61,394 nt of DNA from Candidatus Levyibacteriota bacterium. GTDB taxonomy: Bacteria; Patescibacteriota; Microgenomatia; Levybacterales; UBA12049. The stretch lies in NCBI GenBank assembly GCA_016217835.1, contig JACRFQ010000008.1:1-61394 (forward strand), given 5' to 3'. A program made the position numbers and the translations under genes. The notes below the pieces were generated by a model. It was given only the letters and a program-made list of their open reading frames with translations. It ran no database searches and was not told the DNA's origin. This document shows, one piece after another, positions 1 through 61,394 of this stretch (within the stretch, counting starts at the first letter, position 1; each line of letters starts with the position of its first letter).

Positions 1-494
1 CCCTGCCATTGTCCGCGGTATTTAGAACCCGCTCCTTTTATTTCATGGAATAAAACATGTACAAATCTTGCTCCCATTTCTACTTCAACAGTGATGGGAC
101 CTTCATTTTTAAGTCCAAAAGTAAGCTCACCGCAGTACCCCGGCTGAATCGGACCGGTTCTTATAAAAAGACCCGATCTAAATGTTGTAGTCCTTGGTAT
201 TATTACTGCCGATAAGTTGATTGGCAAATTTATTTTTTCAATTGTTTTAACCAGGAAAAAATCACCCGGTTTTATTTTTATACTTTTTTGTTTGCCAAAT
301 TTTGCAACCGATTTTATATCAGGAGTTTGTCTATGGGTTTCTCCTAAAAATGCAGAACCCGAAATTTTATAAACCTCATCAAGACGCAAATCAAAACCGG
401 CGCCTTCTGGGTTTGTTAATTCACGTTCCGATAACCCCTCGACAAGTTTTTTTGTTTTAACTAATTGTAATAATTTTTTTGGTGAAAGTATCAT
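1..494 (-). CDS. dCTP deaminase/dUTPase-family protein (C-terminus cut by window edge)
   Basis: Not in the ORF track. Manual translation from ATG (492-494, minus) is stop-free: MILSPKKLLQLVKTKK...EGAGFDLRLDEVYKI...IQPGYCGELTFGLKNEG...SKYRGQWQ. Motifs parallel the dcd gene at 2298-2867. Confidence 0.65.
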   Translation of the reverse strand, partial: MILSPKKLLQLVKTKKLVEGLSERELTNPEGAGFDLRLDEVYKISGSAFLGETHRQTPDIKSVAKFGKQKSIKIKPGDFFLVKTIEKINLPINLSAVIIPRTTTFRSGLFIRTGPIQPGYCGELTFGLKNEGPITVEVEMGARFVHVLFHEIKGAGSKYRGQWQ

Positions 495-614
495 AATAAA
501 TTAGAATCCTTGATGTTAGATATTTTAGAAATTTTTGACCTTGATTATCTTGAAATCTTGATTTCTAGAATTCAAGAACTCAAGAACTCAAATTCCAACA
601 TCCCACTTCCAACT

Positions 615-1289
615 TCAAATTTTCTCTATTAATCTTACTATTTCATCTGTTAATTCGTCCAGTGGCTTTTCCCCATTAATAACTTTTATTTCTTTTGGAA
701 AAGTTTTTAAAAGCCAATCATAACCTTTTTTTATTTTAATATTCATTTTATTATTATCATAAATTTCTGTATGTTTTGCTGATTTTGAAATTCTTTTTAA
801 AGATTCTTTCAACGAAACATCTAAATATATTGTTAAATCAGGCAGAATAAATTGGTAATACATAGAAAGTAAGCTTAAGGCTACCACAGAGAGCTTTTCC
901 CAATTTTTATAATCTGTATTCTCCCTATCTACTATTCCGTAAGCTACTGAAGTCCAAAGATATCTATCACAAATTATTGTTTCTCCCCTTTTTAATCTTT
1001 TGATTAAATCGTATTGCTGAATAACCCTATCGGCTGCAAAAAGATATTGAAAAGAAACCGGAGGGATGTGCTTTTTATTTCCCGCTAAAATTTCTTTTCT
1101 AATAAAAGAGCCAATTTCTCCGTCTGTTGGATTTTTTGTCAAAAAAACTTTTCCATTTTTTGAAAGTATTTTTGCGACTCTTTTAGCCTGAGAGGTTTTA
1201 CCCGAAGCCTCAATTCCTTCAAATACGATTAATTTTCCTTTGTAGGGATTTCTTTTAAAATCTAATTCAAAATTAACTTTATACTTCAT
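615..1289 (-). CDS. tmk: thymidylate (dTMP) kinase
   Basis: P-loop FEGIEASGKTS, DRY motif (ICDRYLWTS), typical ~220 aa length. Confidence 0.9.
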   Translation of the reverse strand: MKYKVNFELDFKRNPYKGKLIVFEGIEASGKTSQAKRVAKILSKNGKVFLTKNPTDGEIGSFIRKEILAGNKKHIPPVSFQYLFAADRVIQQYDLIKRLKRGETIICDRYLWTSVAYGIVDRENTDYKNWEKLSVVALSLLSMYYQFILPDLTIYLDVSLKESLKRISKSAKHTEIYDNNKMNIKIKKGYDWLLKTFPKEIKVINGEKPLDELTDEIVRLIEKI

Positions 1290-1369
1290 TTAACTCTTAG
1301 CAATATAACATATTACAAGTTTTTTGAAAATTACTAAAACCACCCCCTTTGTGATAGAATCCGTATCCT

Positions 1370-2293
1370 ATGGGAATTGAGCAAAGAAAAGATATTGAGC
1401 TCTCTAGCGAAATAACTGGCTTTAAAGGAAGAGCGGTATTGCTTGGGGAACACATGATGGGTCCACTGTTGCGCTACGGACTTGAGAATATAATGGTGGG
1501 AGCCGATGTTAATTACGAAGAAGGATTCGCAAATGGATATATAAATGGTATCAGAGAAGGATATCTTCCTATTTTGGTTGGCAGCCATCAGTCACACGTT
1601 GACGGCGTATCAATCTCTCTTCCGGCAAGAACCCTTACCGATGTTGCAAACAAACATTTACCCGATGATCAAAAACTAAAAGGCTTTAAGTTAGTACTTG
1701 CAAGTAGCCTATCATCCGGACACCAGGGGGCAATGATGAAAGGTTTTTTTGAAGAAGTGTCTCCAATTATGGAAAGACGAAGACTTACTCCGCTTCTTCA
1801 CACAAGACCTCAAGATAACCAAAGATATCACATGAGAACAGACCGTTTTAGCCAATATAAAGATTTAATAGATGCGATTAAAAATGGCTATGCGATTGCG
1901 GTATTTCCCGAAGGAACAACAACAGCCGGAAAGAAAAACAAAGACGGAAAACCAAACGGAATGCAGGATTTTATGCCCGGATCAGTTAGAATGCTTATTT
2001 CCGCCGCAAAAGATGCAGGTAAAAAAACTATGATTATTCCTGTTAGCATTACAGGCGGACCGAGTGTTCATAATCCCGATACAAAACTGCCAACTTTTAA
2101 GGCGTTAAAAGCGGGATTTATTTCTGCAAATCCTAACCTTTTACATTTATATCTTTCCAATCCGATGAAGTCGGATGAAGGAGAATTAGAAAGACTTTAT
2201 CACGCCAGAGATTGGGATGGATTAAATACTGTTGTAGTTGATGAAATCGAAAAACATTTACCTGAAAGAGAAAGAAGACGCCGTGCGGTATAA
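1370..2293 (+). CDS. PlsC-type acyltransferase-family (LPLAT) protein
   Basis: HX4D block (GSHQSHVDG) and FPEGTT block. GC-richer than neighbours. Same block order as ORF 40857-41618. Confidence 0.6.
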   Translation: MGIEQRKDIELSSEITGFKGRAVLLGEHMMGPLLRYGLENIMVGADVNYEEGFANGYINGIREGYLPILVGSHQSHVDGVSISLPARTLTDVANKHLPDDQKLKGFKLVLASSLSSGHQGAMMKGFFEEVSPIMERRRLTPLLHTRPQDNQRYHMRTDRFSQYKDLIDAIKNGYAIAVFPEGTTTAGKKNKDGKPNGMQDFMPGSVRMLISAAKDAGKKTMIIPVSITGGPSVHNPDTKLPTFKALKAGFISANPNLLHLYLSNPMKSDEGELERLYHARDWDGLNTVVVDEIEKHLPERERRRRAV

Positions 2294-2297
2294 GCTT

Positions 2298-2867
2298 TTA
2301 TTTTTCTTTGGAAATTTTTGATTCCCCAGGGCCTTTTTGTCCGACATACTTAGCACTTTTTTTCTTGTAATAAGGTATGTCTGCAGGCGTTGTCAGTTGT
2401 TCAAAAGAGATAGAACAAATTCTCATACCAGAATACAGCGCTACGGGCATTTTTCCCATATTTGCTAATTCCAAAGTAATATGTCCCCTAAATCCGCACT
2501 CTATATTTGCGGCTGTTGAATGAATTACAACACCCAATCTTCCAATACTTGAACGCCCCTCAAGCCTTCCGGTTAAATCATCCGGTACTTCGATGTACTC
2601 AACCGTTGTTGCCAGAACAAAATCCCCGGGCTGTATTATAAAAGGTTCTTTATCGTTGATGCGGATTTCTCTTGTTACCTCATTTGAAATGCTTTTTTTA
2701 AATGGATCTATGTAGGCATGGCGGCTGTGTTCAAAAACACGGAAAGTATTGCCTAAACGAAGATCAATTGAGCAACTTCCGAGTTGAACTTTTAAATCAG
2801 GTGCGGGATTTATTTTTATCCTATCTGATTTTAGCGCAATTTTTAAATCTTTATCTGAAAGTACCAT
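2298..2867 (-). CDS. dcd: dCTP deaminase
   Basis: 189 aa; SIDLRLG, QPGDFVLATT, GRSSIGRLG and HITLELAN blocks typical of Dcd. Confidence 0.85.
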   Translation of the reverse strand: MVLSDKDLKIALKSDRIKINPAPDLKVQLGSCSIDLRLGNTFRVFEHSRHAYIDPFKKSISNEVTREIRINDKEPFIIQPGDFVLATTVEYIEVPDDLTGRLEGRSSIGRLGVVIHSTAANIECGFRGHITLELANMGKMPVALYSGMRICSISFEQLTTPADIPYYKKKSAKYVGQKGPGESKISKEK

Positions 2868-2915
2868 AATCTTTGGGTTAGTTTAACATCTAAAAAAATG
2901 TTTTTAAAGAGGTAT

Positions 2916-3689
2916 TTATTGATTTGGTTGTTGGGGTCTTAGTTTTGGAAGCTGGTTCATTGAAAAACTTCCATCTTGTCCTATCGTAACTCTATATTTA
3001 TCTTTATCTCCGGCCAAAATACCTGCTGTAGCGTTAAGCTGAATCAAAAAATTTCTTTTAACATCTTCCGCATTAACAGGAGTTAATAATCCCTGGGAAA
3101 AATGAGCAACAGCTTTGTCTATAAATCTGTTTGCCCTGTCGATGTCTACAACGAAATACATATTTCCTTTTGCGTCTCTGGAATTAACGGTATATGGAAC
3201 AGGTCCTTCTTCTGATTCTCCATGGACAAAAATAACACCTTTTTCGGCATGAGAGCCTTCTAAAACGGTTTTGTGAGCCTGCGGATGAGCAGTAAATACT
3301 TCATACAGTTGTCTAACCTCTTGGTACGTTAAACTTCCATAAAGTCCGTCAAATTCCGGACTGGAAGCCTTCACAACATGCCCACAGCCAATTGGATGAG
3401 AAGAATCATCATCATGGTAATAAAGCTTGGCATCTTGCCCTCTTTTATTACGAACGCTTCTTAGATATCTCTCGACAATTTCTTCCGGAACCAAATGCGT
3501 TCCTTCATCTTTTAAAGCGCCTGCAAAAGCCATAACCATCCCAAGGTCGCCTCCCGGCGACCTTAATGCTCCTTCCGCTTGTTCAGGAGTATATCTGCCA
3601 TCGATACACTCTATGCGACTATTGTTTGCCCTAGTTAAATTTTCTTTCACAAATTTTTCAACTTCCTCTTTTATAATTTTGTCAGACAT
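2916..3689 (-). CDS. hypothetical protein, possible Cys/His metal site
   Basis: 257-aa ORF with coding-like composition. CIDGR ... HPIGCGH only loosely recalls the beta-carbonic-anhydrase CxDxR/HxxC pattern. Confidence 0.5.
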   Translation of the reverse strand: MSDKIIKEEVEKFVKENLTRANNSRIECIDGRYTPEQAEGALRSPGGDLGMVMAFAGALKDEGTHLVPEEIVERYLRSVRNKRGQDAKLYYHDDDSSHPIGCGHVVKASSPEFDGLYGSLTYQEVRQLYEVFTAHPQAHKTVLEGSHAEKGVIFVHGESEEGPVPYTVNSRDAKGNMYFVVDIDRANRFIDKAVAHFSQGLLTPVNAEDVKRNFLIQLNATAGILAGDKDKYRVTIGQDGSFSMNQLPKLRPQQPNQ

Positions 3690-3745
3690 GTTTTTCCCAC
3701 AAGCAAAGATTATATAATAAATCTAAAAACGGGGCAATTATTTTG

Positions 3746-3817
3746 TGGGTGACGATGGAGTCGAACCATCCACCTCTTCTTTATCAGAGAAGCGTTCTAC
3801 CGATGAACTAGCCACCC
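3746..3817 (-). tRNA. tRNA-Ile (anticodon GAU)
   Basis: Cloverleaf read by hand: acceptor GGGTGGC/GTCACCC, D arm GTTC/GAAC, anticodon stem CTTCT/AGAAG with loop CTGATAA, T arm GATGG-TTCGACT-CCATC. No encoded CCA. Confidence 0.9.
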
Positions 3818-3823
3818 AAAACT

Positions 3824-4024
3824 TTATTTACCTTTCCTTTCTTTATCTCCTTGTCTTTTTGCGTACTGAATAATTAAATATTCTATTCCACCATTTATGA
3901 AAGATAATGCACCTAAATGTCCTAATCCGGGAACTAATATTAATCCTGCCCCGATAATCATTTGTGCCTTTGTAAGATTTATTAAAAACTTTCCCTCAGG
4001 CGCTATTTGTTCTTTTCCTGCCAT
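3824..4024 (-). CDS. small hypothetical membrane protein
   Basis: 66-aa ORF between two tRNAs with one hydrophobic stretch (IIGAGLILVPGLGHLGALSFI). Confidence 0.35.
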   Translation of the reverse strand: MAGKEQIAPEGKFLINLTKAQMIIGAGLILVPGLGHLGALSFINGGIEYLIIQYAKRQGDKERKGK

Positions 4025-4031
4025 ATTTTTG

Positions 4032-4103
4032 AGGCGCGAAGGGGAATCGAACCCCTGTATATCTGTTCTGCAAACAGCTGCGTTACCTCTTCGCCACCGC
4101 GCC
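4032..4103 (-). tRNA. tRNA-Cys (anticodon GCA)
   Basis: Acceptor GGCGCGG/TCGCGCC, anticodon loop TTGCAGA, T arm AGGGG-TTCGATT-CCCCT, discriminator U. Confidence 0.85.
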
Positions 4104-4168
4104 GCAAGGCTAGTATATCAAAAGTTTGAATTTATTTAAAGCTTTTTTATAAAAGCTTTGGGGCTTAA

Positions 4169-4912
4169 TTATTTTTTCTCAACTTTTTCATCGCCACCCA
4201 TTTGGTAATCATAGAATTTCTTTACTACCGGTCCTTTAAAAACATAATAAAGAGTTGCATAGATATTAAAGTAAAAATATCCAAAAACTCCGTCTTTTGC
4301 AACTCTTCTTAGAGAAAAATACATCTTAATTTTATTTGAATATTTAATTTTTAATTTGTGCCTCTTTGCTACTTGAAAAAAATATTGATCTTCAAAGACA
4401 AATACCGACTCATTATATCCACCCATTTTTAAAAAGGATTCTTTTTTAATCAAATTACCGGATGCGACCCCAAACGGTTTTCCAAATAGACTTGACACTA
4501 TACAGATATAATTTTGAATTTTAAAATACATTTGCCATAAAATATTTGAAGTAATTGGGTATGAAAAAGGTATGATTAAATCCGCATCTTCTTTTTCTGC
4601 TTCTAAAAAACAGGCTTCCACAAAATTTTTTTTAACTAAATAATCCGCATCCATAAACACAACATAATCCCCTTTAGCTACTCTTCCTCCTGCGTTTCTT
4701 TGATGAGCTACATTTTTTCTTTCAACCTCTATAATTTCTAAATCTAATCTGTCTTTAAATTTATTTGCATTTTCAACAGTTTTATCATCGGATTTTCCAT
4801 CGGCAACAATAATTTCAAAATTTTTTTTTGTCTGGTTTAAAAAAGATTCTAAAAGAAGAGGTAAATATTTTTCCTCATTTAAAGTAGGTACTACTATGGA
4901 TAGCAACTTCAT
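4169..4912 (-). CDS. family 2 glycosyltransferase
   Basis: N-terminal LSIVVPTLNEEKYL and DADY (DxD) motifs of the GT-A/GT2 fold. Confidence 0.8.
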   Translation of the reverse strand: MKLLSIVVPTLNEEKYLPLLLESFLNQTKKNFEIIVADGKSDDKTVENANKFKDRLDLEIIEVERKNVAHQRNAGGRVAKGDYVVFMDADYLVKKNFVEACFLEAEKEDADLIIPFSYPITSNILWQMYFKIQNYICIVSSLFGKPFGVASGNLIKKESFLKMGGYNESVFVFEDQYFFQVAKRHKLKIKYSNKIKMYFSLRRVAKDGVFGYFYFNIYATLYYVFKGPVVKKFYDYQMGGDEKVEKK

Positions 4913-4976
4913 TATATTTATCTTATCAACTCCGTAACCTGTTTACAAACTGCTATAATCCTATATAATACATAAA

Positions 4977-5729
4977 ATGAAAATTTCAGTCGTCATTCCT
5001 GCACATAATGAAGAAAAAAGAATCGGTAAATGTTTAGAAAGCCTTATGAATCAGAAAGAAAAACCCGATGAGATTATTGTGGTTAATAATAATTCTACAG
5101 ATAAAACAGCAAAAATTGCCAAAAGTTATGGCGCAATAGTAATCAACGAGAAAAAACAAGGCATTAGCTTTGTTAGAAATGCAGGATTTAATCTGGCAAA
5201 GGGTGATGTCATAGTAAGGATTGACGCAGACACCACTGCTCCCACGGATTGGATCAAAAGAATAAAAAAAGATTTGAAAAGTGATAAAATTGGCGCAGTT
5301 TTTGGTCCTGCTTCATACTCAGACCTACCACTTCTTAATAAAACATCTACGCTTATTACAACCTATTTTTTTAACGTTTTTAAAATTTACCTTAAAAAAC
5401 ATTTACTTTTTGGCTTAAATATGGCTATTAAAAAAACCTTATGGGAAAAAGCAAAAAATGATTTATGTATGGACGACACAAAAGTCCACGATGATTTTGA
5501 TTTAGCAATTCATTTATGGAAATATGGAGAAATTAAATTCGATAAAGACTTGCGGGTTAAAACTTCTCCCAGAAAATGGAAAAGCATTTATTCGGACGTT
5601 GAATATACTCAAAGACTTATAAAAATGCTAAAATCCCACAATCTTATTCTTCCAAAAATACTTGTAAAAAATAAGTATTTAAAAACAAAAACAATGCGTA
5701 GGATCTCAAAAACCTTCAATATAAAATAA
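4977..5729 (+). CDS. family 2 glycosyltransferase
   Basis: ISVVIPAHNEEKRI, VVNNNSTDKT and RIDADT motifs. Confidence 0.8.
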   Translation: MKISVVIPAHNEEKRIGKCLESLMNQKEKPDEIIVVNNNSTDKTAKIAKSYGAIVINEKKQGISFVRNAGFNLAKGDVIVRIDADTTAPTDWIKRIKKDLKSDKIGAVFGPASYSDLPLLNKTSTLITTYFFNVFKIYLKKHLLFGLNMAIKKTLWEKAKNDLCMDDTKVHDDFDLAIHLWKYGEIKFDKDLRVKTSPRKWKSIYSDVEYTQRLIKMLKSHNLILPKILVKNKYLKTKTMRRISKTFNIK

Positions 5730-5753
5730 CTTCATTTCGTTAGACACCAAAAA

Positions 5754-5775
5754 ACCACCGCAAAGGTGGTTTTTT
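5754..5775. terminator. bidirectional intrinsic terminator hairpin
   Basis: ACCACC-GCAA-GGTGGT stem-loop flanked by an A-run and a T-run. It lies after the GT2 stop and beyond the 16S trailer. Confidence 0.7.
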
Positions 5776-6186
5776 AGATAAAAGTGAGGTCTTTCGACCA
5801 AAAAGTGGTAGGAAAAGCGAATAGTAGAGATTTACAAGAGCTATTCTCTCTTGGTGTTACGAGTTCATTGGTAGTTTAACTATTAGCTAAAAGCCAATAG
5901 CTATTTGCCAATTTTGCCGTTCATCTCTCTTTCTTACTCTCTAAATTGGGACGCGCCCAATTTAATTTTAGAAAGGAGGTGATCCATCCCCACCTTCGGG
6001 TAGGGATACCTTGTTACGACTTAAGCTTCATCGCCAATCTCTATCTCCCCCGCACTTTTTTCAACGAAATACTTCAAGCTTCTACATTAGTAAGCCTAAG
6101 GCGCCTTACGGCTTGCATTTTGGAAATTCCAAAAGCCTTCCTTAAAAAAAGTGCGGGGTTCGATAGCTACCGACTTTGCTGCCTTG

Positions 6187-6554
6187 CATATCAATCTATT
6201 GTTGCCAATAGTATGGACTATATCATCTTCCCAATACGGGAAGGTCAGCATATAAAGAACGCTTATATTTTGAATTGCTTCAAGTACGTTTCTTTAGGAG
6301 CAACTATTGCCCACAAGTCTCTACGGGGTCAAATTAAGAAGACGATAGATGATGGAAAATAGAAAATAGATTCTTGAAAATAGAAAATGGAATTTTTTCT
6401 ACTATCCACTTTCTGCCTTCAAATTACTACCTTCTACCCTCTATCATCTACCGTCCAAAACTGACTTCCCTCGGTATTGTCCTAAACTTTAGGAGTTCAC
6501 CGATATTAGCTGACTTTTTCCTAAAAACTCTCATTCTTAGGCCGCCTAAATAAG
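6187..6554 (-). ncRNA. group I-like intron between U1406 and C1407 (decoding centre)
   Basis: 368-nt insert between GCCCGU and CAAGGC. Contains GUAGAGACUUGUGGGC (R-like), hairpin CUUCCC/GGGAAG, AUGAUAUAGUCC (S), hairpin CUAUUG-GCAA-CAAUAG and a terminal G. P1 is only 4 bp. Confidence 0.6.
6341..6455. repeat. MITE-like palindromic element, copy A (inside the 1406 intron)
   Basis: Termini GACGATAGATGATGG ... CTATCATCTACCGTC; purine-rich arm tagaaaatagaa and complementary arm. Same family as 14495-14620 and 45131-45256. Confidence 0.75.
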
Positions 6555-6864
6555 ACGGGCGGTGTGTACAAGACCCGAGAACGTATTCACCGCAGCATGC
6601 TGATCTGCGATTACTACCGATTCCGACTTCATGGGGTCAGGTTGCAGACCCCAATCTGAACTGAGGCGAAATTTAAGGGATTCGCTTGCACTTGCGTACT
6701 TGCAGCCCGTTGTTTTTCGCCATTGTAGTGTGTGTGTAGCCCAGGACATAAGGGCCGTGCTGACTTGACGTCTTCCGCTCCTTCCTTCCCTGGAAAATCC
6801 AGGGACCGTCTCTAATGAATATTCAACATTAGACGCGGGTTGCGCTCGTTTCCCCACTTAAGGG

Positions 6865-6908
<44 letters not shown>

Positions 6909-7016
6909 GTACCATCCTTGCGGATTTCTTCCAGTTTCTTGGAAAATGTACGGTATCATGTCAAGTCCTGGTGAGGTTTTTCGTTTTGTCTCGAATTGAA
7001 CCACACGCTCCACCGG

Positions 7017-7076
<60 letters not shown>

Positions 7077-7436
7077 TCTGCTTAACGCGTTAGCTTACGC
7101 CTCATCCGACAAGTCGGAAAAAGCTAGCAGACATCGTTTACGGCTAGGACTACACAGGTATCTAATCTGTTTCGCTCCCCTAGCTTTCGTGCCTCAGCGT
7201 CAGGAAAATCCCAGGTACCTGCCTTCGCCTTTGGTGTTCCAGTTAATATCAACGCATTTCACTGCTACATTAACTGTTCCGGTACCCCTGACAATCCTCA
7301 ACATTAAAAGTATCGTATCCAGTTCCAAGGGTAAGCCTTGGTATTTAAGATACGACTTTTTAATGAGCCTACGCACACTTTACGCCCAATGAATCCGGAT
7401 AACGCTTGCACCCTACGTATTACCGAGACTTCTGGC

Positions 7437-7699
7437 CCGGCCCGTTAAATAAAAAACTTAACTTACCGAACATGGACTATATCTTCACTCTTCTTACAGA
7501 GTGTTTCACGTGTAGTCTCTGAGGAGCCTCTGATTTAAAATCAAAGTTTCCTGCTGATTGTTTTGTAACCCTTATACTAGTCTCTAAGTTTTTTTGGGTT
7601 GGCTAGATATTGTTACTTTTAAAAAGTAATCTAGCATTTACAAAAGTTCCCAGCATATAGTGAAATTTATACTACGCGCCAAACCCAATTTAATGGGCC
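7437..7699 (-). ncRNA. group I intron at E. coli position U516/G517
   Basis: 263-nt insert between ...ACUACGU and GCCAGAAG.... IGS GCGUAGU pairs with the exon end (U.G at the junction). UUUGGC pairs with the 3' exon (P10). Also UCAGAGACUACACG, AAGAUAUAGUCC and a terminal G. Confidence 0.8.
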
Positions 7700-8281
7700 A
7701 CGTAGTTAGTAGGTGCTTATTCTATAGTCCGTGAAGGGACTATCAAAAGGAGTTTACAACCCGAAGGCCTTCATCCTCCACGCGGCGTCGCTGGATCAGA
7801 CTTTCGTCCATTGTCCAATATTCCCAGTTGCTGCCATCCGTAGATGTACTGCCCGTATCTCAGTGCAGTTGTGGCTGATCGACCTCTCAGTCCAGCTACC
7901 CGTCATCGCCTTGGTAGGCTTTTACCCCACCAACAAGCTGATAGGACGCAGGCTCATCTCTTGGCGGGCAGTTAAGCCCTTTATTCTTGCGAAACCATGG
8001 AATATTACCCCCTCTTTCGAGAGGCTATGTTCCACCTAGAGGTAGATTCCTACGCGTTACTCACCCGTCTGCCACTCTCGCGCAAAGCACGAGAAAGTCC
8101 AAAGTTTGTAAAGTTTTTAAAGTTATAAAGTTATTGACTTTATGAACTTTTTACTTTATGAACATTATGAACTCTCTTGTGCTTCGCACAAGCGTTCGAC
8201 TTGCATGCTTAAGGCACGCCGCCAGCGTTCATCCTGAACCAGGATCAAATTCTCAAAAAAATTTGACTTTGTCAAATTTTT

Positions 8282-8355
8282 GCAGTCCGCCGATAAAGTG
8301 CACTTTGAGCCGCGCTACGAATAGTAGGTAAGGCGAAAAGTAAACTTAGGCGGGC
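8282..8355. repeat. R-family nested-hairpin repeat, copy R1 (16S leader)
   Basis: GCAGTCCGCCGATAA...GAGCCGCGCTACGAATAGTAGGTAAGGCGAA...TAGGCGGGC; outer stem CCGCC/GGCGG. Confidence 0.7.
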
Positions 8356-8452
8356 AAAAAATCAACGCAGTCGTTGTTAGATTATCTTTAAGGAATTAAT
8401 CTAACAAAAATTCCTACCACTTTCTGATCGAGGAGCTTTGCTCCGAGATTAG

Positions 8453-8513
8453 TCCTCCAAAGAATTGCAGCATGAGTCACGTCAAACGTGATCGAATGCT
8501 AAAATCTGGAGGA
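8453..8513. repeat. R-family repeat, degenerate copy R2 (16S leader)
   Basis: Outer stem TCCTCC/GGAGGA. ATTGCAGCATGAG...CGAATGCTAAAAT frame is shared with copy R7, with a different interior. Confidence 0.5.
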
Positions 8514-8594
8514 TTGATCGAAACTACTCCTATCCAAAAAGTTTATCCTCACTTTAGAATGTGCTATTCAGTTTTTAAAGAGCAAAATGTATGA

Positions 8595-8665
8595 TCCTCC
8601 CCCAGTCTTACCGTTCGCCTTTTCAGTACTATTCGTACACGGCTCACGGAGCGACTTTTGGAGGA
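8595..8665. repeat. R-family repeat, copy R3 (16S leader, opposite orientation)
   Basis: TCCTCC...CCGTTCGCC-TTTTCAGTACTATTCGTACAC-GGCTCACGG...GGAGGA. Confidence 0.7.
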
Positions 8666-8695
8666 TAATGCGCTATTTTTAATTTACCAAAGAGC

Positions 8696-8719
8696 ATTAA
8701 AAATCCCGCCAAAGGCGGG
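8696..8719 (-). terminator. intrinsic terminator after the methyltransferase gene
   Basis: Minus strand reads CCCGCC-TTT-GGCGGG followed by ATTTTTAAT. Confidence 0.65.
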
Positions 8720-8814
8720 TTTACTTCCCAAAACTTTGGCAAAGACGTTTACATAGCAAAATCTATTATAGTCAATTTGAGGCGATTGTCAAGGCGGAAA
8801 AGTAGCTAATTTTA

Positions 8815-9414
8815 TTATTTTTCTAAAACCAACATTGTCCAGGCAAAAGGAAATCTTTTTGCTAAAATTTTGATGTGCGAACCTGCATTTTCTTTTACAA
8901 ATTTTGGAAAATTGAACATTGTCCAATGATTAATATGTTCTATATCATTGCCCAATCTTGACCAATTCTTGCCTCTAACAAGCTGAGCAAACATAAAAAA
9001 CGGCTCGTTAGGTACCGAAACTACTAAATATTTTTTTGACACTCTAACAAGCTCTTTTAAGGCTTTCTCCGGTTCTTCCAAATGCTCTAACACTTCCGTA
9101 CATAAAACTAAATCAAATGAATTATCTTTATAGGGAAGTTCATAGATATTGCCCTGAGTGATTTTGATATCGGGATAAACTTTTTTACCAAGCTCAATTG
9201 CATCTCTTGAATACTCCAATCCTTCAAGTTTATTACCGATTCCCCGTTCTCTTAGGCGGTTTAGAGTAAAACCCTCACCGCACCCAACATCTAAAATCGA
9301 ATCAACTTTTTTTAATGAAACTAAATTAACCAAATGTCTGAAAAAATTCCATAAAAGAAATCTTTGAATAGGATTTCTGTGTGTATGTTTTTTAAAGTTA
9401 TCTGTTTTTTGCAT
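8815..9414 (-). CDS. class I SAM-dependent methyltransferase
   Basis: ILDVGCGEGFTL (motif I), LVLCTEVLEHLEEP. Start moved to the internal ATG (MQKTDNF), which overlaps the upstream stop as TAATG. Confidence 0.75.
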   Translation of the reverse strand: MQKTDNFKKHTHRNPIQRFLLWNFFRHLVNLVSLKKVDSILDVGCGEGFTLNRLRERGIGNKLEGLEYSRDAIELGKKVYPDIKITQGNIYELPYKDNSFDLVLCTEVLEHLEEPEKALKELVRVSKKYLVVSVPNEPFFMFAQLVRGKNWSRLGNDIEHINHWTMFNFPKFVKENAGSHIKILAKRFPFAWTMLVLEK

Positions 9415-9941
9415 TATAAATTTTTTACTGCGTGATAAGAAACAATTCCTAAAGAAATTATAACATTTAAAGATGTATTTACCCCAAACATGGGAATTTC
9501 GGCAATTGCATCGCACATTTCAAGAGTTTCTTTTGAGCAACCGGTTGTTTCATTTCCGACAACAAAAGCAAGCGGAAGTTGATAATCAATTTTCGTATAA
9601 GGAATGCTCTTGCTGTCTTGCTCAACCGCAATAATTTTGACTTTCGAATTTTGACTTTTGAGTTCATGGATAGCTTCAACCGCAGTTGGAGCGTAGCTCC
9701 ACGCTACCCACTCTGTCGTATTAATTGAAGCCTTTTTGATGCGTGGATTAGGCGGAGTTTCTGTAACGCCGCAAAGATATATTTTTTTAACACCAATAGC
9801 ATCCGCTAAGCGAAAAATTCCGCCCACATTATAAGTATCTAAAATATTATCTAAAATAAAATAAATTTCACGTCTTTTAATTTTAGCAAGCTCTGCTTTT
9901 GAAGGCACAGTAGTCCGTAATTCCTTTGCCACAAGTTTCAT
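9414..9941 (-). CDS. SpoU/TrmH-family RNA 2'-O-methyltransferase
   Basis: YNVGGIFRLADAIGV, VVGNETTG and IPMFGVNTSLNV SPOUT motifs. Confidence 0.8.
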   Translation of the reverse strand: MKLVAKELRTTVPSKAELAKIKRREIYFILDNILDTYNVGGIFRLADAIGVKKIYLCGVTETPPNPRIKKASINTTEWVAWSYAPTAVEAIHELKSQNSKVKIIAVEQDSKSIPYTKIDYQLPLAFVVGNETTGCSKETLEMCDAIAEIPMFGVNTSLNVIISLGIVSYHAVKNL

Positions 9942-9960
9942 AGATGCAATTATACTAGAT

Positions 9961-9988
9961 TTGACAACAACTAGCAGCCTGATATAAT
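9961..9988 (+). promoter_or_regulatory. sigma70-type promoter
   Basis: TTGACA-16 nt-TATAAT, 15 nt before the ATG at 10004, with no Shine-Dalgarno in between. Confidence 0.55.
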
Positions 9989-10003
9989 GCGCTTTAGCTT
10001 ATT

Positions 10004-11587
10004 ATGGCTTCAAACTTATCAAATAGTCCTTTTTCTCCTTTGGCTAATGCGCTGATTAAAGCCTTTGAAGAAAAACAGGAAATAACAACCGATAAAAAAA
10101 TTTCGGTAAATATTTTAGTCACAAAAGTTGCTTCATATTACGAAAAACTTAGAACCTCAATGGATTACGGCAACGAAGAAACAATTTTAAGAAGAGCAAC
10201 TGAAAGAATTTTAAAAAGATTACTTGTTTTAGATACCGACCCGACATCCTTAGCCAAAGACTTAGTCAGAGAACTTATTTGGGCAAGCTATTTTAAAGAC
10301 GACACAGTGCCTGAATCTATCACAAAAAAAGTTTCAGACTCAATCAGACTTCATTTAGAACTTAAAGAAAAAGTTTCAAAGCTAAAATTGAATCAAGAAA
10401 TTGATCTTAATCAATTTATTATTCAGATTTTGTCTTGCGAAATCTATACAATCTTAGCTCCAAATAACCCCCGTGAAGCAATGGCAAATTTTATGTTTCA
10501 GGTTTTAAAAGACAGCGTTGAAATAACCGATGATTCAAAGCAAACAAAGGATGTGCAAGTTTTTATAGCTATCAGAAAAAATTTCGCAAGAGACGATATT
10601 GCATTTTTAAGATATAAATTATTTGTTCAAATCTTTGGAAGACTAACCGATGCTAACCTTAATCAAACAATCTCAAGCTTCCCCGAAGGTTTAAATGAAA
10701 TTATTTATCAGCTTTCTTATCCAAGAAAAGATAGAATTTTTAATCATATTAAAAGAAAAACACCGCCATTTTTAATCCTTTACGACCTGTTACGACAGGA
10801 ACAAACTAACTTAAAAGAACTTATTAAAAACCAGGAAAACTTTAAATCAGTAATCTATGCCATTTGTAATACGAGGTACAATGGTATTAAAAATAAAGTA
10901 AGAACCGCAATTATCCGAAGTTTTATATTTATTCTTTTTACCAAAGCTTTTATGGCGCTTTCCATCGAAGGAGCATTTGAAAGAGTATTTTACGGAAGCG
11001 TACAATGGGGATCAATTGCGCTAAATACCATAGTTCCACCTGTTCTTATGGTAATTGCCGGCATGGGCATAAAAACACCGGATGATAAAAATTCCCATAT
11101 AATTTATTTGGATATTTATAAGTTATTGCTTGAAGAAAATCCAAAAATTACAGAACCTATTTCTTTAAAATTAAAATCCACAAGCGCAAAAACAATTAAG
11201 GATTATGTATTTTCAATACTTTGGTTTTTAAGCATTTTCTTGATTTTTGGAGCAATTAGTGCAATTCTTTCTAAACTTCACTTTAATGTCTTAAGTCAAG
11301 CTATATTTTTATTCTTTATAGCTATAATTTCATTTCTAACCTACAGAATTTATCAAACAGCAAGCGCTTATACGGTGATATTTAAAAAAACCCTTTTAAC
11401 ACCCGTTCTTGATTTCTTCTTTGTTCCAATTATTAGAGTCGGACGAAGTTTTACCGAAGGTATTGCGCAAATAAACTTTATTTTAATCATCATTGACTAT
11501 ATTATCGAAACACCTTTTAAGGGTATCGTTGGATTCTTTGAACAATGGTTTTCCTATTTGGCTGCAAAACGGGAAGAGTTGGAATAA
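10004..11587 (+). CDS. hypothetical multi-pass membrane protein
   Basis: 527-aa ORF with a soluble N-terminal half and several hydrophobic segments in the C-terminal half. Confidence 0.6.
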   Translation: MASNLSNSPFSPLANALIKAFEEKQEITTDKKISVNILVTKVASYYEKLRTSMDYGNEETILRRATERILKRLLVLDTDPTSLAKDLVRELIWASYFKDDTVPESITKKVSDSIRLHLELKEKVSKLKLNQEIDLNQFIIQILSCEIYTILAPNNPREAMANFMFQVLKDSVEITDDSKQTKDVQVFIAIRKNFARDDIAFLRYKLFVQIFGRLTDANLNQTISSFPEGLNEIIYQLSYPRKDRIFNHIKRKTPPFLILYDLLRQEQTNLKELIKNQENFKSVIYAICNTRYNGIKNKVRTAIIRSFIFILFTKAFMALSIEGAFERVFYGSVQWGSIALNTIVPPVLMVIAGMGIKTPDDKNSHIIYLDIYKLLLEENPKITEPISLKLKSTSAKTIKDYVFSILWFLSIFLIFGAISAILSKLHFNVLSQAIFLFFIAIISFLTYRIYQTASAYTVIFKKTLLTPVLDFFFVPIIRVGRSFTEGIAQINFILIIIDYIIETPFKGIVGFFEQWFSYLAAKREELE

Positions 11588-11631
11588 CTTGACAAGCATT
11601 ACACCACGTGAACTATAATAAAAGATACTTT

Positions 11632-12081
11632 ATGACAGCTACAGGACACGCTTTAATCGGAACAGTAATAGCCGCAAAAGTTGGAAATCCCACACTTGCA
11701 GTGCCAATTGCAATTGCTTCACATTTTTTAGCGGATGCACTGCCTCATTGGGATACGGGAACTAATAAGGCAGGAAAGAGCAAACGAACCTTTTTTATAG
11801 AATCTTTCTTTGATGTTTTACTTGGATTTGTTCTATCATGGCTTTTAATAGTTTGGATTTTCCCTGCAACAAATCTTATTTATGCGTTTTTGATTATTAT
11901 TATGGCTCAGCTTCCGGACTGGCTGACCGCCCCATACCTTTTCTTTAACATGAAATTCTTCCCCTTTAAAAATATCTACCACTTCCAGAAAAAATTCGAC
12001 ACAACCCTAGGACTTCCCTGGGGGTTTATCAATCAGGCAGCTGTAGTTTTAGCCTTAATCTTCTTTGGCCGGATGCTCTAG
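11632..12081 (+). CDS. hypothetical membrane protein (possibly a membrane-bound metal-dependent hydrolase-like fold)
   Basis: HALIGT...SHFLADALPHWD histidine-rich motifs and 4 predicted TM segments. ATG 11632 preferred over GTG 11608 because TATAAT lies at 11614-11619. Confidence 0.5.
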   Translation: MTATGHALIGTVIAAKVGNPTLAVPIAIASHFLADALPHWDTGTNKAGKSKRTFFIESFFDVLLGFVLSWLLIVWIFPATNLIYAFLIIIMAQLPDWLTAPYLFFNMKFFPFKNIYHFQKKFDTTLGLPWGFINQAAVVLALIFFGRML

Positions 12082-12089
12082 TTGAAAAC

Positions 12090-12659
12090 GTGAAACTAAT
12101 TAATTTTTATCAAAAACTGCCCAAATCTTTAACCACAGTTACCCCGTTTTCTAAACTCTTAACAATAACTTTGTTTATTGCTCTTCCACTCTTTTGTTTT
12201 TATCTTGGTCTTAACCTTGGGTTATCTTCCAAGGAACAATTTCAAAATAATCAACAAACAGTCTGCACAATGGAAGCAAAACTTTGCCCTGACGGCTCAA
12301 GTGTTGGAAGAACAGGTCCAAAATGTGAATTCGCCAAATGTCCTGAACAATCTACTCCTACTCCAACTTGCAAACCAAGGCCTGCATGCTTAGATGCAAC
12401 TCCAAGATGTATGATACCCGAAACTTCTGACATGTGCCCGAAAGCAGATCAAAAACCCGTTATTGGAACAGACTGTAAACTTGGCGGATGCAGCAATGAA
12501 CTTTGTCAAAATGAATCAGACGAACCAATAGCGAGTGCTTGTATTTATAAAACTTCTTATGCTTGCTATAAAACAGCAAGATGCGAAAAACAAGCAAGCG
12601 GAAAATGCGGCTGGACTCAAACCACCCAACTTTCAACTTGCCTTAATAATTCAAAATAA
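12090..12659 (+). CDS. secreted/anchored cysteine-rich protein
   Basis: GTG start, N-terminal TM segment, then about 18 Cys in patterned spacing (CPDGSSVGRTGPKCEFAKCP; C-terminal eight-Cys cluster ...GKCGWTQ). Confidence 0.6.
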   Translation: MKLINFYQKLPKSLTTVTPFSKLLTITLFIALPLFCFYLGLNLGLSSKEQFQNNQQTVCTMEAKLCPDGSSVGRTGPKCEFAKCPEQSTPTPTCKPRPACLDATPRCMIPETSDMCPKADQKPVIGTDCKLGGCSNELCQNESDEPIASACIYKTSYACYKTARCEKQASGKCGWTQTTQLSTCLNNSK

Positions 12660-12660
12660 C

Positions 12661-14919
12661 TTATCCTGTGGTTTTAACAAGATTTTCTTTTGGATTCTTG
12701 ATATCTTCAAGTTTCCAGGCAGCAAATGTGCAGGCGGGGTAATTACTGCAACCATAGAAACGGCGGCCTTTTTTAGTCTTTTTGAATATAATTCTTCCTC
12801 GCCCGCCATCGCTACGCTCAGGCGTTGCGGGCGGGGCTCCATTACCACATTTTGGACAAGGAATATTCGTATCTACTATAAATGGTTTTGTAAATTTGCA
12901 AGTTGGAAAATTTTCGCATGCCATAAATTTACCAAATCTTCCAATTCTTATTATTAAATGTCCTTTATCTTCCGAACAAATTTCATCTGTTTTTTCAACT
13001 TCTATTTTTACTCTTACTGCTTCTTTAACTTGACCCAAGGATTTCTCAAAAGGAGTATAAAAATCTTTAATTACCGGCACCCATTTTTTTGTTCCGTTTG
13101 CAATATCATCTAAACTCTCCTCCATTGCTGCTGTAAAAGGAATATCATCAATTGTTGAAAAATTCGTAACCAAAAAATCATTTACGGCAACGCCAACACT
13201 TGTCGGAAAAAACTTTCCTTCGTTTTTTTCTATATATTGCCTTGATTCAATTGTTGAAATAATCGTTGCATAAGTAGAAGGTCTTCCGATTCCTTTTTCT
13301 TCCAAAGTTTTAATTATCGAAGCGTCATTATATCTTGGCGGAGGAGGGGTTTCGTGAAATTCGCTTAAAACAGAAACAAAATCAAGTTTTTCATTTGCTA
13401 TAAACTCAGGCAATCTATTATCGTTTAGGGCAGCCGGATTTATTTTTAAAAATCCGTCAAATACTAATACGCTTCCGTTAGCCTTTAAACGATATTCGGA
13501 GTTTTGATTTTTGATTTTTGATTTTTGATTTTGAGAGTCCACAATTACAGATGTAGACTCGGTAACCGCATCTGCCATCTGTGTTGCCAGTGTCCTTGCC
13601 CAAATAACATCATAAAGTTTTCCGTATTGAATTCCCAGCTGATTGCTAACGACTGATGGCAAAACGCTAATCTTGGCAGGTCTTATTGCTTCGTGAGCTT
13701 CCTGAGCATTTTTTTGAGTTACTTTGTAGTATCTTGGCTTTGGAGGCAAATATTTGTCTCCAAATTCTTTTTTTACATAATCGCTCATCGAAACCCTTGC
13801 GCTTTCTGAAATTGCAGGTGAATCGGTTCTATGATAAGTAATATAACCTTCTTCATAGAGCTTTTGCGCCAAACCCATTGTTCTTCTTCCGGAAAGCCCC
13901 ATTCTTCTTGCGGCATCCTGCTGTAAAGTTGAAGTTGTATATGGCGGAGGCGGAGTTCTTTTTATTTCCTTTTTGATAACATCTAACACCATGAAATCTT
14001 TTGTTTTTAAATCCTCTTCAATTTGTTTTGCTTTTGCCTCTGTATCAATTAAAGTCTTTGCATAGTTATATTCCCCATCGTATAAATTAAGCTTTTGGGA
14101 AATTTCAATTTTTCCCGCCTGCAACGCTTGTGCTTGCACTGCGGGCAGGTTACCATCAATTTCAATAAGTTCGAAAGCTACTCCGTCGGATTTAAGATTT
14201 AAGATTTTAGATTTAAGATTTACACTTATTGTCCAATAATTTTCTTTTTTAAACTTTTCTATTTCTTTTTCCCGCTCGACAATCAAACGGAGCGCAACCG
14301 ATTGAACCCTTCCTGCTGATAATCCTCTTCTGATCTTTTGCCACAAAATAGGCGAAAGTTTGTAGCCGACCAAGCGGTCAAGAACCCTTCTTGCGGTTTG
14401 CGCGTCAACCAAATTCTGATCAACTTCTCTTGGATGCTTAAAAGCTTCTTCAATTGCTTCTTTTGTAATTTCATGAAAAACAATTCTAGAAATAGACGGT
14501 AGATGATGGATAGTAGAAGATGGATTTTTGAAGTTTGAAGTTAGAGGGTCGATTTTCTTTCGTTCTATTCTCAATTTTCTATCTTCAACTCCCACCTTCA
14601 ATCTTCTATCTTCTATTGTCAATATTTGCGCAACGTGCGAAGCGATTGCTTCCCCCTCTCTGTCTGGATCGGTTGCAAGAATTATATTATCAACACCTTT
14701 ACTTAAACTTTTAATTTCTGACAAAATCTTTTTTTTATCAGGCATCATCTGATAATTGGGTTTAAAATCATGCTCAAGATCAACCCCAAGTGTGCTTTTA
14801 GGCAAATCCATAACGTGCCCCATCGAAGCAATGATTTCGTAATCCTGCCCTAAAAATTTCCCGATTGTCTTTGCTTTTGTTGGCGACTCTACTATTACCA
14901 AGTACTTCATAATTTTCAC
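12661..14919 (-). CDS. topA: DNA topoisomerase I with repeat-derived in-frame insertions
   Basis: Toprim LVIVESPTKAKTI / DPDREGEAI, active-site region YITYHRTDS, C-terminal Cys4 zinc ribbons. Confidence 0.95.
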   Translation of the reverse strand: MKIMKYLVIVESPTKAKTIGKFLGQDYEIIASMGHVMDLPKSTLGVDLEHDFKPNYQMMPDKKKILSEIKSLSKGVDNIILATDPDREGEAIASHVAQILTIEDRRLKVGVEDRKLRIERKKIDPLTSNFKNPSSTIHHLPSISRIVFHEITKEAIEEAFKHPREVDQNLVDAQTARRVLDRLVGYKLSPILWQKIRRGLSAGRVQSVALRLIVEREKEIEKFKKENYWTISVNLKSKILNLKSDGVAFELIEIDGNLPAVQAQALQAGKIEISQKLNLYDGEYNYAKTLIDTEAKAKQIEEDLKTKDFMVLDVIKKEIKRTPPPPYTTSTLQQDAARRMGLSGRRTMGLAQKLYEEGYITYHRTDSPAISESARVSMSDYVKKEFGDKYLPPKPRYYKVTQKNAQEAHEAIRPAKISVLPSVVSNQLGIQYGKLYDVIWARTLATQMADAVTESTSVIVDSQNQKSKIKNQNSEYRLKANGSVLVFDGFLKINPAALNDNRLPEFIANEKLDFVSVLSEFHETPPPPRYNDASIIKTLEEKGIGRPSTYATIISTIESRQYIEKNEGKFFPTSVGVAVNDFLVTNFSTIDDIPFTAAMEESLDDIANGTKKWVPVIKDFYTPFEKSLGQVKEAVRVKIEVEKTDEICSEDKGHLIIRIGRFGKFMACENFPTCKFTKPFIVDTNIPCPKCGNGAPPATPERSDGGRGRIIFKKTKKGRRFYGCSNYPACTFAAWKLEDIKNPKENLVKTTG
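13501..13537. repeat. heptamer repeat (TTTTGAT)n inside topA
   Basis: gttttgatttttgatttttgatttttgattttgagag, translated NQKSKIKNQN. Near-identical to 17923-17959 in mrdA. Confidence 0.8.
14114..14150. repeat. GC-rich hairpin repeat, copy inside topA
   Basis: CCCGCCTGCAACGCTT-gtgcttgcac-TGCGGGCAGGT, translated LPAVQAQALQAG. Confidence 0.8.
14495..14620. repeat. MITE-like palindromic element, copy C, in frame inside topA
   Basis: 126 nt (42 codons), termini GACGGTAGATGATGG ... CTTCTATTGTC. Encodes TIEDRRLKVGVEDRKLRIERKKIDPLTSNFKNPSSTIHHLPS between the Toprim motif and FHEIT. Confidence 0.8.
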
Positions 14920-14923
14920 CTGT

Positions 14924-14990
14924 CCTGTTAAAATTGCTCCGTGAGCCGTGTACGAATAGTACTTAAAGGCGAACGGTAAAACTTAATAGG
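14924..14990. repeat. R-family repeat, copy R4 (immediately upstream of the topA start)
   Basis: CCTGTTAA...GAGCCGTGTACGAATAGTACTTAAAGGCGAACGG...TTAATAGG. Confidence 0.7.
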
Positions 14991-15026
14991 ATAAACTCTT
15001 TTTACTCTAAAGAAGTATACATGACC

Positions 15027-15082
15027 TTGTCAAGTATTAAAGATTTTGTTATTATTATTGCGTACTAACACGTTAGTACGCA
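15027..15082 (+). promoter_or_regulatory. promoter plus 24-bp perfect palindromic operator
   Basis: TTGTCA-17 nt-TATTAT (15027-15055), followed by TGCGTACTAAC-AC-GTTAGTACGCA (15059-15082) just upstream of the AbrB-like ORF. Confidence 0.6.
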
Positions 15083-15096
15083 AAGATTAAATAAAT

Positions 15097-15258
15097 ATGG
15101 TTAGGAAAGTTTTTAGAGTCGGACATTCTGTTTGTGTAACATTAGATAAAAAAATGCTTTTAAGTCTTGGTATGGATGGACTCACCCAGGTTTGGGTTGA
15201 ACCGGACAAAAATAAAAAACAAATAATTATAAGAAAACGCAGCGAAAACGACTGGTAA
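15097..15258 (+). CDS. AbrB/MazE/SpoVT-family DNA-binding protein (53 aa)
   Basis: Below the ORF-track size cutoff. Manual translation: MVRKVFRVGHSVCVTLDKKMLLSLGMDGLTQVWVEPDKNKKQIIIRKRSENDW, a swapped-hairpin SpoVT/AbrB signature (RVGHSxxVTLxK). Confidence 0.65.
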   Translation: MVRKVFRVGHSVCVTLDKKMLLSLGMDGLTQVWVEPDKNKKQIIIRKRSENDW

Positions 15259-15297
15259 TTTGACACAATGTTCAATTTCTGAAACACTTAAATCGCA

Positions 15298-16245
15298 ATG
15301 GACAATCAAAATCCTAATCAGGAACCAAATTTACCTAATACGCAAAATCCTGCAGTTACCCAAACTCCTATTCCCAAATCTGAACCTCAATCAGCTCAAG
15401 CCCCTAAACCATCCTCAAAGCTAAAATATACGCTAATAATCCTCGGCATATTAGAAATTCCTCTCTCAGTTATCTATTTATTATATATGCTTCCGTATTT
15501 ACTTGAATATAAAATTATTAATGTTCCTCTAGAACCTATTTATTACTTCACATTATTCATTTTATTAATTTCTTTGTTTACTGCAATTACCCAAATAATA
15601 ATAGGCGTATCCTCTTTGCATCTAAAACTCGGAAGGACAAAAACAGTTATGATTATTATTTTAGGAATTTTTTCGTCTGGCTTACTTCCCGTATTGAATC
15701 CCTTTTCTTTTGTAAGCTCACTATATTCAGTTACTTATCGCTTGAATCATCCCCCAACTACAATGATTTCGCCTACAAAAATACCTCTGAAATTAATTGC
15801 AATTCCTCAAGTAGATAAATCCGGTTGGAAAATTTATAACGATAAGTATATATCTTTAAAATATCCCCCATCTTGGACAATTAAATTTTCTACTCCATCA
15901 GCTAATCAGGAGAATCTTGAAAAATTCGTCAAAATTCAAGATATTGAACTTTCCGGCAAAGAAGGAAAAGTTTCTGTACATTGGCTTGATGTATGGAATG
16001 CTCCAGTATGTACAAGCGAACCAAATTTGTGGAGAGAAATTAGAGTTGACAACTCAGTCTTAAGTGTATGTTATAAAAATGAGGTTGGAAAAGAAACTTG
16101 GCAAGATCTAAATAAGATATTCAATTCTTTTGGGTTTCAAATAAATGCCGAATCTAATACTAGTTTAGAGGCAGAAAGAAATATTATTTTAGGCATTATA
16201 TCAACTTTTAAAACATCTCCTATATTTACCGAGATTAAACTATAA
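15298..16245 (+). CDS. hypothetical membrane protein
   Basis: Q/P/N-rich N-terminus, about 4 TM segments, C-terminal soluble domain. Confidence 0.55.
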   Translation: MDNQNPNQEPNLPNTQNPAVTQTPIPKSEPQSAQAPKPSSKLKYTLIILGILEIPLSVIYLLYMLPYLLEYKIINVPLEPIYYFTLFILLISLFTAITQIIIGVSSLHLKLGRTKTVMIIILGIFSSGLLPVLNPFSFVSSLYSVTYRLNHPPTTMISPTKIPLKLIAIPQVDKSGWKIYNDKYISLKYPPSWTIKFSTPSANQENLEKFVKIQDIELSGKEGKVSVHWLDVWNAPVCTSEPNLWREIRVDNSVLSVCYKNEVGKETWQDLNKIFNSFGFQINAESNTSLEAERNIILGIISTFKTSPIFTEIKL

Positions 16246-17335
16246 TTTTAGAATGTAAAGAGTAATTGCCACCTGAATTTTTTATAATCCCCTTTATCTC
16301 CATCATCGAAAGTAAAATTCCTGCTTTTGAAGAATCCATTTTTAGCTTTCTAACAATTTCGTCAAAATGCAAAGCTTCGTTTTCCAAAAGATCAATAATC
16401 TTTTTCTCTTCTTTCGTGAGGTTTCCAAATTTTGAATTTTGAATTGTACTTTTTAGTTTTGACTTTTGAATTTTGAATTCCTTTAATATATCTTCCGCAT
16501 CCACCACTAGTTTTGCTCCCCGTTCTATTAACTTCAACGGCGCTTTAGAGAGAGATGAAGTAATCGGCCCGGGAATCGCAAAAACCTTGCGTTTGAATTT
16601 GAATGCGTAATCTGCAGTAATAAGACTTCCCGAATCTGCTGCCCCTTCTGTAACTAAAACGCCCAGAGAAAGCCCTGCGATAATTCTGTTTCGGGAAGGA
16701 AATGAACCCTGCGTTGGCGATTGTCCTAAGGGAAATTCCGAAACTATAATTCCATTATTTTCCAAAATTTTATCGTAAAGCTGTTCGTTTGAACTTGGAA
16801 AACATAAGTCCACACCATTTCCTAAAACCGCAATTGTTTTGCCACCGGCTTCAATCGCGCTTGAGGAAGCAACAGCATCAACGCCCATTGCAAGACCTGA
16901 AACAACTGTGAATCCCGACATTGCAAGCTCTTCTGAAAATAATTTCGTCACAACACTACCGTAATTTGTAATCTTACGCGTTCCGACAACTGCGATTGTT
17001 TTTTCTAAATTTACTTTTGAAATGTCTCCTTTTACGTATAAAACAATCGGTGGATTTTCAATCTCTTTTAAAAGTTTTGGATATTCTTTATCACAAAGCG
17101 CGATAAACGAGGCTTTTTTGTATTTTAGCTTTTCAAGATAGCTTTCGATGTCTAATTCACTTCTTGCCTTCTCGAGTTTTTGAATTGACCTTTCACTCAA
17201 ACCTGCCTGTTTTAAATCTGCTGCCGATGCGAACCAAGCTTTTTCGGCAGTTTTAAAATGCCGCAAGATTAAAATAAAAGTTTTCGGACCGATTCCATTT
17301 ATCAAAGAAAAAGCTAAATAATAATCTCTTTCCAT
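16235..17335 (-). CDS. dprA: DNA-processing protein DprA
   Basis: GLAMGVDAVASSSAIEAGGKTIAVLGNGVD, FPSRNRIIAGLS and a C-terminal winged-helix. Linker KIQKSKLKSTIQNSKF is encoded by the repeat at 16425-16481. Confidence 0.9.
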   Translation of the reverse strand: MERDYYLAFSLINGIGPKTFILILRHFKTAEKAWFASAADLKQAGLSERSIQKLEKARSELDIESYLEKLKYKKASFIALCDKEYPKLLKEIENPPIVLYVKGDISKVNLEKTIAVVGTRKITNYGSVVTKLFSEELAMSGFTVVSGLAMGVDAVASSSAIEAGGKTIAVLGNGVDLCFPSSNEQLYDKILENNGIIVSEFPLGQSPTQGSFPSRNRIIAGLSLGVLVTEGAADSGSLITADYAFKFKRKVFAIPGPITSSLSKAPLKLIERGAKLVVDAEDILKEFKIQKSKLKSTIQNSKFGNLTKEEKKIIDLLENEALHFDEIVRKLKMDSSKAGILLSMMEIKGIIKNSGGNYSLHSKIIV

Positions 17336-17371
17336 ATTGACATTAATTACCTTAGTTGTAGAATACCAGAA

Positions 17372-17557
17372 ATGAGATCCGTAATTAAATATTCATTTTT
17401 TGCATATATACTTCTTGGATTTCTTTTCTTTTATGAAATTAATCTTGCTTTAAATGCGAAAAATGTTTTGGAAAAAAAAGTTAAAGGAATTTCAACTCAA
17501 ATAAAAGAAATCGAAGCCTATCAAGAAGAGATTTCAAATTTTAATGCCTCAGAATGA
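17372..17557 (+). CDS. small hypothetical membrane protein
   Basis: 61-aa ORF with one TM segment and a coiled-coil-like tail; weak. Confidence 0.3.
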   Translation: MRSVIKYSFFAYILLGFLFFYEINLALNAKNVLEKKVKGISTQIKEIEAYQEEISNFNASE

Positions 17558-17559
17558 TA

Positions 17560-19329
17560 TTAGCGGGAAAACCACTCTTCCAAAATCTTTTTTGCAATTG
17601 GGGCGGCAATATTACTTCCTTCACCAGATTCTTCTGCTAAAACCGTGACGACAATTTCGGGATTATAAGCCGGCGCAAAAAGCGTAATCCAGGCATGAGG
17701 TTTAGTACTGATTCCACCATGTTCAGCAGTTCCTGTTTTACAAGCAATTACCACACGTCGATAATCCGCTGATGCAGAAGCAACAGGCAGTATATTCTTA
17801 TTATCAATTCTTAATTCTGAATTCTTAATTCTGAATTCGAATAACGGCCAGGCAACTCCACCGGGTTGACAGGCTTCTATCATTCCCTGTCTTATTAAAT
17901 CTGTTGAATGTTGATCTAATAAGTTTTGATTTTTGATTTTTGATTTTTGATTTTTGAGCAAATGAGGCACGTATAATGAGCCCTCATTTGCTATCGCCTG
18001 TGTCCAACCGTTAACCTGCAAAGGTGTGGTCAAAAGATAACCCTGCCCGATTCCATAATGATACGTATCTCCTAAATACCACTGCTCGCCAATTACACTC
18101 TGTTTCCAATTTCTGGTTGGCACTGTTCCCGATTCTTCTCCTTTTAAATCTATACCCAATTTTTTATCAAGACCAAATTTAAAAGCAGTATTAGAAATTT
18201 TATCAACGCCGATTTTTTCTGCTAATTTATAAAAGAAAATATCATTTGAGCGCTTTATTCCTTTAACAACATTTACATTTCCATCTTTTCCGCCGTAGCC
18301 CGTGTAATACCAGTTAGAAAAAGAAAATGCGCCAACATTTAAAACTCCTGTATCTTCAATTTCATAATTTTGGTCAATTATCTTATTCTCAAGTCCTGAT
18401 GCCGCAACAACTAATTTAAAAGTTGAGCCGGGCGGATAAACCCCAGCAATAGCTCTATTTAAAAGCGGCTGATTTTTTGAGTCTAATAAGATATCGCTTA
18501 AAGTTAAATAACTGCTACCTGTTGAAATTCTGTATGAGCTTTCCATCGTAAAAAGATTCGGATCAAACGAGGGTCTTGATAAAAACGCAAGGATTTCGCC
18601 TTTTGGGGTTGAAACAATTATCGCTCCTCTTGTAATATCTTTTGTCGCCTCATATGCTGCGTTTTGAAGTTTTGCGTCTAAAGTTACTTGGATATTCTTA
18701 CCTGAAATTGGATCCTCCTGTCCTAATTTTCTAATTAACTCCCCTTTTGCATTAACCTCATAAAGCTGCTTACCGTCTGTTCCTTTGAGCAATGCCTGAT
18801 ACTCCTGCTCAAGACCTGATTTTCCAATAATATCTCCGCCCTTATAAGATGAATATTCAGGAGATGCAAGTTCTTCTTTGGAAATTTGCCCTATGTAGCC
18901 TACAACATGAGAAAAACTTTCTTTATAAGGATATTGCCTTAAGCTATCCACCTCTAAACCCTTCTTACCTGCGGCAATCTTAGACAAAGCTTCTGTTTGC
19001 GTGAGTAAAACTGTTTTATTATTTATAATTTCTCTAAATCCGGGCACATTAAAAACTAAAGGAGTGCCAAATCTATCAAAAATAATTCCTCTTGGCGCAT
19101 GGATTACAACTGTCTTTGTTCTGTTGCTGTCGGAAAGATATCTATAATAGTATCCTTTGATAACTTGAAGTAAAAATAAACGCGAGGATAAAACCACAAA
19201 TAAAACTAAAAATGACAAGGGTAAAAGTAAATCCCTGCTGCTTGGTTTTTTTCCCTCGTAATCATATTCTTTTCTTCTGCTTGAATCTTTTAAAATATAG
19301 TCCGGGAATGCAACACCTGTTTTAGTCAT
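17560..19329 (-). CDS. mrdA: penicillin-binding protein 2 (elongation transpeptidase)
   Basis: STFK (PGSTFKLV), SND and KTGTAE motifs; adjacent to mreD/mreC. Confidence 0.9.
   Translation of the reverse strand: MTKTGVAFPDYILKDSSRRKEYDYEGKKPSSRDLLLPLSFLVLFVVLSSRLFLLQVIKGYYYRYLSDSNRTKTVVIHAPRGIIFDRFGTPLVFNVPGFREIINNKTVLLTQTEALSKIAAGKKGLEVDSLRQYPYKESFSHVVGYIGQISKEELASPEYSSYKGGDIIGKSGLEQEYQALLKGTDGKQLYEVNAKGELIRKLGQEDPISGKNIQVTLDAKLQNAAYEATKDITRGAIIVSTPKGEILAFLSRPSFDPNLFTMESSYRISTGSSYLTLSDILLDSKNQPLLNRAIAGVYPPGSTFKLVVAASGLENKIIDQNYEIEDTGVLNVGAFSFSNWYYTGYGGKDGNVNVVKGIKRSNDIFFYKLAEKIGVDKISNTAFKFGLDKKLGIDLKGEESGTVPTRNWKQSVIGEQWYLGDTYHYGIGQGYLLTTPLQVNGWTQAIANEGSLYVPHLLKNQKSKIKNQNLLDQHSTDLIRQGMIEACQPGGVAWPLFEFRIKNSELRIDNKNILPVASASADYRRVVIACKTGTAEHGGISTKPHAWITLFAPAYNPEIVVTVLAEESGEGSNIAAPIAKKILEEWFSR
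17923..17959. repeat. heptamer repeat (TTTTGAT)n inside mrdA
   Basis: gttttgatttttgatttttgatttttgatttttgagc, translated NQKSKIKNQN. Confidence 0.8.
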
Positions 19330-19337
19330 AGTGCGAT

Positions 19338-19480
19338 AATTTTAAATTTTAAATTCTTAATTTTTAATGAATGTTTCAATTCTTTAATTTTAAAATTGGG
19401 ACATTTGGATTTGACCCGCCTGCAACGCTTTGCATAGCAATGCGGGCAGGTTAGAAATTAAAAATTAGAAATTAGAAATT
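19338..19480. repeat. composite intergenic repeat (AT-rich arms around a GC hairpin)
   Basis: aattttaaattttaaatt...TTTGACCCGCCTGCAACGCTTtgcatagcaaTGCGGGCAGGTTAGAAATTaaaaattagaaattagaaatt. Homologous in reverse complement to 46960-47099. The right arm supplies the mreD C-terminus and stop. Confidence 0.8.
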
Positions 19481-19886
19481 TGTTTTTTATTAATGAATTT
19501 TTTAAAAAATAAAATACTACCAATCCAATAATGGAACTCAAAATTGCCTGCGATAGCACATTATTATTGTATCCCATAAATAATAAAAAACCCAGGCTTC
19601 CTAAAAATGATGCAATCAAAATAAAACTCGCGGTTTTTATTTCAAATTTTTTCTGATAGAGCAAAACCAAAAATAAAAATACTGTGAAAAACAAACTGGA
19701 TAAACCAACAGTCTTAAATAAAGTTAAATCTAAAAAAAGCCCAAAAGCAAAGCCAAACAAAAATAAAAAGTTTTCCCTGTAAATTACCATCAGACAAAGA
19801 AGACTAATTAACACAAGCGGGATTGTAGTAAGCGTTGTTTCTAATAAAAGAGCAAAACTTAATAGAATAATACTTAAAAATTTCAT
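19458..19886 (-). CDS. mreD: rod shape-determining protein MreD (by position and topology)
   Basis: 142-aa polytopic membrane protein directly downstream of mreC. Confidence 0.65.
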   Translation of the reverse strand: MKFLSIILLSFALLLETTLTTIPLVLISLLCLMVIYRENFLFLFGFAFGLFLDLTLFKTVGLSSLFFTVFLFLVLLYQKKFEIKTASFILIASFLGSLGFLLFMGYNNNVLSQAILSSIIGLVVFYFLKNSLIKNKFLISNF

Positions 19887-19892
19887 TACTAT

Positions 19893-20693
19893 TCAGGGAT
19901 TTATGATTATAAAAACAGCATTTAATTTTGTTAAATCAACCAGTTGTTTTACTTTGGCTTTTTGAAAAAGATCACTCGCGTTTTTACTAACCGAGGCTAT
20001 TTTCCCTACAATTAGACCCTTGGGGAATCCCTCTCCTTTTTGATTAACATCTCCCTTTGTTACAACTAAATCATCTTTTTTTAAACTCTCGGAAAGCAAA
20101 ATATTATCAAAAATTAACCCCCCTCCTCCCCCTCCTTTTACAACTCCCAAAGCATTTGTCTCAAGAGAACTTGCCGTAAAAGAGGAAGAAGAATTTGTTA
20201 TCAAAAGAACACTTGATAAATAATTAGAAGTCTTTATAACTTTTCCTATTAAATTATCTTTATAAATAACCGCTTGGCCCACTTTTACACCATCAGCTTG
20301 CCCCCTATTTAAAGTTAGGGTTTCCGGAACCGATATTCCAGGTATTAACCCCGGCGCGCCGATAACTCCCGCAGGTAAAAGACTGGTGCTTCTGATATTT
20401 ACTGTTTGGAACTGATCTTGCAAAGCTTTATTATCTCCTTCAACTTTTTTTAAATCCGCAAGTTTTTTTATTAAAAGCCTGTTTTCATCTTCTAATAATT
20501 TAAGTTTTGAAGAAGAACCAATATTTATAACACTCGAATATATTCCGTATGTTAAAGACTGAACCGGCGCAAAAACTACCTGAACAATGGAATTAACAGG
20601 CTTTAAAAAACTGACTTTTGAAGAAAAAAGTAGAAGTAAGGAGATACAAAAAAAAATTATAAAATATAAAAAGTAACTGCTTCTTTTCTGCAT
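19893..20693 (-). CDS. mreC: rod shape-determining protein MreC
   Basis: N-terminal TM segment, coiled coil (LEDENRLLIKKLADLKK), beta-rich C-terminal domain, GGGGG loop. Confidence 0.8.
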   Translation of the reverse strand: MQKRSSYFLYFIIFFCISLLLLFSSKVSFLKPVNSIVQVVFAPVQSLTYGIYSSVINIGSSSKLKLLEDENRLLIKKLADLKKVEGDNKALQDQFQTVNIRSTSLLPAGVIGAPGLIPGISVPETLTLNRGQADGVKVGQAVIYKDNLIGKVIKTSNYLSSVLLITNSSSSFTASSLETNALGVVKGGGGGGLIFDNILLSESLKKDDLVVTKGDVNQKGEGFPKGLIVGKIASVSKNASDLFQKAKVKQLVDLTKLNAVFIIINP

Positions 20694-20744
20694 GCACCCA
20701 TTTTAGCTTTTTTAGAAAACAGATACAAGCTTACCTTGCATGTT

Positions 20745-21491
20745 TTATTTTTGACGAGAAGTTCTTTTTGGGGTAAACGGTTCCATTCCAGATTCCTTTA
20801 TGTTATATATTGCTTCACTTAAACCCTCTGGTTTGGATATATCAACGGGGAAGATGGGGTTTGTAATAATTGAGCTACCATCAAGAATAAAAATGTCATA
20901 CGGAATATTTCTTTTTCTTCCAAAATCATCCACTGCTATACTAAAACAGTTAATTAAAGCGGTATAAATTAATCTTCGCACCATATTTTCATCAATCGCT
21001 CCCTCAAGAAAGCCGTTTTCGTATCTTTGTTCATAAACAAATGGAGGTTTTCTTTTATCCTTGGATCTTGACACGTATACGATGTAGTAATCTATTCCCC
21101 TTGGTATGGTTTCTCTTTGTAGAAATGCAGCTATTTGTCTTCCTTTTGGATCCAAAATTACTCTTTCTCGAAATTTAACGAAAGAATCAACTTGTTCAAT
21201 TTGAGGATCTTGAATTTCTCGTTTCCCCGTACCGCCCATAAATGCCGTTGTTATAGACTTCCCCATTACTACTAGTTTTCTCCTAACAAAACCACTCCCT
21301 TTATTGAATCTTGAATCTAAGGTGCCTTCAAATCGTTCAAGATTACGCGGCCCTGCTTGATCAACAATTGTAAGCCTATCTCGATTCGCATCTGCTGTTG
21401 GCATTCCGGCATTTCTTAATTGCTCTTCAAGTGTTTGCCGTCCAACCGGTTCATTTTTAGATAGAATTGAACCCTTATGTCCTTCTGGCAT
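20745..21491 (-). CDS. hypothetical soluble protein between mreB and mreC
   Basis: 248-aa ORF, GC-richer and R/E/G/P-rich, with no TM segment and no recognised motif. Confidence 0.6.
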   Translation of the reverse strand: MPEGHKGSILSKNEPVGRQTLEEQLRNAGMPTADANRDRLTIVDQAGPRNLERFEGTLDSRFNKGSGFVRRKLVVMGKSITTAFMGGTGKREIQDPQIEQVDSFVKFRERVILDPKGRQIAAFLQRETIPRGIDYYIVYVSRSKDKRKPPFVYEQRYENGFLEGAIDENMVRRLIYTALINCFSIAVDDFGRKRNIPYDIFILDGSSIITNPIFPVDISKPEGLSEAIYNIKESGMEPFTPKRTSRQK

Positions 21492-21591
21492 ATTAAATCA
21501 ATCTTAATAAAAATATAAAGCAATATCAAATTACAGGAGTATTTTAGTGAAGCTCGTATATGCCTGCTCGCCTCTGGAGAGACGTTGGAAC

Positions 21592-22686
21592 CTATTTTAA
21601 TCCGCCGATGACTTTAACGCGCTGCAAAAGTAAATCATCCTCTAAAACTTTACCCGTTCCTCTGACAACGCTTGTTAACGGGTCTTCACTTCTGATAACA
21701 GGGATATGGATTCTATCAACAATTAAGTGATCGAGACCGGGAAGCATTGAGCCTCCGCCTGTTAAAAGCACTCCATGTTCTAAAACATCGCTGGTTAATT
21801 CAGGCGGCGAATCCTCTAACACTCCTGCAACCGCATCAATAATTTGAGTTAAAATAGGAGACAAAGCTTCTCTAACTTCGATTTCTGAAATTCTTAAAGA
21901 CTTTGGAAGCCCTGTTTCTATGTCTCTGCCTCTTATAACCGCCAATTTTTCCTGCTCTTTTGCATCCTGATTCCTGCCTGCCGGCAGGCTGGTTTTTTTC
22001 TTTACATCATAGGCAGAGCCTATTTGTATTTTTAAATCCTCTGCTGTTTTTTCTCCAATTAAAAGTCCATGCCTTAACCTAATATAATGGGAAACTGCGC
22101 TATCCATATCGTCTCCTGCAGTTCTTAATGATCTTGAAACAACAATTCCGCCCAAAGATATAACTGCGATTTCGGTTGTTCCGCCTCCTATATCAACTAC
22201 CATAACACCTGTTGGCGCAAAAACAGAAATATTTTCTCCGATTGCCGCTGCCATTGGCTCTTCTATTAAATAAGCCTCTCTTGCTCCTGCTGTTAATGCC
22301 GCTTCCCAAACCGCGCGTCTTTCAACTTCGGTTACAGATGAAGGAATTCCGATTACAACACGTGGTCTTGAAAAAGCCATTGGAACCGACTTTCCTACTT
22401 CATGAACTTCTTGAATATAGTGGGTAATCATCGCAAGTGTTGCATCAAAATCCGATATTACGCCGCCCCTTAAGGGTCTGACTGTAATAATAGATGCGGG
22501 GGTTTTACCGACCATTTTTTTAGCTTCGGTTCCAATGGCAATAACTTTTTTAGTTTTTTTATGCATGGCAACAACCGAAGGTTCTCTAATAACAATTCCT
22601 TTGCCTTTAACAAATACCAAAGTATTAGCCGTACCCAAATCAATACCTATATCGTGGGAAAAAAATGAAAACAATTTATTAAACAT
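21592..22686 (-). CDS. mreB: rod shape-determining actin homolog MreB
   Basis: DIGIDLGTANTLV, VVDIGGGTTEIAVISLGG and LTGGGSMLPGL motifs. Confidence 0.95.
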   Translation of the reverse strand: MFNKLFSFFSHDIGIDLGTANTLVFVKGKGIVIREPSVVAMHKKTKKVIAIGTEAKKMVGKTPASIITVRPLRGGVISDFDATLAMITHYIQEVHEVGKSVPMAFSRPRVVIGIPSSVTEVERRAVWEAALTAGAREAYLIEEPMAAAIGENISVFAPTGVMVVDIGGGTTEIAVISLGGIVVSRSLRTAGDDMDSAVSHYIRLRHGLLIGEKTAEDLKIQIGSAYDVKKKTSLPAGRNQDAKEQEKLAVIRGRDIETGLPKSLRISEIEVREALSPILTQIIDAVAGVLEDSPPELTSDVLEHGVLLTGGGSMLPGLDHLIVDRIHIPVIRSEDPLTSVVRGTGKVLEDDLLLQRVKVIGGLK

Positions 22687-22863
22687 AACTTAAAAATTTC
22701 TAATTCTTAATTTCTAATTTCTAATTAAATCTAAATATCTTAATTTAAAAATTGAAACATTGAAGCATTCATTAAAAATTGAGAATTGAAAATTAAAAAT
22801 TTCTCTATCATAATAGCATCTTGCACGAGTTTTTCCAATATGCTACGATAACTAAAATCCAAG

Positions 22864-25335
22864 ATGAAATTATTTAATTTTTGTAATAAAGTAATCGAAT
22901 ATTCTTTTTACCTTCTGTTTTTCCTTGTTCCTCTTGCGTTTACAAGCGACACTTCCGAACTTTTTGAATTTAACAAGCTCTGGGTAACTTTTATCTTAAC
23001 CATTGTTATAGGCACTGCCTGGATTACAAAAATGATTATCAAAAAGCAATTCCGTATCCAAAAAACATTGCTTGATATTCCAATCGCGCTATTTTTGGGT
23101 TCTGAAATAATTTCTACATTTTTATCTTTAGACATGCACACTTCGCTCTGGGGTTATTATTCAAGATTTAACGGCGGACTTTTTTCAATTCTTGCCTATA
23201 TCTTCCTTTATTATGCTTTTGTTACCAATCTAAAAGACGAAGAAAAAACAAACGTAAATAAAGCTTTTGATGTTAAAAAACTTTATATTTTCCTTGGCGC
23301 AATTGTTATTTTTATTGTCGGCTTTTTGATTTCATCTCAAATTAAAGCAAGCGACTCGGCAGGAATTCCCCTACAAATGCTTGCAACACTTTTAACAGCC
23401 ATTGCTTCATTTGCGGTTTTTATGAAGGCTGCTCCGAGTAGCATACTAAAAAAATCATTTTTTGCCATATTTTCATCCGCAATTATAGTTATTCTATGGG
23501 GAATTCCATCACATTTTGGCTACGACCCAACCTGTCTTTTGTTTAGAAACACTTTCGATGTTTCATGCTGGACAGCAGATTTTCAACCAAAAGTACGTAT
23601 TTTTTCAACACTTGGACAACCTGCCTGGCTTGCCGCTTATCTTGCTGTAATACTTCCGGTTTTAATTGCTTTCTTTATTAACTTTTTAAAAACACATGGT
23701 ATGCCAAAAGTAAAAAGCTATAATTTTGCACTTTTAGCAAGCTCGGGCGTATTAATCGCGGGTTTTTACTTGGCTTTGCTTTTTACCCAATCAAGAGCTG
23801 CAATCGCCGGATTCTGGGTTACTTTACCCATACTTTTAGCTTCATATTTTTGGCTCTATCTAAAACCTGATTTTTCCTTAAAAAAATTATCTTTAGACTT
23901 TAAAATTTTAGTATTCATTTTAGCTTTAATAGCAGGCATTACTTTTTTTGCCGGGCAGCCATTTGGACAATTACAAAAATTCACTCTTAAAGGACTCGAA
24001 GCGCGCTTTGCAAAACCCACTACGACAAAACAAGTTGCAAAACCTGCTGCACCGGTGGAACCCCCCGGCGTAACCCAAGAATTCGGAGGCAGTGATTCGG
24101 GCAAAATTAGACTTTTAGTCTGGAGAGGTGCCATTGATATCTGGAAAAACAATCCTATTTTTGGCAGTGGCCTTGAAACCTACGCTTTTGCTTATTATCA
24201 ATACAGACCTGCAGCACATAATTTGGTCTCGGAATGGCAATTTTTATACAACAAAGCCCACAATGAATTCTTAAATTATTTGGCAACAACAGGTACTGTC
24301 GGTATTGTTACCTATCTTTCCATGATAGGCGGGTTCTTGTTTATCTCCATTAAACATCTTTATAAAAAGAGAAAAAAGCTTTCCGGAGAAGATTTCATAG
24401 CCATTTCTTTACTTGCGGGTTACGGCGGCATACTTATTACTAATTTTGCGGGTTTTTCAGTTGTAATTATCAATATCTTCTTTTACTTAATTCCCGCATT
24501 TGTATTTTTGCTTTTGGGTTTAATAAATTATGACAAATCATATTCTTTTTCTTTTTCTAAAAAAGAACTCTATGCATTAAATATTCCTCAAAAAATTTTA
24601 GTTGTAGTTACTCTCATTATTTCTTTGTATCTTCTTTTAACACTCACCAATTTCTGGAATGCCGACAGAAAATACTATTTCGGCATGAATTATGACAGGG
24701 CCGGAGATTATCAAAGAGCTTATACCTTTTTGAAAGACGCTATTGCTATGCGCCCAAGCGAACCTGTATTTAAAGACGAATTTGCTTACAATAATGCAGT
24801 TTTAGGAAGCGCAATTATATCTCAAAGCGCGCAGCAAAAAGAAAACCAACAACAAAACATTGAACTTGCAAAACAACTAATTAACACTGCGATTAAAACG
24901 ACCAATGAAGTAACAGCCAAACATCCAAACAATATAGTTTTTATTAAAACAAAAGTAAGAGTGTTTTATACACTTTCTCAAATTGACCAAACATATTTAC
25001 CTTTAACGCTAGAGGCAATTAAAGCCGCTCAAAAATTAGCGCCAACCGATGCAGATGTTTCCTATAACTTAGGCGTTTTATATGGACAAACAGGTGATTC
25101 TCAAAATGCTGTCAAAACACTTGAAAACACAATTAAATTAAAGCCGGATTATTCAAAAGCATATTATGCTTTAGCAATTTTTTATCACCAGCTCGCAGTT
25201 GATCAAAAAGGAGTTATTGTAAATAAAGAATATAATGACAAAGCAATTGAAGAAATGAAGTTATTAATAAAATACTTCGGTCCAAATCAACAAGCCCAAG
25301 ATGCAATAAAAACTTGGAGCGGAAGCAAGCTCTAA
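22864..25335 (+). CDS. O-antigen ligase-like polytopic membrane protein with C-terminal TPR repeats
   Basis: More than 10 TM segments, Wzy_C-like YNKAHNEFLNYLATTG, C-terminal TPR-like repeats (AYYALAIFY...). Confidence 0.7.
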   Translation: MKLFNFCNKVIEYSFYLLFFLVPLAFTSDTSELFEFNKLWVTFILTIVIGTAWITKMIIKKQFRIQKTLLDIPIALFLGSEIISTFLSLDMHTSLWGYYSRFNGGLFSILAYIFLYYAFVTNLKDEEKTNVNKAFDVKKLYIFLGAIVIFIVGFLISSQIKASDSAGIPLQMLATLLTAIASFAVFMKAAPSSILKKSFFAIFSSAIIVILWGIPSHFGYDPTCLLFRNTFDVSCWTADFQPKVRIFSTLGQPAWLAAYLAVILPVLIAFFINFLKTHGMPKVKSYNFALLASSGVLIAGFYLALLFTQSRAAIAGFWVTLPILLASYFWLYLKPDFSLKKLSLDFKILVFILALIAGITFFAGQPFGQLQKFTLKGLEARFAKPTTTKQVAKPAAPVEPPGVTQEFGGSDSGKIRLLVWRGAIDIWKNNPIFGSGLETYAFAYYQYRPAAHNLVSEWQFLYNKAHNEFLNYLATTGTVGIVTYLSMIGGFLFISIKHLYKKRKKLSGEDFIAISLLAGYGGILITNFAGFSVVIINIFFYLIPAFVFLLLGLINYDKSYSFSFSKKELYALNIPQKILVVVTLIISLYLLLTLTNFWNADRKYYFGMNYDRAGDYQRAYTFLKDAIAMRPSEPVFKDEFAYNNAVLGSAIISQSAQQKENQQQNIELAKQLINTAIKTTNEVTAKHPNNIVFIKTKVRVFYTLSQIDQTYLPLTLEAIKAAQKLAPTDADVSYNLGVLYGQTGDSQNAVKTLENTIKLKPDYSKAYYALAIFYHQLAVDQKGVIVNKEYNDKAIEEMKLLIKYFGPNQQAQDAIKTWSGSKL

Positions 25336-25405
25336 GGGCTTGCTGAGCTCGCCTGCTTGACAGGCGAGGACTGCTCCCCCGCTAGGGACAAAACATTTGA
25401 AACTT

Positions 25406-25948
25406 ATGTTAAAAATACTAAGCGCTCCAAATCCTGTACTCTCCGGAGAAACAAAATCCATTTCAAAAATAGATAAAGATATATTGGATTTCATTGAAGG
25501 AATGAAAGAGTCGTTAGAAAATGCAACCGATCCTGTTGGCGTTGGACTGGCCGCACCCCAGGTTGGACGATCTTTAAAAATCTTCATTGCAAAACCATCG
25601 GTAAAATCTAAAATTTCTGTTTTTATTAATCCCAAAATAATTAAAAAAACATCCCTGCAAAATACAAAAAATGGAGAAAAGATTAAAAAACTTGAGGGCT
25701 GCTTATCTTTACCCGATATCTGGGGTGAAGTTTCAAGATATGATGAAATTTCTCTGGAATTTCTAAATGAAAATGGAATAGTTCACAACAAAAAATTTAA
25801 AGGGTTCTTAGCAACAATTATTCAACACGAAATAGATCACCTAAATGGTGTCTTATTCCCCAAAAGAGTTTTGGAACAAAAGGGAACGCTTTATAAATCC
25901 GAAAAGGATGAGAAGGGACAAGATGTATTTGAGGAGCTGAAGATATAG
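25406..25948 (+). CDS. def: peptide deformylase
   Basis: GVGLAAPQVG, EGCLS and QHEIDHL motifs. ATG 25406 preferred over TTG 25397. Confidence 0.9.
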   Translation: MLKILSAPNPVLSGETKSISKIDKDILDFIEGMKESLENATDPVGVGLAAPQVGRSLKIFIAKPSVKSKISVFINPKIIKKTSLQNTKNGEKIKKLEGCLSLPDIWGEVSRYDEISLEFLNENGIVHNKKFKGFLATIIQHEIDHLNGVLFPKRVLEQKGTLYKSEKDEKGQDVFEELKI

Positions 25949-25999
25949 ATTATCTATAAAATATAATATATTATATGTAATCTACAATAGATATATTTT

Positions 26000-26368
26000 A
26001 TGGCAACCCAAAAAAGTCATGAATTTCGTAAAAGATTAATAAATTTTGCAATTCAAATAATAAGTTTAACTAAAAAGCTTCCTAAAACCCCTGAAAATAG
26101 CGTTATCATTTATCAAATTATAAAATCTTCGACATCAATCGGAGCAAATTATACAGAGTCAATGTTTGCTTTAACCCGAGCTGACTTTACTCATTGTCTT
26201 AATATCTGTAAAAAAGAAACTGGTGAAACCCTGCATTGGCTCGAAGTTCTTGAAATACTAAATCCTAAACTATCTAAAAATATCAGCTTATTGAAAATCG
26301 AAGCTGAGTCTTACCTTAAGATATTTATTTCATCAGTTAAAACTTCCCAGAAAAATAATAATTCTTAA
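26000..26368 (+). CDS. four-helix-bundle protein (23S rRNA intervening-sequence protein family)
   Basis: 122 aa; IIKSSTSIGANYTES signature of the S23/IVS four-helix-bundle family. Confidence 0.7.
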   Translation: MATQKSHEFRKRLINFAIQIISLTKKLPKTPENSVIIYQIIKSSTSIGANYTESMFALTRADFTHCLNICKKETGETLHWLEVLEILNPKLSKNISLLKIEAESYLKIFISSVKTSQKNNNS

Positions 26369-26404
26369 AATATAATCTATAATTTATAATATATAATATA
26401 CATA

Positions 26405-27244
26405 ATGAAAATAGTTTTTTTCGGCGCATCAAGGTATGTCATTCCGATCATAGAAATGCTTCACAACACCTTTAATCTTTCTTTAGTTGTTACAACCGAA
26501 CAAGGAAGCCAGGCCCCAGTTCCTTTTTATTGCAAAACAAAAAAAATAGACTGCATTAAAACAATTAAATCTACAGATTTAATTTCTTCTTATGAAATTG
26601 AGAATTCAGGAGCAAAACTTGGTATTGTGGCAGATTTTGGCTTAATAATTCCTCCTAAGGTAATAAATTTTTTTGAATTTGGAATTATTAATATTCATCC
26701 TTCTTTACTTCCAAAATATAGAGGAGCAACACCTGTTCAAAGCGCAATCTTAAACGGTGATACAAAAACCGGAGTAAGTATTATTCAACTTGATAAATAT
26801 ATGGATCATGGACCAATTTTAGCCCAAACTGAAGCAGAAATTAATCCAGGCGCCACATCCCAAGATCTTTATGAAAAACTATTCAAGAAAGGAACCCTGC
26901 TTTTACGCGATGTTATTCAAAAACTAGAAATACAAAAACCTACTCCTAAAGAACAAGATCATCAAAACGCAACTTTTACAAAATTATTAACAAGAGATGA
27001 TGGATTTGTAGATTTTAAAACAATTTCCAATAAGGAATTTTTTGACCGGTTAGTAAGAGCTTATTATCCATGGCCGGGAGTTTGGACCAGGGCACTAATT
27101 AATGATAAGTTATTATTAATTAAATTTTTGCCAAATAAAAGAATTCAGGTTGAAGGCAGACGGGACATGCTCTATAAAGATTTTATTAATGGTTATTCAA
27201 ATGCCGACAAAAACTTAATTGATTTTTTAAAAAAAGATATTTAA
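26405..27244 (+). CDS. fmt: methionyl-tRNA formyltransferase
   Basis: IINIHPSLLPKYRGATPVQSAILNGDTKTGVSI and PWPGVWT motifs. Confidence 0.9.
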   Translation: MKIVFFGASRYVIPIIEMLHNTFNLSLVVTTEQGSQAPVPFYCKTKKIDCIKTIKSTDLISSYEIENSGAKLGIVADFGLIIPPKVINFFEFGIINIHPSLLPKYRGATPVQSAILNGDTKTGVSIIQLDKYMDHGPILAQTEAEINPGATSQDLYEKLFKKGTLLLRDVIQKLEIQKPTPKEQDHQNATFTKLLTRDDGFVDFKTISNKEFFDRLVRAYYPWPGVWTRALINDKLLLIKFLPNKRIQVEGRRDMLYKDFINGYSNADKNLIDFLKKDI

Positions 27245-27643
27245 ATGATTAAATGGAATCTGGTTTTGCAATTTATCGGAACAATTTTTGTACCCCTACT
27301 TTATCTAGAAAATATCTTAATCGCATTTAGTAATCCTAATTCCTTCAATATAACTCCGTCTTTAATTATATTGGGATTGATTTTAGCCCTTTTAGGCTTA
27401 ATTCTATGGGTTTTAAGCTATATAAATTTAGGCAGAAGTTTTGGAGTTTTACCTCAAAAACAAAAAAGAGTTAAAAAAGGCGTTTATAAATATCTTAATC
27501 ACCCGATGTATATTGGAATCTGGCTAACTTTTTTGGGATTAAGTCTTGCAAATGCTTCGTGGCAAGCCTTAGTCTTTTTAAATCTGGTAACTACTCCCCT
27601 GCTTTTTATAAGAGCAACGTTGGAAGAAAAACAATTAGAATAA
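27245..27643 (+). CDS. isoprenylcysteine carboxyl / phospholipid methyltransferase-family membrane protein
   Basis: GVYKYLNHPMYIG motif, 4 TM segments. Confidence 0.6.
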   Translation: MIKWNLVLQFIGTIFVPLLYLENILIAFSNPNSFNITPSLIILGLILALLGLILWVLSYINLGRSFGVLPQKQKRVKKGVYKYLNHPMYIGIWLTFLGLSLANASWQALVFLNLVTTPLLFIRATLEEKQLE

Positions 27644-27649
27644 AATAAA

Positions 27650-27745
27650 ACCTAATTTTCAATTTCTAATTTCTAATTTTCAGTGAATTTTCAATGTCTC
27701 AATGAGTCATTTATTGTAAATTGAAAACTGAAAATTAGAAATTGC
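27650..27745. repeat. AT-rich long-hairpin repeat (family with the CATTGAGACATTGAAAAT core)
   Basis: Reverse complement is near-identical over ~50 nt to 37513-37575. The arms ttctaatttctaattttcagt / actgaaaattagaaatt pair. Confidence 0.75.
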
Positions 27746-27749
27746 GAGC

Positions 27750-27974
27750 CTAGGCTACGCTAACTATTTGAGGCTCTTCCTGAATAAAAACATTAGACTT
27801 TCTTAAAGTTCTTTGACACTTTGTGCAAAGCTTAACTTTTTTATTAAGTCTTCCAATCGTAATTCTTGCCACATGCAAGTTTGGCTTAAATATTTTTCTT
27901 GTCCTATTTTTTGCATGAGAAACGTTGTGTCCGTACATAACGCCTTTTCCGCAATTAAAACATTGTGCTGCCAT
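27750..27974 (-). CDS. rpmB: 50S ribosomal protein L28
   Basis: MAAQCFNCGKGVMYGHNVSHAKNRTRKIFKPNLH. Confidence 0.9.
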   Translation of the reverse strand: MAAQCFNCGKGVMYGHNVSHAKNRTRKIFKPNLHVARITIGRLNKKVKLCTKCQRTLRKSNVFIQEEPQIVSVA

Positions 27975-28011
27975 AGAGAATCTAGTATACTAAAAAAAGC
28001 ATAAAATTACA

Positions 28012-28653
28012 ATGGATTTAGTAACAGGATTCATTTCTTTAATAATTTTGGTCTATTCCGCAATATTACACGAGATTGCTCATGGATTCGTTGCAGAACG
28101 CTTAGGCGACCCCACAGCAAGGCTTATGGGCAGGCTTACACTTAACCCCAAAAACCACATTGATCCCTTTATGAGCATAGCTTTACCTTTGATTTTGATA
28201 CTTTCCGGTTCACCTGTTATTTTTGGCGCTGCTAAGCCCGTACCCGTTGATCCATTTAACTTGCGTGATGGAAGAAAAGATATGGCGTTAGTTTCTTTAG
28301 CAGGTCCTACTACCAACATCCTAATTGCGGCAATCGGGGCATTAGCAATACGCGGATTATTTTTAATTCCTATTGATCCTAATACCGGTATTTTTATTTA
28401 TAAGATTCTTTTTATAATCGTTCATCTTAATATCTTACTTGCAATTTTTAACCTTATTCCCATTCCCCCGCTTGACGGATCTAAAATTTTTGCTTTGGTT
28501 TTGCCTGAAAAAGAAGCCAATACCTATCTTGCGCTTGGCAGCATTGGTATATTTATTTTATTTTTTCTTTTGATGTTTCCAATCGGCGGATTTTCTCTGG
28601 GAGGTTTTATCTTTAATCTTTTAACTTTTTCCGAAAAACTCCTGGGATTATAA
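28012..28653 (+). CDS. site-2 protease (M50) family metalloprotease
   Basis: HEIAHG (HExxH) and NLIPIPPLDGSKI motifs; polytopic. Confidence 0.8.
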   Translation: MDLVTGFISLIILVYSAILHEIAHGFVAERLGDPTARLMGRLTLNPKNHIDPFMSIALPLILILSGSPVIFGAAKPVPVDPFNLRDGRKDMALVSLAGPTTNILIAAIGALAIRGLFLIPIDPNTGIFIYKILFIIVHLNILLAIFNLIPIPPLDGSKIFALVLPEKEANTYLALGSIGIFILFFLLMFPIGGFSLGGFIFNLLTFSEKLLGL

Positions 28654-28680
28654 ATTGTAAGAGTAGGGCAATTTTTAAAG

Positions 28681-28932
28681 CTAACTAAGGGAATTTTTGA
28701 GCATACGGTGAAGTCTTTTCCATCCCGCTGTAGTTTTGAAATATTGTTCAGATTCAATTGCATCTTTTTTGTTTTTAAATCCCGAATAATATATTAATTC
28801 ATAGGGTATGTTTGGTTTCGTAGCTTTGTTTTCGCCTTTATTATGAGATTGGAATCTTGATTTTAAATCTGGCGTAGAACCTAAGTACAATTTTTGATTT
28901 TTCAGACTACGAAGAATATAGAAGTAATACAC
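28681..28932 (-). CDS. GIY-YIG nuclease-domain protein
   Basis: YYFYILRS...KLYLGSTPDLKSRFQSHN...Y..E (GIY-YIG/URI) in 83 aa. Confidence 0.75.
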   Translation of the reverse strand: MYYFYILRSLKNQKLYLGSTPDLKSRFQSHNKGENKATKPNIPYELIYYSGFKNKKDAIESEQYFKTTAGWKRLHRMLKNSLS

Positions 28933-29038
28933 ATAATTAGTTTACAACAATCACGAGTGGAACGGGGTGGTTTGTTGCAAGCTACAGTTCATGCTCGCTA
29001 CGTTCACGAGTATTGCGAGCTGAACGTAGCAGGGATGC

Positions 29039-29109
29039 CAAGATTCGAACTTGGAAAAGCGGTTTTGGAGACCGCCGTGATACCATTTCACCACATCCCT
29101 ATAGCAATA
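29039..29109 (-). tRNA. tRNA-Trp (anticodon CCA)
   Basis: Acceptor AGGGATG/CATCCCT, D arm GTGA/TCAC, anticodon stem GCGGT/ACCGC with loop CTCCAAA, T arm CCAAG-TTCGAAT-CTTGG. Confidence 0.9.
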
Positions 29110-29204
29110 TTATACTTGGAATGAATAAAGCAATCAATCGTGAAGACAAAAGAGGTTATTATTTAAGTTTTTCGTTTTCTTTGTGGTCGGTCCCACAAAT
29201 CTTG

Positions 29205-29243
29205 CTTCAAGTCTTTTCAGTACTATCCGTACACGACTTGAAG
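29205..29243. repeat. R-family repeat, truncated copy R5
   Basis: CTTCAAGTC-TTTTCAGTACTATCCGTACAC-GACTTGAAG. Confidence 0.6.
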
Positions 29244-29265
29244 AGCGATAAAGAGGGACGTCGCG

Positions 29266-29442
29266 CTATTTTAACTTCTCTGATTCGCGGTGCTCCGTAA
29301 TTTTTCTACAATGTTTGCAATATTTTTTTAAAAGTAGTTTTTCAACTGTATTTATTTTGTTTCTTTGCGTAACATAATTCCTGTTTTTACAAACAGTACA
29401 AACTAAACCTAATGTTGCCCTATGTTCTCCTTTTTTTGCCAT
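29266..29442 (-). CDS. rpmG: 50S ribosomal protein L33 (58 aa)
   Basis: Below the ORF-track cutoff. Manual translation: MAKKGEHRATLGLVCTVCKNRNYVTQRNKINTVEKLLLKKYCKHCRKITEHRESEKLK (CxxC...CxxC L33 signature). Confidence 0.85.
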   Translation of the reverse strand: MAKKGEHRATLGLVCTVCKNRNYVTQRNKINTVEKLLLKKYCKHCRKITEHRESEKLK

Positions 29443-29489
29443 AGTTGGTATTTTAACAGACTTTAACTAAATTTTGAATAGCTAATATG

Positions 29490-29561
29490 AGCCGGCTGTG
29501 GGAATCGAACCCACGATCTAGTCATTACCAATGACTTGCTCTACCACTGAGCCAAGCCGGC
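29490..29561 (-). tRNA. tRNA-Thr (anticodon GGU)
   Basis: GCCGGCT acceptor, GCTCAGTGGTAGAGC D arm, anticodon loop TTGGTAA, T arm GTGGG-TTCGATT-CCCAC. Confidence 0.9.
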
Positions 29562-29624
29562 ATATAGCTATTAGTCTTTTGTCTTTAGCTAATAGCCAAT
29601 GACTAAAAGCCGATAGCTAATTTG

Positions 29625-29708
29625 TGCTGGGTGAGGGACTCGAACCCCCGCAGACCTTACGGTCATCTGGTCTACAGCCAGAGGCGATTGCCGCTACGCG
29701 AACCCAGC
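29625..29708 (-). tRNA. tRNA-Tyr (anticodon GUA), long variable arm
   Basis: Acceptor GCTGGGT/ACCCAGC, anticodon stem TCTGG/CCAGA with loop CTGTAGA, variable arm GACCGTAAGGTC. Confidence 0.9.
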
Positions 29709-29727
29709 TTATTGAATTCGGTTTTTG

Positions 29728-29799
29728 AGCCGACTCTCGGATTCGAACCGAGGACCTTCACTTTACAAAAGTGTTGCTCTACCACTGAGCTAAGTCGGC
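29728..29799 (-). tRNA. tRNA-Thr (anticodon UGU)
   Basis: Acceptor GCCGACT/AGTCGGC, anticodon loop TTTGTAA, T arm CTCGG-TTCGAAT-CCGAG. Confidence 0.9.
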
Positions 29800-30244
29800 A
29801 TAAACCTATAGCTAAAGTGATTTTATCAAATATCAAGTACGAAGAACAAGCCCTATGAGCTGAAGAACAATAATTTTAAATAAATCCCGCACCTTTCAAA
29901 AATATCTCCCAAAACAAAATAAACACCAGTTAGATAAATAATTCTTTTTGTAAAATATAACTTTTACAAAAAGGTGCTGGATAAATTCGTCCTTGGTACT
30001 GAGTAAAGTTGATGTTTCCCCTAAACTTAAATTAGGTGAGCTAAATCTGCGATCCAAAGATGCACGATATATTGCTCTGTCCTCCGATGAACATCGGAGT
30101 ACCTCAAGCTTAGTGATTTGTAGAGGAAAATCTTACCAACCCTCTCTTATACCAAAGAACAACTAAAGTATAGCAAATAAGAAAGCTTTGTCAACTTGAC
30201 AACAGGGTTTATAATACAAAATATACATGCTATAATCTCCACTT

Positions 30245-30610
30245 ATGGTTGAAGGAGAAATTACAAGAACTTGTGCTGCATGCCCAGTAAGAGAAGCATG
30301 CCCCCCACAAGGAAAAAAAATCAGTCTCATGGATGATATTGAAAAAAGCGCATTAACACCTGCAGAAAGAAGTCATAGACTTTCACTATTAAGACAAGAT
30401 ATGCGTACACGCAGATGCCCCCCTGGTGAAGTGACCCGATTGATTAAACCGCTTGAACAATTAATTCACCCAACCAGAAACCCTGATTTTAATACCAGGA
30501 TTGCTCCTTCAGCAACACCGGATACGGGCTATGTAGCAGATAGAGTCGCTGCTAACCATGAATTACTTTCCAGAGTAAGAGGCTTAAAAGGAAGAAGACC
30601 CAACCGTTAA
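30245..30610 (+). CDS. hypothetical protein, GC-rich, Arg/Pro/Cys-containing
   Basis: 121-aa ORF preceded by the TTGTCAA-C-TTGACAA palindrome and TATAAT boxes; no recognised motif. Confidence 0.45.
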   Translation: MVEGEITRTCAACPVREACPPQGKKISLMDDIEKSALTPAERSHRLSLLRQDMRTRRCPPGEVTRLIKPLEQLIHPTRNPDFNTRIAPSATPDTGYVADRVAANHELLSRVRGLKGRRPNR

Positions 30611-31227
30611 AGCAAAAATAAAGTTGAAAATAATCCCATTGCCGCTCCTAAAATTCCTCCACCAATAACATCGGAAAACCAATGCTCACCTAAATAAATT
30701 CTTGAAATAAACATAAAAAAATCAAAAGTCAAAATGCAAAATGCAAAAGTTAGTTTTAAATGCTTAATTATCTTGGGATTTTTCCAAATTAACATTACAA
30801 AAATAATGGATAGAAACAATGTTCTTCCCATGTGTCCCGACGGAAATGAAGAACCGGTGTTTACTTCGGATGTTGGAAAAGAAAATGGAATGCTGTAACG
30901 AAAAAACCGCAAAGGAGGATTTGGATGATGAACCAAAAACTTTCCTAAGATCTCTGCAACATGAAAAAGTCCAAAAGAAATAAGAACATAAATATATTTC
31001 GATTTCTTTATTTTAGCCCATAAAATAAGTAAGATTACTGATACAATTTCTAAGCTTCCCAACAAACTAAATAATGAAAATGGTATGTCTAAAAATCTTG
31101 GAACAATCTGTTGTAAAAATTTAGTAGTTTGAATATCTATGTTGTTAAAAAGATTAAGACCGACTAAAAACGTAAAAAATAAAAATCCAAAAAATAAAAT
31201 TGCAGCAAAAAATAACTTTTTTTTCAT
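30607..31227 (-). CDS. PAP2-family phosphatase (undecaprenyl-diphosphate/phosphatidate phosphatase-like)
   Basis: SFPSGH and SRIYLGEHWFSDV motifs. Start set at MKKKLFF. Confidence 0.8.
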   Translation of the reverse strand: MKKKLFFAAILFFGFLFFTFLVGLNLFNNIDIQTTKFLQQIVPRFLDIPFSLFSLLGSLEIVSVILLILWAKIKKSKYIYVLISFGLFHVAEILGKFLVHHPNPPLRFFRYSIPFSFPTSEVNTGSSFPSGHMGRTLFLSIIFVMLIWKNPKIIKHLKLTFAFCILTFDFFMFISRIYLGEHWFSDVIGGGILGAAMGLFSTLFLL

Positions 31228-31313
31228 TATTATATTGTTACATTGTTTAAAACATAAATCAAATAAACAAAAGCACATTCAGCAATTCAGCAATTTAACA
31301 ATTTACCCAGTGG

Positions 31314-32198
31314 CTATTTGAGGTCTAATTCGCTAAGAAATTTTTTAAATTCGTCCTTAATATCATCGTGCTCTAAAGCAAGCTCTACGACTGTTTTCAT
31401 ATATTCAATTTTATTCCCAGTGTCATAATATTTACTATCCTGAATCTCAACAGCATAGATTGGTACCCCCTGCTCCCTTAAAACATTAATCGCATCAACA
31501 AGCCATATTTCCCCACCCTTACCGGGATTTAAATTTCTTAAAGCCTCAAAAATTTCCGGCGGCAAAATATATGCTCCATGAGTTGCTAAATTAGACGGAG
31601 CTTCATCCGGCGTTGGTTTTTCTACAATAGAATTAATTTTATAAACATTTCCCTCAACAAGTGTTACATCTGCGATTCCGTACCTAACCAAATCTTCCTT
31701 CTTATTTATCCTAACACCACTAATAACAACTCCTCCGTATTTTTCATAAACATCAATCATTTGTTTTAATCTTGGCGGTTTTGCATAAATAAATTCATCT
31801 CCCCAAAGCACCGCAAACGGTTCATCTTCAATTGCAGGCTCTGCCGACAAAATAGGCGTTCCGTTACCATATGCGCCTTTTTGCCTGATATAAATAAAAT
31901 TTGCCATGTCAGAGATTTTTTTAACACTCTCCATTAATTCGTGCTTTCCGCCCTGTTCTAAATTCTTAATTAATTCCGCATTGGGAGTATCAAAATGATC
32001 TTCAATTGCCCGCTTGGCAGATCCTGTGACTATAATAATATCTTTGATTCCCGAATCTACTGCTTCTTCAACAACGTACTGAATAACGGGTTTATCGACA
32101 ATTGGGAGCATTTCTTTAGGCATTGCTTTTGTCTGGGGTAAAAATCTTGTACCAAACCCCGCTGCCGGTATTACCACCTTGCGTATTTTTTTGTTCAT
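31314..32198 (-). CDS. galU: UTP--glucose-1-phosphate uridylyltransferase
   Basis: KVVIPAAGFGTRFLPQTKAMPKEMLPIVDKPVIQYVVEEA. Confidence 0.9.
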   Translation of the reverse strand: MNKKIRKVVIPAAGFGTRFLPQTKAMPKEMLPIVDKPVIQYVVEEAVDSGIKDIIIVTGSAKRAIEDHFDTPNAELIKNLEQGGKHELMESVKKISDMANFIYIRQKGAYGNGTPILSAEPAIEDEPFAVLWGDEFIYAKPPRLKQMIDVYEKYGGVVISGVRINKKEDLVRYGIADVTLVEGNVYKINSIVEKPTPDEAPSNLATHGAYILPPEIFEALRNLNPGKGGEIWLVDAINVLREQGVPIYAVEIQDSKYYDTGNKIEYMKTVVELALEHDDIKDEFKKFLSELDLK

Positions 32199-32210
32199 AA
32201 ACCTTTTATG

Positions 32211-32239
32211 ATTGTAGAACCTGTAATCACCCCTGTCAA
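32211..32239 (-). promoter_or_regulatory. sigma70-type promoter for galU
   Basis: Minus strand reads TTGACA-17 nt-TACAAT, only 12 nt before the ATG. Confidence 0.45.
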
Positions 32240-32342
32240 CCCAGTCAAATAAAGCAAAGCTTTGGCAAAGCCATTTGACGGAGTCAACCCTATTAAATTC
32301 AGCCTTGCCGCGCCGATTTTCGGTATTTAACAGGTTCCAACC

Positions 32343-32370
32343 ACTGTATCATACACTAACCTATGATACA
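32343..32370. promoter_or_regulatory. 28-nt palindromic motif (copy downstream of the TrpR-like gene, upstream of galU)
   Basis: ACTGTATCATACACTAACCTATGATACA, identical to 32786-32813. Confidence 0.6.
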
Positions 32371-32379
32371 TTGAGTGAA

Positions 32380-32784
32380 TTAGAATATTTCTGGTTTTAC
32401 GTATCCACCAGCGGCTCGAATTGAATATCCGGCCAATTTAGATAAAAAGGATCGTAGCTCTTTCATAAGTCTTTCGTTATTTAAAACTCTTATGACTACT
32501 TCATACCCTTCACCTCTTGCTTCTAGAAAATAACGCATTTTCGATACTGTTACTCGGGTTACATGAAGCGCTGAGGCAATTTTGGAATCGGGTAAATTCT
32601 CCTTAATAAGAACTATAATTGCTATTCTTTTTGCCAGCATGAGTCTTTCTGTAGGCGTAAGAAGAGATGTAATAAATGAATCCATATCCTCATATTTGTT
32701 AACTTTTGTGAGAATAAGTTTTAAATTATAAACCAGTTTTTCTTCTATTTTCTTGTCAAGTTTTATTTTTGAAACCTGCGGCAT
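32380..32784 (-). CDS. TrpR/YerC-like helix-turn-helix regulator
   Basis: LLTPTERLMLAKRIAIIVLI...SKIASALHVTRVTVSKM. Start set at MPQVSKIKL. Confidence 0.7.
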   Translation of the reverse strand: MPQVSKIKLDKKIEEKLVYNLKLILTKVNKYEDMDSFITSLLTPTERLMLAKRIAIIVLIKENLPDSKIASALHVTRVTVSKMRYFLEARGEGYEVVIRVLNNERLMKELRSFLSKLAGYSIRAAGGYVKPEIF

Positions 32785-32785
32785 T

Positions 32786-32817
32786 ACTGTATCATACACT
32801 AACCTATGATACAGTAT
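32786..32817. promoter_or_regulatory. palindromic motif abutting the TrpR-like start codon
   Basis: TACTGTATCATA-cactaacc-TATGATACAGTA, 12-bp arms, ending 2 nt from the ATG. Confidence 0.6.
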
Positions 32818-32959
32818 CAAGAATGTAAAATATTTAAAAACTTTTAACAACACTCAACTACTTTTCAAAATTCATTTTTAAACAACCTGTGGATTTAAAA
32901 CATTTAAAAAATTCTCTGAACATTTGACTTTTGATACGTAACTTGATTAACTTAAGTTA

Positions 32960-33628
32960 ATGCCTAATCAAGAATTAATTTCTTACATAAAGAATGCCCT
33001 TGCCCAAGGCTCTACAAGGATTCAAATTAATACCGCTCTTTTAGAATCGGGCTGGCAACAAAACGACATAGACTTAGCTTTTGCTTCGTTAAATAACCCT
33101 GCAAATTTAATACCTCCCCAACCTTTACCGAAACATATGGCTAATTCAGATTCTGATACATCCATGTGGGATAGCTTTGAACATATTCTTCTTTTTATAA
33201 GTCTTTATGTAATGGCAACGTCAATTGGGCTTCTTCTCAATTACTTTGTAGACAGGTGGTTTTCTCCATTGGGATCAACGGGTTCATATTCTTCATATGC
33301 AAATAGCTTTAGCAGTGTACTTGTGAATGGATATCTCGCAGCCCTAATTGTTTCCATGCCTTTATTTTCAGTTTTATTTATTTTAATACAAAAAAGAACA
33401 ATATCAAATCCTGCAATAAAAAATCTCAAAGCCAGAAAACAATTAATTTATTTTACCCTGATAATAACCTTTATTATCATGCTTTTTAATGTAGTAACTA
33501 CAGTATATAGCCTGCTTAATGGAAATCTAAGTCTAAACTTTATAATGCATTTTCTTGTAAATGTCGGCATAAGCGGATTTATTTTTATTTATTACTTACT
33601 TCAAGTAATCGGAGATAAAAAAATCTAA
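32960..33628 (+). CDS. hypothetical membrane protein
   Basis: Soluble N-terminal domain (IKNALAQGSTRIQINTALLESGW) and about 4 TM segments. Confidence 0.6.
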   Translation: MPNQELISYIKNALAQGSTRIQINTALLESGWQQNDIDLAFASLNNPANLIPPQPLPKHMANSDSDTSMWDSFEHILLFISLYVMATSIGLLLNYFVDRWFSPLGSTGSYSSYANSFSSVLVNGYLAALIVSMPLFSVLFILIQKRTISNPAIKNLKARKQLIYFTLIITFIIMLFNVVTTVYSLLNGNLSLNFIMHFLVNVGISGFIFIYYLLQVIGDKKI

Positions 33629-34521
33629 TGGCTAAATATTATTTATTTATTACTTTCCTGACAGTATTTGTAATTGGCATCTTTATTATTGCCTTTGGTT
33701 TTATAGGAAATCCCCTTGAGCAAAAAGCAATAGCTTTAGATAAAGAACGCTTAAACGCATTTACTACCATTCAAACAGAAATTTTATCTTATTCTTATAC
33801 TAAAGGTCTTCCGCAAAACCTTTCACAAGTACTATACCTTAATCCTACTGATAGCGATCTTAAAGACCCGGAAACTCAAAAGCTATATGTCTATAAAGTC
33901 ATATCAAATAACAGCTATCAACTCTGTACAACTTTTTCAACAGACAGTTCCAAACAAGATAGATATACTAAAGAAGCATTAATTAAGGCAAATAACAGTT
34001 ATAAAAAAGGGTACAATTGTTTAAAATATCAGATTACTACTCCGCAAGCGAATAATTCCTATCCTACTCGTACTCCTACTCCCTCCTCCACCACGTTTGA
34101 ATACTATGACGCAAATCTTAAAAATACTGCCGTAGAATTCCTGAGTGCCAACATAAGATATTACGCAACTCATAACGCATTTCCATGGAACTCCGTAAGC
34201 AAGGGCGGAGCCGGTTGTAATAGCGGAGCATTACCAAGCGGATTAGCAATCAGCAGCAATCAGTTTAGTACCTGCCTACAAGTATTAATTAATGATCAAG
34301 AACTAAAACCCTCATTTAACCAAACAACTTATACAAGTCAGGTCTATATTACTGCCACCAATCAAAATACTGTTTTTGCTTGTTTTAGACCACAATCTCA
34401 AAATCAAAGAAAAGATTCAAACACAAAATTTAACATTAATGGAACTCTTATTACTAATCCCCAATCAATGTGTGAAGGCTGGGGCGGCTCTACCCCATGT
34501 TACTGGTGCGCACAATTGTGA
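33628..34521 (+). CDS. hypothetical secreted/anchored protein; stop codon supplied by the IS
   Basis: N-terminal TM segment, Cys-containing C-terminal domain. The last codon and the TGA lie in the IS left end. Confidence 0.6.
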   Translation: MAKYYLFITFLTVFVIGIFIIAFGFIGNPLEQKAIALDKERLNAFTTIQTEILSYSYTKGLPQNLSQVLYLNPTDSDLKDPETQKLYVYKVISNNSYQLCTTFSTDSSKQDRYTKEALIKANNSYKKGYNCLKYQITTPQANNSYPTRTPTPSSTTFEYYDANLKNTAVEFLSANIRYYATHNAFPWNSVSKGGAGCNSGALPSGLAISSNQFSTCLQVLINDQELKPSFNQTTYTSQVYITATNQNTVFACFRPQSQNQRKDSNTKFNINGTLITNPQSMCEGWGGSTPCYWCAQL

Positions 34522-35774
34522 TGCATCTTCTCAATTGTCTCCATTTTGCGAACTCTAAAATGTCCAAACTGAGGATTGGTTAAACCCTCAGTTTAAACTT
34601 GTAAACAACTTTTCCCATTGATTCAACTCTGACTGTTTCTCCCTTAATCCTTACCCATATTCTGCAGGTAATAAATTCGTTGGGGACTCTGTATCTTTTT
34701 CCAAACAAAGATATGGCAGAATCACGGTAAACAAGTCTTCTAACGGTAATTGTCAGAAGTTCTTGAAGTTCCTGTTTAGGCTTTCTCCTTTCCGATGGTT
34801 GATAGACTGAAGCAGGAGTTCTACCATTCCTGCCAATGCCGCTATGCTTAAATGTCTCGTTGTAGTGAATTTGCCATTTGAAAAATGCTTTGTTTAATTC
34901 CTCAAATGACTTAACTTTCATATGTTCTCTTGCAAAATCTTGCTGAACAAATCTCCAGAATTTCTCAATCTTTCCTTTAGTTTGCGCCCTGTGAGCAAAG
35001 ATCAAATCAATACCTAAGGCTTTTGCATAAAATTGAAATGTTGACTGAGCATATTCGCCGGTCTGGGTGTACCTTGCATTTGCTTTGTACTGTGACCCTT
35101 TATCTTGCAACATTTTCTTTGGCAGTCCCCAGGCAAACAAACAATGATACCAAACCCTAAAGACATTCATTTGTGTTTGGTTACTAAACCATTTCCCGCC
35201 AAGGATAAACCTTGAATGGTCATCAATAGTTGCAACTAAATATGCATCACCTAGATATGGGAAATACAGTTTTCCCTGAATATCTGATTGCCATAAGTCA
35301 TTTAGATAAGGTGCAACAAAACGGGTAATGGGTTTTAATCTCTCAATATTTTCCTGATGAAGATTGTGCTTAAGCCAAATCCTCTGTACCTGCCGGGGCT
35401 TAACAATGGTAATTCCTGTTAACTCAAGCGCTTTCCTGGCAGAACGCCATCTTCCTTTCTCTTTTATGTCTACTAAATCTTTTTCTTGTTTTGGAGAAAG
35501 TTTATGGTTATTGCTACGCCGTTTATCTTTTAATGCTACTAATCCGCCTTTCCCTACCAGATCAACATACCGGACAATTGTTCTTTTTGAACAACCAAGA
35601 GATTGTTCTGCTTCTTTTCTGCTGATTTTTCCCTTGAGTAATTTTCCAACAACATCTTGCTTAAAAGAAAGTTCTTTCTTTAACATTTTCATCACCTCTT
35701 CTCCCAAAAGATAATGAAAAGTCTAGGACAATTGAGATGCCGTTTTAAAGAGACAACTCAGAAGACGTGTAACA
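34517..35774 (-). mobile_element. IS481-family insertion sequence, 1258 bp, with an 8-bp target duplication
   Basis: 25-bp imperfect inverted repeats TGTGATGCATCTTCTCAATTGTCTC / TGTTACACGTCTTCTGAGTTGTCTC (19/25), flanked by direct CGCACAAT at 34509-34516 and 35775-35782. Confidence 0.85.
34580..35707 (-). CDS. DDE (rve/integrase-core) transposase
   Basis: N-terminal HTH, WQSDIQG...ATIDDHSRF...DKGSQY...RTPASVY. Confidence 0.85.
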   Translation of the reverse strand: MGEEVMKMLKKELSFKQDVVGKLLKGKISRKEAEQSLGCSKRTIVRYVDLVGKGGLVALKDKRRSNNHKLSPKQEKDLVDIKEKGRWRSARKALELTGITIVKPRQVQRIWLKHNLHQENIERLKPITRFVAPYLNDLWQSDIQGKLYFPYLGDAYLVATIDDHSRFILGGKWFSNQTQMNVFRVWYHCLFAWGLPKKMLQDKGSQYKANARYTQTGEYAQSTFQFYAKALGIDLIFAHRAQTKGKIEKFWRFVQQDFAREHMKVKSFEELNKAFFKWQIHYNETFKHSGIGRNGRTPASVYQPSERRKPKQELQELLTITVRRLVYRDSAISLFGKRYRVPNEFITCRIWVRIKGETVRVESMGKVVYKFKLRV

Positions 35775-35883
35775 CGCACAATAAAAATATTTAGAATTTG
35801 TTATTAACCTTCTCCTTTACATAAAAGTTTTTATCTGTTAAAATAATTGACAAATCCCAAATAATATATTGTGATTTTATTTT

Positions 35884-36075
35884 ATGGCAACAACACCTGC
35901 CAATTTTTTACGGGAAGTAAGAGACGAACTTAAAAAAGTCGTCTGGCCAACCAGGGATGAAGTTATAAGACTTACAGGAGTTGTTATAATAATAAGCGTA
36001 GGTGTCGGACTATTCTTGGGAGGAGCCGACTTTATACTTACCAAATTAATAGAATTATTAGTAATTAAACGCTAG
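35884..36075 (+). CDS. secE: preprotein translocase subunit SecE
   Basis: FLREVRDELKKVVWPTRDEV followed by a single TM segment. Confidence 0.85.
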   Translation: MATTPANFLREVRDELKKVVWPTRDEVIRLTGVVIIISVGVGLFLGGADFILTKLIELLVIKR

Positions 36076-36143
36076 CAACTAGCCACTAGCAGTTAGCAAT
36101 TAGTTAACTGAAGGCTAGATGCTGATTGCTAAAGGCTAAATTT

Positions 36144-36998
36144 ATGAATGACGATAACAAGAATCCAATCGTAGACAAGCAAGCAGATGAATCCACAGAT
36201 GATGTGGTAGCTAAACCTGTTTCCGAACCGATAGTTGAGCCTGAAACACCGGCTATTGAAGAAAAACCAGACCTGCCCGCATCAGCAAGCGAAGCGTTGC
36301 AGGCGGGAGAAATTGAGGCACCCCAAAAGCCAGAAGAAATCGAAGCGCCGGCTGAAGAAAAATTGATTGAAGCAGTTGAAGAGGACGGCAAGATTGAACC
36401 CTCCTCCGCTGAAGCTACGGAAGAGCAAGCCAAAGAACCTGTAGAAGAAACCCCTGCTCCATCCTTACCATCCGACAAGGGCAAATGGTATATTGTTCAC
36501 ACATATTCAGGCCATGAAAATAAAGTTGCAAAATCCCTTCACCAAAGAATGGAAAGTATGGGATTTGAAGACAGAATTTTTGAAATTATTGTTCCAACCA
36601 GAGACACTGTTAAGGTAACCGGCGGCAAAAAAGAAAATGTTAAAGAAAAAATCTTCCCGGGATATGTTTTAGTAAAAATGATTTTAGATGACGAGTCTTG
36701 GCTTTTAGTTAGAACAACTCAAGGTGTTACTGCATTTATCGGCGCCGGCAATAAACCAACTCCAATCTCTGACAAAGAAGTCGAAGTAATTCAAAAGTTT
36801 ATGGCAACCGAACAACCTTTATACAAAGCCGCATTTACAGTTGGTGAAGCTGTTAAAATTGTTGACGGACCATTTGCAGATTTCTTGGGATCAATTGACA
36901 GCATTGACGAAGCAAAGGGTAAATTAAAAGTATTGGTTTCTATCTTTGGCAGAGAAACTCCTGTAGAGCTTGATTTCCTACAGGTAACTAAATTGTAA
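36144..36998 (+). CDS. nusG: transcription antiterminator NusG with a ~110-aa acidic N-terminal extension
   Basis: KWYIVHTYSGHENKV (NGN), GEAVKIVDGPFADFLGSI (KOW). The extension is E/P/A-rich. Confidence 0.9.
   Translation: MNDDNKNPIVDKQADESTDDVVAKPVSEPIVEPETPAIEEKPDLPASASEALQAGEIEAPQKPEEIEAPAEEKLIEAVEEDGKIEPSSAEATEEQAKEPVEETPAPSLPSDKGKWYIVHTYSGHENKVAKSLHQRMESMGFEDRIFEIIVPTRDTVKVTGGKKENVKEKIFPGYVLVKMILDDESWLLVRTTQGVTAFIGAGNKPTPISDKEVEVIQKFMATEQPLYKAAFTVGEAVKIVDGPFADFLGSIDSIDEAKGKLKVLVSIFGRETPVELDFLQVTKL
36271..36307. repeat. GC-rich hairpin repeat, copy inside the nusG extension
   Basis: ACCTGCCCGC-atcagcaagcg-AAGCGTTGCAGGCGGG, translated LPASASEALQAG. Confidence 0.8.
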
Positions 36999-37082
36999 AA
37001 TTGACCTAATTGCTCTAATTGACCTAATTTCTAAAAATTTTTAGGTTAATTAGAAATTAGAATAATTAGAAATTTTCAGGAT

Positions 37083-37505
37083 ATGGCAAAAAAAATAAAA
37101 ACATTAATTAAGATTAATATTCCGGCAGGTGCGGCAACTCCTGCGCCACCGGTTGGAACAGCTTTGGGTCCTCACGGACTTCCAATCATGGAATTCGTTA
37201 AAGCATTTAATGATAGAACTGCCGATCAAAAAGGCACAATCGTACCTGCTGTTATTACGGTTTACGAAGACAGAACTTTTTCTTTTATTGTTAAAAAATC
37301 TCCGATTGCAGAAATGATTAAAAAAACCCTTAATTTAGAAAAGGGTTCGGGAAAGCCGGGTCATGAAAGTAGCGGCACGCTTACAAAATCGCAAGCCGCA
37401 GATATTGCCAATGCAAAAATGGAAGACTTAAATACAACCGAATTAGAACCGGCTGTAAAAATAGTAGAAGGAGTTGCAAGGTCGATGGGGATTAAAGTAA
37501 ACTAA
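37083..37505 (+). CDS. rplK: 50S ribosomal protein L11
   Basis: IPAGAATPAPPVGTALGPHGLPIMEFVKAFN. Confidence 0.95.
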   Translation: MAKKIKTLIKINIPAGAATPAPPVGTALGPHGLPIMEFVKAFNDRTADQKGTIVPAVITVYEDRTFSFIVKKSPIAEMIKKTLNLEKGSGKPGHESSGTLTKSQAADIANAKMEDLNTTELEPAVKIVEGVARSMGIKVN

Positions 37506-37509
37506 AGCT

Positions 37510-37603
37510 CACAATTTACAATTTTCAGTTTTCAATTTACAATAAATAATCATTGAGACATTGAAAATTTAATGAAAATTGAGAATTAGAAATTGAAAAT
37601 TAT
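37510..37603. repeat. AT-rich long-hairpin repeat (same family as 27650-27745)
   Basis: aattttcagttttcaatttacaataaataatcattgagacattgaaaattt... Confidence 0.75.
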
Positions 37604-37617
37604 TTAGGAGAAAAATT

Positions 37618-38418
37618 ATGGGTAAAATAAGAGTAAAAACCTTCGGAGACGAAGAGCAAGAATTAAAAGAAAAAGAAAAGCTTGAAGCCCGAAAGCAGGC
37701 TAAAAAAGCTGAAAAGCAAAGCGCAGAAACACAAACTCAGGAAGACTTTGTTGAGCCCGTAACTGAAGCCGTAGAGGAAAAAGCAGAAGCATCAAAAACA
37801 AAATCTTCTTACAGTCAAAAAGCAAAAAAGAAAGCACCTCATTCGAAAAATTATCAAAATCTTTTAACGCTTATCGACAGAGCAAAAACATATACTTTAG
37901 CAGAGGCTTTAGAGCTTTTGGAAAAACTTCAAAGAGGCAAACTCGACGAAACAGTTGAACTCCATTTGAATACGCTTACAGCAGGACTTTCAGGCAACAT
38001 CACTCTCCCCCACGGAACCGGCAAAAAAACAAAAGTCGCTATTGCAACAGATGCGTTAATTGCAGAGATTGAAAAAGGAATTATTAACTTTGATATTTTA
38101 GTTGCAGCTCCTGAAATGATGGCAAAACTTGCAAGAGTTGCAAAGGTTTTAGGACCAAAAGGCTTAATGCCAAATCCAAAAAACGGCACAATTGCCCAAA
38201 ACCCGCAAGATATCGCTAAAAAATATGAAGGCGGGCAGGTTAATTTTAAAACAGAAGCAAAAACACCGGTTATGCACTTAACTGTTGGAAAAATGTCTTT
38301 TGGCAAAGAAAAACTAACACAAAACATTGAGGCTTTAATAACGGCCGTTAAAAAATCAAACATCGTCAATATTACGCTTAAAAGTACGATGAGTCCGGGA
38401 ATCAAGATAAAAATCTAA
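37618..38418 (+). CDS. rplA: 50S ribosomal protein L1 with a K/E-rich N-terminal extension
   Basis: GTGKKTKVAIATD, LMPNPKNGT, C-terminal TMSPGIKIKI. Confidence 0.9.
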   Translation: MGKIRVKTFGDEEQELKEKEKLEARKQAKKAEKQSAETQTQEDFVEPVTEAVEEKAEASKTKSSYSQKAKKKAPHSKNYQNLLTLIDRAKTYTLAEALELLEKLQRGKLDETVELHLNTLTAGLSGNITLPHGTGKKTKVAIATDALIAEIEKGIINFDILVAAPEMMAKLARVAKVLGPKGLMPNPKNGTIAQNPQDIAKKYEGGQVNFKTEAKTPVMHLTVGKMSFGKEKLTQNIEALITAVKKSNIVNITLKSTMSPGIKIKI

Positions 38419-38507
38419 ATATGATTTAAATCTACAATGCTTGCCCCGTAAAATCGCCGTCGTGAGGCGAGGACGTAGACCCCGCGAACGAAAAGATTTT
38501 TATGGGG

Positions 38508-38534
38508 AGCCCCGGAATTAAAATAAAAATCTAA
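38508..38534 (+). pseudogene. short remnant copy of the rplA 3' end
   Basis: AGCCCCGGAATTAAAATAAAAATCTAA versus rplA AGTCCGGGAATCAAGATAAAAATCTAA. Confidence 0.55.
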
Positions 38535-38588
38535 CTGCAAACGCTTGACAATTAGCCGATAATGTGAACATACTTAGATATAGTATTT

Positions 38589-40733
38589 ATGAATCAGATT
38601 ATTAAATCGTTCTCCTCAATGAGCATACTCACTAGGATATTTTTTCTTACTTCAATAATGATACTTATTATTGTACCCATTTTAATAAAACAGACTCAAA
38701 ACACAAGTCAATATGCCCAAGCTCTACCCTGCACTACCACTGTTAGTGGTTTTGACTTAACTTCAATAAACACTGCTAGAGATAAGGCTGGAACAGGAGG
38801 AGTAGTATGTTTTCCAGCAGGGACTTATTCGGGTAATTTAACTGCCTCTGTTATGGGACAAACTTGGCAGTTTGACTCAGGAGCAAAGCTAATAGGAACG
38901 ATCAATATTTCGTCTTCCGGTGTTAGCATAAGCGGAGGCACTATACAAAGCCAGACAACAGACAGATGGGCATATACTGTATCTTTTAATGCTGACGACT
39001 CGGTAATTAAAGGCGTCACTTTTATAGGAGGAGGACAAGTTATAGGCATTTTTGGCAAAGACAGGAATAAAATATCAAATAATACTTTTAATAGCCAAAT
39101 CGGAAGCGCTGTATCAATTTGGGGTCAAGGGGTAGGAGCGGATGATAATTTAATTGAAGGAAACACAATAATCCAAACCGCCACTTATAAAGTAAGTCCT
39201 ATTATGTCCAGAGGCTCGGAAAACGAAACTGTTTTTAACCAAAGGACTATCGTGAGGAGTAATATTATTGACCAAGGTCCGGGAGATATAGGATGGTTCG
39301 GTATTGAGTTTAAGGATAGCCCAAATTCTTTAATAGAAGGGAATACTATCAAGGGAGGAAGTGTTTTAGTAAGCTTCCCCGATTCTAATTATTGTAATGT
39401 TAAAAATAATACACTGGATCTTCGGGAATCACCTTATTGGGGTGTAGAAATAGCGAAAGCCAACAATTGCTCTGTTGTGGGCAATAATTTTATCGGAAAT
39501 AATAATACTACAGACGCCGCTGTGAGTATGAATACACAGCCTACGGGAGCATTTATAGACAGCAATAAAGCAAACGATATTTTTGTATTAACAGAGCTAA
39601 GCGGATCAGGACATACAATTACAAATAACTGCTTGACCAATGTAAAAAATGTAACTACTTATACAGCGACAACTACAACAATTACCGCAAATGGACCTTG
39701 CACCTCAACTACACCCACACCCACTCCTACGGTAGCTGTAACTTCAACACCTGTTCCTACTGGTACAGCGGTCACTTCAACCCCAACCCCTACGTTTACC
39801 CCTATCCCGACACCAATGCCTTCGCCCACACCTGTTCCTACAGCTACACCCACACCTATTTCTTCAACAACAACAAACAGTTTTGCCGGGAATTATTTCT
39901 GGAATACTATATTATCGGGGTCTCCATATTACAAAACAGTTGAGGCATATCCTTTAAGTAAAAACTGGGGCACAGGAAGTCCCGGAGGAGGACTACCCAC
40001 CGATAACTGGTCTGTTAATTTTACCGGTGTTTTCTACTTTTCATCAGGAAGCTATCAGTTTACAGCGTCATCCGATGACGGAGTTAGAATATATTTGGAT
40101 GGGAAAGTTATAATAGATGCCTGGATTCCGCAAGCTTTAACAACTTACCAAAATACAGTTCCTGTCACAACAGGAAACCATGAGGTTAAAGTAGAATATT
40201 TTGAAGCAGGCGGTAATGCTACGCTAAATTTAAGTTGGAAACAAGTTTCACCTACACCAACATCAACTGTTCCATCTCCTACGCCAACCGGTATTCCTGT
40301 GGGCTTTGGTGATGGACTAATTGGATCGTATTTCCCTCAAATTAATTTATCAGGAACACCTATACCAAGAAAGGATTCTGTTGTTAATTTCGATTGGGGA
40401 TTTGGATCACCCATGTCAGGATTTCCAAATGATAATTTTTCAGTCCGCTGGACAGGATATGTAATTCCAAAAACTTCCGAAAACTATACATTTTATATTA
40501 GGTCAGACGACGGAGTAAGAATGTGGGTAAATAATATATTAGTAATAAATAAATGGAAAGACCATGCAATTAAAGAAGACAACGGATCAATATTTCTTAA
40601 TGCAAACCAAAAGTATCCAATTACCGTAGAATATTATGAACATTTTTCACTAGCTTCCATAAAAATGGCTTGGTCATCAGCTTCTGTTATTAAATCAATA
40701 ATTCCCCAAAGCCAGCTTTACACAAGTAAATAA
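38589..40733 (+). CDS. secreted beta-helix protein with two PA14 domains and T/P-rich linkers
   Basis: Signal/TM segment, repeated GNTI/NNTF beta-helix turns, TPTPTP linkers, two PA14-like blocks (DNWSVNFTG...SDDGVRIYLDG; DNFSVRWTG...SDDGVRMWVNN). Confidence 0.8.
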   Translation: MNQIIKSFSSMSILTRIFFLTSIMILIIVPILIKQTQNTSQYAQALPCTTTVSGFDLTSINTARDKAGTGGVVCFPAGTYSGNLTASVMGQTWQFDSGAKLIGTINISSSGVSISGGTIQSQTTDRWAYTVSFNADDSVIKGVTFIGGGQVIGIFGKDRNKISNNTFNSQIGSAVSIWGQGVGADDNLIEGNTIIQTATYKVSPIMSRGSENETVFNQRTIVRSNIIDQGPGDIGWFGIEFKDSPNSLIEGNTIKGGSVLVSFPDSNYCNVKNNTLDLRESPYWGVEIAKANNCSVVGNNFIGNNNTTDAAVSMNTQPTGAFIDSNKANDIFVLTELSGSGHTITNNCLTNVKNVTTYTATTTTITANGPCTSTTPTPTPTVAVTSTPVPTGTAVTSTPTPTFTPIPTPMPSPTPVPTATPTPISSTTTNSFAGNYFWNTILSGSPYYKTVEAYPLSKNWGTGSPGGGLPTDNWSVNFTGVFYFSSGSYQFTASSDDGVRIYLDGKVIIDAWIPQALTTYQNTVPVTTGNHEVKVEYFEAGGNATLNLSWKQVSPTPTSTVPSPTPTGIPVGFGDGLIGSYFPQINLSGTPIPRKDSVVNFDWGFGSPMSGFPNDNFSVRWTGYVIPKTSENYTFYIRSDDGVRMWVNNILVINKWKDHAIKEDNGSIFLNANQKYPITVEYYEHFSLASIKMAWSSASVIKSIIPQSQLYTSK

Positions 40734-40756
40734 AAATATTTGAAAATATGAATACC

Positions 40757-40840
40757 ATGATTTCCGCAATTAAAAAAGCAAACATTGTCAACGCCACCCT
40801 CAAAAGTACGATGAGTCCGGGAATTAAGATAAAAATCTAA
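40757..40840 (+). pseudogene. displaced fragment of an rplA 3' end (27 codons plus stop)
   Basis: MISAIKKANIVNATLKSTMSPGIKIKI* versus rplA ...ITAVKKSNIVNITLKSTMSPGIKIKI*. The last ~44 nt differ at 2 positions. Confidence 0.75.
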
Positions 40841-40856
40841 ATCTGCCTTAATAAAT

Positions 40857-41618
40857 ATGACTGAAAGAAAAGGAAGTACAATAGGAAACGCTGCTTGGGA
40901 GATTGCCCGCATAGTTGCCCACCCCGAAGTAGAAGGTAAAGAAAACTTTGCAATTTTAAAAAGGCATTTGGATGAAGGCGGATCAGGAATAATTTATATT
41001 AATCATCTTCCCGGAAAATTGGATACCCCAAGAGTAGGAACTGCTGCTCAAGATTGCGGTATTCCTCTTGATAGAACCGGGATATTTGTTTCAAGAAGAC
41101 ACACTGATCCAGACTTGGGACTTACTAACAAAATACAACATTATCTTTTAATAGATAAATGGCCTCAATCCCTGGGAATAACGCCAATTCGTCTTACGCA
41201 AACTAAAGATAGAGGCAGATACCCTGATTGGAAAGAATTTAATGATGAAGCAGTTCAAAAAGCTGTGGAATTCACAACAACTCCGGGAAATGTACTAGTC
41301 ATTGCTCCGGAAGGGATGCGATCCAAAGATAAACTTAAAGAAGCAGAAGCAGGATTAGCTGTGCTTTTTCGGGAAGCCAGAGATATTGCTTTAGCAATGC
41401 CTGTTGCAATGCCCCATTCAACATCAAGGGTTATAGCAGGAACTCCGTTTTCGTGGAGTGATTCGCTTGAAGATTACAAAAGAAATCCAAATATAAAAAC
41501 AAAGGATAGAATGATGGTGCGCCTTGCGCTCTTATTGCCACCGGAAAATCGAGGATTTTATGAACAAATGGCTGCGGAATTTGTTATACCACCCACAACT
41601 ACTACTCCTGATGCTTAA
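40857..41618 (+). CDS. LPLAT-like acyltransferase-family protein (divergent)
   Basis: INHLPGKLD and APEGMRS blocks in the same order as ORF 1370-2293; ITPIRLTQTKDRGRY parallels LTPLLHTRPQDNQRY. Confidence 0.5.
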   Translation: MTERKGSTIGNAAWEIARIVAHPEVEGKENFAILKRHLDEGGSGIIYINHLPGKLDTPRVGTAAQDCGIPLDRTGIFVSRRHTDPDLGLTNKIQHYLLIDKWPQSLGITPIRLTQTKDRGRYPDWKEFNDEAVQKAVEFTTTPGNVLVIAPEGMRSKDKLKEAEAGLAVLFREARDIALAMPVAMPHSTSRVIAGTPFSWSDSLEDYKRNPNIKTKDRMMVRLALLLPPENRGFYEQMAAEFVIPPTTTTPDA

Positions 41619-41711
41619 AAACAAAAGTAAACCCAAACAAAACCGCGGATTTTATAGATAATCCTTGACGTAATTATACTTTTGAAACTTTCTCAGAATT
41701 AAAATAAAGAT

Positions 41712-42494
41712 TTAAACTGACAAAACTTGTGTAGTTTCATCCAAAAGCTTAACTCTTTTTTCCCACTCGCTTAAAGACTGAAACTTTGTCAACCAACCTG
41801 AATAACCATATTTTTCAATTTGCTCTTTATATTGGTCGGGTGTTTCCCATTCAAGACCATCAACTTCTATTATGTTTATTGGAAAATTATGCTTTTTTGC
41901 AATAATTAAAGGCTCTGCATAAAAACCAAAATCTTCTCTTTTTGATTCTTTTACTATAAATTTCGCAAGTTTTCTTTCTATTCCCAAAGAACCAGACATT
42001 ATGTCAACTCCCAAACCTGCGACTTCCGAAGCAATGGCATTAACTGCAGTTTCTGTTGACCTTTGGGTTATCGGATGCGACTCAAACGCTTTTTTAGATC
42101 TGACAAAACAAATATAGCCTAAGTAATTTACCATTTGCTCTTCAACTTTTTTTAATTCGTCAAAAAAATTGTCTGCCCAGTGAAGCGCTCTATCAAAATC
42201 TAAAAGATGAATAAAACTGGTATTTAAGCTTAAAGCCAGGGCAATTGCATTCCTGTAATCCTTGCCTATACTGCCATCTTTTGATATTTGAATATTAAAA
42301 CCTAATTCTAATAGCAATTTTTTAGTTTCAATGCTGGTTTGAGACGTAACATTAATTGCAATATTTGAAGAATAAATTTCCTTAAGTTTCCCACCATTTT
42401 TTTTAAGAATCGGGACAATTAATCCTTTTGGATCATGTAGTGGTGAAGCCAAAGCAACATCAGGCATAATACTTATTTTAACAGATTTTTGCAT
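41712..42494 (-). CDS. hypothetical protein (possibly a GT-A-like fold)
   Basis: 260-aa ORF; LLDFDR could be a DxD-type motif; otherwise unrecognised. Confidence 0.5.
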   Translation of the reverse strand: MQKSVKISIMPDVALASPLHDPKGLIVPILKKNGGKLKEIYSSNIAINVTSQTSIETKKLLLELGFNIQISKDGSIGKDYRNAIALALSLNTSFIHLLDFDRALHWADNFFDELKKVEEQMVNYLGYICFVRSKKAFESHPITQRSTETAVNAIASEVAGLGVDIMSGSLGIERKLAKFIVKESKREDFGFYAEPLIIAKKHNFPINIIEVDGLEWETPDQYKEQIEKYGYSGWLTKFQSLSEWEKRVKLLDETTQVLSV

Positions 42495-42507
42495 AAAAGA
42501 TTACAAT

Positions 42508-43662
42508 CTAGGAGGCTTTTTTAAGAGATTTTCCGTACAACTTGCTTAAATATCTTTCTGCTCTAGCATTATTTTCATCATATCTTTCCGGATATCTTGC
42601 TTTTGACGCTCTTAAACGCTGCTCAACATAGCCTTCCGGATCATCAGTTTTAAACTGCCTGTTAGCTTCCCCTTCTGCTGTTAAAATTTGTCTTTGTCTA
42701 CTTTCTTTTCTGGCAAGATCAGTCAAACTTCTTTCCAAAAAATCAATTACAACAGTATCTGTTCCAAAATCTGCCGCCATATCTTTTGCAAGTTCCGAAT
42801 CTCTTTTGTAATCTGCATATTGAGGTAAAGTAATATCTAACACATCTCCAACCAAGCCTTCGTGTTCAAACTGTTCTTTTCTTCTTTCTAATTCTTCTAC
42901 AGATACTACTTTTTGAGCTTTTATAAAAGCATCGTAGTCAACTTCTACTCCAAAAATTGCGCTTTTTGATGTAACAAATGAAGAATTTACTCTTGGAGCA
43001 CCTAAGAATACTATTCTTTTTATTTTTAGGGCGTCGCCAGATTCTTCTCCGACAATCCTTTTCATGTTTGCAGTTACTTTGTCTCCTGCATTTTCAACAT
43101 CATACATTTGTTGACCGCCTTCCAAAGATTTTACATCTGCAAAACCTCTTGGCGTATCAATGACAGCCTCACCTGTTCGCATTTGAATAGTTCTAAATAC
43201 GTGAAGCTGACCATCGTTATCAATTGCAAAAGGGGCTAAGATCATATGCGGACCTTCTGCAACAGTTGGTCTTTCAAACCCTGACATTGGCTTACTTCTA
43301 TCAACTCCTTGAACAACCGCAGTTATTTTTTGATTTGCGTTACCAATAGATTGAACTCCTAATACTTCTATGTCTAAACCTTGAGAGGTTAATAAATCCT
43401 GCAATTCCGAAAGCGAAGCAACCCGAATTCCATCCACATCTTTTACGATGAATTCCTCATTGTGTGAATTTAGATCTTCTTTACCTCCTGTTGCAGAGCC
43501 TCTTGGTTTACCCGCAATATCTTTAAGATAATCAACTAACGGAACTACTTCTTGCTTTGGCAACATACTTTGAGTAACCTCTGCCATAACAGAACCTTGT
43601 GCGAGCGGATGTCTTTCTGCTTGTGGAACACTTCTTTCTATTGTTAATTCGTTTTCTGCCAT
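42508..43662 (-). CDS. hypothetical protein with a possible degenerate Nudix-fold core
   Basis: LHVFRTIQMRTGEAVIDTPRGFAD...KRIVGEESG resembles the ADP-ribose pyrophosphatase core, but the Nudix box spacing is not canonical. Confidence 0.5.
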   Translation of the reverse strand: MAENELTIERSVPQAERHPLAQGSVMAEVTQSMLPKQEVVPLVDYLKDIAGKPRGSATGGKEDLNSHNEEFIVKDVDGIRVASLSELQDLLTSQGLDIEVLGVQSIGNANQKITAVVQGVDRSKPMSGFERPTVAEGPHMILAPFAIDNDGQLHVFRTIQMRTGEAVIDTPRGFADVKSLEGGQQMYDVENAGDKVTANMKRIVGEESGDALKIKRIVFLGAPRVNSSFVTSKSAIFGVEVDYDAFIKAQKVVSVEELERRKEQFEHEGLVGDVLDITLPQYADYKRDSELAKDMAADFGTDTVVIDFLERSLTDLARKESRQRQILTAEGEANRQFKTDDPEGYVEQRLRASKARYPERYDENNARAERYLSKLYGKSLKKAS

Positions 43663-43807
43663 AATTTAATACTTACTAATTGTTACACAAAAGTCAAATA
43701 TTGACTTATGTTATGTATGGCAAATATTATACCATGTCTTGTCAAGTATTAAAATATTATAGGATTTATTGATATTATTCTGAAGCTAAGTTTATTAAAT
43801 TAATATC

Positions 43808-44326
43808 TTATAGTAGTTTGGATTCTCTGTCCATTTTAAAAACCAGAGGATCTTTTTTAAGTATTGCCCTTGGCACTCTTTTAAGAGTTATCATTGTAAT
43901 CATTCCGCCCGTAGGATTTCCAACCGCATGCCAATTAGTGCCTTCTGTAAATTCCGGCAAAAATTCTATCGGCACTTCTCTTCTTTTACCGTTTCTTGCT
44001 TCTACCAGAACCGTCACTCTTTTTGTACTCGAGCATTCAACTCCAACCACCCATTCATCTTTTTTTAAAAGCGCTTCAGAAACTGGTTTATCTTTAACTT
44101 TTCCGTCTTTTTCTTCTTTAATAACAATTTCGCCAATCAGCGGAACAGAAAACTCCTCAACAAACCTATGCCTATGCCAATTAAGCTCTGCGTTAAAATG
44201 AGGCGGAAGTCTTGTAATCTTAACTTCAACCGGAATATGTGAATCACGTAAGTAAAAATAAAATGCATTCCGCTCTTCCCCACCCTCTCTATATTCTGTT
44301 TCTACTTCTGATAAAGGAATAAACAT
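43808..44326 (-). CDS. hypothetical protein, possible cupin fold
   Basis: NWHRHRFVEEFSVPLIGEI (HxH...E) pattern. Confidence 0.45.
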   Translation of the reverse strand: MFIPLSEVETEYREGGEERNAFYFYLRDSHIPVEVKITRLPPHFNAELNWHRHRFVEEFSVPLIGEIVIKEEKDGKVKDKPVSEALLKKDEWVVGVECSSTKRVTVLVEARNGKRREVPIEFLPEFTEGTNWHAVGNPTGGMITMITLKRVPRAILKKDPLVFKMDRESKLL

Positions 44327-44375
44327 AGTTTAATTGTAGCTTACTTTGAAAAAATATCAATTCCTAATAAAACTC

Positions 44376-44404
44376 TTGACGAATACACTCTTGTCTGCTA
44401 AACT
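44376..44404 (+). promoter_or_regulatory. sigma70-type promoter of rplJL
   Basis: TTGACG-17 nt-TAAACT. Confidence 0.6.
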
Positions 44405-44586
44405 CTATTAACCTAAGACAGCAAGCAAGTTAATGATTAAGGATAAAAGATTAATGATTAACGAATAAGACTTGCCGAGGAACGGACTGAACGTAGTGAA
44501 GGAGTTCGCTTGCGAAGCATTAGCTTCAGACAAGCGAGGATCATTACCAACAGATACGCACCTCAAAAGGGTGCTTTTTTATTATT
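44405..44586 (+). promoter_or_regulatory. structured rplJ 5' leader (candidate L10-leader-type autoregulatory RNA)
   Basis: ~180-nt leader with paired segments (GACAGCAAGCAAG / CTTGCCGAG), ending in a terminator hairpin that also covers the only purine-rich SD-like tract. Confidence 0.5.
44558..44580 (+). terminator. attenuator/terminator hairpin 6 nt before the rplJ ATG
   Basis: GCACC-tcaaaag-GGTGC followed by TTTTTT. Confidence 0.65.
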
Positions 44587-45132
44587 ATGTCAGACGAAAA
44601 TACAAAAATATCAGCTAACAGGCAAAAGAAAATAGAAATAGTTGCAAAGCTTAATGAAAAAATAGCTAAAGCTAAGGCTATTGTTTTTACAAATTATCAA
44701 GGATTAACCCACAAACAACTCGAAGGACTTAAAAAAACCATTAAACCATTAAGCGCCGAATATGTTGTTGCTAAAAACTCCCTCGTTTTAAGAGCATTGG
44801 AAGAAAACAAAATAAAAGTGCAGGATCAAAAGCAATTCGAGGGCCCAACCGGAACACTTTTAATTTATGAAGATTTTGTCGGTCCTTTAAAAGAATTGGC
44901 AAAACTCGTTAAAGAATTAGGTATTCCAAGCGTTAAATTCGGAGTGATGGAAAGCAAAAACCTAACAGGAGAGCAAATTATGAAGCTTTCTACCCTTCCA
45001 ACAAGAGAAACTTTGCTTACTCAAATTGCAGTCGGACTCAAATCCCCTCTTTTTGGTCTTCATAGAGCACTAAATTGGAATTTGCAAAAATTGGTAATTA
45101 CATTGAAAGCAGTAGAAACGAAAAAACATTGA
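44587..45132 (+). CDS. rplJ: 50S ribosomal protein L10
   Basis: Size, position upstream of rplL, AIVFTNYQGLTHKQLEGLKK. Confidence 0.9.
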   Translation: MSDENTKISANRQKKIEIVAKLNEKIAKAKAIVFTNYQGLTHKQLEGLKKTIKPLSAEYVVAKNSLVLRALEENKIKVQDQKQFEGPTGTLLIYEDFVGPLKELAKLVKELGIPSVKFGVMESKNLTGEQIMKLSTLPTRETLLTQIAVGLKSPLFGLHRALNWNLQKLVITLKAVETKKH

Positions 45133-45256
45133 CAATAGATGATAGAAAATAGAAAGTAGATCTTTGGAGGTAGAAGTTAGAAAATAGATTAAAAACTTCC
45201 ATCCTCCATCTTCAATCTTCAAGACACTACCTTCTATCTTCTATACTTCTATCGTC
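45131..45256. repeat. MITE-like palindromic element, copy B, filling the rplJ-rplL spacer
   Basis: 126 nt, GACAATAGATGATAGAAAATAGAAAG ... CTATCTTCTATACTTCTATCGTC. The left end overlaps the rplJ TGA. Confidence 0.8.
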
Positions 45257-45277
45257 TATTAAGGGAGGTGAAAATCA

Positions 45278-45664
45278 ATGAGTAAATTAAATAAAGACGA
45301 ATTAATAAAAGCAGTTGAAGAGATGTCAGTTCTCGAACTTTCAGAATTTGTAAAAGCTTTGGAAGAAAAATTCGGAGTTAGCGCACAGGCTATGGTCGCA
45401 GCCGCACCGGCAGCAGGAGCAACACCAGCAGGAGAACCTGTTGAAGAACAGACAGTGTTTAACGTTGTTGTTACTTCAGGCGGAGCAAACAAAATAGCAG
45501 TTATCAAAGCAGTTAGAGAGTTGGTCCCAACACTAGGACTAGCCGATGCTAAAGCTTTAGTTGACAGCGCTCCAAAAGAAATAATGACAGCAGTCAACAA
45601 AAAAACAGCACAGGAAGCTAAAGAAAAACTTACCGCGGCAGGCGCCACCATTGAACTTAAATAA
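45278..45664 (+). CDS. rplL: 50S ribosomal protein L7/L12
   Basis: Strong SD AAGGGAGGTG; [16 protein letters not shown]..., C-terminal [17 protein letters not shown]. Confidence 0.95.
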
Positions 45665-45672
45665 GATAGCTG

Positions 45673-45747
45673 GCAGTCCGCCGATAATCGCACCGCGAGT
45701 CGTGTATGAATAATACTGAAAAGACGAGCGGCAAGATAAGGCGGGCG
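45673..45747. repeat. R-family repeat, copy R6
   Basis: GCAGTCCGCCGATAA...GCGAGTCGTGTATGAATAATACTGAAAAGACGAGCGG...TAAGGCGGGC. Confidence 0.7.
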
Positions 45748-45793
45748 CAACCGTAGAGTTGAAATAAGACTTCTTTAAAGTTTTTTGCAATTT

Positions 45794-45817
45794 TCCCGCG
45801 TTCTACGCGGGATTTTT
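45794..45817 (+). terminator. intrinsic terminator downstream of rplL
   Basis: TCCCGCG-ttcta-CGCGGGA followed by TTTTT. Confidence 0.75.
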
Positions 45818-45841
45818 GTATTTAAGAACAAACTGGGGCTT

Positions 45842-45912
45842 GACCCCACTTATTTTAGCATTCGCCTTACCTACTATCCGTAGCGCGGCTCATGCTGCAA
45901 TACTAGAGAGGT
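45842..45912. repeat. R-family repeat, copy R7
   Basis: ...TTAGCATTCGCCTTACCTACTATCCGTAGCGCGGCTCATGCTGCAA... Confidence 0.65.
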
Positions 45913-45916
45913 CTGC

Positions 45917-45944
45917 GTAGTAAATTTCAATTTACTACTTGACA
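45917..45944 (+). promoter_or_regulatory. palindrome abutting a -35-like box upstream of the HTH gene
   Basis: GTAGTAAAT-ttca-ATTTACTAC immediately followed by TTGACA. Confidence 0.4.
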
Positions 45945-46019
45945 ATTATGTTATAGTTTGTTACTTTACTACCAGTTAATAATCACATTGATTATTAAAA
46001 GATTACTCTTAAAGCTAAC

Positions 46020-46226
46020 ATGAATCAAACACTATCAATCAATAACCTACCTGATCTTTTAACTGTTAAGGAAGTTGCTCAAATTTTAAGAGTCTCCCCT
46101 CTTACAATCAAACGCTGGGGCAAAAGAGGCAAACTTCCGGCCATTAGAATCAACTCCCGGGGCGACAGAAGATATAAAAAGGAAGCAGTCCTCTGGCTTT
46201 TAGGCATCCAGCAAAAAGAAGAGTAA
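46020..46226 (+). CDS. excisionase/MerR-superfamily helix-turn-helix protein
   Basis: LLTVKEVAQILRVSPLTIKRWGKRGKLPAIR. Confidence 0.7.
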   Translation: MNQTLSINNLPDLLTVKEVAQILRVSPLTIKRWGKRGKLPAIRINSRGDRRYKKEAVLWLLGIQQKEE

Positions 46227-46413
46227 TTCTGCAAAGCAGAATTAAAATTACCTAATTATTCTAATTAACCTAATTTCTAAACCCACTATTAGATTTTCTT
46301 ACAAAGAAAAACAATATTTTCTCTAAATTTAACAGCTCTCTTTCGAATCATACTTAAAAATTTTGTCATTAGTCATTTTTTAGTTTAATTAGATTAATTA
46401 GAAATTAGAAATT

Positions 46414-46887
46414 TTACTGTGTGACTGTTGGTGTTGGCGAAGGTGATTTTTTGATAACCGTTGGATATACTGTTACTGTTGCCGAAACTGTTGCCTGAAT
46501 CTGAACCGGTTCAGTTGTTGGCTTAGCAACAAGAGGCGCAACATCAATAATTTTATTCGTATTCGGTCTGTACAAAATTGCTTTTTGAGCAATGTTGTAA
46601 ATTAAAACCTTGTCTCCATTTTGTGCTTTTGAGAAAAACGGCTGATTAGGCAATTTTGAGACATCAGAAACAGTTGCAATTTGCGGCTGTTCACCTACGG
46701 GAAGTTCTATCAGTTTTCCTACTTTTTCAATTAAATTTTGTGATTCTATAACTGCCGCCTGCGTTGGGTCTTGAGATGAAACACCACTTTTTTTGTAAAC
46801 CAAAAAATAATACAAAGAAGCGCCTAAAACAATAGCGGCAAAAATTACTAATAATATCTTTTTTTTCTCAAAAAACTTATTAATCAT
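46414..46887 (-). CDS. hypothetical membrane-anchored protein
   Basis: N-terminal TM segment, T/P-rich C-terminus. Confidence 0.5.
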   Translation of the reverse strand: MINKFFEKKKILLVIFAAIVLGASLYYFLVYKKSGVSSQDPTQAAVIESQNLIEKVGKLIELPVGEQPQIATVSDVSKLPNQPFFSKAQNGDKVLIYNIAQKAILYRPNTNKIIDVAPLVAKPTTEPVQIQATVSATVTVYPTVIKKSPSPTPTVTQ

Positions 46888-46959
46888 TGTAAAACATAAT
46901 AATTCGCATCTAAATAATTGTCAATACGCTGATTTTGATGTAGAGTAAATATAGAGATT

Positions 46960-47099
46960 AAATTTCTAATTCTTAATTTCTAATTTCTAACCTGCCCGCA
47001 GATGCTACGCATCAAGCGTTGCAGGCGGGTCAAATTTAAATGTTTAAAACATTAAAAATTAAAAATTCACTGAAAATTGAAAATTTAAAATTTAAAATT
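46960..47099. repeat. composite intergenic repeat (reverse-complement homolog of 19338-19480)
   Basis: ...ttctaACCTGCCCGCagatgctacgcatcAAGCGTTGCAGGCGGGTCAAAtttaaatg...aaatttaaaatttaaaatt. Overlaps the annotated start of the 929-aa ORF. Confidence 0.8.
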
Positions 47100-49829
47100 A
47101 GCCTTGCTGTTCTTATATCTTTAATCTTAATTCTTAATTCTGTAACAGCTTACGCTTCGTCGTTTAATCAAGCTTATATTAGGCTTGATAATCTAAGCGC
47201 AAACACTGCCCTTTCCGGAACCATTTGCGCAGATCCCTCATCGGCCGGAGCTGGAACAGAGGCAAAGATTGCCATAACTTTCCCTTCTGACTTTACAATT
47301 AATACAACTACCTCTAACTGGACAACTTCAGTAACTAACTTGCCTGCAGGAGCAACTAATTGGCCATCAATCGGAGCAACCGCGACAAGCGTTTCAGGAC
47401 AAACAGTAACTTTTGCAAGCGGAGATCTAACCGCAAGCACACTTTACTGTTTTAATTTTACAGGAAGCTCCTCAACAACAGGATCTGCGGGAACAGAAAA
47501 AACAGGCACGCTTGTAAGTAAAAACAGCTCCGATACAACTATTGATTCAACTACTTACGCCCTTGCCATTGTTTCAAGCGGCAACATAAACATTACGGCA
47601 AGCGTTGATCCGCAGGTTTCCGACTTACCAATTGCAATTCAATCAACAACAGTTGGAACAACTTTTCCTCAAGACACAACCATAAATTACAAAATAACTT
47701 ATGGAAACAGCGCAACAACATCTATACCCTTAACTATTCAGGCGCAGTGGACACAGGGAACAATTGCCGGAAACCCAAGCCCTTCTGTTGATATTTTGGA
47801 TTATGTCGTGGGAAGCGCAAGTAACGCCTATAGCTCCACCCCAGCCGTTATAAATACTGTTAACAGAACCATAACCTGGACTATCTCATCAATTTCAGGC
47901 TCAACAACAGGACAAACTGTTACATTTAGCCTCAAAACAAACAGCAGCTATACGGGCGGAAGCACGGTAAGTTTTTCTGTTTTAGCAAGAGCAACTTCGG
48001 GCTCAACCACAACTCCGGATGCATCGATAAGTCAAAACTATTTATTTTCAGGAACTTCTAATCCTGGCGGCCCCGGAGACCAAAAATCTGATAATTTAGG
48101 CTGCAAAAGTCGTGACTGCAGCACGCCAACCATCACTCAACCTGCTTTACCTATTTTTAATTCAATAGAAATATACTCAATTTCTAGCTCCTATGCAAAA
48201 ATATTTGTTGCAACCAATAAGAGTACAACCCTAACAATCCGGTACGGAAAATCTCTCAAGTCTCTCTTGCAAAACATTAAAACAGCGCTTCCTGCCACAG
48301 AAAATATAGTTACATTACCCGACCTTGAAACAGACACGGATTATTATTTTAAAGTAACTGCAAAAGATACAAGCGGAAATACTGTGACTTCAGACATTTT
48401 TACTTTTAAAACTGCTTCGAAGTCTTTTGCCCCAAGTATTGACTTGCAAAGCCTTGTTATTACAAGCAACAATAATATTTTATTAAATCCGCAAGGTCAG
48501 CTGGCAACAGGGCAAACTGCTCCTAAATATATAATAGTAATCCCCTACTCAAGCGTATTCGAGTTTCACTTTATCCTAAATAAGAAAACCCAAATAAAAA
48601 ACATTCAGGCAATTGTCAGAAACAAAAATGTTTTGGGGGCAAGCACTTTCGGGCAACCCGAAGCAAACTCTAATCTTACCGATTTAGTCGAAACACGGCC
48701 GGGGGTTTACACGGGAAGACTTTTAAGCCCTAAGACCCCGGGAAATTACGAGCTTTATGTAAAAATTATTGATTACAGCGGAAATATAACCATACAAAAA
48801 ATTGCCGAACTAAAAGTTGTAAATAAGTTTAAAGTGCTTGAAAAAGGACTCAAAAACCCAATTGAAAACGCAAGAGTTTTGTTTTATTTATATAATCCAA
48901 CCACCAAAGTTTATGAAGTTATTTCCCCTCAGATTTTACCAATAAGCAATCCTTCGTATTCAAATCCGCAAGGCTTAGTCGATGTTATTTTACCGATAGG
49001 AAAATATAAAGCAGAAATTTTAGCAATCGGTTACAACGATAGTAAAACGGAATTTGAATTAAACCCTGAATATGGAGAGTATCCGACAATTTATCTTGAA
49101 AAACAACCGTTTAATATTATTAATTACATTAATTATTACTCAAGCACTTTTTTTGACAACTTATCTGCGGGCGGACAATTTATTAAATCCCGTGCCGATT
49201 CAAGCCGCCTTTTTGATTTTATTACAGTAGGAAGCTTATTTATTTTTGTATTCACTACTCTTTTTGCTTTTTCTGCAAAGACACACATTCCCATTTTTTA
49301 TCTTCCTCTGTTCTTAATTTATAAAACAGATCTTTTTTTAAGAAAAAATAAATCTTATGTAATCTTCGGAAAAGTTGTAGAGGATACAACAAGAAACCCT
49401 GTTTCAAGAGTAATTGTTAGCCTTATCGATGCAAACAATAATACTATCGCAACTTTAAAAACGAATAAACTCGGGGAATTTTATTACCCGAATGTTAATT
49501 TGGGAAATTATAAAATATCTGTTACAAAAAAAGGTTTTCTGCAAAGTTCTCCGATAAACTATAAAAAAGAGGATAAAATAATTCCGCTCACAATATCTAT
49601 CAAAAAGGACGAATCTAAGCTTGAGAGAAATATTGATAATATTTTAATTTATGCGGTTGATTTTGTAGGTTTGTTTTTTGAATTTATGCTAACCATTGGA
49701 ATAATAATTGAAATTTTCTTTATACAAACTTTCGGCTTTTTACGTATTGCGCCGTTTATGGCAATCTCTACTACAAATCTTTTACTCCTCTTCTTATTCC
49801 TTTATAAACCCAAAAACCTCAAAAACTAG
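47040..49829 (+). CDS. large surface protein (signal peptide, FN3-like and carboxypeptidase-regulatory-like domains, C-terminal TM segments)
   Basis: LILNSVTAYASS signal. FN3-like TLTIRYGKS...DTDYYFKVTAKDTSGN. CarboxypepD_reg-like FGKVVEDTTRNPVSRVIVSLIDANN...NYKISVTKKGF. The first ~20 codons are repeat-derived, so the true start is uncertain. Confidence 0.7.
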   Translation: MFKTLKIKNSLKIENLKFKISLAVLISLILILNSVTAYASSFNQAYIRLDNLSANTALSGTICADPSSAGAGTEAKIAITFPSDFTINTTTSNWTTSVTNLPAGATNWPSIGATATSVSGQTVTFASGDLTASTLYCFNFTGSSSTTGSAGTEKTGTLVSKNSSDTTIDSTTYALAIVSSGNINITASVDPQVSDLPIAIQSTTVGTTFPQDTTINYKITYGNSATTSIPLTIQAQWTQGTIAGNPSPSVDILDYVVGSASNAYSSTPAVINTVNRTITWTISSISGSTTGQTVTFSLKTNSSYTGGSTVSFSVLARATSGSTTTPDASISQNYLFSGTSNPGGPGDQKSDNLGCKSRDCSTPTITQPALPIFNSIEIYSISSSYAKIFVATNKSTTLTIRYGKSLKSLLQNIKTALPATENIVTLPDLETDTDYYFKVTAKDTSGNTVTSDIFTFKTASKSFAPSIDLQSLVITSNNNILLNPQGQLATGQTAPKYIIVIPYSSVFEFHFILNKKTQIKNIQAIVRNKNVLGASTFGQPEANSNLTDLVETRPGVYTGRLLSPKTPGNYELYVKIIDYSGNITIQKIAELKVVNKFKVLEKGLKNPIENARVLFYLYNPTTKVYEVISPQILPISNPSYSNPQGLVDVILPIGKYKAEILAIGYNDSKTEFELNPEYGEYPTIYLEKQPFNIINYINYYSSTFFDNLSAGGQFIKSRADSSRLFDFITVGSLFIFVFTTLFAFSAKTHIPIFYLPLFLIYKTDLFLRKNKSYVIFGKVVEDTTRNPVSRVIVSLIDANNNTIATLKTNKLGEFYYPNVNLGNYKISVTKKGFLQSSPINYKKEDKIIPLTISIKKDESKLERNIDNILIYAVDFVGLFFEFMLTIGIIIEIFFIQTFGFLRIAPFMAISTTNLLLLFLFLYKPKNLKN

Positions 49830-49941
49830 AGTATCACCTGATTAACCAAGAGCAAGCTGAAAACAAATCTTGTCCTCTTTAAGCAGATTATTTCCCTAAT
49901 TTTGTTTGACTTTTAAAACACTTCTTTGATATGATATTTGT

Positions 49942-50424
49942 GTGGAGCAACCTAAAATTCTGGTAATTGAAGACGAAGAATATCTGCGTGACCTTTACGA
50001 GGAAATTCTCAAAGAAGAAAACTATTATATTGAAACCGCAAAAGACGGCACCGAGGGAATAGCGAAAGCTAAAAAGGGAGGCTGGGATTTGATACTCCTG
50101 GACATAATGTTACCCGGAATAGACGGAATTGAAATCATAAAAACACTAAAAAACAATCCTCCTCCTATACCAAATAGGAAAATTATATTTCTTACGAATC
50201 TTGATAAAAATAAGGAATTAGAGCAAGCATTGGTGTTAGGCGATGGATGTATTATAAAAAGCAAGATTACACCGGATGTTCTAGTGGAAAAAATTAAAAC
50301 TTATCTTAAAGTATCTACCGATGCGAAAGATACATCACCTACTGCAGGAATGGCAGAGGACGGCATAACGCCAGCCGGAACAGGCGGAGCGCCTACACCA
50401 CCTAATGCCTCAACCGCTTCATGA
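49942..50424 (+). CDS. single-domain response regulator (CheY-like) with a P/T/A/G-rich tail
   Basis: GTG start; ILVIEDEEYL, LILLDIMLPGIDG, FLTNL. Confidence 0.8.
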   Translation: MEQPKILVIEDEEYLRDLYEEILKEENYYIETAKDGTEGIAKAKKGGWDLILLDIMLPGIDGIEIIKTLKNNPPPIPNRKIIFLTNLDKNKELEQALVLGDGCIIKSKITPDVLVEKIKTYLKVSTDAKDTSPTAGMAEDGITPAGTGGAPTPPNASTAS

Positions 50425-51773
50425 GACTGGGAAGATTTGGAATTTGCATACATTAATGTAAAATTAAAAGTAGATCCTTTATTTTCTCCCTGTGACTCAG
50501 CCCAGACTTTACCCCCCTGAAGCTCTACCAATGCTCTGGATATATAAAGCCCAAGACCTGTTCCTTGCGTTTCTTGCTTATGTAAATAACTATCTCCCAT
50601 GGTGCCAAATTTTTGAAAGAGCTTTTGTAAAACTTCTGAGCTCATACCTTTACCCGTGTCTACAATCTGCACCAAAAGGTCTTTCTTTCGTAGAATAACA
50701 GAAACAGTAATTGACCCGCCGGCTGACGTAAACTTCATAGAGTTTCCAATAAGATTTATTAACACTTGCTCTATTCGCGGGGAATCTGCGCGAACCAGTG
50801 GAATTATTACAGACGGTTTTGTAAAAGACAGCTTTAATCCCAGCTGTTGTGAGCGAAAATCTAACTCAGAAACAACCTTATCTATTACATCAACTATCTG
50901 GATATCCTTCATCTCAATATTAATTCTTCCCGATTCAATTCTTGAAACATTAAGCATATCATTAACTAAATTTATAAGGCGCTCTGTTGATTCATACGCT
51001 CTTTCAATGTAGGTTTTTTCTTTAGGGGTTAGATTATTCTTTTTGGCTAGAAACATCCAAAGATAGGATTTTATAATTGTCATTGGAGTCCTTAATTCGT
51101 GTGACGCAAGCGAAACAAACTCGTCTTTAAGTTTATCAAGCTCCTCAAGCCTTATGTTAGCTTCTTTTAATTGCCTTGTGGCATCGTTAAGCGATTTAAA
51201 CAAAAGCGCATTATCCAGGGCAATTCCAACAGCTCCCACAAAGCTTTCAAGGATCGACCACTCTTCTTCTTTTATATCTGATTCAGTTTTACTTAAGCTA
51301 AAAATGAGCGTTCCCAATACTCTGTCTTTTGCAATAATCGGATAAACAATTGACGTTTTTATTCCAAGTGTGGTCTGAAAATTATCAACCCATTCCCTAT
51401 CCAACGCAGGCACTAAAACCTCAGAGACGTTTGTGGAGACAAACATTTTTTTTTCATTAATTGCCCTAACTGAAAGATTCTGCTCTGCCCAAAGAGGAAT
51501 TATAATATCATTAAAAGAAATTGGCGTTGCTGTTAAAAACTTTTCTGCGGATTCGGTATGCGAAATTGCAATTCTTTTTAAAGTTTTGTTTTGCAGATCA
51601 AGCATTGTTAAAACTATTACTTCATAGCCTGTATTAATAAACCCAAGCTCTGTCAATATGATATTAACAACACGTTTTGTTGCCTCTTCAAAATCAACGG
51701 TCTCAAGAACTGCTTTTTCTATTTTCCAGATTGACTCAAATACTTTTTTGTAACTAGGATTATCAGGCTGCAT
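50301..51773 (-). CDS. GAF-domain sensor histidine kinase
   Basis: H-box ASHELRTPMT, N/G boxes (NLIGNSMKFT, DTGKGM, GTGLGLYIS). Confidence 0.85.
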   Translation of the reverse strand: MQPDNPSYKKVFESIWKIEKAVLETVDFEEATKRVVNIILTELGFINTGYEVIVLTMLDLQNKTLKRIAISHTESAEKFLTATPISFNDIIIPLWAEQNLSVRAINEKKMFVSTNVSEVLVPALDREWVDNFQTTLGIKTSIVYPIIAKDRVLGTLIFSLSKTESDIKEEEWSILESFVGAVGIALDNALLFKSLNDATRQLKEANIRLEELDKLKDEFVSLASHELRTPMTIIKSYLWMFLAKKNNLTPKEKTYIERAYESTERLINLVNDMLNVSRIESGRINIEMKDIQIVDVIDKVVSELDFRSQQLGLKLSFTKPSVIIPLVRADSPRIEQVLINLIGNSMKFTSAGGSITVSVILRKKDLLVQIVDTGKGMSSEVLQKLFQKFGTMGDSYLHKQETQGTGLGLYISRALVELQGGKVWAESQGENKGSTFNFTLMYANSKSSQSHEAVEALGGVGAPPVPAGVMPSSAIPAVGDVSFASVDTLR

Positions 51774-51824
51774 TACCTTAAGTATAGCACGAATTTTAAA
51801 CTTGATAAAAGTAGTAAATACTGT

Positions 51825-53060
51825 TTATTTGGAGCCGTTTCTTCTTAAAAAATGGGTTACTTCTTCATCGGATAACAAAGTCCATTCTGTTTTTGCCTGG
51901 TTTAAAAGGGCAACCTTCTCTTCTTCGGTAACATCTAAACCTAATCTTTTACAAACGGCCTCTACATTTGATAATCCGCTCAATGGGCCGATTTTAACAA
52001 TTGGTTTAAGACCAACGTCGGCGGGATTAAATGCAAAATATATTGGTTCAACGCTTTTTCCTTTTGCGTAAGTGCTTGCATGAACTCCGGATGATGTTGC
52101 AGTTGACTCTAAACCCACAACCGGCTCATGAGAACCTATTGGAACAGATAAAATTTCTGCAGCCATTAATGCAAACTGTTGAATTTTAGACGTATCAACA
52201 TTTCTAAAACCCTGGAGGTTTAAAACGACAAGCAGCTGTTCAAGGGAGACATTTCCTGCCCTTTCACCTATTCCCCTGGATGTTGCGTGAAGCCTATCTA
52301 CCCCTTCTGAAACGGCAACAATAGAATTTGCAATTCCCATGCCCAAATCTTCATGTTCATGAAAATCAAATTTAATATCAGGATAAGGTTTTCCTACTCT
52401 TTCAAAAGTTTCCCTAAAAATATTGGAGGTTGCCCTAGGTGTTAATACACCTGTTGTATCTGCAATTGCAATTCTATCAACGCCCTCGTCGGCAGCTATT
52501 TTACAGACCTCAAAAAGCTCCTCGGGGGATGTAACACTAGCTCTTTCCGGAACAAACATAACGGGAATTCCGTTTTTCTTTGCCAAGACAATATTTGCGC
52601 GAAGTTGTCCTAACTTTGTTCCCCTGTCCCATCCTTCAACTCTTGCGCGAAGCGAGCTTGCATCCAAAAATAAATCCGCCTCTAGGGCAACGCCTGTCCT
52701 TTGCGCAACCTCTAAAATTGCTCTAACATCTCCTTCTGCGGCTCCTCTTCCTGCAGCGCTGAATGTTAAATCAAGATGCTCTAAAACAGAAAAATTGATT
52801 AAATCTATTATTTGATCCTTGTGTGTTTCTCCGCTTGCAGGAAATCCAATATCAAAGTGGTCAGAATAATTATTTTGAGCAGCAGCTTGTAAATAATCCA
52901 TTCTTTGCTCGGTTGTCGGATGGTTAATGGAATGCGTTCCCTGCATTCCGTCACGCCATGTTTCATTGTCTATTGCAACATTCACACTGGGTTGCCTTAC
53001 GGGCGCACAAACACCCTCGTGGGCTGTCCAATTATAAATTCCGGGGATTTCTTTATTCAC
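51825..53060 (-). CDS. 2-isopropylmalate/homocitrate/citramalate synthase-family (DRE-TIM) enzyme, lacking the LeuA regulatory domain
   Basis: ETWRDGMQG, FHEHEDLGMGIANSIVAV; 411 aa; GTG start. Confidence 0.75.
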   Translation of the reverse strand: MNKEIPGIYNWTAHEGVCAPVRQPSVNVAIDNETWRDGMQGTHSINHPTTEQRMDYLQAAAQNNYSDHFDIGFPASGETHKDQIIDLINFSVLEHLDLTFSAAGRGAAEGDVRAILEVAQRTGVALEADLFLDASSLRARVEGWDRGTKLGQLRANIVLAKKNGIPVMFVPERASVTSPEELFEVCKIAADEGVDRIAIADTTGVLTPRATSNIFRETFERVGKPYPDIKFDFHEHEDLGMGIANSIVAVSEGVDRLHATSRGIGERAGNVSLEQLLVVLNLQGFRNVDTSKIQQFALMAAEILSVPIGSHEPVVGLESTATSSGVHASTYAKGKSVEPIYFAFNPADVGLKPIVKIGPLSGLSNVEAVCKRLGLDVTEEEKVALLNQAKTEWTLLSDEEVTHFLRRNGSK

Positions 53061-53067
53061 GCCTCAT

Positions 53068-53126
53068 ATCTTACAATTTTTATAGGATTATGTAAAGATT
53101 GCTTTTTTGCTAAAGCCAACTATAAT
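53068..53126. promoter_or_regulatory. back-to-back divergent promoters
   Basis: Minus strand: TTTACA-17 nt-TAAGAT, ending 7 nt before the GTG at 53060. Plus strand: TTGCTT-16 nt-TATAAT, ending 9 nt before the ATG at 53136. Confidence 0.4.
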
Positions 53127-53135
53127 ATAAGCCTT

Positions 53136-55082
53136 ATGCACGAACGAAAAGACGGAAGAAAAGAACCAAATCCGGGTAGCGAACATTTAGTGTCAACCGG
53201 ACGGGTATTGTATCTAACGAGAGATCCACGTCTTATTGTAAGTCAACTTGCCGGCGAGGTATTATCCAATGTCCCCGAAAGTGAACTTATGGATAATATT
53301 TCAACCGACGCAATTGCGCCAAACCGGGTTTGTCTTGCCTGGGATGGCAAAGAAGAAGGACATCTTGGCAAATATTTATTGACAGGTCTTACGGGAGTAA
53401 TCAAACCCGGAGATATTGCCGGAAAATTTGATACGGTTGTTGCCGGGCAATCATTTGCCAGAGGTTCTTCAAGAATTCATGCTCCTCTGGCATTTCAGGA
53501 CGCAGGAATAAATTTAATTATTGCAAAAGGTGAAAGAATTTTTTCTGAAAATTGCGCAAATTTAAGAATTCATATTGTTGATCCAAAAAGTGCACAAGCA
53601 CAAAAGCTCCTCGTAGGAGAAAGAGTTCCGGATGAAGAGTTATTGTTACTTTTGCCAAACCAAACTGCGGAAATTATGAGAAGCGGCAGTTTACTTAAAT
53701 ATTTTAAAAGAATAGAAGAAAGAACAACTGCTATTCCAACTGTCGAAACTTCAGAAAGACCAATGACAATTGCCGAAAAAATAATTGCCAAGAAAACTTT
53801 AGATGCAAACGGCGGAGTTGGCGTTTCAGCTGTAAAACCCGGCGATGAAGTTATTGCAGTTCCCGATATCTATTATGGTTATGAGCTTCAGACAAACGCA
53901 ACTATTAGAGCTTTACGGCAAGAATTTGGGGACGCAACACAAGCCAGGCATCCGGAAAAAACATTTCTATACAACGACCACACTGCACTTTTAAAAGATA
54001 CCAATACTGCGCTTTTAAGACAAGGGCAGGCAGAATTTGCAGGACATCTTGGCATAACTAATTATGAGAATGACCCGGAAAGCGGTGCGCCTGCGATTTG
54101 CCATACGGATATGGTAACAAACCACGCAGAGCCTGGGCAGCTTATTTTGGGAAACGATTCGCACACATGTTCTGTGGGATGCTTAAATACTCTTGCTGTT
54201 GCAAAGGGTGCTTTAGATTTAGCAGGAGCAATAGCTCACGACAAAATGGTTGTCAGTGTACAGGAGACTATTAGAGTTAATTTAAAAGGCAAGCTTCCGC
54301 AAGGGGTAACTATGAAAGATTTTATGCTCCAATTTTTGGCAAAAGACGGGCTGAAACAAGGCATAGCAAGCGCGAGAGTTTTAGAATTCGGAGGACCTGC
54401 TTTAGAAGAAATTCCTCTCGGAGAACAATATAAACTTACGAATATGGCTATTGAAGGACAAGCTTTTACAGGAATAATTGAGCCTAACAGCCAAATAGTT
54501 AGATTTCTTATGGAAGAGAGGGGCTTGACAGAGGAAGAATTAAAAATACAAATGGTTTACCCCGACCCTGATGCAACATACTCCCATACTTTCAATATTG
54601 ATTTATCAACAGTTGAATTAACAGTTGCAGAACCGGGAGATACGCAAAATGGAATACCTCTTTCTGAAATACAAAAACAGCATATTAGAATACAAAAAGT
54701 ATACATTGGCTCATGTACTCACGGCACTCCCGAAGACTTAAGGCAAGCAGCAGAAGTGCTAAAAGGAAGAAAAGTTACGCAAGGTGTAAAACTGTACGTT
54801 CAAGCAAGCTCAAGAGCCAATTTAGCATCCTCGGAAACACTGGGATATGTTAAGACTTTGGTAGAAGCGGGCGCAGAACTTTTACCAATAGGCTGTGGCG
54901 CTTGTATGAATGCGGGCCCGGGCTCAACGGAGGCTGGCGAAACAGGGCTTTTCGCAACAAATAGAAACTTCCCCGGAAGAACCGGCAAAGGAGAAACTTA
55001 TCTCTCATCTGTTTATGTTGCCGCTGCAAGCGCAGTTACCGGTTATATTTGCGGGCCTGAAGATCTTAGGCCACTAAACTAG
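53136..55082 (+). CDS. aconitase-superfamily dehydratase, fused swivel (LeuD-like) plus catalytic (LeuC-like) domains in swivel-first order
   Basis: N-terminal DNISTDAIAP and GQSFARGSSRIHAP (small-subunit motifs), then GNDSHTCSVG, IGSCTHG and CGACMN (Fe-S cluster Cys). Start moved to ATG 53136. Confidence 0.75.
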   Translation: MHERKDGRKEPNPGSEHLVSTGRVLYLTRDPRLIVSQLAGEVLSNVPESELMDNISTDAIAPNRVCLAWDGKEEGHLGKYLLTGLTGVIKPGDIAGKFDTVVAGQSFARGSSRIHAPLAFQDAGINLIIAKGERIFSENCANLRIHIVDPKSAQAQKLLVGERVPDEELLLLLPNQTAEIMRSGSLLKYFKRIEERTTAIPTVETSERPMTIAEKIIAKKTLDANGGVGVSAVKPGDEVIAVPDIYYGYELQTNATIRALRQEFGDATQARHPEKTFLYNDHTALLKDTNTALLRQGQAEFAGHLGITNYENDPESGAPAICHTDMVTNHAEPGQLILGNDSHTCSVGCLNTLAVAKGALDLAGAIAHDKMVVSVQETIRVNLKGKLPQGVTMKDFMLQFLAKDGLKQGIASARVLEFGGPALEEIPLGEQYKLTNMAIEGQAFTGIIEPNSQIVRFLMEERGLTEEELKIQMVYPDPDATYSHTFNIDLSTVELTVAEPGDTQNGIPLSEIQKQHIRIQKVYIGSCTHGTPEDLRQAAEVLKGRKVTQGVKLYVQASSRANLASSETLGYVKTLVEAGAELLPIGCGACMNAGPGSTEAGETGLFATNRNFPGRTGKGETYLSSVYVAAASAVTGYICGPEDLRPLN

Positions 55083-56064
55083 CCTGAAATCTTGCAATAC
55101 GGGCAAGGGCTTCTTCAACCCTTCTATCGGTGTCCTGATTGCTTTCTTGATTATAAGGCGTTTTGCTTGAAGCTTCTTTTACGCTCTCATCGTAAACAAG
55201 CGAAAGCCCGGTATCCCTTGCAATCTTTTCAAGACTAAGAGATCCTTTCCTAACAACGCTTGGAGGATCCTGCATAAAAGAAACTTGCGTGTGTGATCTT
55301 GCAATACCATTGGCAAATTCATCATTTATGACAAAATGTACTCCCTTCAGCCACTCTTGATGTCTTGCCATTTCCGCTCTTAGTTCTTCCGGTGAATAAC
55401 TTGGACTTTGTCCGTGAATATTTAAAGAACCGCCTGCTAAAACGCCGCTGCCTATTCTGCCCTTTACTTTTTTTGCCAGCTCTTCATATCCGAAATGTCC
55501 GGGAATCCAAAAAAATGCAGCATCTCTATCATCTCTTATCATGCCTAAATCAGGAAGCCTTTCAGGAATTATCGGAAAAATTGCATGCATGGGACCTTTA
55601 TACAATGCCCTTCTTTGTTCCAAATTTTGTAAATGCCTTAGATTTTGAGGCATTCTTTCAAAATCTATAAAATCACCAATGTCATCAGGATGTGCAAAAA
55701 CCACAAGGCTTTGCATCTTATCTCTTTGTTTTATTTTGTCAAAAATTGGATCGCTCTCTCTCTGCGTTCTTTCTTCACGCACTTCAGCAACACCATAAGT
55801 ACCCATCATATTAATAGCGCACCTTTGTCCTAAAGCAAGACGCGTTGCTATTTCTTCGTGATGCGAGGGGTTCCAGATTGAATATGTATCAACAGTAACT
55901 CCGCCTAGTTCCGGATGCCTAAAATTCCAGGGAACCTTATCCCACTGAATCCTAACACCCTCAAACTCTCTATATTTAGGACTCTTTATAACAATTTCTC
56001 TTTTGGGGCTTCGTGTATGTCTTTCTGCAATTACCATATTATTCTTACGATGCAATGCTAGCAC
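55066..56064 (-). CDS. hypothetical protein with a YrdC/Sua5-like core
   Basis: INMMGTYGVAEV, KIKQRDKMQSLVVFA and GGSLNIHGQSP resemble the YrdC-fold blocks (TDTVYG, KxR..PL, SAN.SG). Confidence 0.5.
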   Translation of the reverse strand: MLALHRKNNMVIAERHTRSPKREIVIKSPKYREFEGVRIQWDKVPWNFRHPELGGVTVDTYSIWNPSHHEEIATRLALGQRCAINMMGTYGVAEVREERTQRESDPIFDKIKQRDKMQSLVVFAHPDDIGDFIDFERMPQNLRHLQNLEQRRALYKGPMHAIFPIIPERLPDLGMIRDDRDAAFFWIPGHFGYEELAKKVKGRIGSGVLAGGSLNIHGQSPSYSPEELRAEMARHQEWLKGVHFVINDEFANGIARSHTQVSFMQDPPSVVRKGSLSLEKIARDTGLSLVYDESVKEASSKTPYNQESNQDTDRRVEEALARIARFQASLVA

Positions 56065-56145
56065 AAACTAACTCAATTTGACAAGCTTACTAGTTTATTT
56101 GTATGCTGAAAAAGAGGGCTTCTAGTCCGGAGAGGGGGTGAAAAA

Positions 56146-56460
56146 ATGAATTTAGTATTAGCATTTTTTGCAGGAATGTTTTTAACAAACGGCGTTCCTC
56201 ATTTAGTATCGGGAATTGCAGGCAAAAGCCACATGACGCTTTTAGCTAAAAATTCAAGCGCTCTTACCAATGTTGTTTGGGCATATATGAATTTTTTTCT
56301 GGGTATATGGGTTTTAAATTTGTCTGGTGGAAATTTAGCAACGCTTTTTTCGTTAGATAACTATTCCCTAAGCTTTCTTGTCGGGTCGTTATTTATGGCC
56401 ATATCAAATGCCTGGCTTTTTTCTAATCCAAATGCAAGGTTTCCGTGGTTTAAAAAGTAA
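56146..56460 (+). CDS. small hypothetical membrane protein
   Basis: 104 aa, 3 hydrophobic segments. Confidence 0.4.
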   Translation: MNLVLAFFAGMFLTNGVPHLVSGIAGKSHMTLLAKNSSALTNVVWAYMNFFLGIWVLNLSGGNLATLFSLDNYSLSFLVGSLFMAISNAWLFSNPNARFPWFKK

Positions 56461-56498
56461 TAATTAATGATTGATTGTTAATGATTAATCATTCGTGG

Positions 56499-56918
56499 TT
56501 ATTTTGCGGGTTCGTCTGGGGACACGGCGGTTGGCACCGCATTTCTTGTATAGCCTGCCAGAATTTCTTTAACCATATCGACTATTTGTTTTGGGTCGTG
56601 TTCGCTTTTTACAATGTATTTAACAGCACCCTTTAAAAGCGCTTCTTCGGCATCCTGCTGGCCTGCAAGATTAGTTAACATTACTACCGGTAAGATATGC
56701 GTATCGGGATTTGCCTTTAACTTATCAAGAGTCTGCAAGCCATTCATTTTAGGCATCATGATATCTAAAAGAATCAGGGTAGGTTTATTCATCCTTACTT
56801 TTTCAAGCGCCTCTTCCCCATTCGTTGCAGTATCCACATCATAATGCTCAAGCGTAAAAATCTTTTGATACATCCTAAGCATTAACGGGTCGTCTTCTGT
56901 AATTAAAATCCTAGCCAT
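56499..56918 (-). CDS. single-domain response regulator (CheY-like)
   Basis: ILITEDDPLM, LILLDIMMPKMNG, MLTNL. Confidence 0.85.
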   Translation of the reverse strand: MARILITEDDPLMLRMYQKIFTLEHYDVDTATNGEEALEKVRMNKPTLILLDIMMPKMNGLQTLDKLKANPDTHILPVVMLTNLAGQQDAEEALLKGAVKYIVKSEHDPKQIVDMVKEILAGYTRNAVPTAVSPDEPAK

Positions 56919-56935
56919 ATATTATATAATACACC

Positions 56936-59695
56936 CTATACTTCTTTTTTTGCAACCGGAATGGTAAATGAAAATACCGAACCATTCCCCACACTGGAAT
57001 TTTCAAGCTGAATTTTTCCTCCCATGTTATCAATCATTAATTTTGAGATATACAAACCAAGACCCGTGCCTTTTGTTGTATCTCTTGTTAAAATACTTTC
57101 TCCTGTTTGCTGAAATTTTCTAAACAGGAGATTTTGTTGTTCAGCTGGTATCCCTCTTCCCGTATCTGCAAACGAAACTTTCACAAAACCATTAGCCTGC
57201 GAAATATTTATAGTTATACTACCTTTTTCCGTATACTTAATTGCATTACCCAATAAATTCAGTATTACTTCTCCCAATCTATCTTTATCCGCATAAATCC
57301 TAAATCCGTCAAGCTCTTCCTTTTGGAAGCTAACCGAAAGCCCCTTTTCTTTAGCCATGCCACCCACTTCTTCTATTTCTTTATTAATCAGTTCTGAAAT
57401 ATCAAAATTTTCAAGCTTAAATTCCATTTTTCCCTGCTCAAGACGCGACACACTCAAAAAGTCATTTACTATTTCGATAAGTCTTACACTCGAAGAATAA
57501 ATATCGTCTATCATTTCTTCCAAATCTTTATTTCCCTTAATCGTATCCCCATAATACTGCTTAATAAGTGAAGTATTTCCTCTTATGGCAGTCAACGGAG
57601 TCCTTAATTCATGCGAAGCTATGGAAAAGAACTCGTCTTTTGACCTGTCGAGTATTTTTTCTTCTGTAATATCATCTACCAACACTACGCAGCCTAGTAC
57701 ATCAGCAAGTTCTGTAATTGGAGTAATAACAATTTTTAGAAATCTACTTTGAAACGGAAATTCTTTAACTAAAATTGGCTTACGCTCCTTAACAGACTGA
57801 TTAATGAGAGTTCGGAGATTAATCGCACCTTTTAGTTCGTCTTCTATGTGCTGCAGCGTACAGCCTTGAATTGTTGCCAAAGGAGATGCGCTGGAAGCGC
57901 ATAGAATATTTCTTGCCGCCTGGTTAATAACAACAATATTATTCTCTCTGTCAGTCATAATAAAACCAACAGCTAAAGAGCTAATTGAAGCGGTAAGTTT
58001 GATATGCGCTTTTGTCAACTCAAGCGTCCTTTCTTTGACTTTTTGCTCTACTCCTTCTTTTTCTTTTCTTAGCTCTTCTGTAAGGTTTCTTTCTTTAGTA
58101 ACATCTCTTTCTAATCCAACATAAAACTTTATATTTTTGTTTTCATCTAAAATCGGCGATATGCTTATTTCGGCAACATACTCTTCCCCATTTTTCCTTT
58201 TATTTTTAATCTCTCCATCAAAAGCAATTTTCTTTGTCTTAATCGTATCCCACATCTTTTCGTAATAATCTTTTGGCATATTTCCACTCCACAAAGCAGG
58301 AGTTTTACCTAATACTTCTTCCCTTGTATAACCGGTTGTTCTTGCAACAGCGCTATTGGCATAAATAATTACGCCTTTTTCATCGGTTATGATAATATGC
58401 TCATACGCACTTTCCGCTGCCAACTGAAATTTTTGCAGATTATTCTCAAGTTCCCGACTATCTTCTAGAATATTAATGACAGCGCGCTTCGTATCTTCCA
58501 AAAAGGCATTTTTCTCCTCGGTTCCTTTAATAATTTCTTCAAGCTCTTTTGTTTTATTTTTTACTTCCTGTTCCAAAATTTGGCTGGATTGTTTGAGCTT
58601 ATCTGTCATTTCGTTAAACGCTTTTGCAAGCTGACCTAATTCATCGGGGGAAGAATCATCCGCTTTTTTTTCAAGTTCCCCGCCTGCTATTAAATTTGCT
58701 ACATTTGTTAAAGCAATTAGTCTGTTAACGCCTATTCTTTTTAGGAAAAAAACGCTAACAAAGGTGAGGATTGTTGCAGCAAAAATAGTAATTAAAAACA
58801 CGTAAAAAGCAAGTCTAAAGGCCGGCGCAAATACAATCCTTGTCGGATTTTCAACAACAAATATCCATCCGTTCCCTTTATAGCTAAGCCTCCCCTGTTC
58901 CAGCACATGGCTAATCAGAGCATTCTCTTTATAATCAATACTCTTATATACTTCTGTATCTTCTTTCCCGGAAAAAGATTCTTTTATATACGGCGCGTCT
59001 TTCCTGTTTCTTTTTAATATATACTTGTAAGCGTCTTTGTGGTTTGAGGCAATTTCAAAACCTTCTTTGTTAAAAATATGGGTTTCCCCCTCCTCATCGG
59101 ATATATCCCCCAAAAGCTCTATTATTTTGGCCCAATCAATATGTCCCTCCACTACGCCTATAACTTTCCCTCCGGCGCTCTTATCTCTTACGGGAGACAT
59201 AAAAACCATAGTGGGAACATTGCCTAATTTTTCCGATATAAAAACGTCTGAATAAACTGTTTCCCCGCTTAAAGCTTTTTTAAAAAGAGGCTTATAAAGC
59301 GGGTCTTCTAATAAGTTTTTCCCTATATTTTGGCTGTTGGCAGATAAAATTTCTTTGCCATTGACATCTATTAACGCAAGCTCTTTCCACACGGGATATA
59401 TAACCTTTAAATCCTCAAATTCCTTTAAAAGAACACTCGTGTGCTCAAGACTTGTTTGGCCTAAAAAGTGCTCTCTTACCTGCTCTCTGTATGAAAAAGC
59501 CTTAAGATTGCTGAATCTTTCGTATAAAAAACTGTCTATATGGCTAAGTGATGATTTGGCCGTCTGATGCTGTTTGGCGCCTATTTGTTTTTCTATTTCG
59601 CCTCTTGAACTAAAATAGATTCCTGTTGAAACAAAAATAGCTGTTATAAAATAAGAAACGCCCAGAATCGAAAAAATTTTTGTAGATAATTTCAT
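56936..59695 (-). CDS. sensor histidine kinase (periplasmic Cache-like, HAMP, PAS, HisKA, HATPase)
   Basis: HAMP DELGQLAKAFNEMTDKL, PAS segments, H-box ASHELRTPLT, GTGLGLYISK. Confidence 0.85.
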   Translation of the reverse strand: MKLSTKIFSILGVSYFITAIFVSTGIYFSSRGEIEKQIGAKQHQTAKSSLSHIDSFLYERFSNLKAFSYREQVREHFLGQTSLEHTSVLLKEFEDLKVIYPVWKELALIDVNGKEILSANSQNIGKNLLEDPLYKPLFKKALSGETVYSDVFISEKLGNVPTMVFMSPVRDKSAGGKVIGVVEGHIDWAKIIELLGDISDEEGETHIFNKEGFEIASNHKDAYKYILKRNRKDAPYIKESFSGKEDTEVYKSIDYKENALISHVLEQGRLSYKGNGWIFVVENPTRIVFAPAFRLAFYVFLITIFAATILTFVSVFFLKRIGVNRLIALTNVANLIAGGELEKKADDSSPDELGQLAKAFNEMTDKLKQSSQILEQEVKNKTKELEEIIKGTEEKNAFLEDTKRAVINILEDSRELENNLQKFQLAAESAYEHIIITDEKGVIIYANSAVARTTGYTREEVLGKTPALWSGNMPKDYYEKMWDTIKTKKIAFDGEIKNKRKNGEEYVAEISISPILDENKNIKFYVGLERDVTKERNLTEELRKEKEGVEQKVKERTLELTKAHIKLTASISSLAVGFIMTDRENNIVVINQAARNILCASSASPLATIQGCTLQHIEDELKGAINLRTLINQSVKERKPILVKEFPFQSRFLKIVITPITELADVLGCVVLVDDITEEKILDRSKDEFFSIASHELRTPLTAIRGNTSLIKQYYGDTIKGNKDLEEMIDDIYSSSVRLIEIVNDFLSVSRLEQGKMEFKLENFDISELINKEIEEVGGMAKEKGLSVSFQKEELDGFRIYADKDRLGEVILNLLGNAIKYTEKGSITINISQANGFVKVSFADTGRGIPAEQQNLLFRKFQQTGESILTRDTTKGTGLGLYISKLMIDNMGGKIQLENSSVGNGSVFSFTIPVAKKEV

Positions 59696-59698
59696 TTG

Positions 59699-60925
59699 TT
59701 AATTTCCCCCTCCCGATTTATTTTTCAATCGCTCGATCTGTTTTTTCAGCTCCACCATTTTTAATTCCCTTCCTATCATCAGCCGGTTCATTTTCTCAAG
59801 CTCTTGATTTTTATTGACTAATTCTTCTTCTGTTTTTTTTATCTGGGTAATGGGAAACCTAACGGCAATATAACCCGTAATTTCCCCTTTATCGCCAAAC
59901 GTAGGACCAATTGATGAGTCAACCCAATAAAAAGTATTGTCTTTTGCTTTATTTTTTATTTCTCCGTGCCAAATTTTTCCGGCCAAAATAGTATCCCATA
60001 TGTTTTTATAAAATGCTTCTTCATGATAACCAGATTTTAAAATTCTGTGGTTTTGGCCTAATAACTCTCCATGAGAATATTTAGATATTTCAATAAATTT
60101 ATCATTAGCATAAATAATATTTCCTTTTATATCTGTTGCGCTAACTATGGCAGCTTTTTCAAGCGCTACTAAAAGCGCGCCGACTTTTATTTCCGTATTC
60201 ATTTTTACAGCGTCGTCTGAAACAGCCGTTTTTTTCTCGTAACCGGAAAACTCCTCTACGCATATTTTCTCTTTTTCTATACCCATGCCAATGAGCTCTG
60301 CATTAGCGTTTACTACCATTTCCGGAGGACCGGCAAGGCAAAAATGTTTGCTTTCGGCATCTTTTACATTTTGTCTGATAATATCTCCGGTAATATGGGT
60401 AAATACTGCCGCCATTGTAAAGTTTGGATTTTGCCTTTCAAGCTCTTTTAGCTCCTCAAGATAGGCAGCGCTTTCCACGTTGCTATTTCCATAAAGAAGA
60501 ACGAGTTTTTGGGGAAGTTTTTGTTCAGTTGCAAAACGGATTACGCTTAAAAACGGCGTAATTCCAATTCCGCCCGCTATAAAAACTACAAATTTTCCTT
60601 CAGCTTTTTTGAGAGAAAAAATTTCCTGCGGACCTGTAATTTCAACAATAAAACCTTTTTCGGCCTCGATTAAAGTCCTTTTAAATCCGCTTCCGGTGTT
60701 GCGGAACGCAATTGAAAAACTGCCTTTGGTATTGGGGGATGAAGCAATTGAAAAATCACGGCTAGCGCCTTTTGCATCCTCAAATTTAAGCTTTGGAATG
60801 GTTATTCTAACATACTGACCGGCGTTAAAAGAAAAAAGATTTGGGTCATATTCAAAAACAGCTTCATAAGTGCTTTCTGCGATACTTTTACAAGAGACAA
60901 GTTTTACGGGCAGTTTTTCAACCAT
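59699..60925 (-). CDS. ferredoxin-NADP-reductase-like (FAD/NAD-binding) module fused to PAS and a coiled coil
   Basis: RDFSIASSP (RxYS), GGIGITPF NAD(P) motif, PAS block GQNHRILKSGYH...WHGEIKNKAKD, C-terminal MIGRELKMVELKKQIE. Confidence 0.75.
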   Translation of the reverse strand: MVEKLPVKLVSCKSIAESTYEAVFEYDPNLFSFNAGQYVRITIPKLKFEDAKGASRDFSIASSPNTKGSFSIAFRNTGSGFKRTLIEAEKGFIVEITGPQEIFSLKKAEGKFVVFIAGGIGITPFLSVIRFATEQKLPQKLVLLYGNSNVESAAYLEELKELERQNPNFTMAAVFTHITGDIIRQNVKDAESKHFCLAGPPEMVVNANAELIGMGIEKEKICVEEFSGYEKKTAVSDDAVKMNTEIKVGALLVALEKAAIVSATDIKGNIIYANDKFIEISKYSHGELLGQNHRILKSGYHEEAFYKNIWDTILAGKIWHGEIKNKAKDNTFYWVDSSIGPTFGDKGEITGYIAVRFPITQIKKTEEELVNKNQELEKMNRLMIGRELKMVELKKQIERLKNKSGGGN

Positions 60926-60926
60926 A

Positions 60927-61394
60927 CTATTTAAGCTTATCCTTTCTTATTTCTTCCAACTGTTTTTTTAGTTCAATCATTTTCAGTTCCCTTCCAACTG
61001 TCAATTTCTGAAACTTTTCAAGCTCTTCTACTTTTTGGTCAAGATTTGCTTTTTGTGCCCTAAGCTCTTCATCAGTTTTTTTTAAGCTCTCCTGCGACTT
61101 ATCAACATCATCAAGCATTTTGTTTATATTTGTAGCAAGTGTTGCAAATTCGTCGTTTCCTTTAACATCTAACTTGTTTTTCGAATTATTAGGATCTTTA
61201 ACTAAATTTACATCCTTATTTAACTTGCTAATTTTTGACAAAACAAACTTGTTGATTAACAATAATACTAAAGCTATGCCTGATACAGACAAAATCACAA
61301 TGAAATACAAAAACTTTACTACCGAAGCCTGACCCAGATTAAATATTACTCTTGGAAGTTCATTTTCAAGAATATAGGAAGGTTTATCATTGTA
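60927..61394 (-). CDS. TM-HAMP-coiled-coil signalling protein (N-terminus beyond the window)
   Basis: The reading frame stays open from 61310 to the window edge. TM segment, HAMP GNDEFATLATNINKMLDDV, C-terminal TVGRELKMIELKKQLE. Confidence 0.65.
   Translation of the reverse strand, partial: YNDKPSYILENELPRVIFNLGQASVVKFLYFIVILSVSGIALVLLLINKFVLSKISKLNKDVNLVKDPNNSKNKLDVKGNDEFATLATNINKMLDDVDKSQESLKKTDEELRAQKANLDQKVEELEKFQKLTVGRELKMIELKKQLEEIRKDKLK

Follow-up and report, generated by a model that had tools for sequence, protein, structure and literature searches.

A structure-conserved, insertion-prone hairpin element in at least 100 genomes of the Patescibacteria

The R-element is a previously undescribed family of hairpins, conserved in structure and prone to insertion, that is present in at least 100 genomes of the Patescibacteria (CPR). 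We describe it from a 61,394-nt contig of a Candidatus Levyibacteriota bacterium (the window, meaning the whole stretch of DNA that was analysed) and from loci of other genomes. A first-pass annotation of the window had reported seven copies of a nested hairpin of about 70 nt; beyond that description, the family is Patescibacteria-wide, is tied to duplications of gene termini and is present in an RNase P RNA. Strict Watson-Crick covariation maintains its stems, and at some sites the copies are orthologues shared between genera that have evolved through compensatory changes. The best reading of these observations is that of an imperfect palindrome of ~70 nt that has spread, and is still being gained and lost, across the Patescibacteria. 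We put at about 0.5 the probability that the R-element is a mobile, non-coding hairpin of the REP/MITE type that is read as a folded single strand and has been secondarily co-opted.

Results

A covariance model was made from the copies of the first-pass annotation, and every position of the window was scored with it. All seven copies were recovered, at 45.5-85.6 bits and with two corrections of coordinates or description, and these were the only strong matches; an eighth (38443-38506, plus strand; 15.4 bits, E 0.03) is a degenerate or variant R-like element just after rplA, and the remaining scores were noise. The copies cluster as had been described, three in the 16S leader, one at the topA 5' region and two after rplL. 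The 16S gene occupies 6506-8260 on the minus strand (Rfam gathering scan), and the three leader copies lie between its 5' end and a perfect TTGACA-16-TATAAT promoter (8792-8765, minus strand; 12/12 matches in a promoter scan), which is context outside the element and which, judged from its sequence, most likely drives the leader that contains them. Downstream of this promoter lies a copy in the sense orientation (8596-8666, minus strand; 84.5 bits), followed by a variant antisense to the leader (8452-8514, plus strand; 45.5 bits) and by a second antisense copy 25 nt upstream of the 16S 5' end (8285-8355, plus strand; 75.2 bits), so that both orientations do occur within this leader. The variant is a true member in the plus orientation; it retains the lower stems and loops, and its apical hairpin has been exchanged for an unrelated one, GUCACGUCAAACGUGAU.

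The topA copy (14922-14991, plus strand; 76.3 bits) has its 5' end 11 nt from the start codon of topA, a gene assigned by Pfam that lies on the opposite strand. Read along the gene, the element's reverse complement is followed directly by AGGTGAAAATT-ATG, and the copy adjoins the topA Shine-Dalgarno (SD) sequence and start. Of the two copies after rplL, one lies 12 nt past the stop codon in the sense orientation (45676-45746, plus strand; 85.6 bits) and the other, convergent with it, between rplL and a MerR-type HTH gene (45843-45913, minus strand; 75.0 bits). The last copy (29190-29259, minus strand; 69.0 bits) lies just 3' of a small ORF that we take, from its own sequence, to be rpmG (L33), with tRNA-Thr further upstream and tRNA-Trp downstream. 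It had been placed at 29205-29243; it is a real member, and its extent has been revised to the full length, with GTCCC/GGGAC as the outer stem. The pair CAAGTC/GACTTG, previously read as an outer stem, is the middle stem, in which the G.A mismatches have turned into pairs. The copies are not pieces of a larger mobile element.

The copies share a common rod that consists of a variable outer stem, an A-rich loop, P2, a GC/AA loop, P3 and tandem G.A mismatches, and that is topped by a GCC/GGC stem and an apical GNR(N)A hairpin. Relative to shuffles, the window copies fold at z -3.2 to -6.5 (8285-8355, -31.2 kcal/mol and z -4.8; 8452-8514, z -6.5). The outer stems, which had been called completely different between copies, do vary and always pair, but nearly all begin G(U/A/C)CC and two share GUCCGCC. 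These letters form the 5' ends of the elements, upstream of which the profile holds only a weak (C)GCA, and the polarity of the outer stem, C-rich 5' and G-rich 3', is identical in both orientations. One strand carries a conserved set of unpaired bases (GC/AA, GA/GA, CGYG, the G-R-A-U-A loop and AAG), and its loops are purine-rich (the tandem G.A, the GNR(N)A-type loop and A-rich bulges). The lower loops persist while the apical parts can be exchanged, and loop conservation is equal across all context classes, a comparison subject to an ascertainment caveat. A symmetric protein-binding site, as had been suggested, is not supported, since the conserved bases are unpaired and strand-asymmetric and the paired bases covary freely.

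An RNAalifold consensus of the seven window copies predicted 18 pairs, of which 12 showed double-sided changes. Among 111 copies such changes were present at 12 of 13 pairs and numbered 231, against 49.6 in shuffles and against 12 one-sided (G.U-type) cells. In the same alignment 99.0% of cells were paired, compared with 82.4% in shuffles, and the covariation score was 0.467, compared with 0.147 in shuffles; the observed score was reached by none of 500 shuffles, and slid controls scored no higher than 0.054. The earlier claim of selection on structure through compensatory changes is thus confirmed, and is much stronger with 111 copies from other genomes. Near-absence of G.U pairs is unusual for selected RNA helices. 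The overall ratio of G.U to A.C on the sense strand was 56:31, or about 2:1.

An exact-core scan with a 48-bit core pattern found the element in at least 118 contigs from at least ~101 assemblies, mostly Microgenomates. The matches listed carry Levy-, Gottesman-, Curtiss-, Davies-, Woese-, Roizman-, Ames-, Collier- and Blackburnbacteria labels, and the core is also present among listed matches labelled Paceibacterota and Saccharibacteria. Every window copy is closest to a copy from another genome (0.74-0.92 identity) rather than to its siblings in the window (0.68-0.80), which excludes a recent burst. Viral contigs held no matches, and a phage origin was therefore rejected. The motif, unrecognised at first pass, has no Rfam match: the Rfam 15 gathering scan of the window returned 16S and tRNAs only, and a permissive scan of 8200-8800 at E values up to 10 returned nothing relevant, so that a known RNA family was rejected. 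The T-box model likewise gave no match in the window. Literature searches for this sequence, or for REP, MITE or structured RNA in CPR, found nothing relevant.

Gene starts and gene ends both harbour copies, in either orientation. Relative to neighbouring genes within 100 nt, 43 placements are sense and 65 antisense, and more than half of the copies are without a sense-oriented downstream gene. In many cases the mRNA must carry the element's reverse complement, because the SD and ATG are only 2-12 nt from the element. Among the neighbours, aminoacyl-tRNA synthetases, pth, YbeY, NusG, ribosomal proteins and hisG are over-represented.

Some sites are shared between genomes. At locus L110 a copy lies upstream of 16S in the same position and orientation as 8285-8355. 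The orthologous topA copies of L081 and the window are 92% identical, compared with 70% for the topA coding DNA, with the other flank unalignable, and this difference points to selection on resident copies. Copies at pth and galU occupy a shared site across genomes, and their outer stem, P2 and apical stem differ by compensatory changes; at galU the element is present in L038 and L082, whereas L050 and the window have an empty site. Counterparts of 45676-45746, alike in position and orientation, are present in L053 and L117 and absent from L061, L107, L120, L122, L126, L128, L129 and L130, and the site of 45843-45913 is empty in related loci; the rplL-HTH region holds two, one or no copies, at three different sites, depending on the genome. 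Identity of L12 among the rplL loci is 45-75% (45% for L117, 66-75% for the rest). Identity of the HTH protein was discarded as a marker of kinship, the protein being >90% identical in thousands of contigs.

Three candidate identities at the flanks were also discarded. The motif GAGTTTAGTGTTTCTTAA was considered as a 23S 5' end, but LSU rRNA was not found in those loci, and the motif belongs to another AT-rich palindrome, of which it forms one arm, beside a divergent gene's SD. Flanks reading 'CACCTCC', considered as a 16S 3' end, are the reverse complement of the SD and ATG of divergent genes. At L056, where the element might have lain within a tRNA or tmRNA, neither ARAGORN nor Rfam found one.

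A single copy, at L065:5346-5416, makes up the P3 hairpin in an RNase P RNA; it is sense-oriented and lies between P2 and the CR-I sequence GAGGAAAGUCC. In the RF00010 alignment at this locus (E 1.6e-5, 24 bits, below the gathering cutoff) the element is an insert in the P3 loop, a position which implies that it is tolerated inside a structured RNA. Large helix extensions, and scores under the gathering cutoff, have been reported for CPR RNase P RNAs (PMC8172020). The P3 extension of L065 fits that description, but no shared repeat was described for the reported extensions, whereas the R-element is a dispersed family found mostly outside RNA genes.

T-runs follow the copy on the sense side in 6 of 117 cases and on the antisense side in 2 of 117, compared with 5.7% of random positions, and the intrinsic terminator was rejected for lack of enrichment. 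Of 110 copies, 28 have a TANNNT hexamer 5-9 nt ahead of the 5' end, compared with ~13 on the other strand; since the hexamer stands at the right distance in only ~25% of copies, a promoter belonging to every copy was also rejected. In hisG leaders a terminator-like hairpin lies 3' of the R-copy. A T-box upstream of hisG in L032 was considered and dropped, with no T-box match there at E values up to 0.1.

Similarity between the two flanks exceeded the 99th percentile of the control in 17 of 110 copies. In ~15% of copies a 20-48 nt duplicate of the start or stop end of a neighbouring gene lies against the 3' base of the hairpin; ~85% are without detectable duplication. The layout is fixed, with an intact gene terminus, a spacer of 6-58 nt, the hairpin, and the duplicate 0-8 nt past it. 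These are not classical target-site duplications, because they do not abut the 5' side and vary in length. Gene-start duplicates (pth, galU and a PHP-like gene) begin 1-2 nt before the ATG, directly behind the -10 box, and in such cases the first codons of the neighbour recur, as their reverse complement, in the 20-45 nt directly 3' of the sense hairpin. Gene-end duplicates (rpmG, an HTH gene, rplA and L063) finish at the stop codon and have the sense of the mRNA, and no open frame runs from them through the hairpin. The L038 duplicate is identical at 40 of 40 positions, and older tails have drifted by 15-40%.

Two such duplicates are present in the window. The C-terminal coding end of rpmG with its stop, HKENEKLK*, is repeated (A') at 29159-29189 (minus strand), where it abuts the hairpin 3' base, an arrangement found again at L099. 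After rplA, a 28-nt duplicate of the gene's 3' end (38507-38534, plus strand; real copy 38391-38418) also abuts the hairpin 3' base, and a further copy of the rplA end, ~100 nt long, lies at 40732-40840 after a PA14-domain gene. Extra and real gene ends differ by 62 synonymous and 18 non-synonymous codons. Strong selection on the peptides of the duplicated ends was not accepted on this ratio, which is suggestive and not decisive because constraint on the real copy alone would already make about one-third of the differences non-synonymous.

With an approximate IS200 TnpA query, tblastn found no match better than E 0.7 in ~0.86 Mb (loci and window), a search that revealed no RAYT/IS200 transposase near the copies. 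Transposases, reverse transcriptases and integrases were absent from the best 25 of 159 families for 150 flanking ORFs. Avd-like proteins (PF05635) account for 3 of these 150 ORFs; the R-element duplicates are shorter than the typical TRs of diversity-generating retroelements. A small GIY-YIG gene beside the 29190 copy (28681-28932) was rejected as a partner: homologues occur near 3 of ~100 other loci, at 0.65-2.6 kb from the copies where present, and are not enriched near copies.

Discussion

The first-pass annotation had held that a REP-like DNA or single-stranded DNA element fitted as well as an RNA. This hedge is borne out, and the DNA or mobile side of it is strengthened. A simple cis-acting RNA or terminator is disfavoured by the near-absence of G.U pairs, the lack of orientation preference and the lack of T-runs. 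In the mechanism that we propose, a conserved, putative trans-acting factor would recognise the folded single strand, which is more likely DNA than RNA and may be a hairpin or cruciform arm exposed in replication or transcription. The factor would copy or recombine the element into the ends of transcribed or coding regions, and DNA synthesis or joining at the hairpin 3' end could then re-copy 20-48 nt of the gene terminus. Resident copies would be tolerated wherever the hairpin is harmless and may in part be co-opted, as a 5' leader that gives an SD to formerly leaderless genes, as a 3'-UTR hairpin or as a P3 extension of RNase P; fold and loops may be kept by selection or by the continuing activity of the partner.

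Several observations weaken a mobile origin. No mobilising enzyme and no viral copies were found, 85% of copies are without a duplication, and a neutral remnant explains the synonymous excess in the duplicated ends only partly. Purine-rich loops on one strand are typical of RNA tertiary or protein-binding motifs and count against a mobile DNA, as the excess of G.U over A.C on the sense strand counts against DNA. A core shared throughout the superphylum and retention at orthologous sites, unlike what is seen with ordinary REPs and MITEs, fit an RNA that benefits its host. A more far-reaching version of the mobile hairpin must be judged rather unlikely. It would make the R-element a new kind of bacterial mobile element, a superphylum-conserved hairpin that is spread by a conserved host or selfish enzyme through a single-stranded (RNA or DNA) intermediate, integrates precisely where transcription of leaderless genes begins or at stop codons, primes re-copying of the terminus from its 3' end, thereby rewires gene starts from leaderless to SD-led with an upstream ORF, and has been domesticated in stable RNAs such as RNase P.

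A possible, if doubtful, alternative is that the R-element is a structured RNA module encoded by the host, a sense-oriented handle for protein binding, processing or stability that is inherited vertically and occasionally duplicated. Such a module would be embedded in stable RNAs and in the leaders and trailers of translation genes, with a promoter of its own where it lies antisense. It would account for strand-asymmetric, purine-rich loops combined with strong covariation, for the sense-oriented P3 of RNase P RNA, for strong conservation and retention at orthologous sites, and for the 56:31 excess of G.U over A.C on the sense strand; the strand bias of TANNNT and the neighbourhood of synthetases, pth, YbeY, NusG, ribosomal proteins and hisG also favour it. 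However, copies show no sense bias relative to host transcripts, their reverse complement is often in the mRNA, G.U pairs are scarcer than is usual for selected RNA helices, and the promoter-like hexamer accompanies only about one-quarter of them. The flanking duplications and the turnover of sites are left unexplained.

It is improbable that the element is an orientation-independent hairpin of the transcript, an RNase III-type processing site or exonuclease block that shapes mRNA and rRNA ends as REP or IVS hairpins do. The 16S leader, the position after rplL and the secE-nusG/rplKA region, all of which hold copies, are classic RNase III contexts, the outer stem has the same polarity whichever its orientation, and strict Watson-Crick pairing would keep the transcripts of both strands folded. 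A generic role as double-stranded RNA does not explain, however, the invariant unpaired bases on one strand, which are conserved across phyla, and apical parts can be exchanged with the lower loops retained.

Two further proposals have very little probability. A ligand- or tRNA-sensing leader (riboswitch or T-box-like), acting through an outer stem with an SD-like GGAGG, would suit those copies that lie 5-35 nt upstream, in sense, of thrS, pheS, ilvB, leuA, hisG or an aminotransferase gene, where GGAGG is within the 3' strand of the outer stem, and would suit the terminator-like hairpin behind the copy in hisG leaders; but more than half of the copies have no sense downstream gene, others lie past stop codons, in RNase P RNA or on the antisense strand of the 16S leader, Rfam gave no match, and the T-box idea found no confirmation. 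The scaffold of a guide or antisense RNA, whose 3' tail would pair with the neighbour's start and repress that gene, agrees with the antisense tails of 20-45 nt at gene starts (perfect over 40 nt in L038), but at the gene ends (rpmG, the HTH gene, rplA and L063) the tail has the sense of the mRNA, most copies have no tail and older ones have drifted, and no effector gene was seen.

The mobile REP/MITE-like hairpin can be set against known systems. Like REP and BIME sequences, the R-element is a short, multicopy, extragenic imperfect palindrome found at gene ends in both orientations; in both cases recognition is presumed to act on folded single-stranded DNA, and resident copies of both affect transcripts. 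It is about twice as long as a REP, with four helices and conserved internal loops, lacks the conserved 5' GTAG at the hairpin foot and is accompanied by gene-terminus duplications. REPtrons have a cognate RAYT (an IS200-like Y1 HUH enzyme), and none was seen near R-copies, a weak test given the approximate query. Whereas REPs are specific to a species or genus, the R-element core is common to roughly 100 species-level genomes from several candidate phyla. With MITE-type repeats (Correia/CREE, ERIC, RUP, BOX and the Rickettsia palindromic elements) it shares small size, a non-autonomous hairpin, co-transcription with neighbours, the possible delivery of promoter- or RBS-like sequences, and filled and empty sites. 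In MITEs the terminal inverted repeats are conserved and match a parent IS, and a short target duplication, constant in length, abuts both ends; in the R-element, in contrast, the terminal stem covaries freely, the loops are conserved, and the duplication is 20-48 nt long, variable and on the 3' side only. No parent IS was seen.

Integron attC sites are imperfect palindromes of similar size in which structure is conserved over stem sequence and unpaired bases serve as recognition marks, and they are recombined as folded single-stranded DNA at the 3' end. The R-element as a rule lacks their R''/R' boxes (RYYYAAC/GTTRRRY), and CCTAA...TTAGG is present at the foot of some copies and absent from most. 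Unlike attC sites in cassette arrays, R-copies are scattered at housekeeping genes, and no cassette array was seen in the 8-kb loci, nor any intI among the sampled flanks. Fungal mitochondria contain small mobile hairpins, namely double-hairpin elements and mobile GC clusters, which like the R-element are located between genes and in the variable loops of structural RNAs. Free-standing homing endonuclease genes are adjoined by gene-end duplications, and as here the inserted unit stands beside a displaced copy of a gene terminus that differs mainly at synonymous sites. These belong to a different genetic system, and no endonuclease is linked to the R-element.

Repeats are considered scarce in the tiny, streamlined genomes of the CPR, yet ~100 species-level genomes share one structured element that adjoins core translation, replication and transcription genes and is even part of an RNase P RNA. 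If the R-element is mobile, it would represent an undescribed mechanism of insertion tied to the ends of transcripts and coding sequences, and a route by which leaderless genes may gain SD-containing leaders. If it is an RNA module, rRNA leaders, ribosomal-protein operons and RNase P would be targets of an RNA-binding factor throughout the superphylum. Either way, the covariance model is ready for the annotation of Patescibacteria genomes, and the element accounts for some 'diverged' CPR RNase P RNAs and marks rearrangements at gene boundaries.

Results

A covariance model was made from an alignment of the seven R copies listed in the first-pass annotation, and every window position was scored. 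Exactly those seven copies were recovered, at 45-86 bits, with one extra weak member at 38443-38506 (15 bits); the remaining window matches were noise. The limits assigned to the copy at 29205-29243 proved too narrow: the full element covers 29190-29259 and has GUCCC/GGGAC as an outer stem of its own. The copy at 8452-8514 is indeed a member, on the plus strand, but has had the apical hairpin ascribed to the family swapped for another. Folding is 3-6.5 standard deviations better for each copy than for its dinucleotide shuffles. The window is low in GC (~35%), Patescibacteria-type in sequence, and carries six tRNAs and an unlinked 16S gene (6506-8260, minus strand).

Along the GAGCCG...GGCGAA strand, the R-element is built on an outer stem, P1, of 5-10 bp and variable sequence, which usually starts G(U/A/C)CC and is often CCNCC/GGNGG. 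P1 is followed by an A-rich bulge on the 5' side, P2 (3-4 bp), a 2x2 loop of 5'-GC and 3'-AA, P3 (4-5 bp), a tandem GA/GA mismatch, a three-pair stem (GCC/GGC or GUC/GAC), a junction with 5' GYG and 3' (Y)UGAAAA or GGUAA, and an apical hairpin whose UAC/GUA-type stem closes a G-R-A-U-A pentaloop. Of all its parts, the lower loops vary least. The apical part is exchangeable for a different hairpin (window 8452 and 38443; L027:774, L090:1631 and L087:6789 in loci of other genomes), and the GA/GA loop is replaceable by pairs (window 29190; L012:3744).

An exact-match scan with a 48-bit degenerate core, covering one genome per GTDB species, placed the R-element on at least 118 contigs from at least about 101 assemblies, counted by accession prefix. 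Labels among the listed assemblies comprise Levy-, Gottesman-, Curtiss-, Davies-, Woese-, Roizman-, Ames-, Collier- and Blackburnbacteria, Paceibacterota, Saccharibacteria and "Patescibacteria group". Many R-bearing TPA MAGs are labelled "uncultured Gammaproteobacteria"; these share the window's gene content (e.g. L061), so the label looks like a placeholder. No copies were found on viral contigs. The covariance model identified 111 copies in L001-L100 and 18 more in L101-L118. Across the 111 aligned copies, standard pairs fill 99.0% of cells (82.4% in shuffles), double-sided changes occur at 12 of 13 modelled pairs and in 231 cells (49.6 in shuffles), and the covariation score of 0.467 (0.147 in shuffles) was reached by none of 500 shuffles, slid controls scoring at most 0.054; the search pattern partly fixes the core loops but not P1, P2, P3 or the GC/AA loop. 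The earlier proposal of compensatory change under selection for structure is thus borne out.

R copies are intergenic and lie near gene ends in both orientations. Among ORFs (≥80 aa) no more than 100 nt away, and with the GAGCCG...GGCGAA strand taken as sense, a gene starts after the R 3' end on the sense strand at 19 copies and departs from the 5' end on the opposite strand at 33, while a sense gene ends before the 5' end at 24 and a convergent gene ends after the 3' end at 32. A sense preference is absent; if anything, the neighbouring mRNA more often holds the reverse complement. In many cases, such as topA in the window and L081, a Shine-Dalgarno sequence (SD) and ATG lie only 2-12 nt from the element, and that mRNA must therefore contain the reverse complement of R. 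T-runs are not enriched after the element on either strand. The flanking genes are a housekeeping mix that includes aminoacyl-tRNA synthetases, pth, hisG, galU-type NTP transferases, nusG, ribosomal proteins, YbeY, radA, dnaA, rho and mreB. PF05635 proteins ("23S rRNA intervening sequence protein", an Avd-like four-helix bundle) account for 3 of 150 ORFs flanking R copies (L055:2939-3298 and two others), and one adjoins the HTH gene in L130 (1115-1462). The hisG leaders of L032 (5985-6330, minus strand), L067, L045, L025 and L048 share one conserved layout, in which a small hairpin, a sense R copy and a terminator-like hairpin (CCUCUCGUUCC...GGAACGGGAGG-U6) precede hisG; a T-box-like string upstream received no Rfam confirmation and was set aside. 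In L026, two copies (860-931 and 979-1050) are arrayed in tandem, with a period of 119 nt and nearly identical 47-nt spacers. Genomes other than that of the window have a long palindrome (CTTAGAAACACTTAACGAG..CGAGTTTAGTGTTTCTTAG) separating R copies from the SD of divergent genes.

The two flanks of an R copy are related in a minority of cases: a flank-versus-flank similarity score of at least 10 was obtained for ~20 of 110 copies and 8 of 600 mismatched controls, and protein-level similarity exceeded the controls' 99th percentile for 17 of 110. In R orientation the layout is constant, with an intact gene terminus (A), a 6-58 nt spacer, the hairpin, and an extra copy of that terminus (A') beginning 0-8 nt past the last hairpin base. 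Gene-start duplications (pth, galU, mreB, L052 and a PHP-like gene assigned from N-terminal sequence alone) involve a gene on the strand opposite R. Here A' starts 1-2 nt ahead of an ATG and immediately behind a -10 box, and so looks like the original leaderless start; it is followed by the reverse-complemented hairpin, an SD-bearing spacer (TTAATTCGGAGGnTTT-ATG at galU) and the real gene. The upstream ORF beginning in A' runs through the hairpin and ends at or just past the real ATG. In gene-end duplications, at rpmG (window, L099), the HTH gene (L061, L017), L063 and rplA (window), A and A' both finish at the stop codon. Duplicates vary in age, from 40/40 identical bases in L038 to a drift of 15-40% in others, and A and A' differ mostly synonymously (62 vs 18 codons), a modest excess over that expected for a fully neutral A'. 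At rplA a second, larger duplication flanks both sides of a PA14-domain gene, and this gene end looks like a site of nested insertions. The three window copies of the rplA 3' end (38310-38429, 38507-38534 and 40732-40851) bracket an R-like element and the PA14-domain gene (38589-40733), which has its own TTGACA promoter.

Some R sites are common to different genera, with orientation kept: upstream of topA (window, L081), after rplL (window, L053, L117), in the 16S leader adjoining the 16S 5' end (window, L110), at the starts of galU (L038, L082) and pth (L037, L088, L098), after rpmG (window, L099) and after the MerR-type HTH gene (L061, L017). The topA R copies of the window and L081 are 92% identical, compared with 70% for topA coding DNA, and the other flank is unalignable. 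Same-site copies from different genomes show compensatory differences in P1, P2 and the apical stem, so the fold and loops of resident copies are under selection. Occupancy varies, too. Between rplL and the HTH gene there are two copies in the window and one each in L053 and L117, but L061, L107 and another six Levybacteria loci have none; L061 and L017 carry a copy past the HTH gene for which the window has no counterpart; and neither L050 nor the window has a copy at the galU site. Among 6612 homologues of the 68-aa MerR/excisionase-type HTH protein after rplL (46020-46226, plus strand), the best 120 are >90% identical to it; such strong conservation is unusual in a small regulator. A stand-alone GIY-YIG nuclease-domain gene (28681-28932, minus strand; 83 aa) adjoins tRNA-Trp ~260 nt from the 29190 copy, and L002, L019 and L024 have homologues at distances of 0.65-2.6 kb from R copies.

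At 1755 nt, the 16S gene is longer than its 1533-nt model and has an AT-rich insertion of ~220 nt near its 5' end, especially at about 8095-8190; it has no linked 23S and is followed by tRNA-Cys and tRNA-Ile, an order also found in L056. A perfect TTGACA-16-TATAAT promoter (8765-8792, minus strand) lies ~500 nt upstream, and besides three R copies the leader contains two hairpin-plus-T-run sites (8705-8719 and 8363-8376, minus strand). A second palindromic family of ~120 nt, GACGATAGATGATGGAAAATAGAAAATAGA...TCTATCATCTACCGTC, occurs immediately 3' of the 16S gene (6341-6458), inside the topA reading frame (14495-14623) and at the rplJ end (45110-45244). Its topA copy covers about aa 99-141, lying after the Toprim and before the Topoisom_bac domain, and may have been inserted in frame; L081 topA is ~75 aa shorter. 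A third hairpin family, CCCGCCTGCAACGCTT...GCGGGCAGGT (14095-14152, 19396-19453, 36271-36330 and about 46985-47000), often adjoins AT-rich heptamer arrays. Short AT-rich (TTTTGAT)n and (AATTTCT)n arrays, both tandem and inverted, occupy many intergenic regions (13497-13531, 17919-17953, 22693-22802, 27645-27749, 37507-37603, 46951-47117 and others).

Discussion

Of known kinds, the R-element comes nearest to REP/RAYT systems and MITE-like repeats, yet it lacks defining features of both: its sequence is not species-specific, and it has neither the GTAG head of REP nor the conserved terminal repeats and short fixed target duplication of MITE-like repeats. It resembles attC sites in logic, combining structure with unpaired marks and action at the 3' end, but seems to differ in sequence boxes and genomic organisation. 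A literature search on the R sequence, and on REP, MITE or structured RNA in CPR (Patescibacteria), found nothing relevant.

We give a probability of roughly 0.5 to a REP-like element that would be recognised in its folded, single-stranded form and be copied into new gene-boundary sites, resident copies being secondarily co-opted in transcripts. A purely RNA-level module, the main rival, is a less likely explanation. In its favour are the purine-rich sense-strand loops (tandem G.A, GNR(N)A-type pentaloop), the sense-strand excess of G.U over A.C (56:31), the -10-like hexamer 5-9 nt upstream of a subset of copies, and one copy, L065:5346-5416, that constitutes hairpin P3 in an RNase P RNA, in sense orientation. 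At L065, RF00010 aligns end to end (E 1.6e-5, a sub-threshold score) with R as the P3 insert immediately before GAGGAAAGUCC, in agreement with the sub-threshold scores and large helix extensions reported for CPR RNase P RNAs (PMC8172020). Against such a module, the stems are nearly without wobble (12 one-sided cells vs 231 double-sided changes) and the element has no orientation preference; both favour a DNA or both-strand function, as does loop conservation that is the same in all context classes, the loops being partly fixed by the search pattern. The insertion footprints and site turnover point the same way and, with the wobble and orientation data, favour the REP-like, folded-single-strand reading. 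No partner enzyme was identified in the regions around the copies, and there is a real, if rather small, chance that the insertion mechanism is new. The nearest relative of each window copy is a copy in another genome, never a window sibling, which indicates that the R family is old and has undergone no recent burst in this genome.
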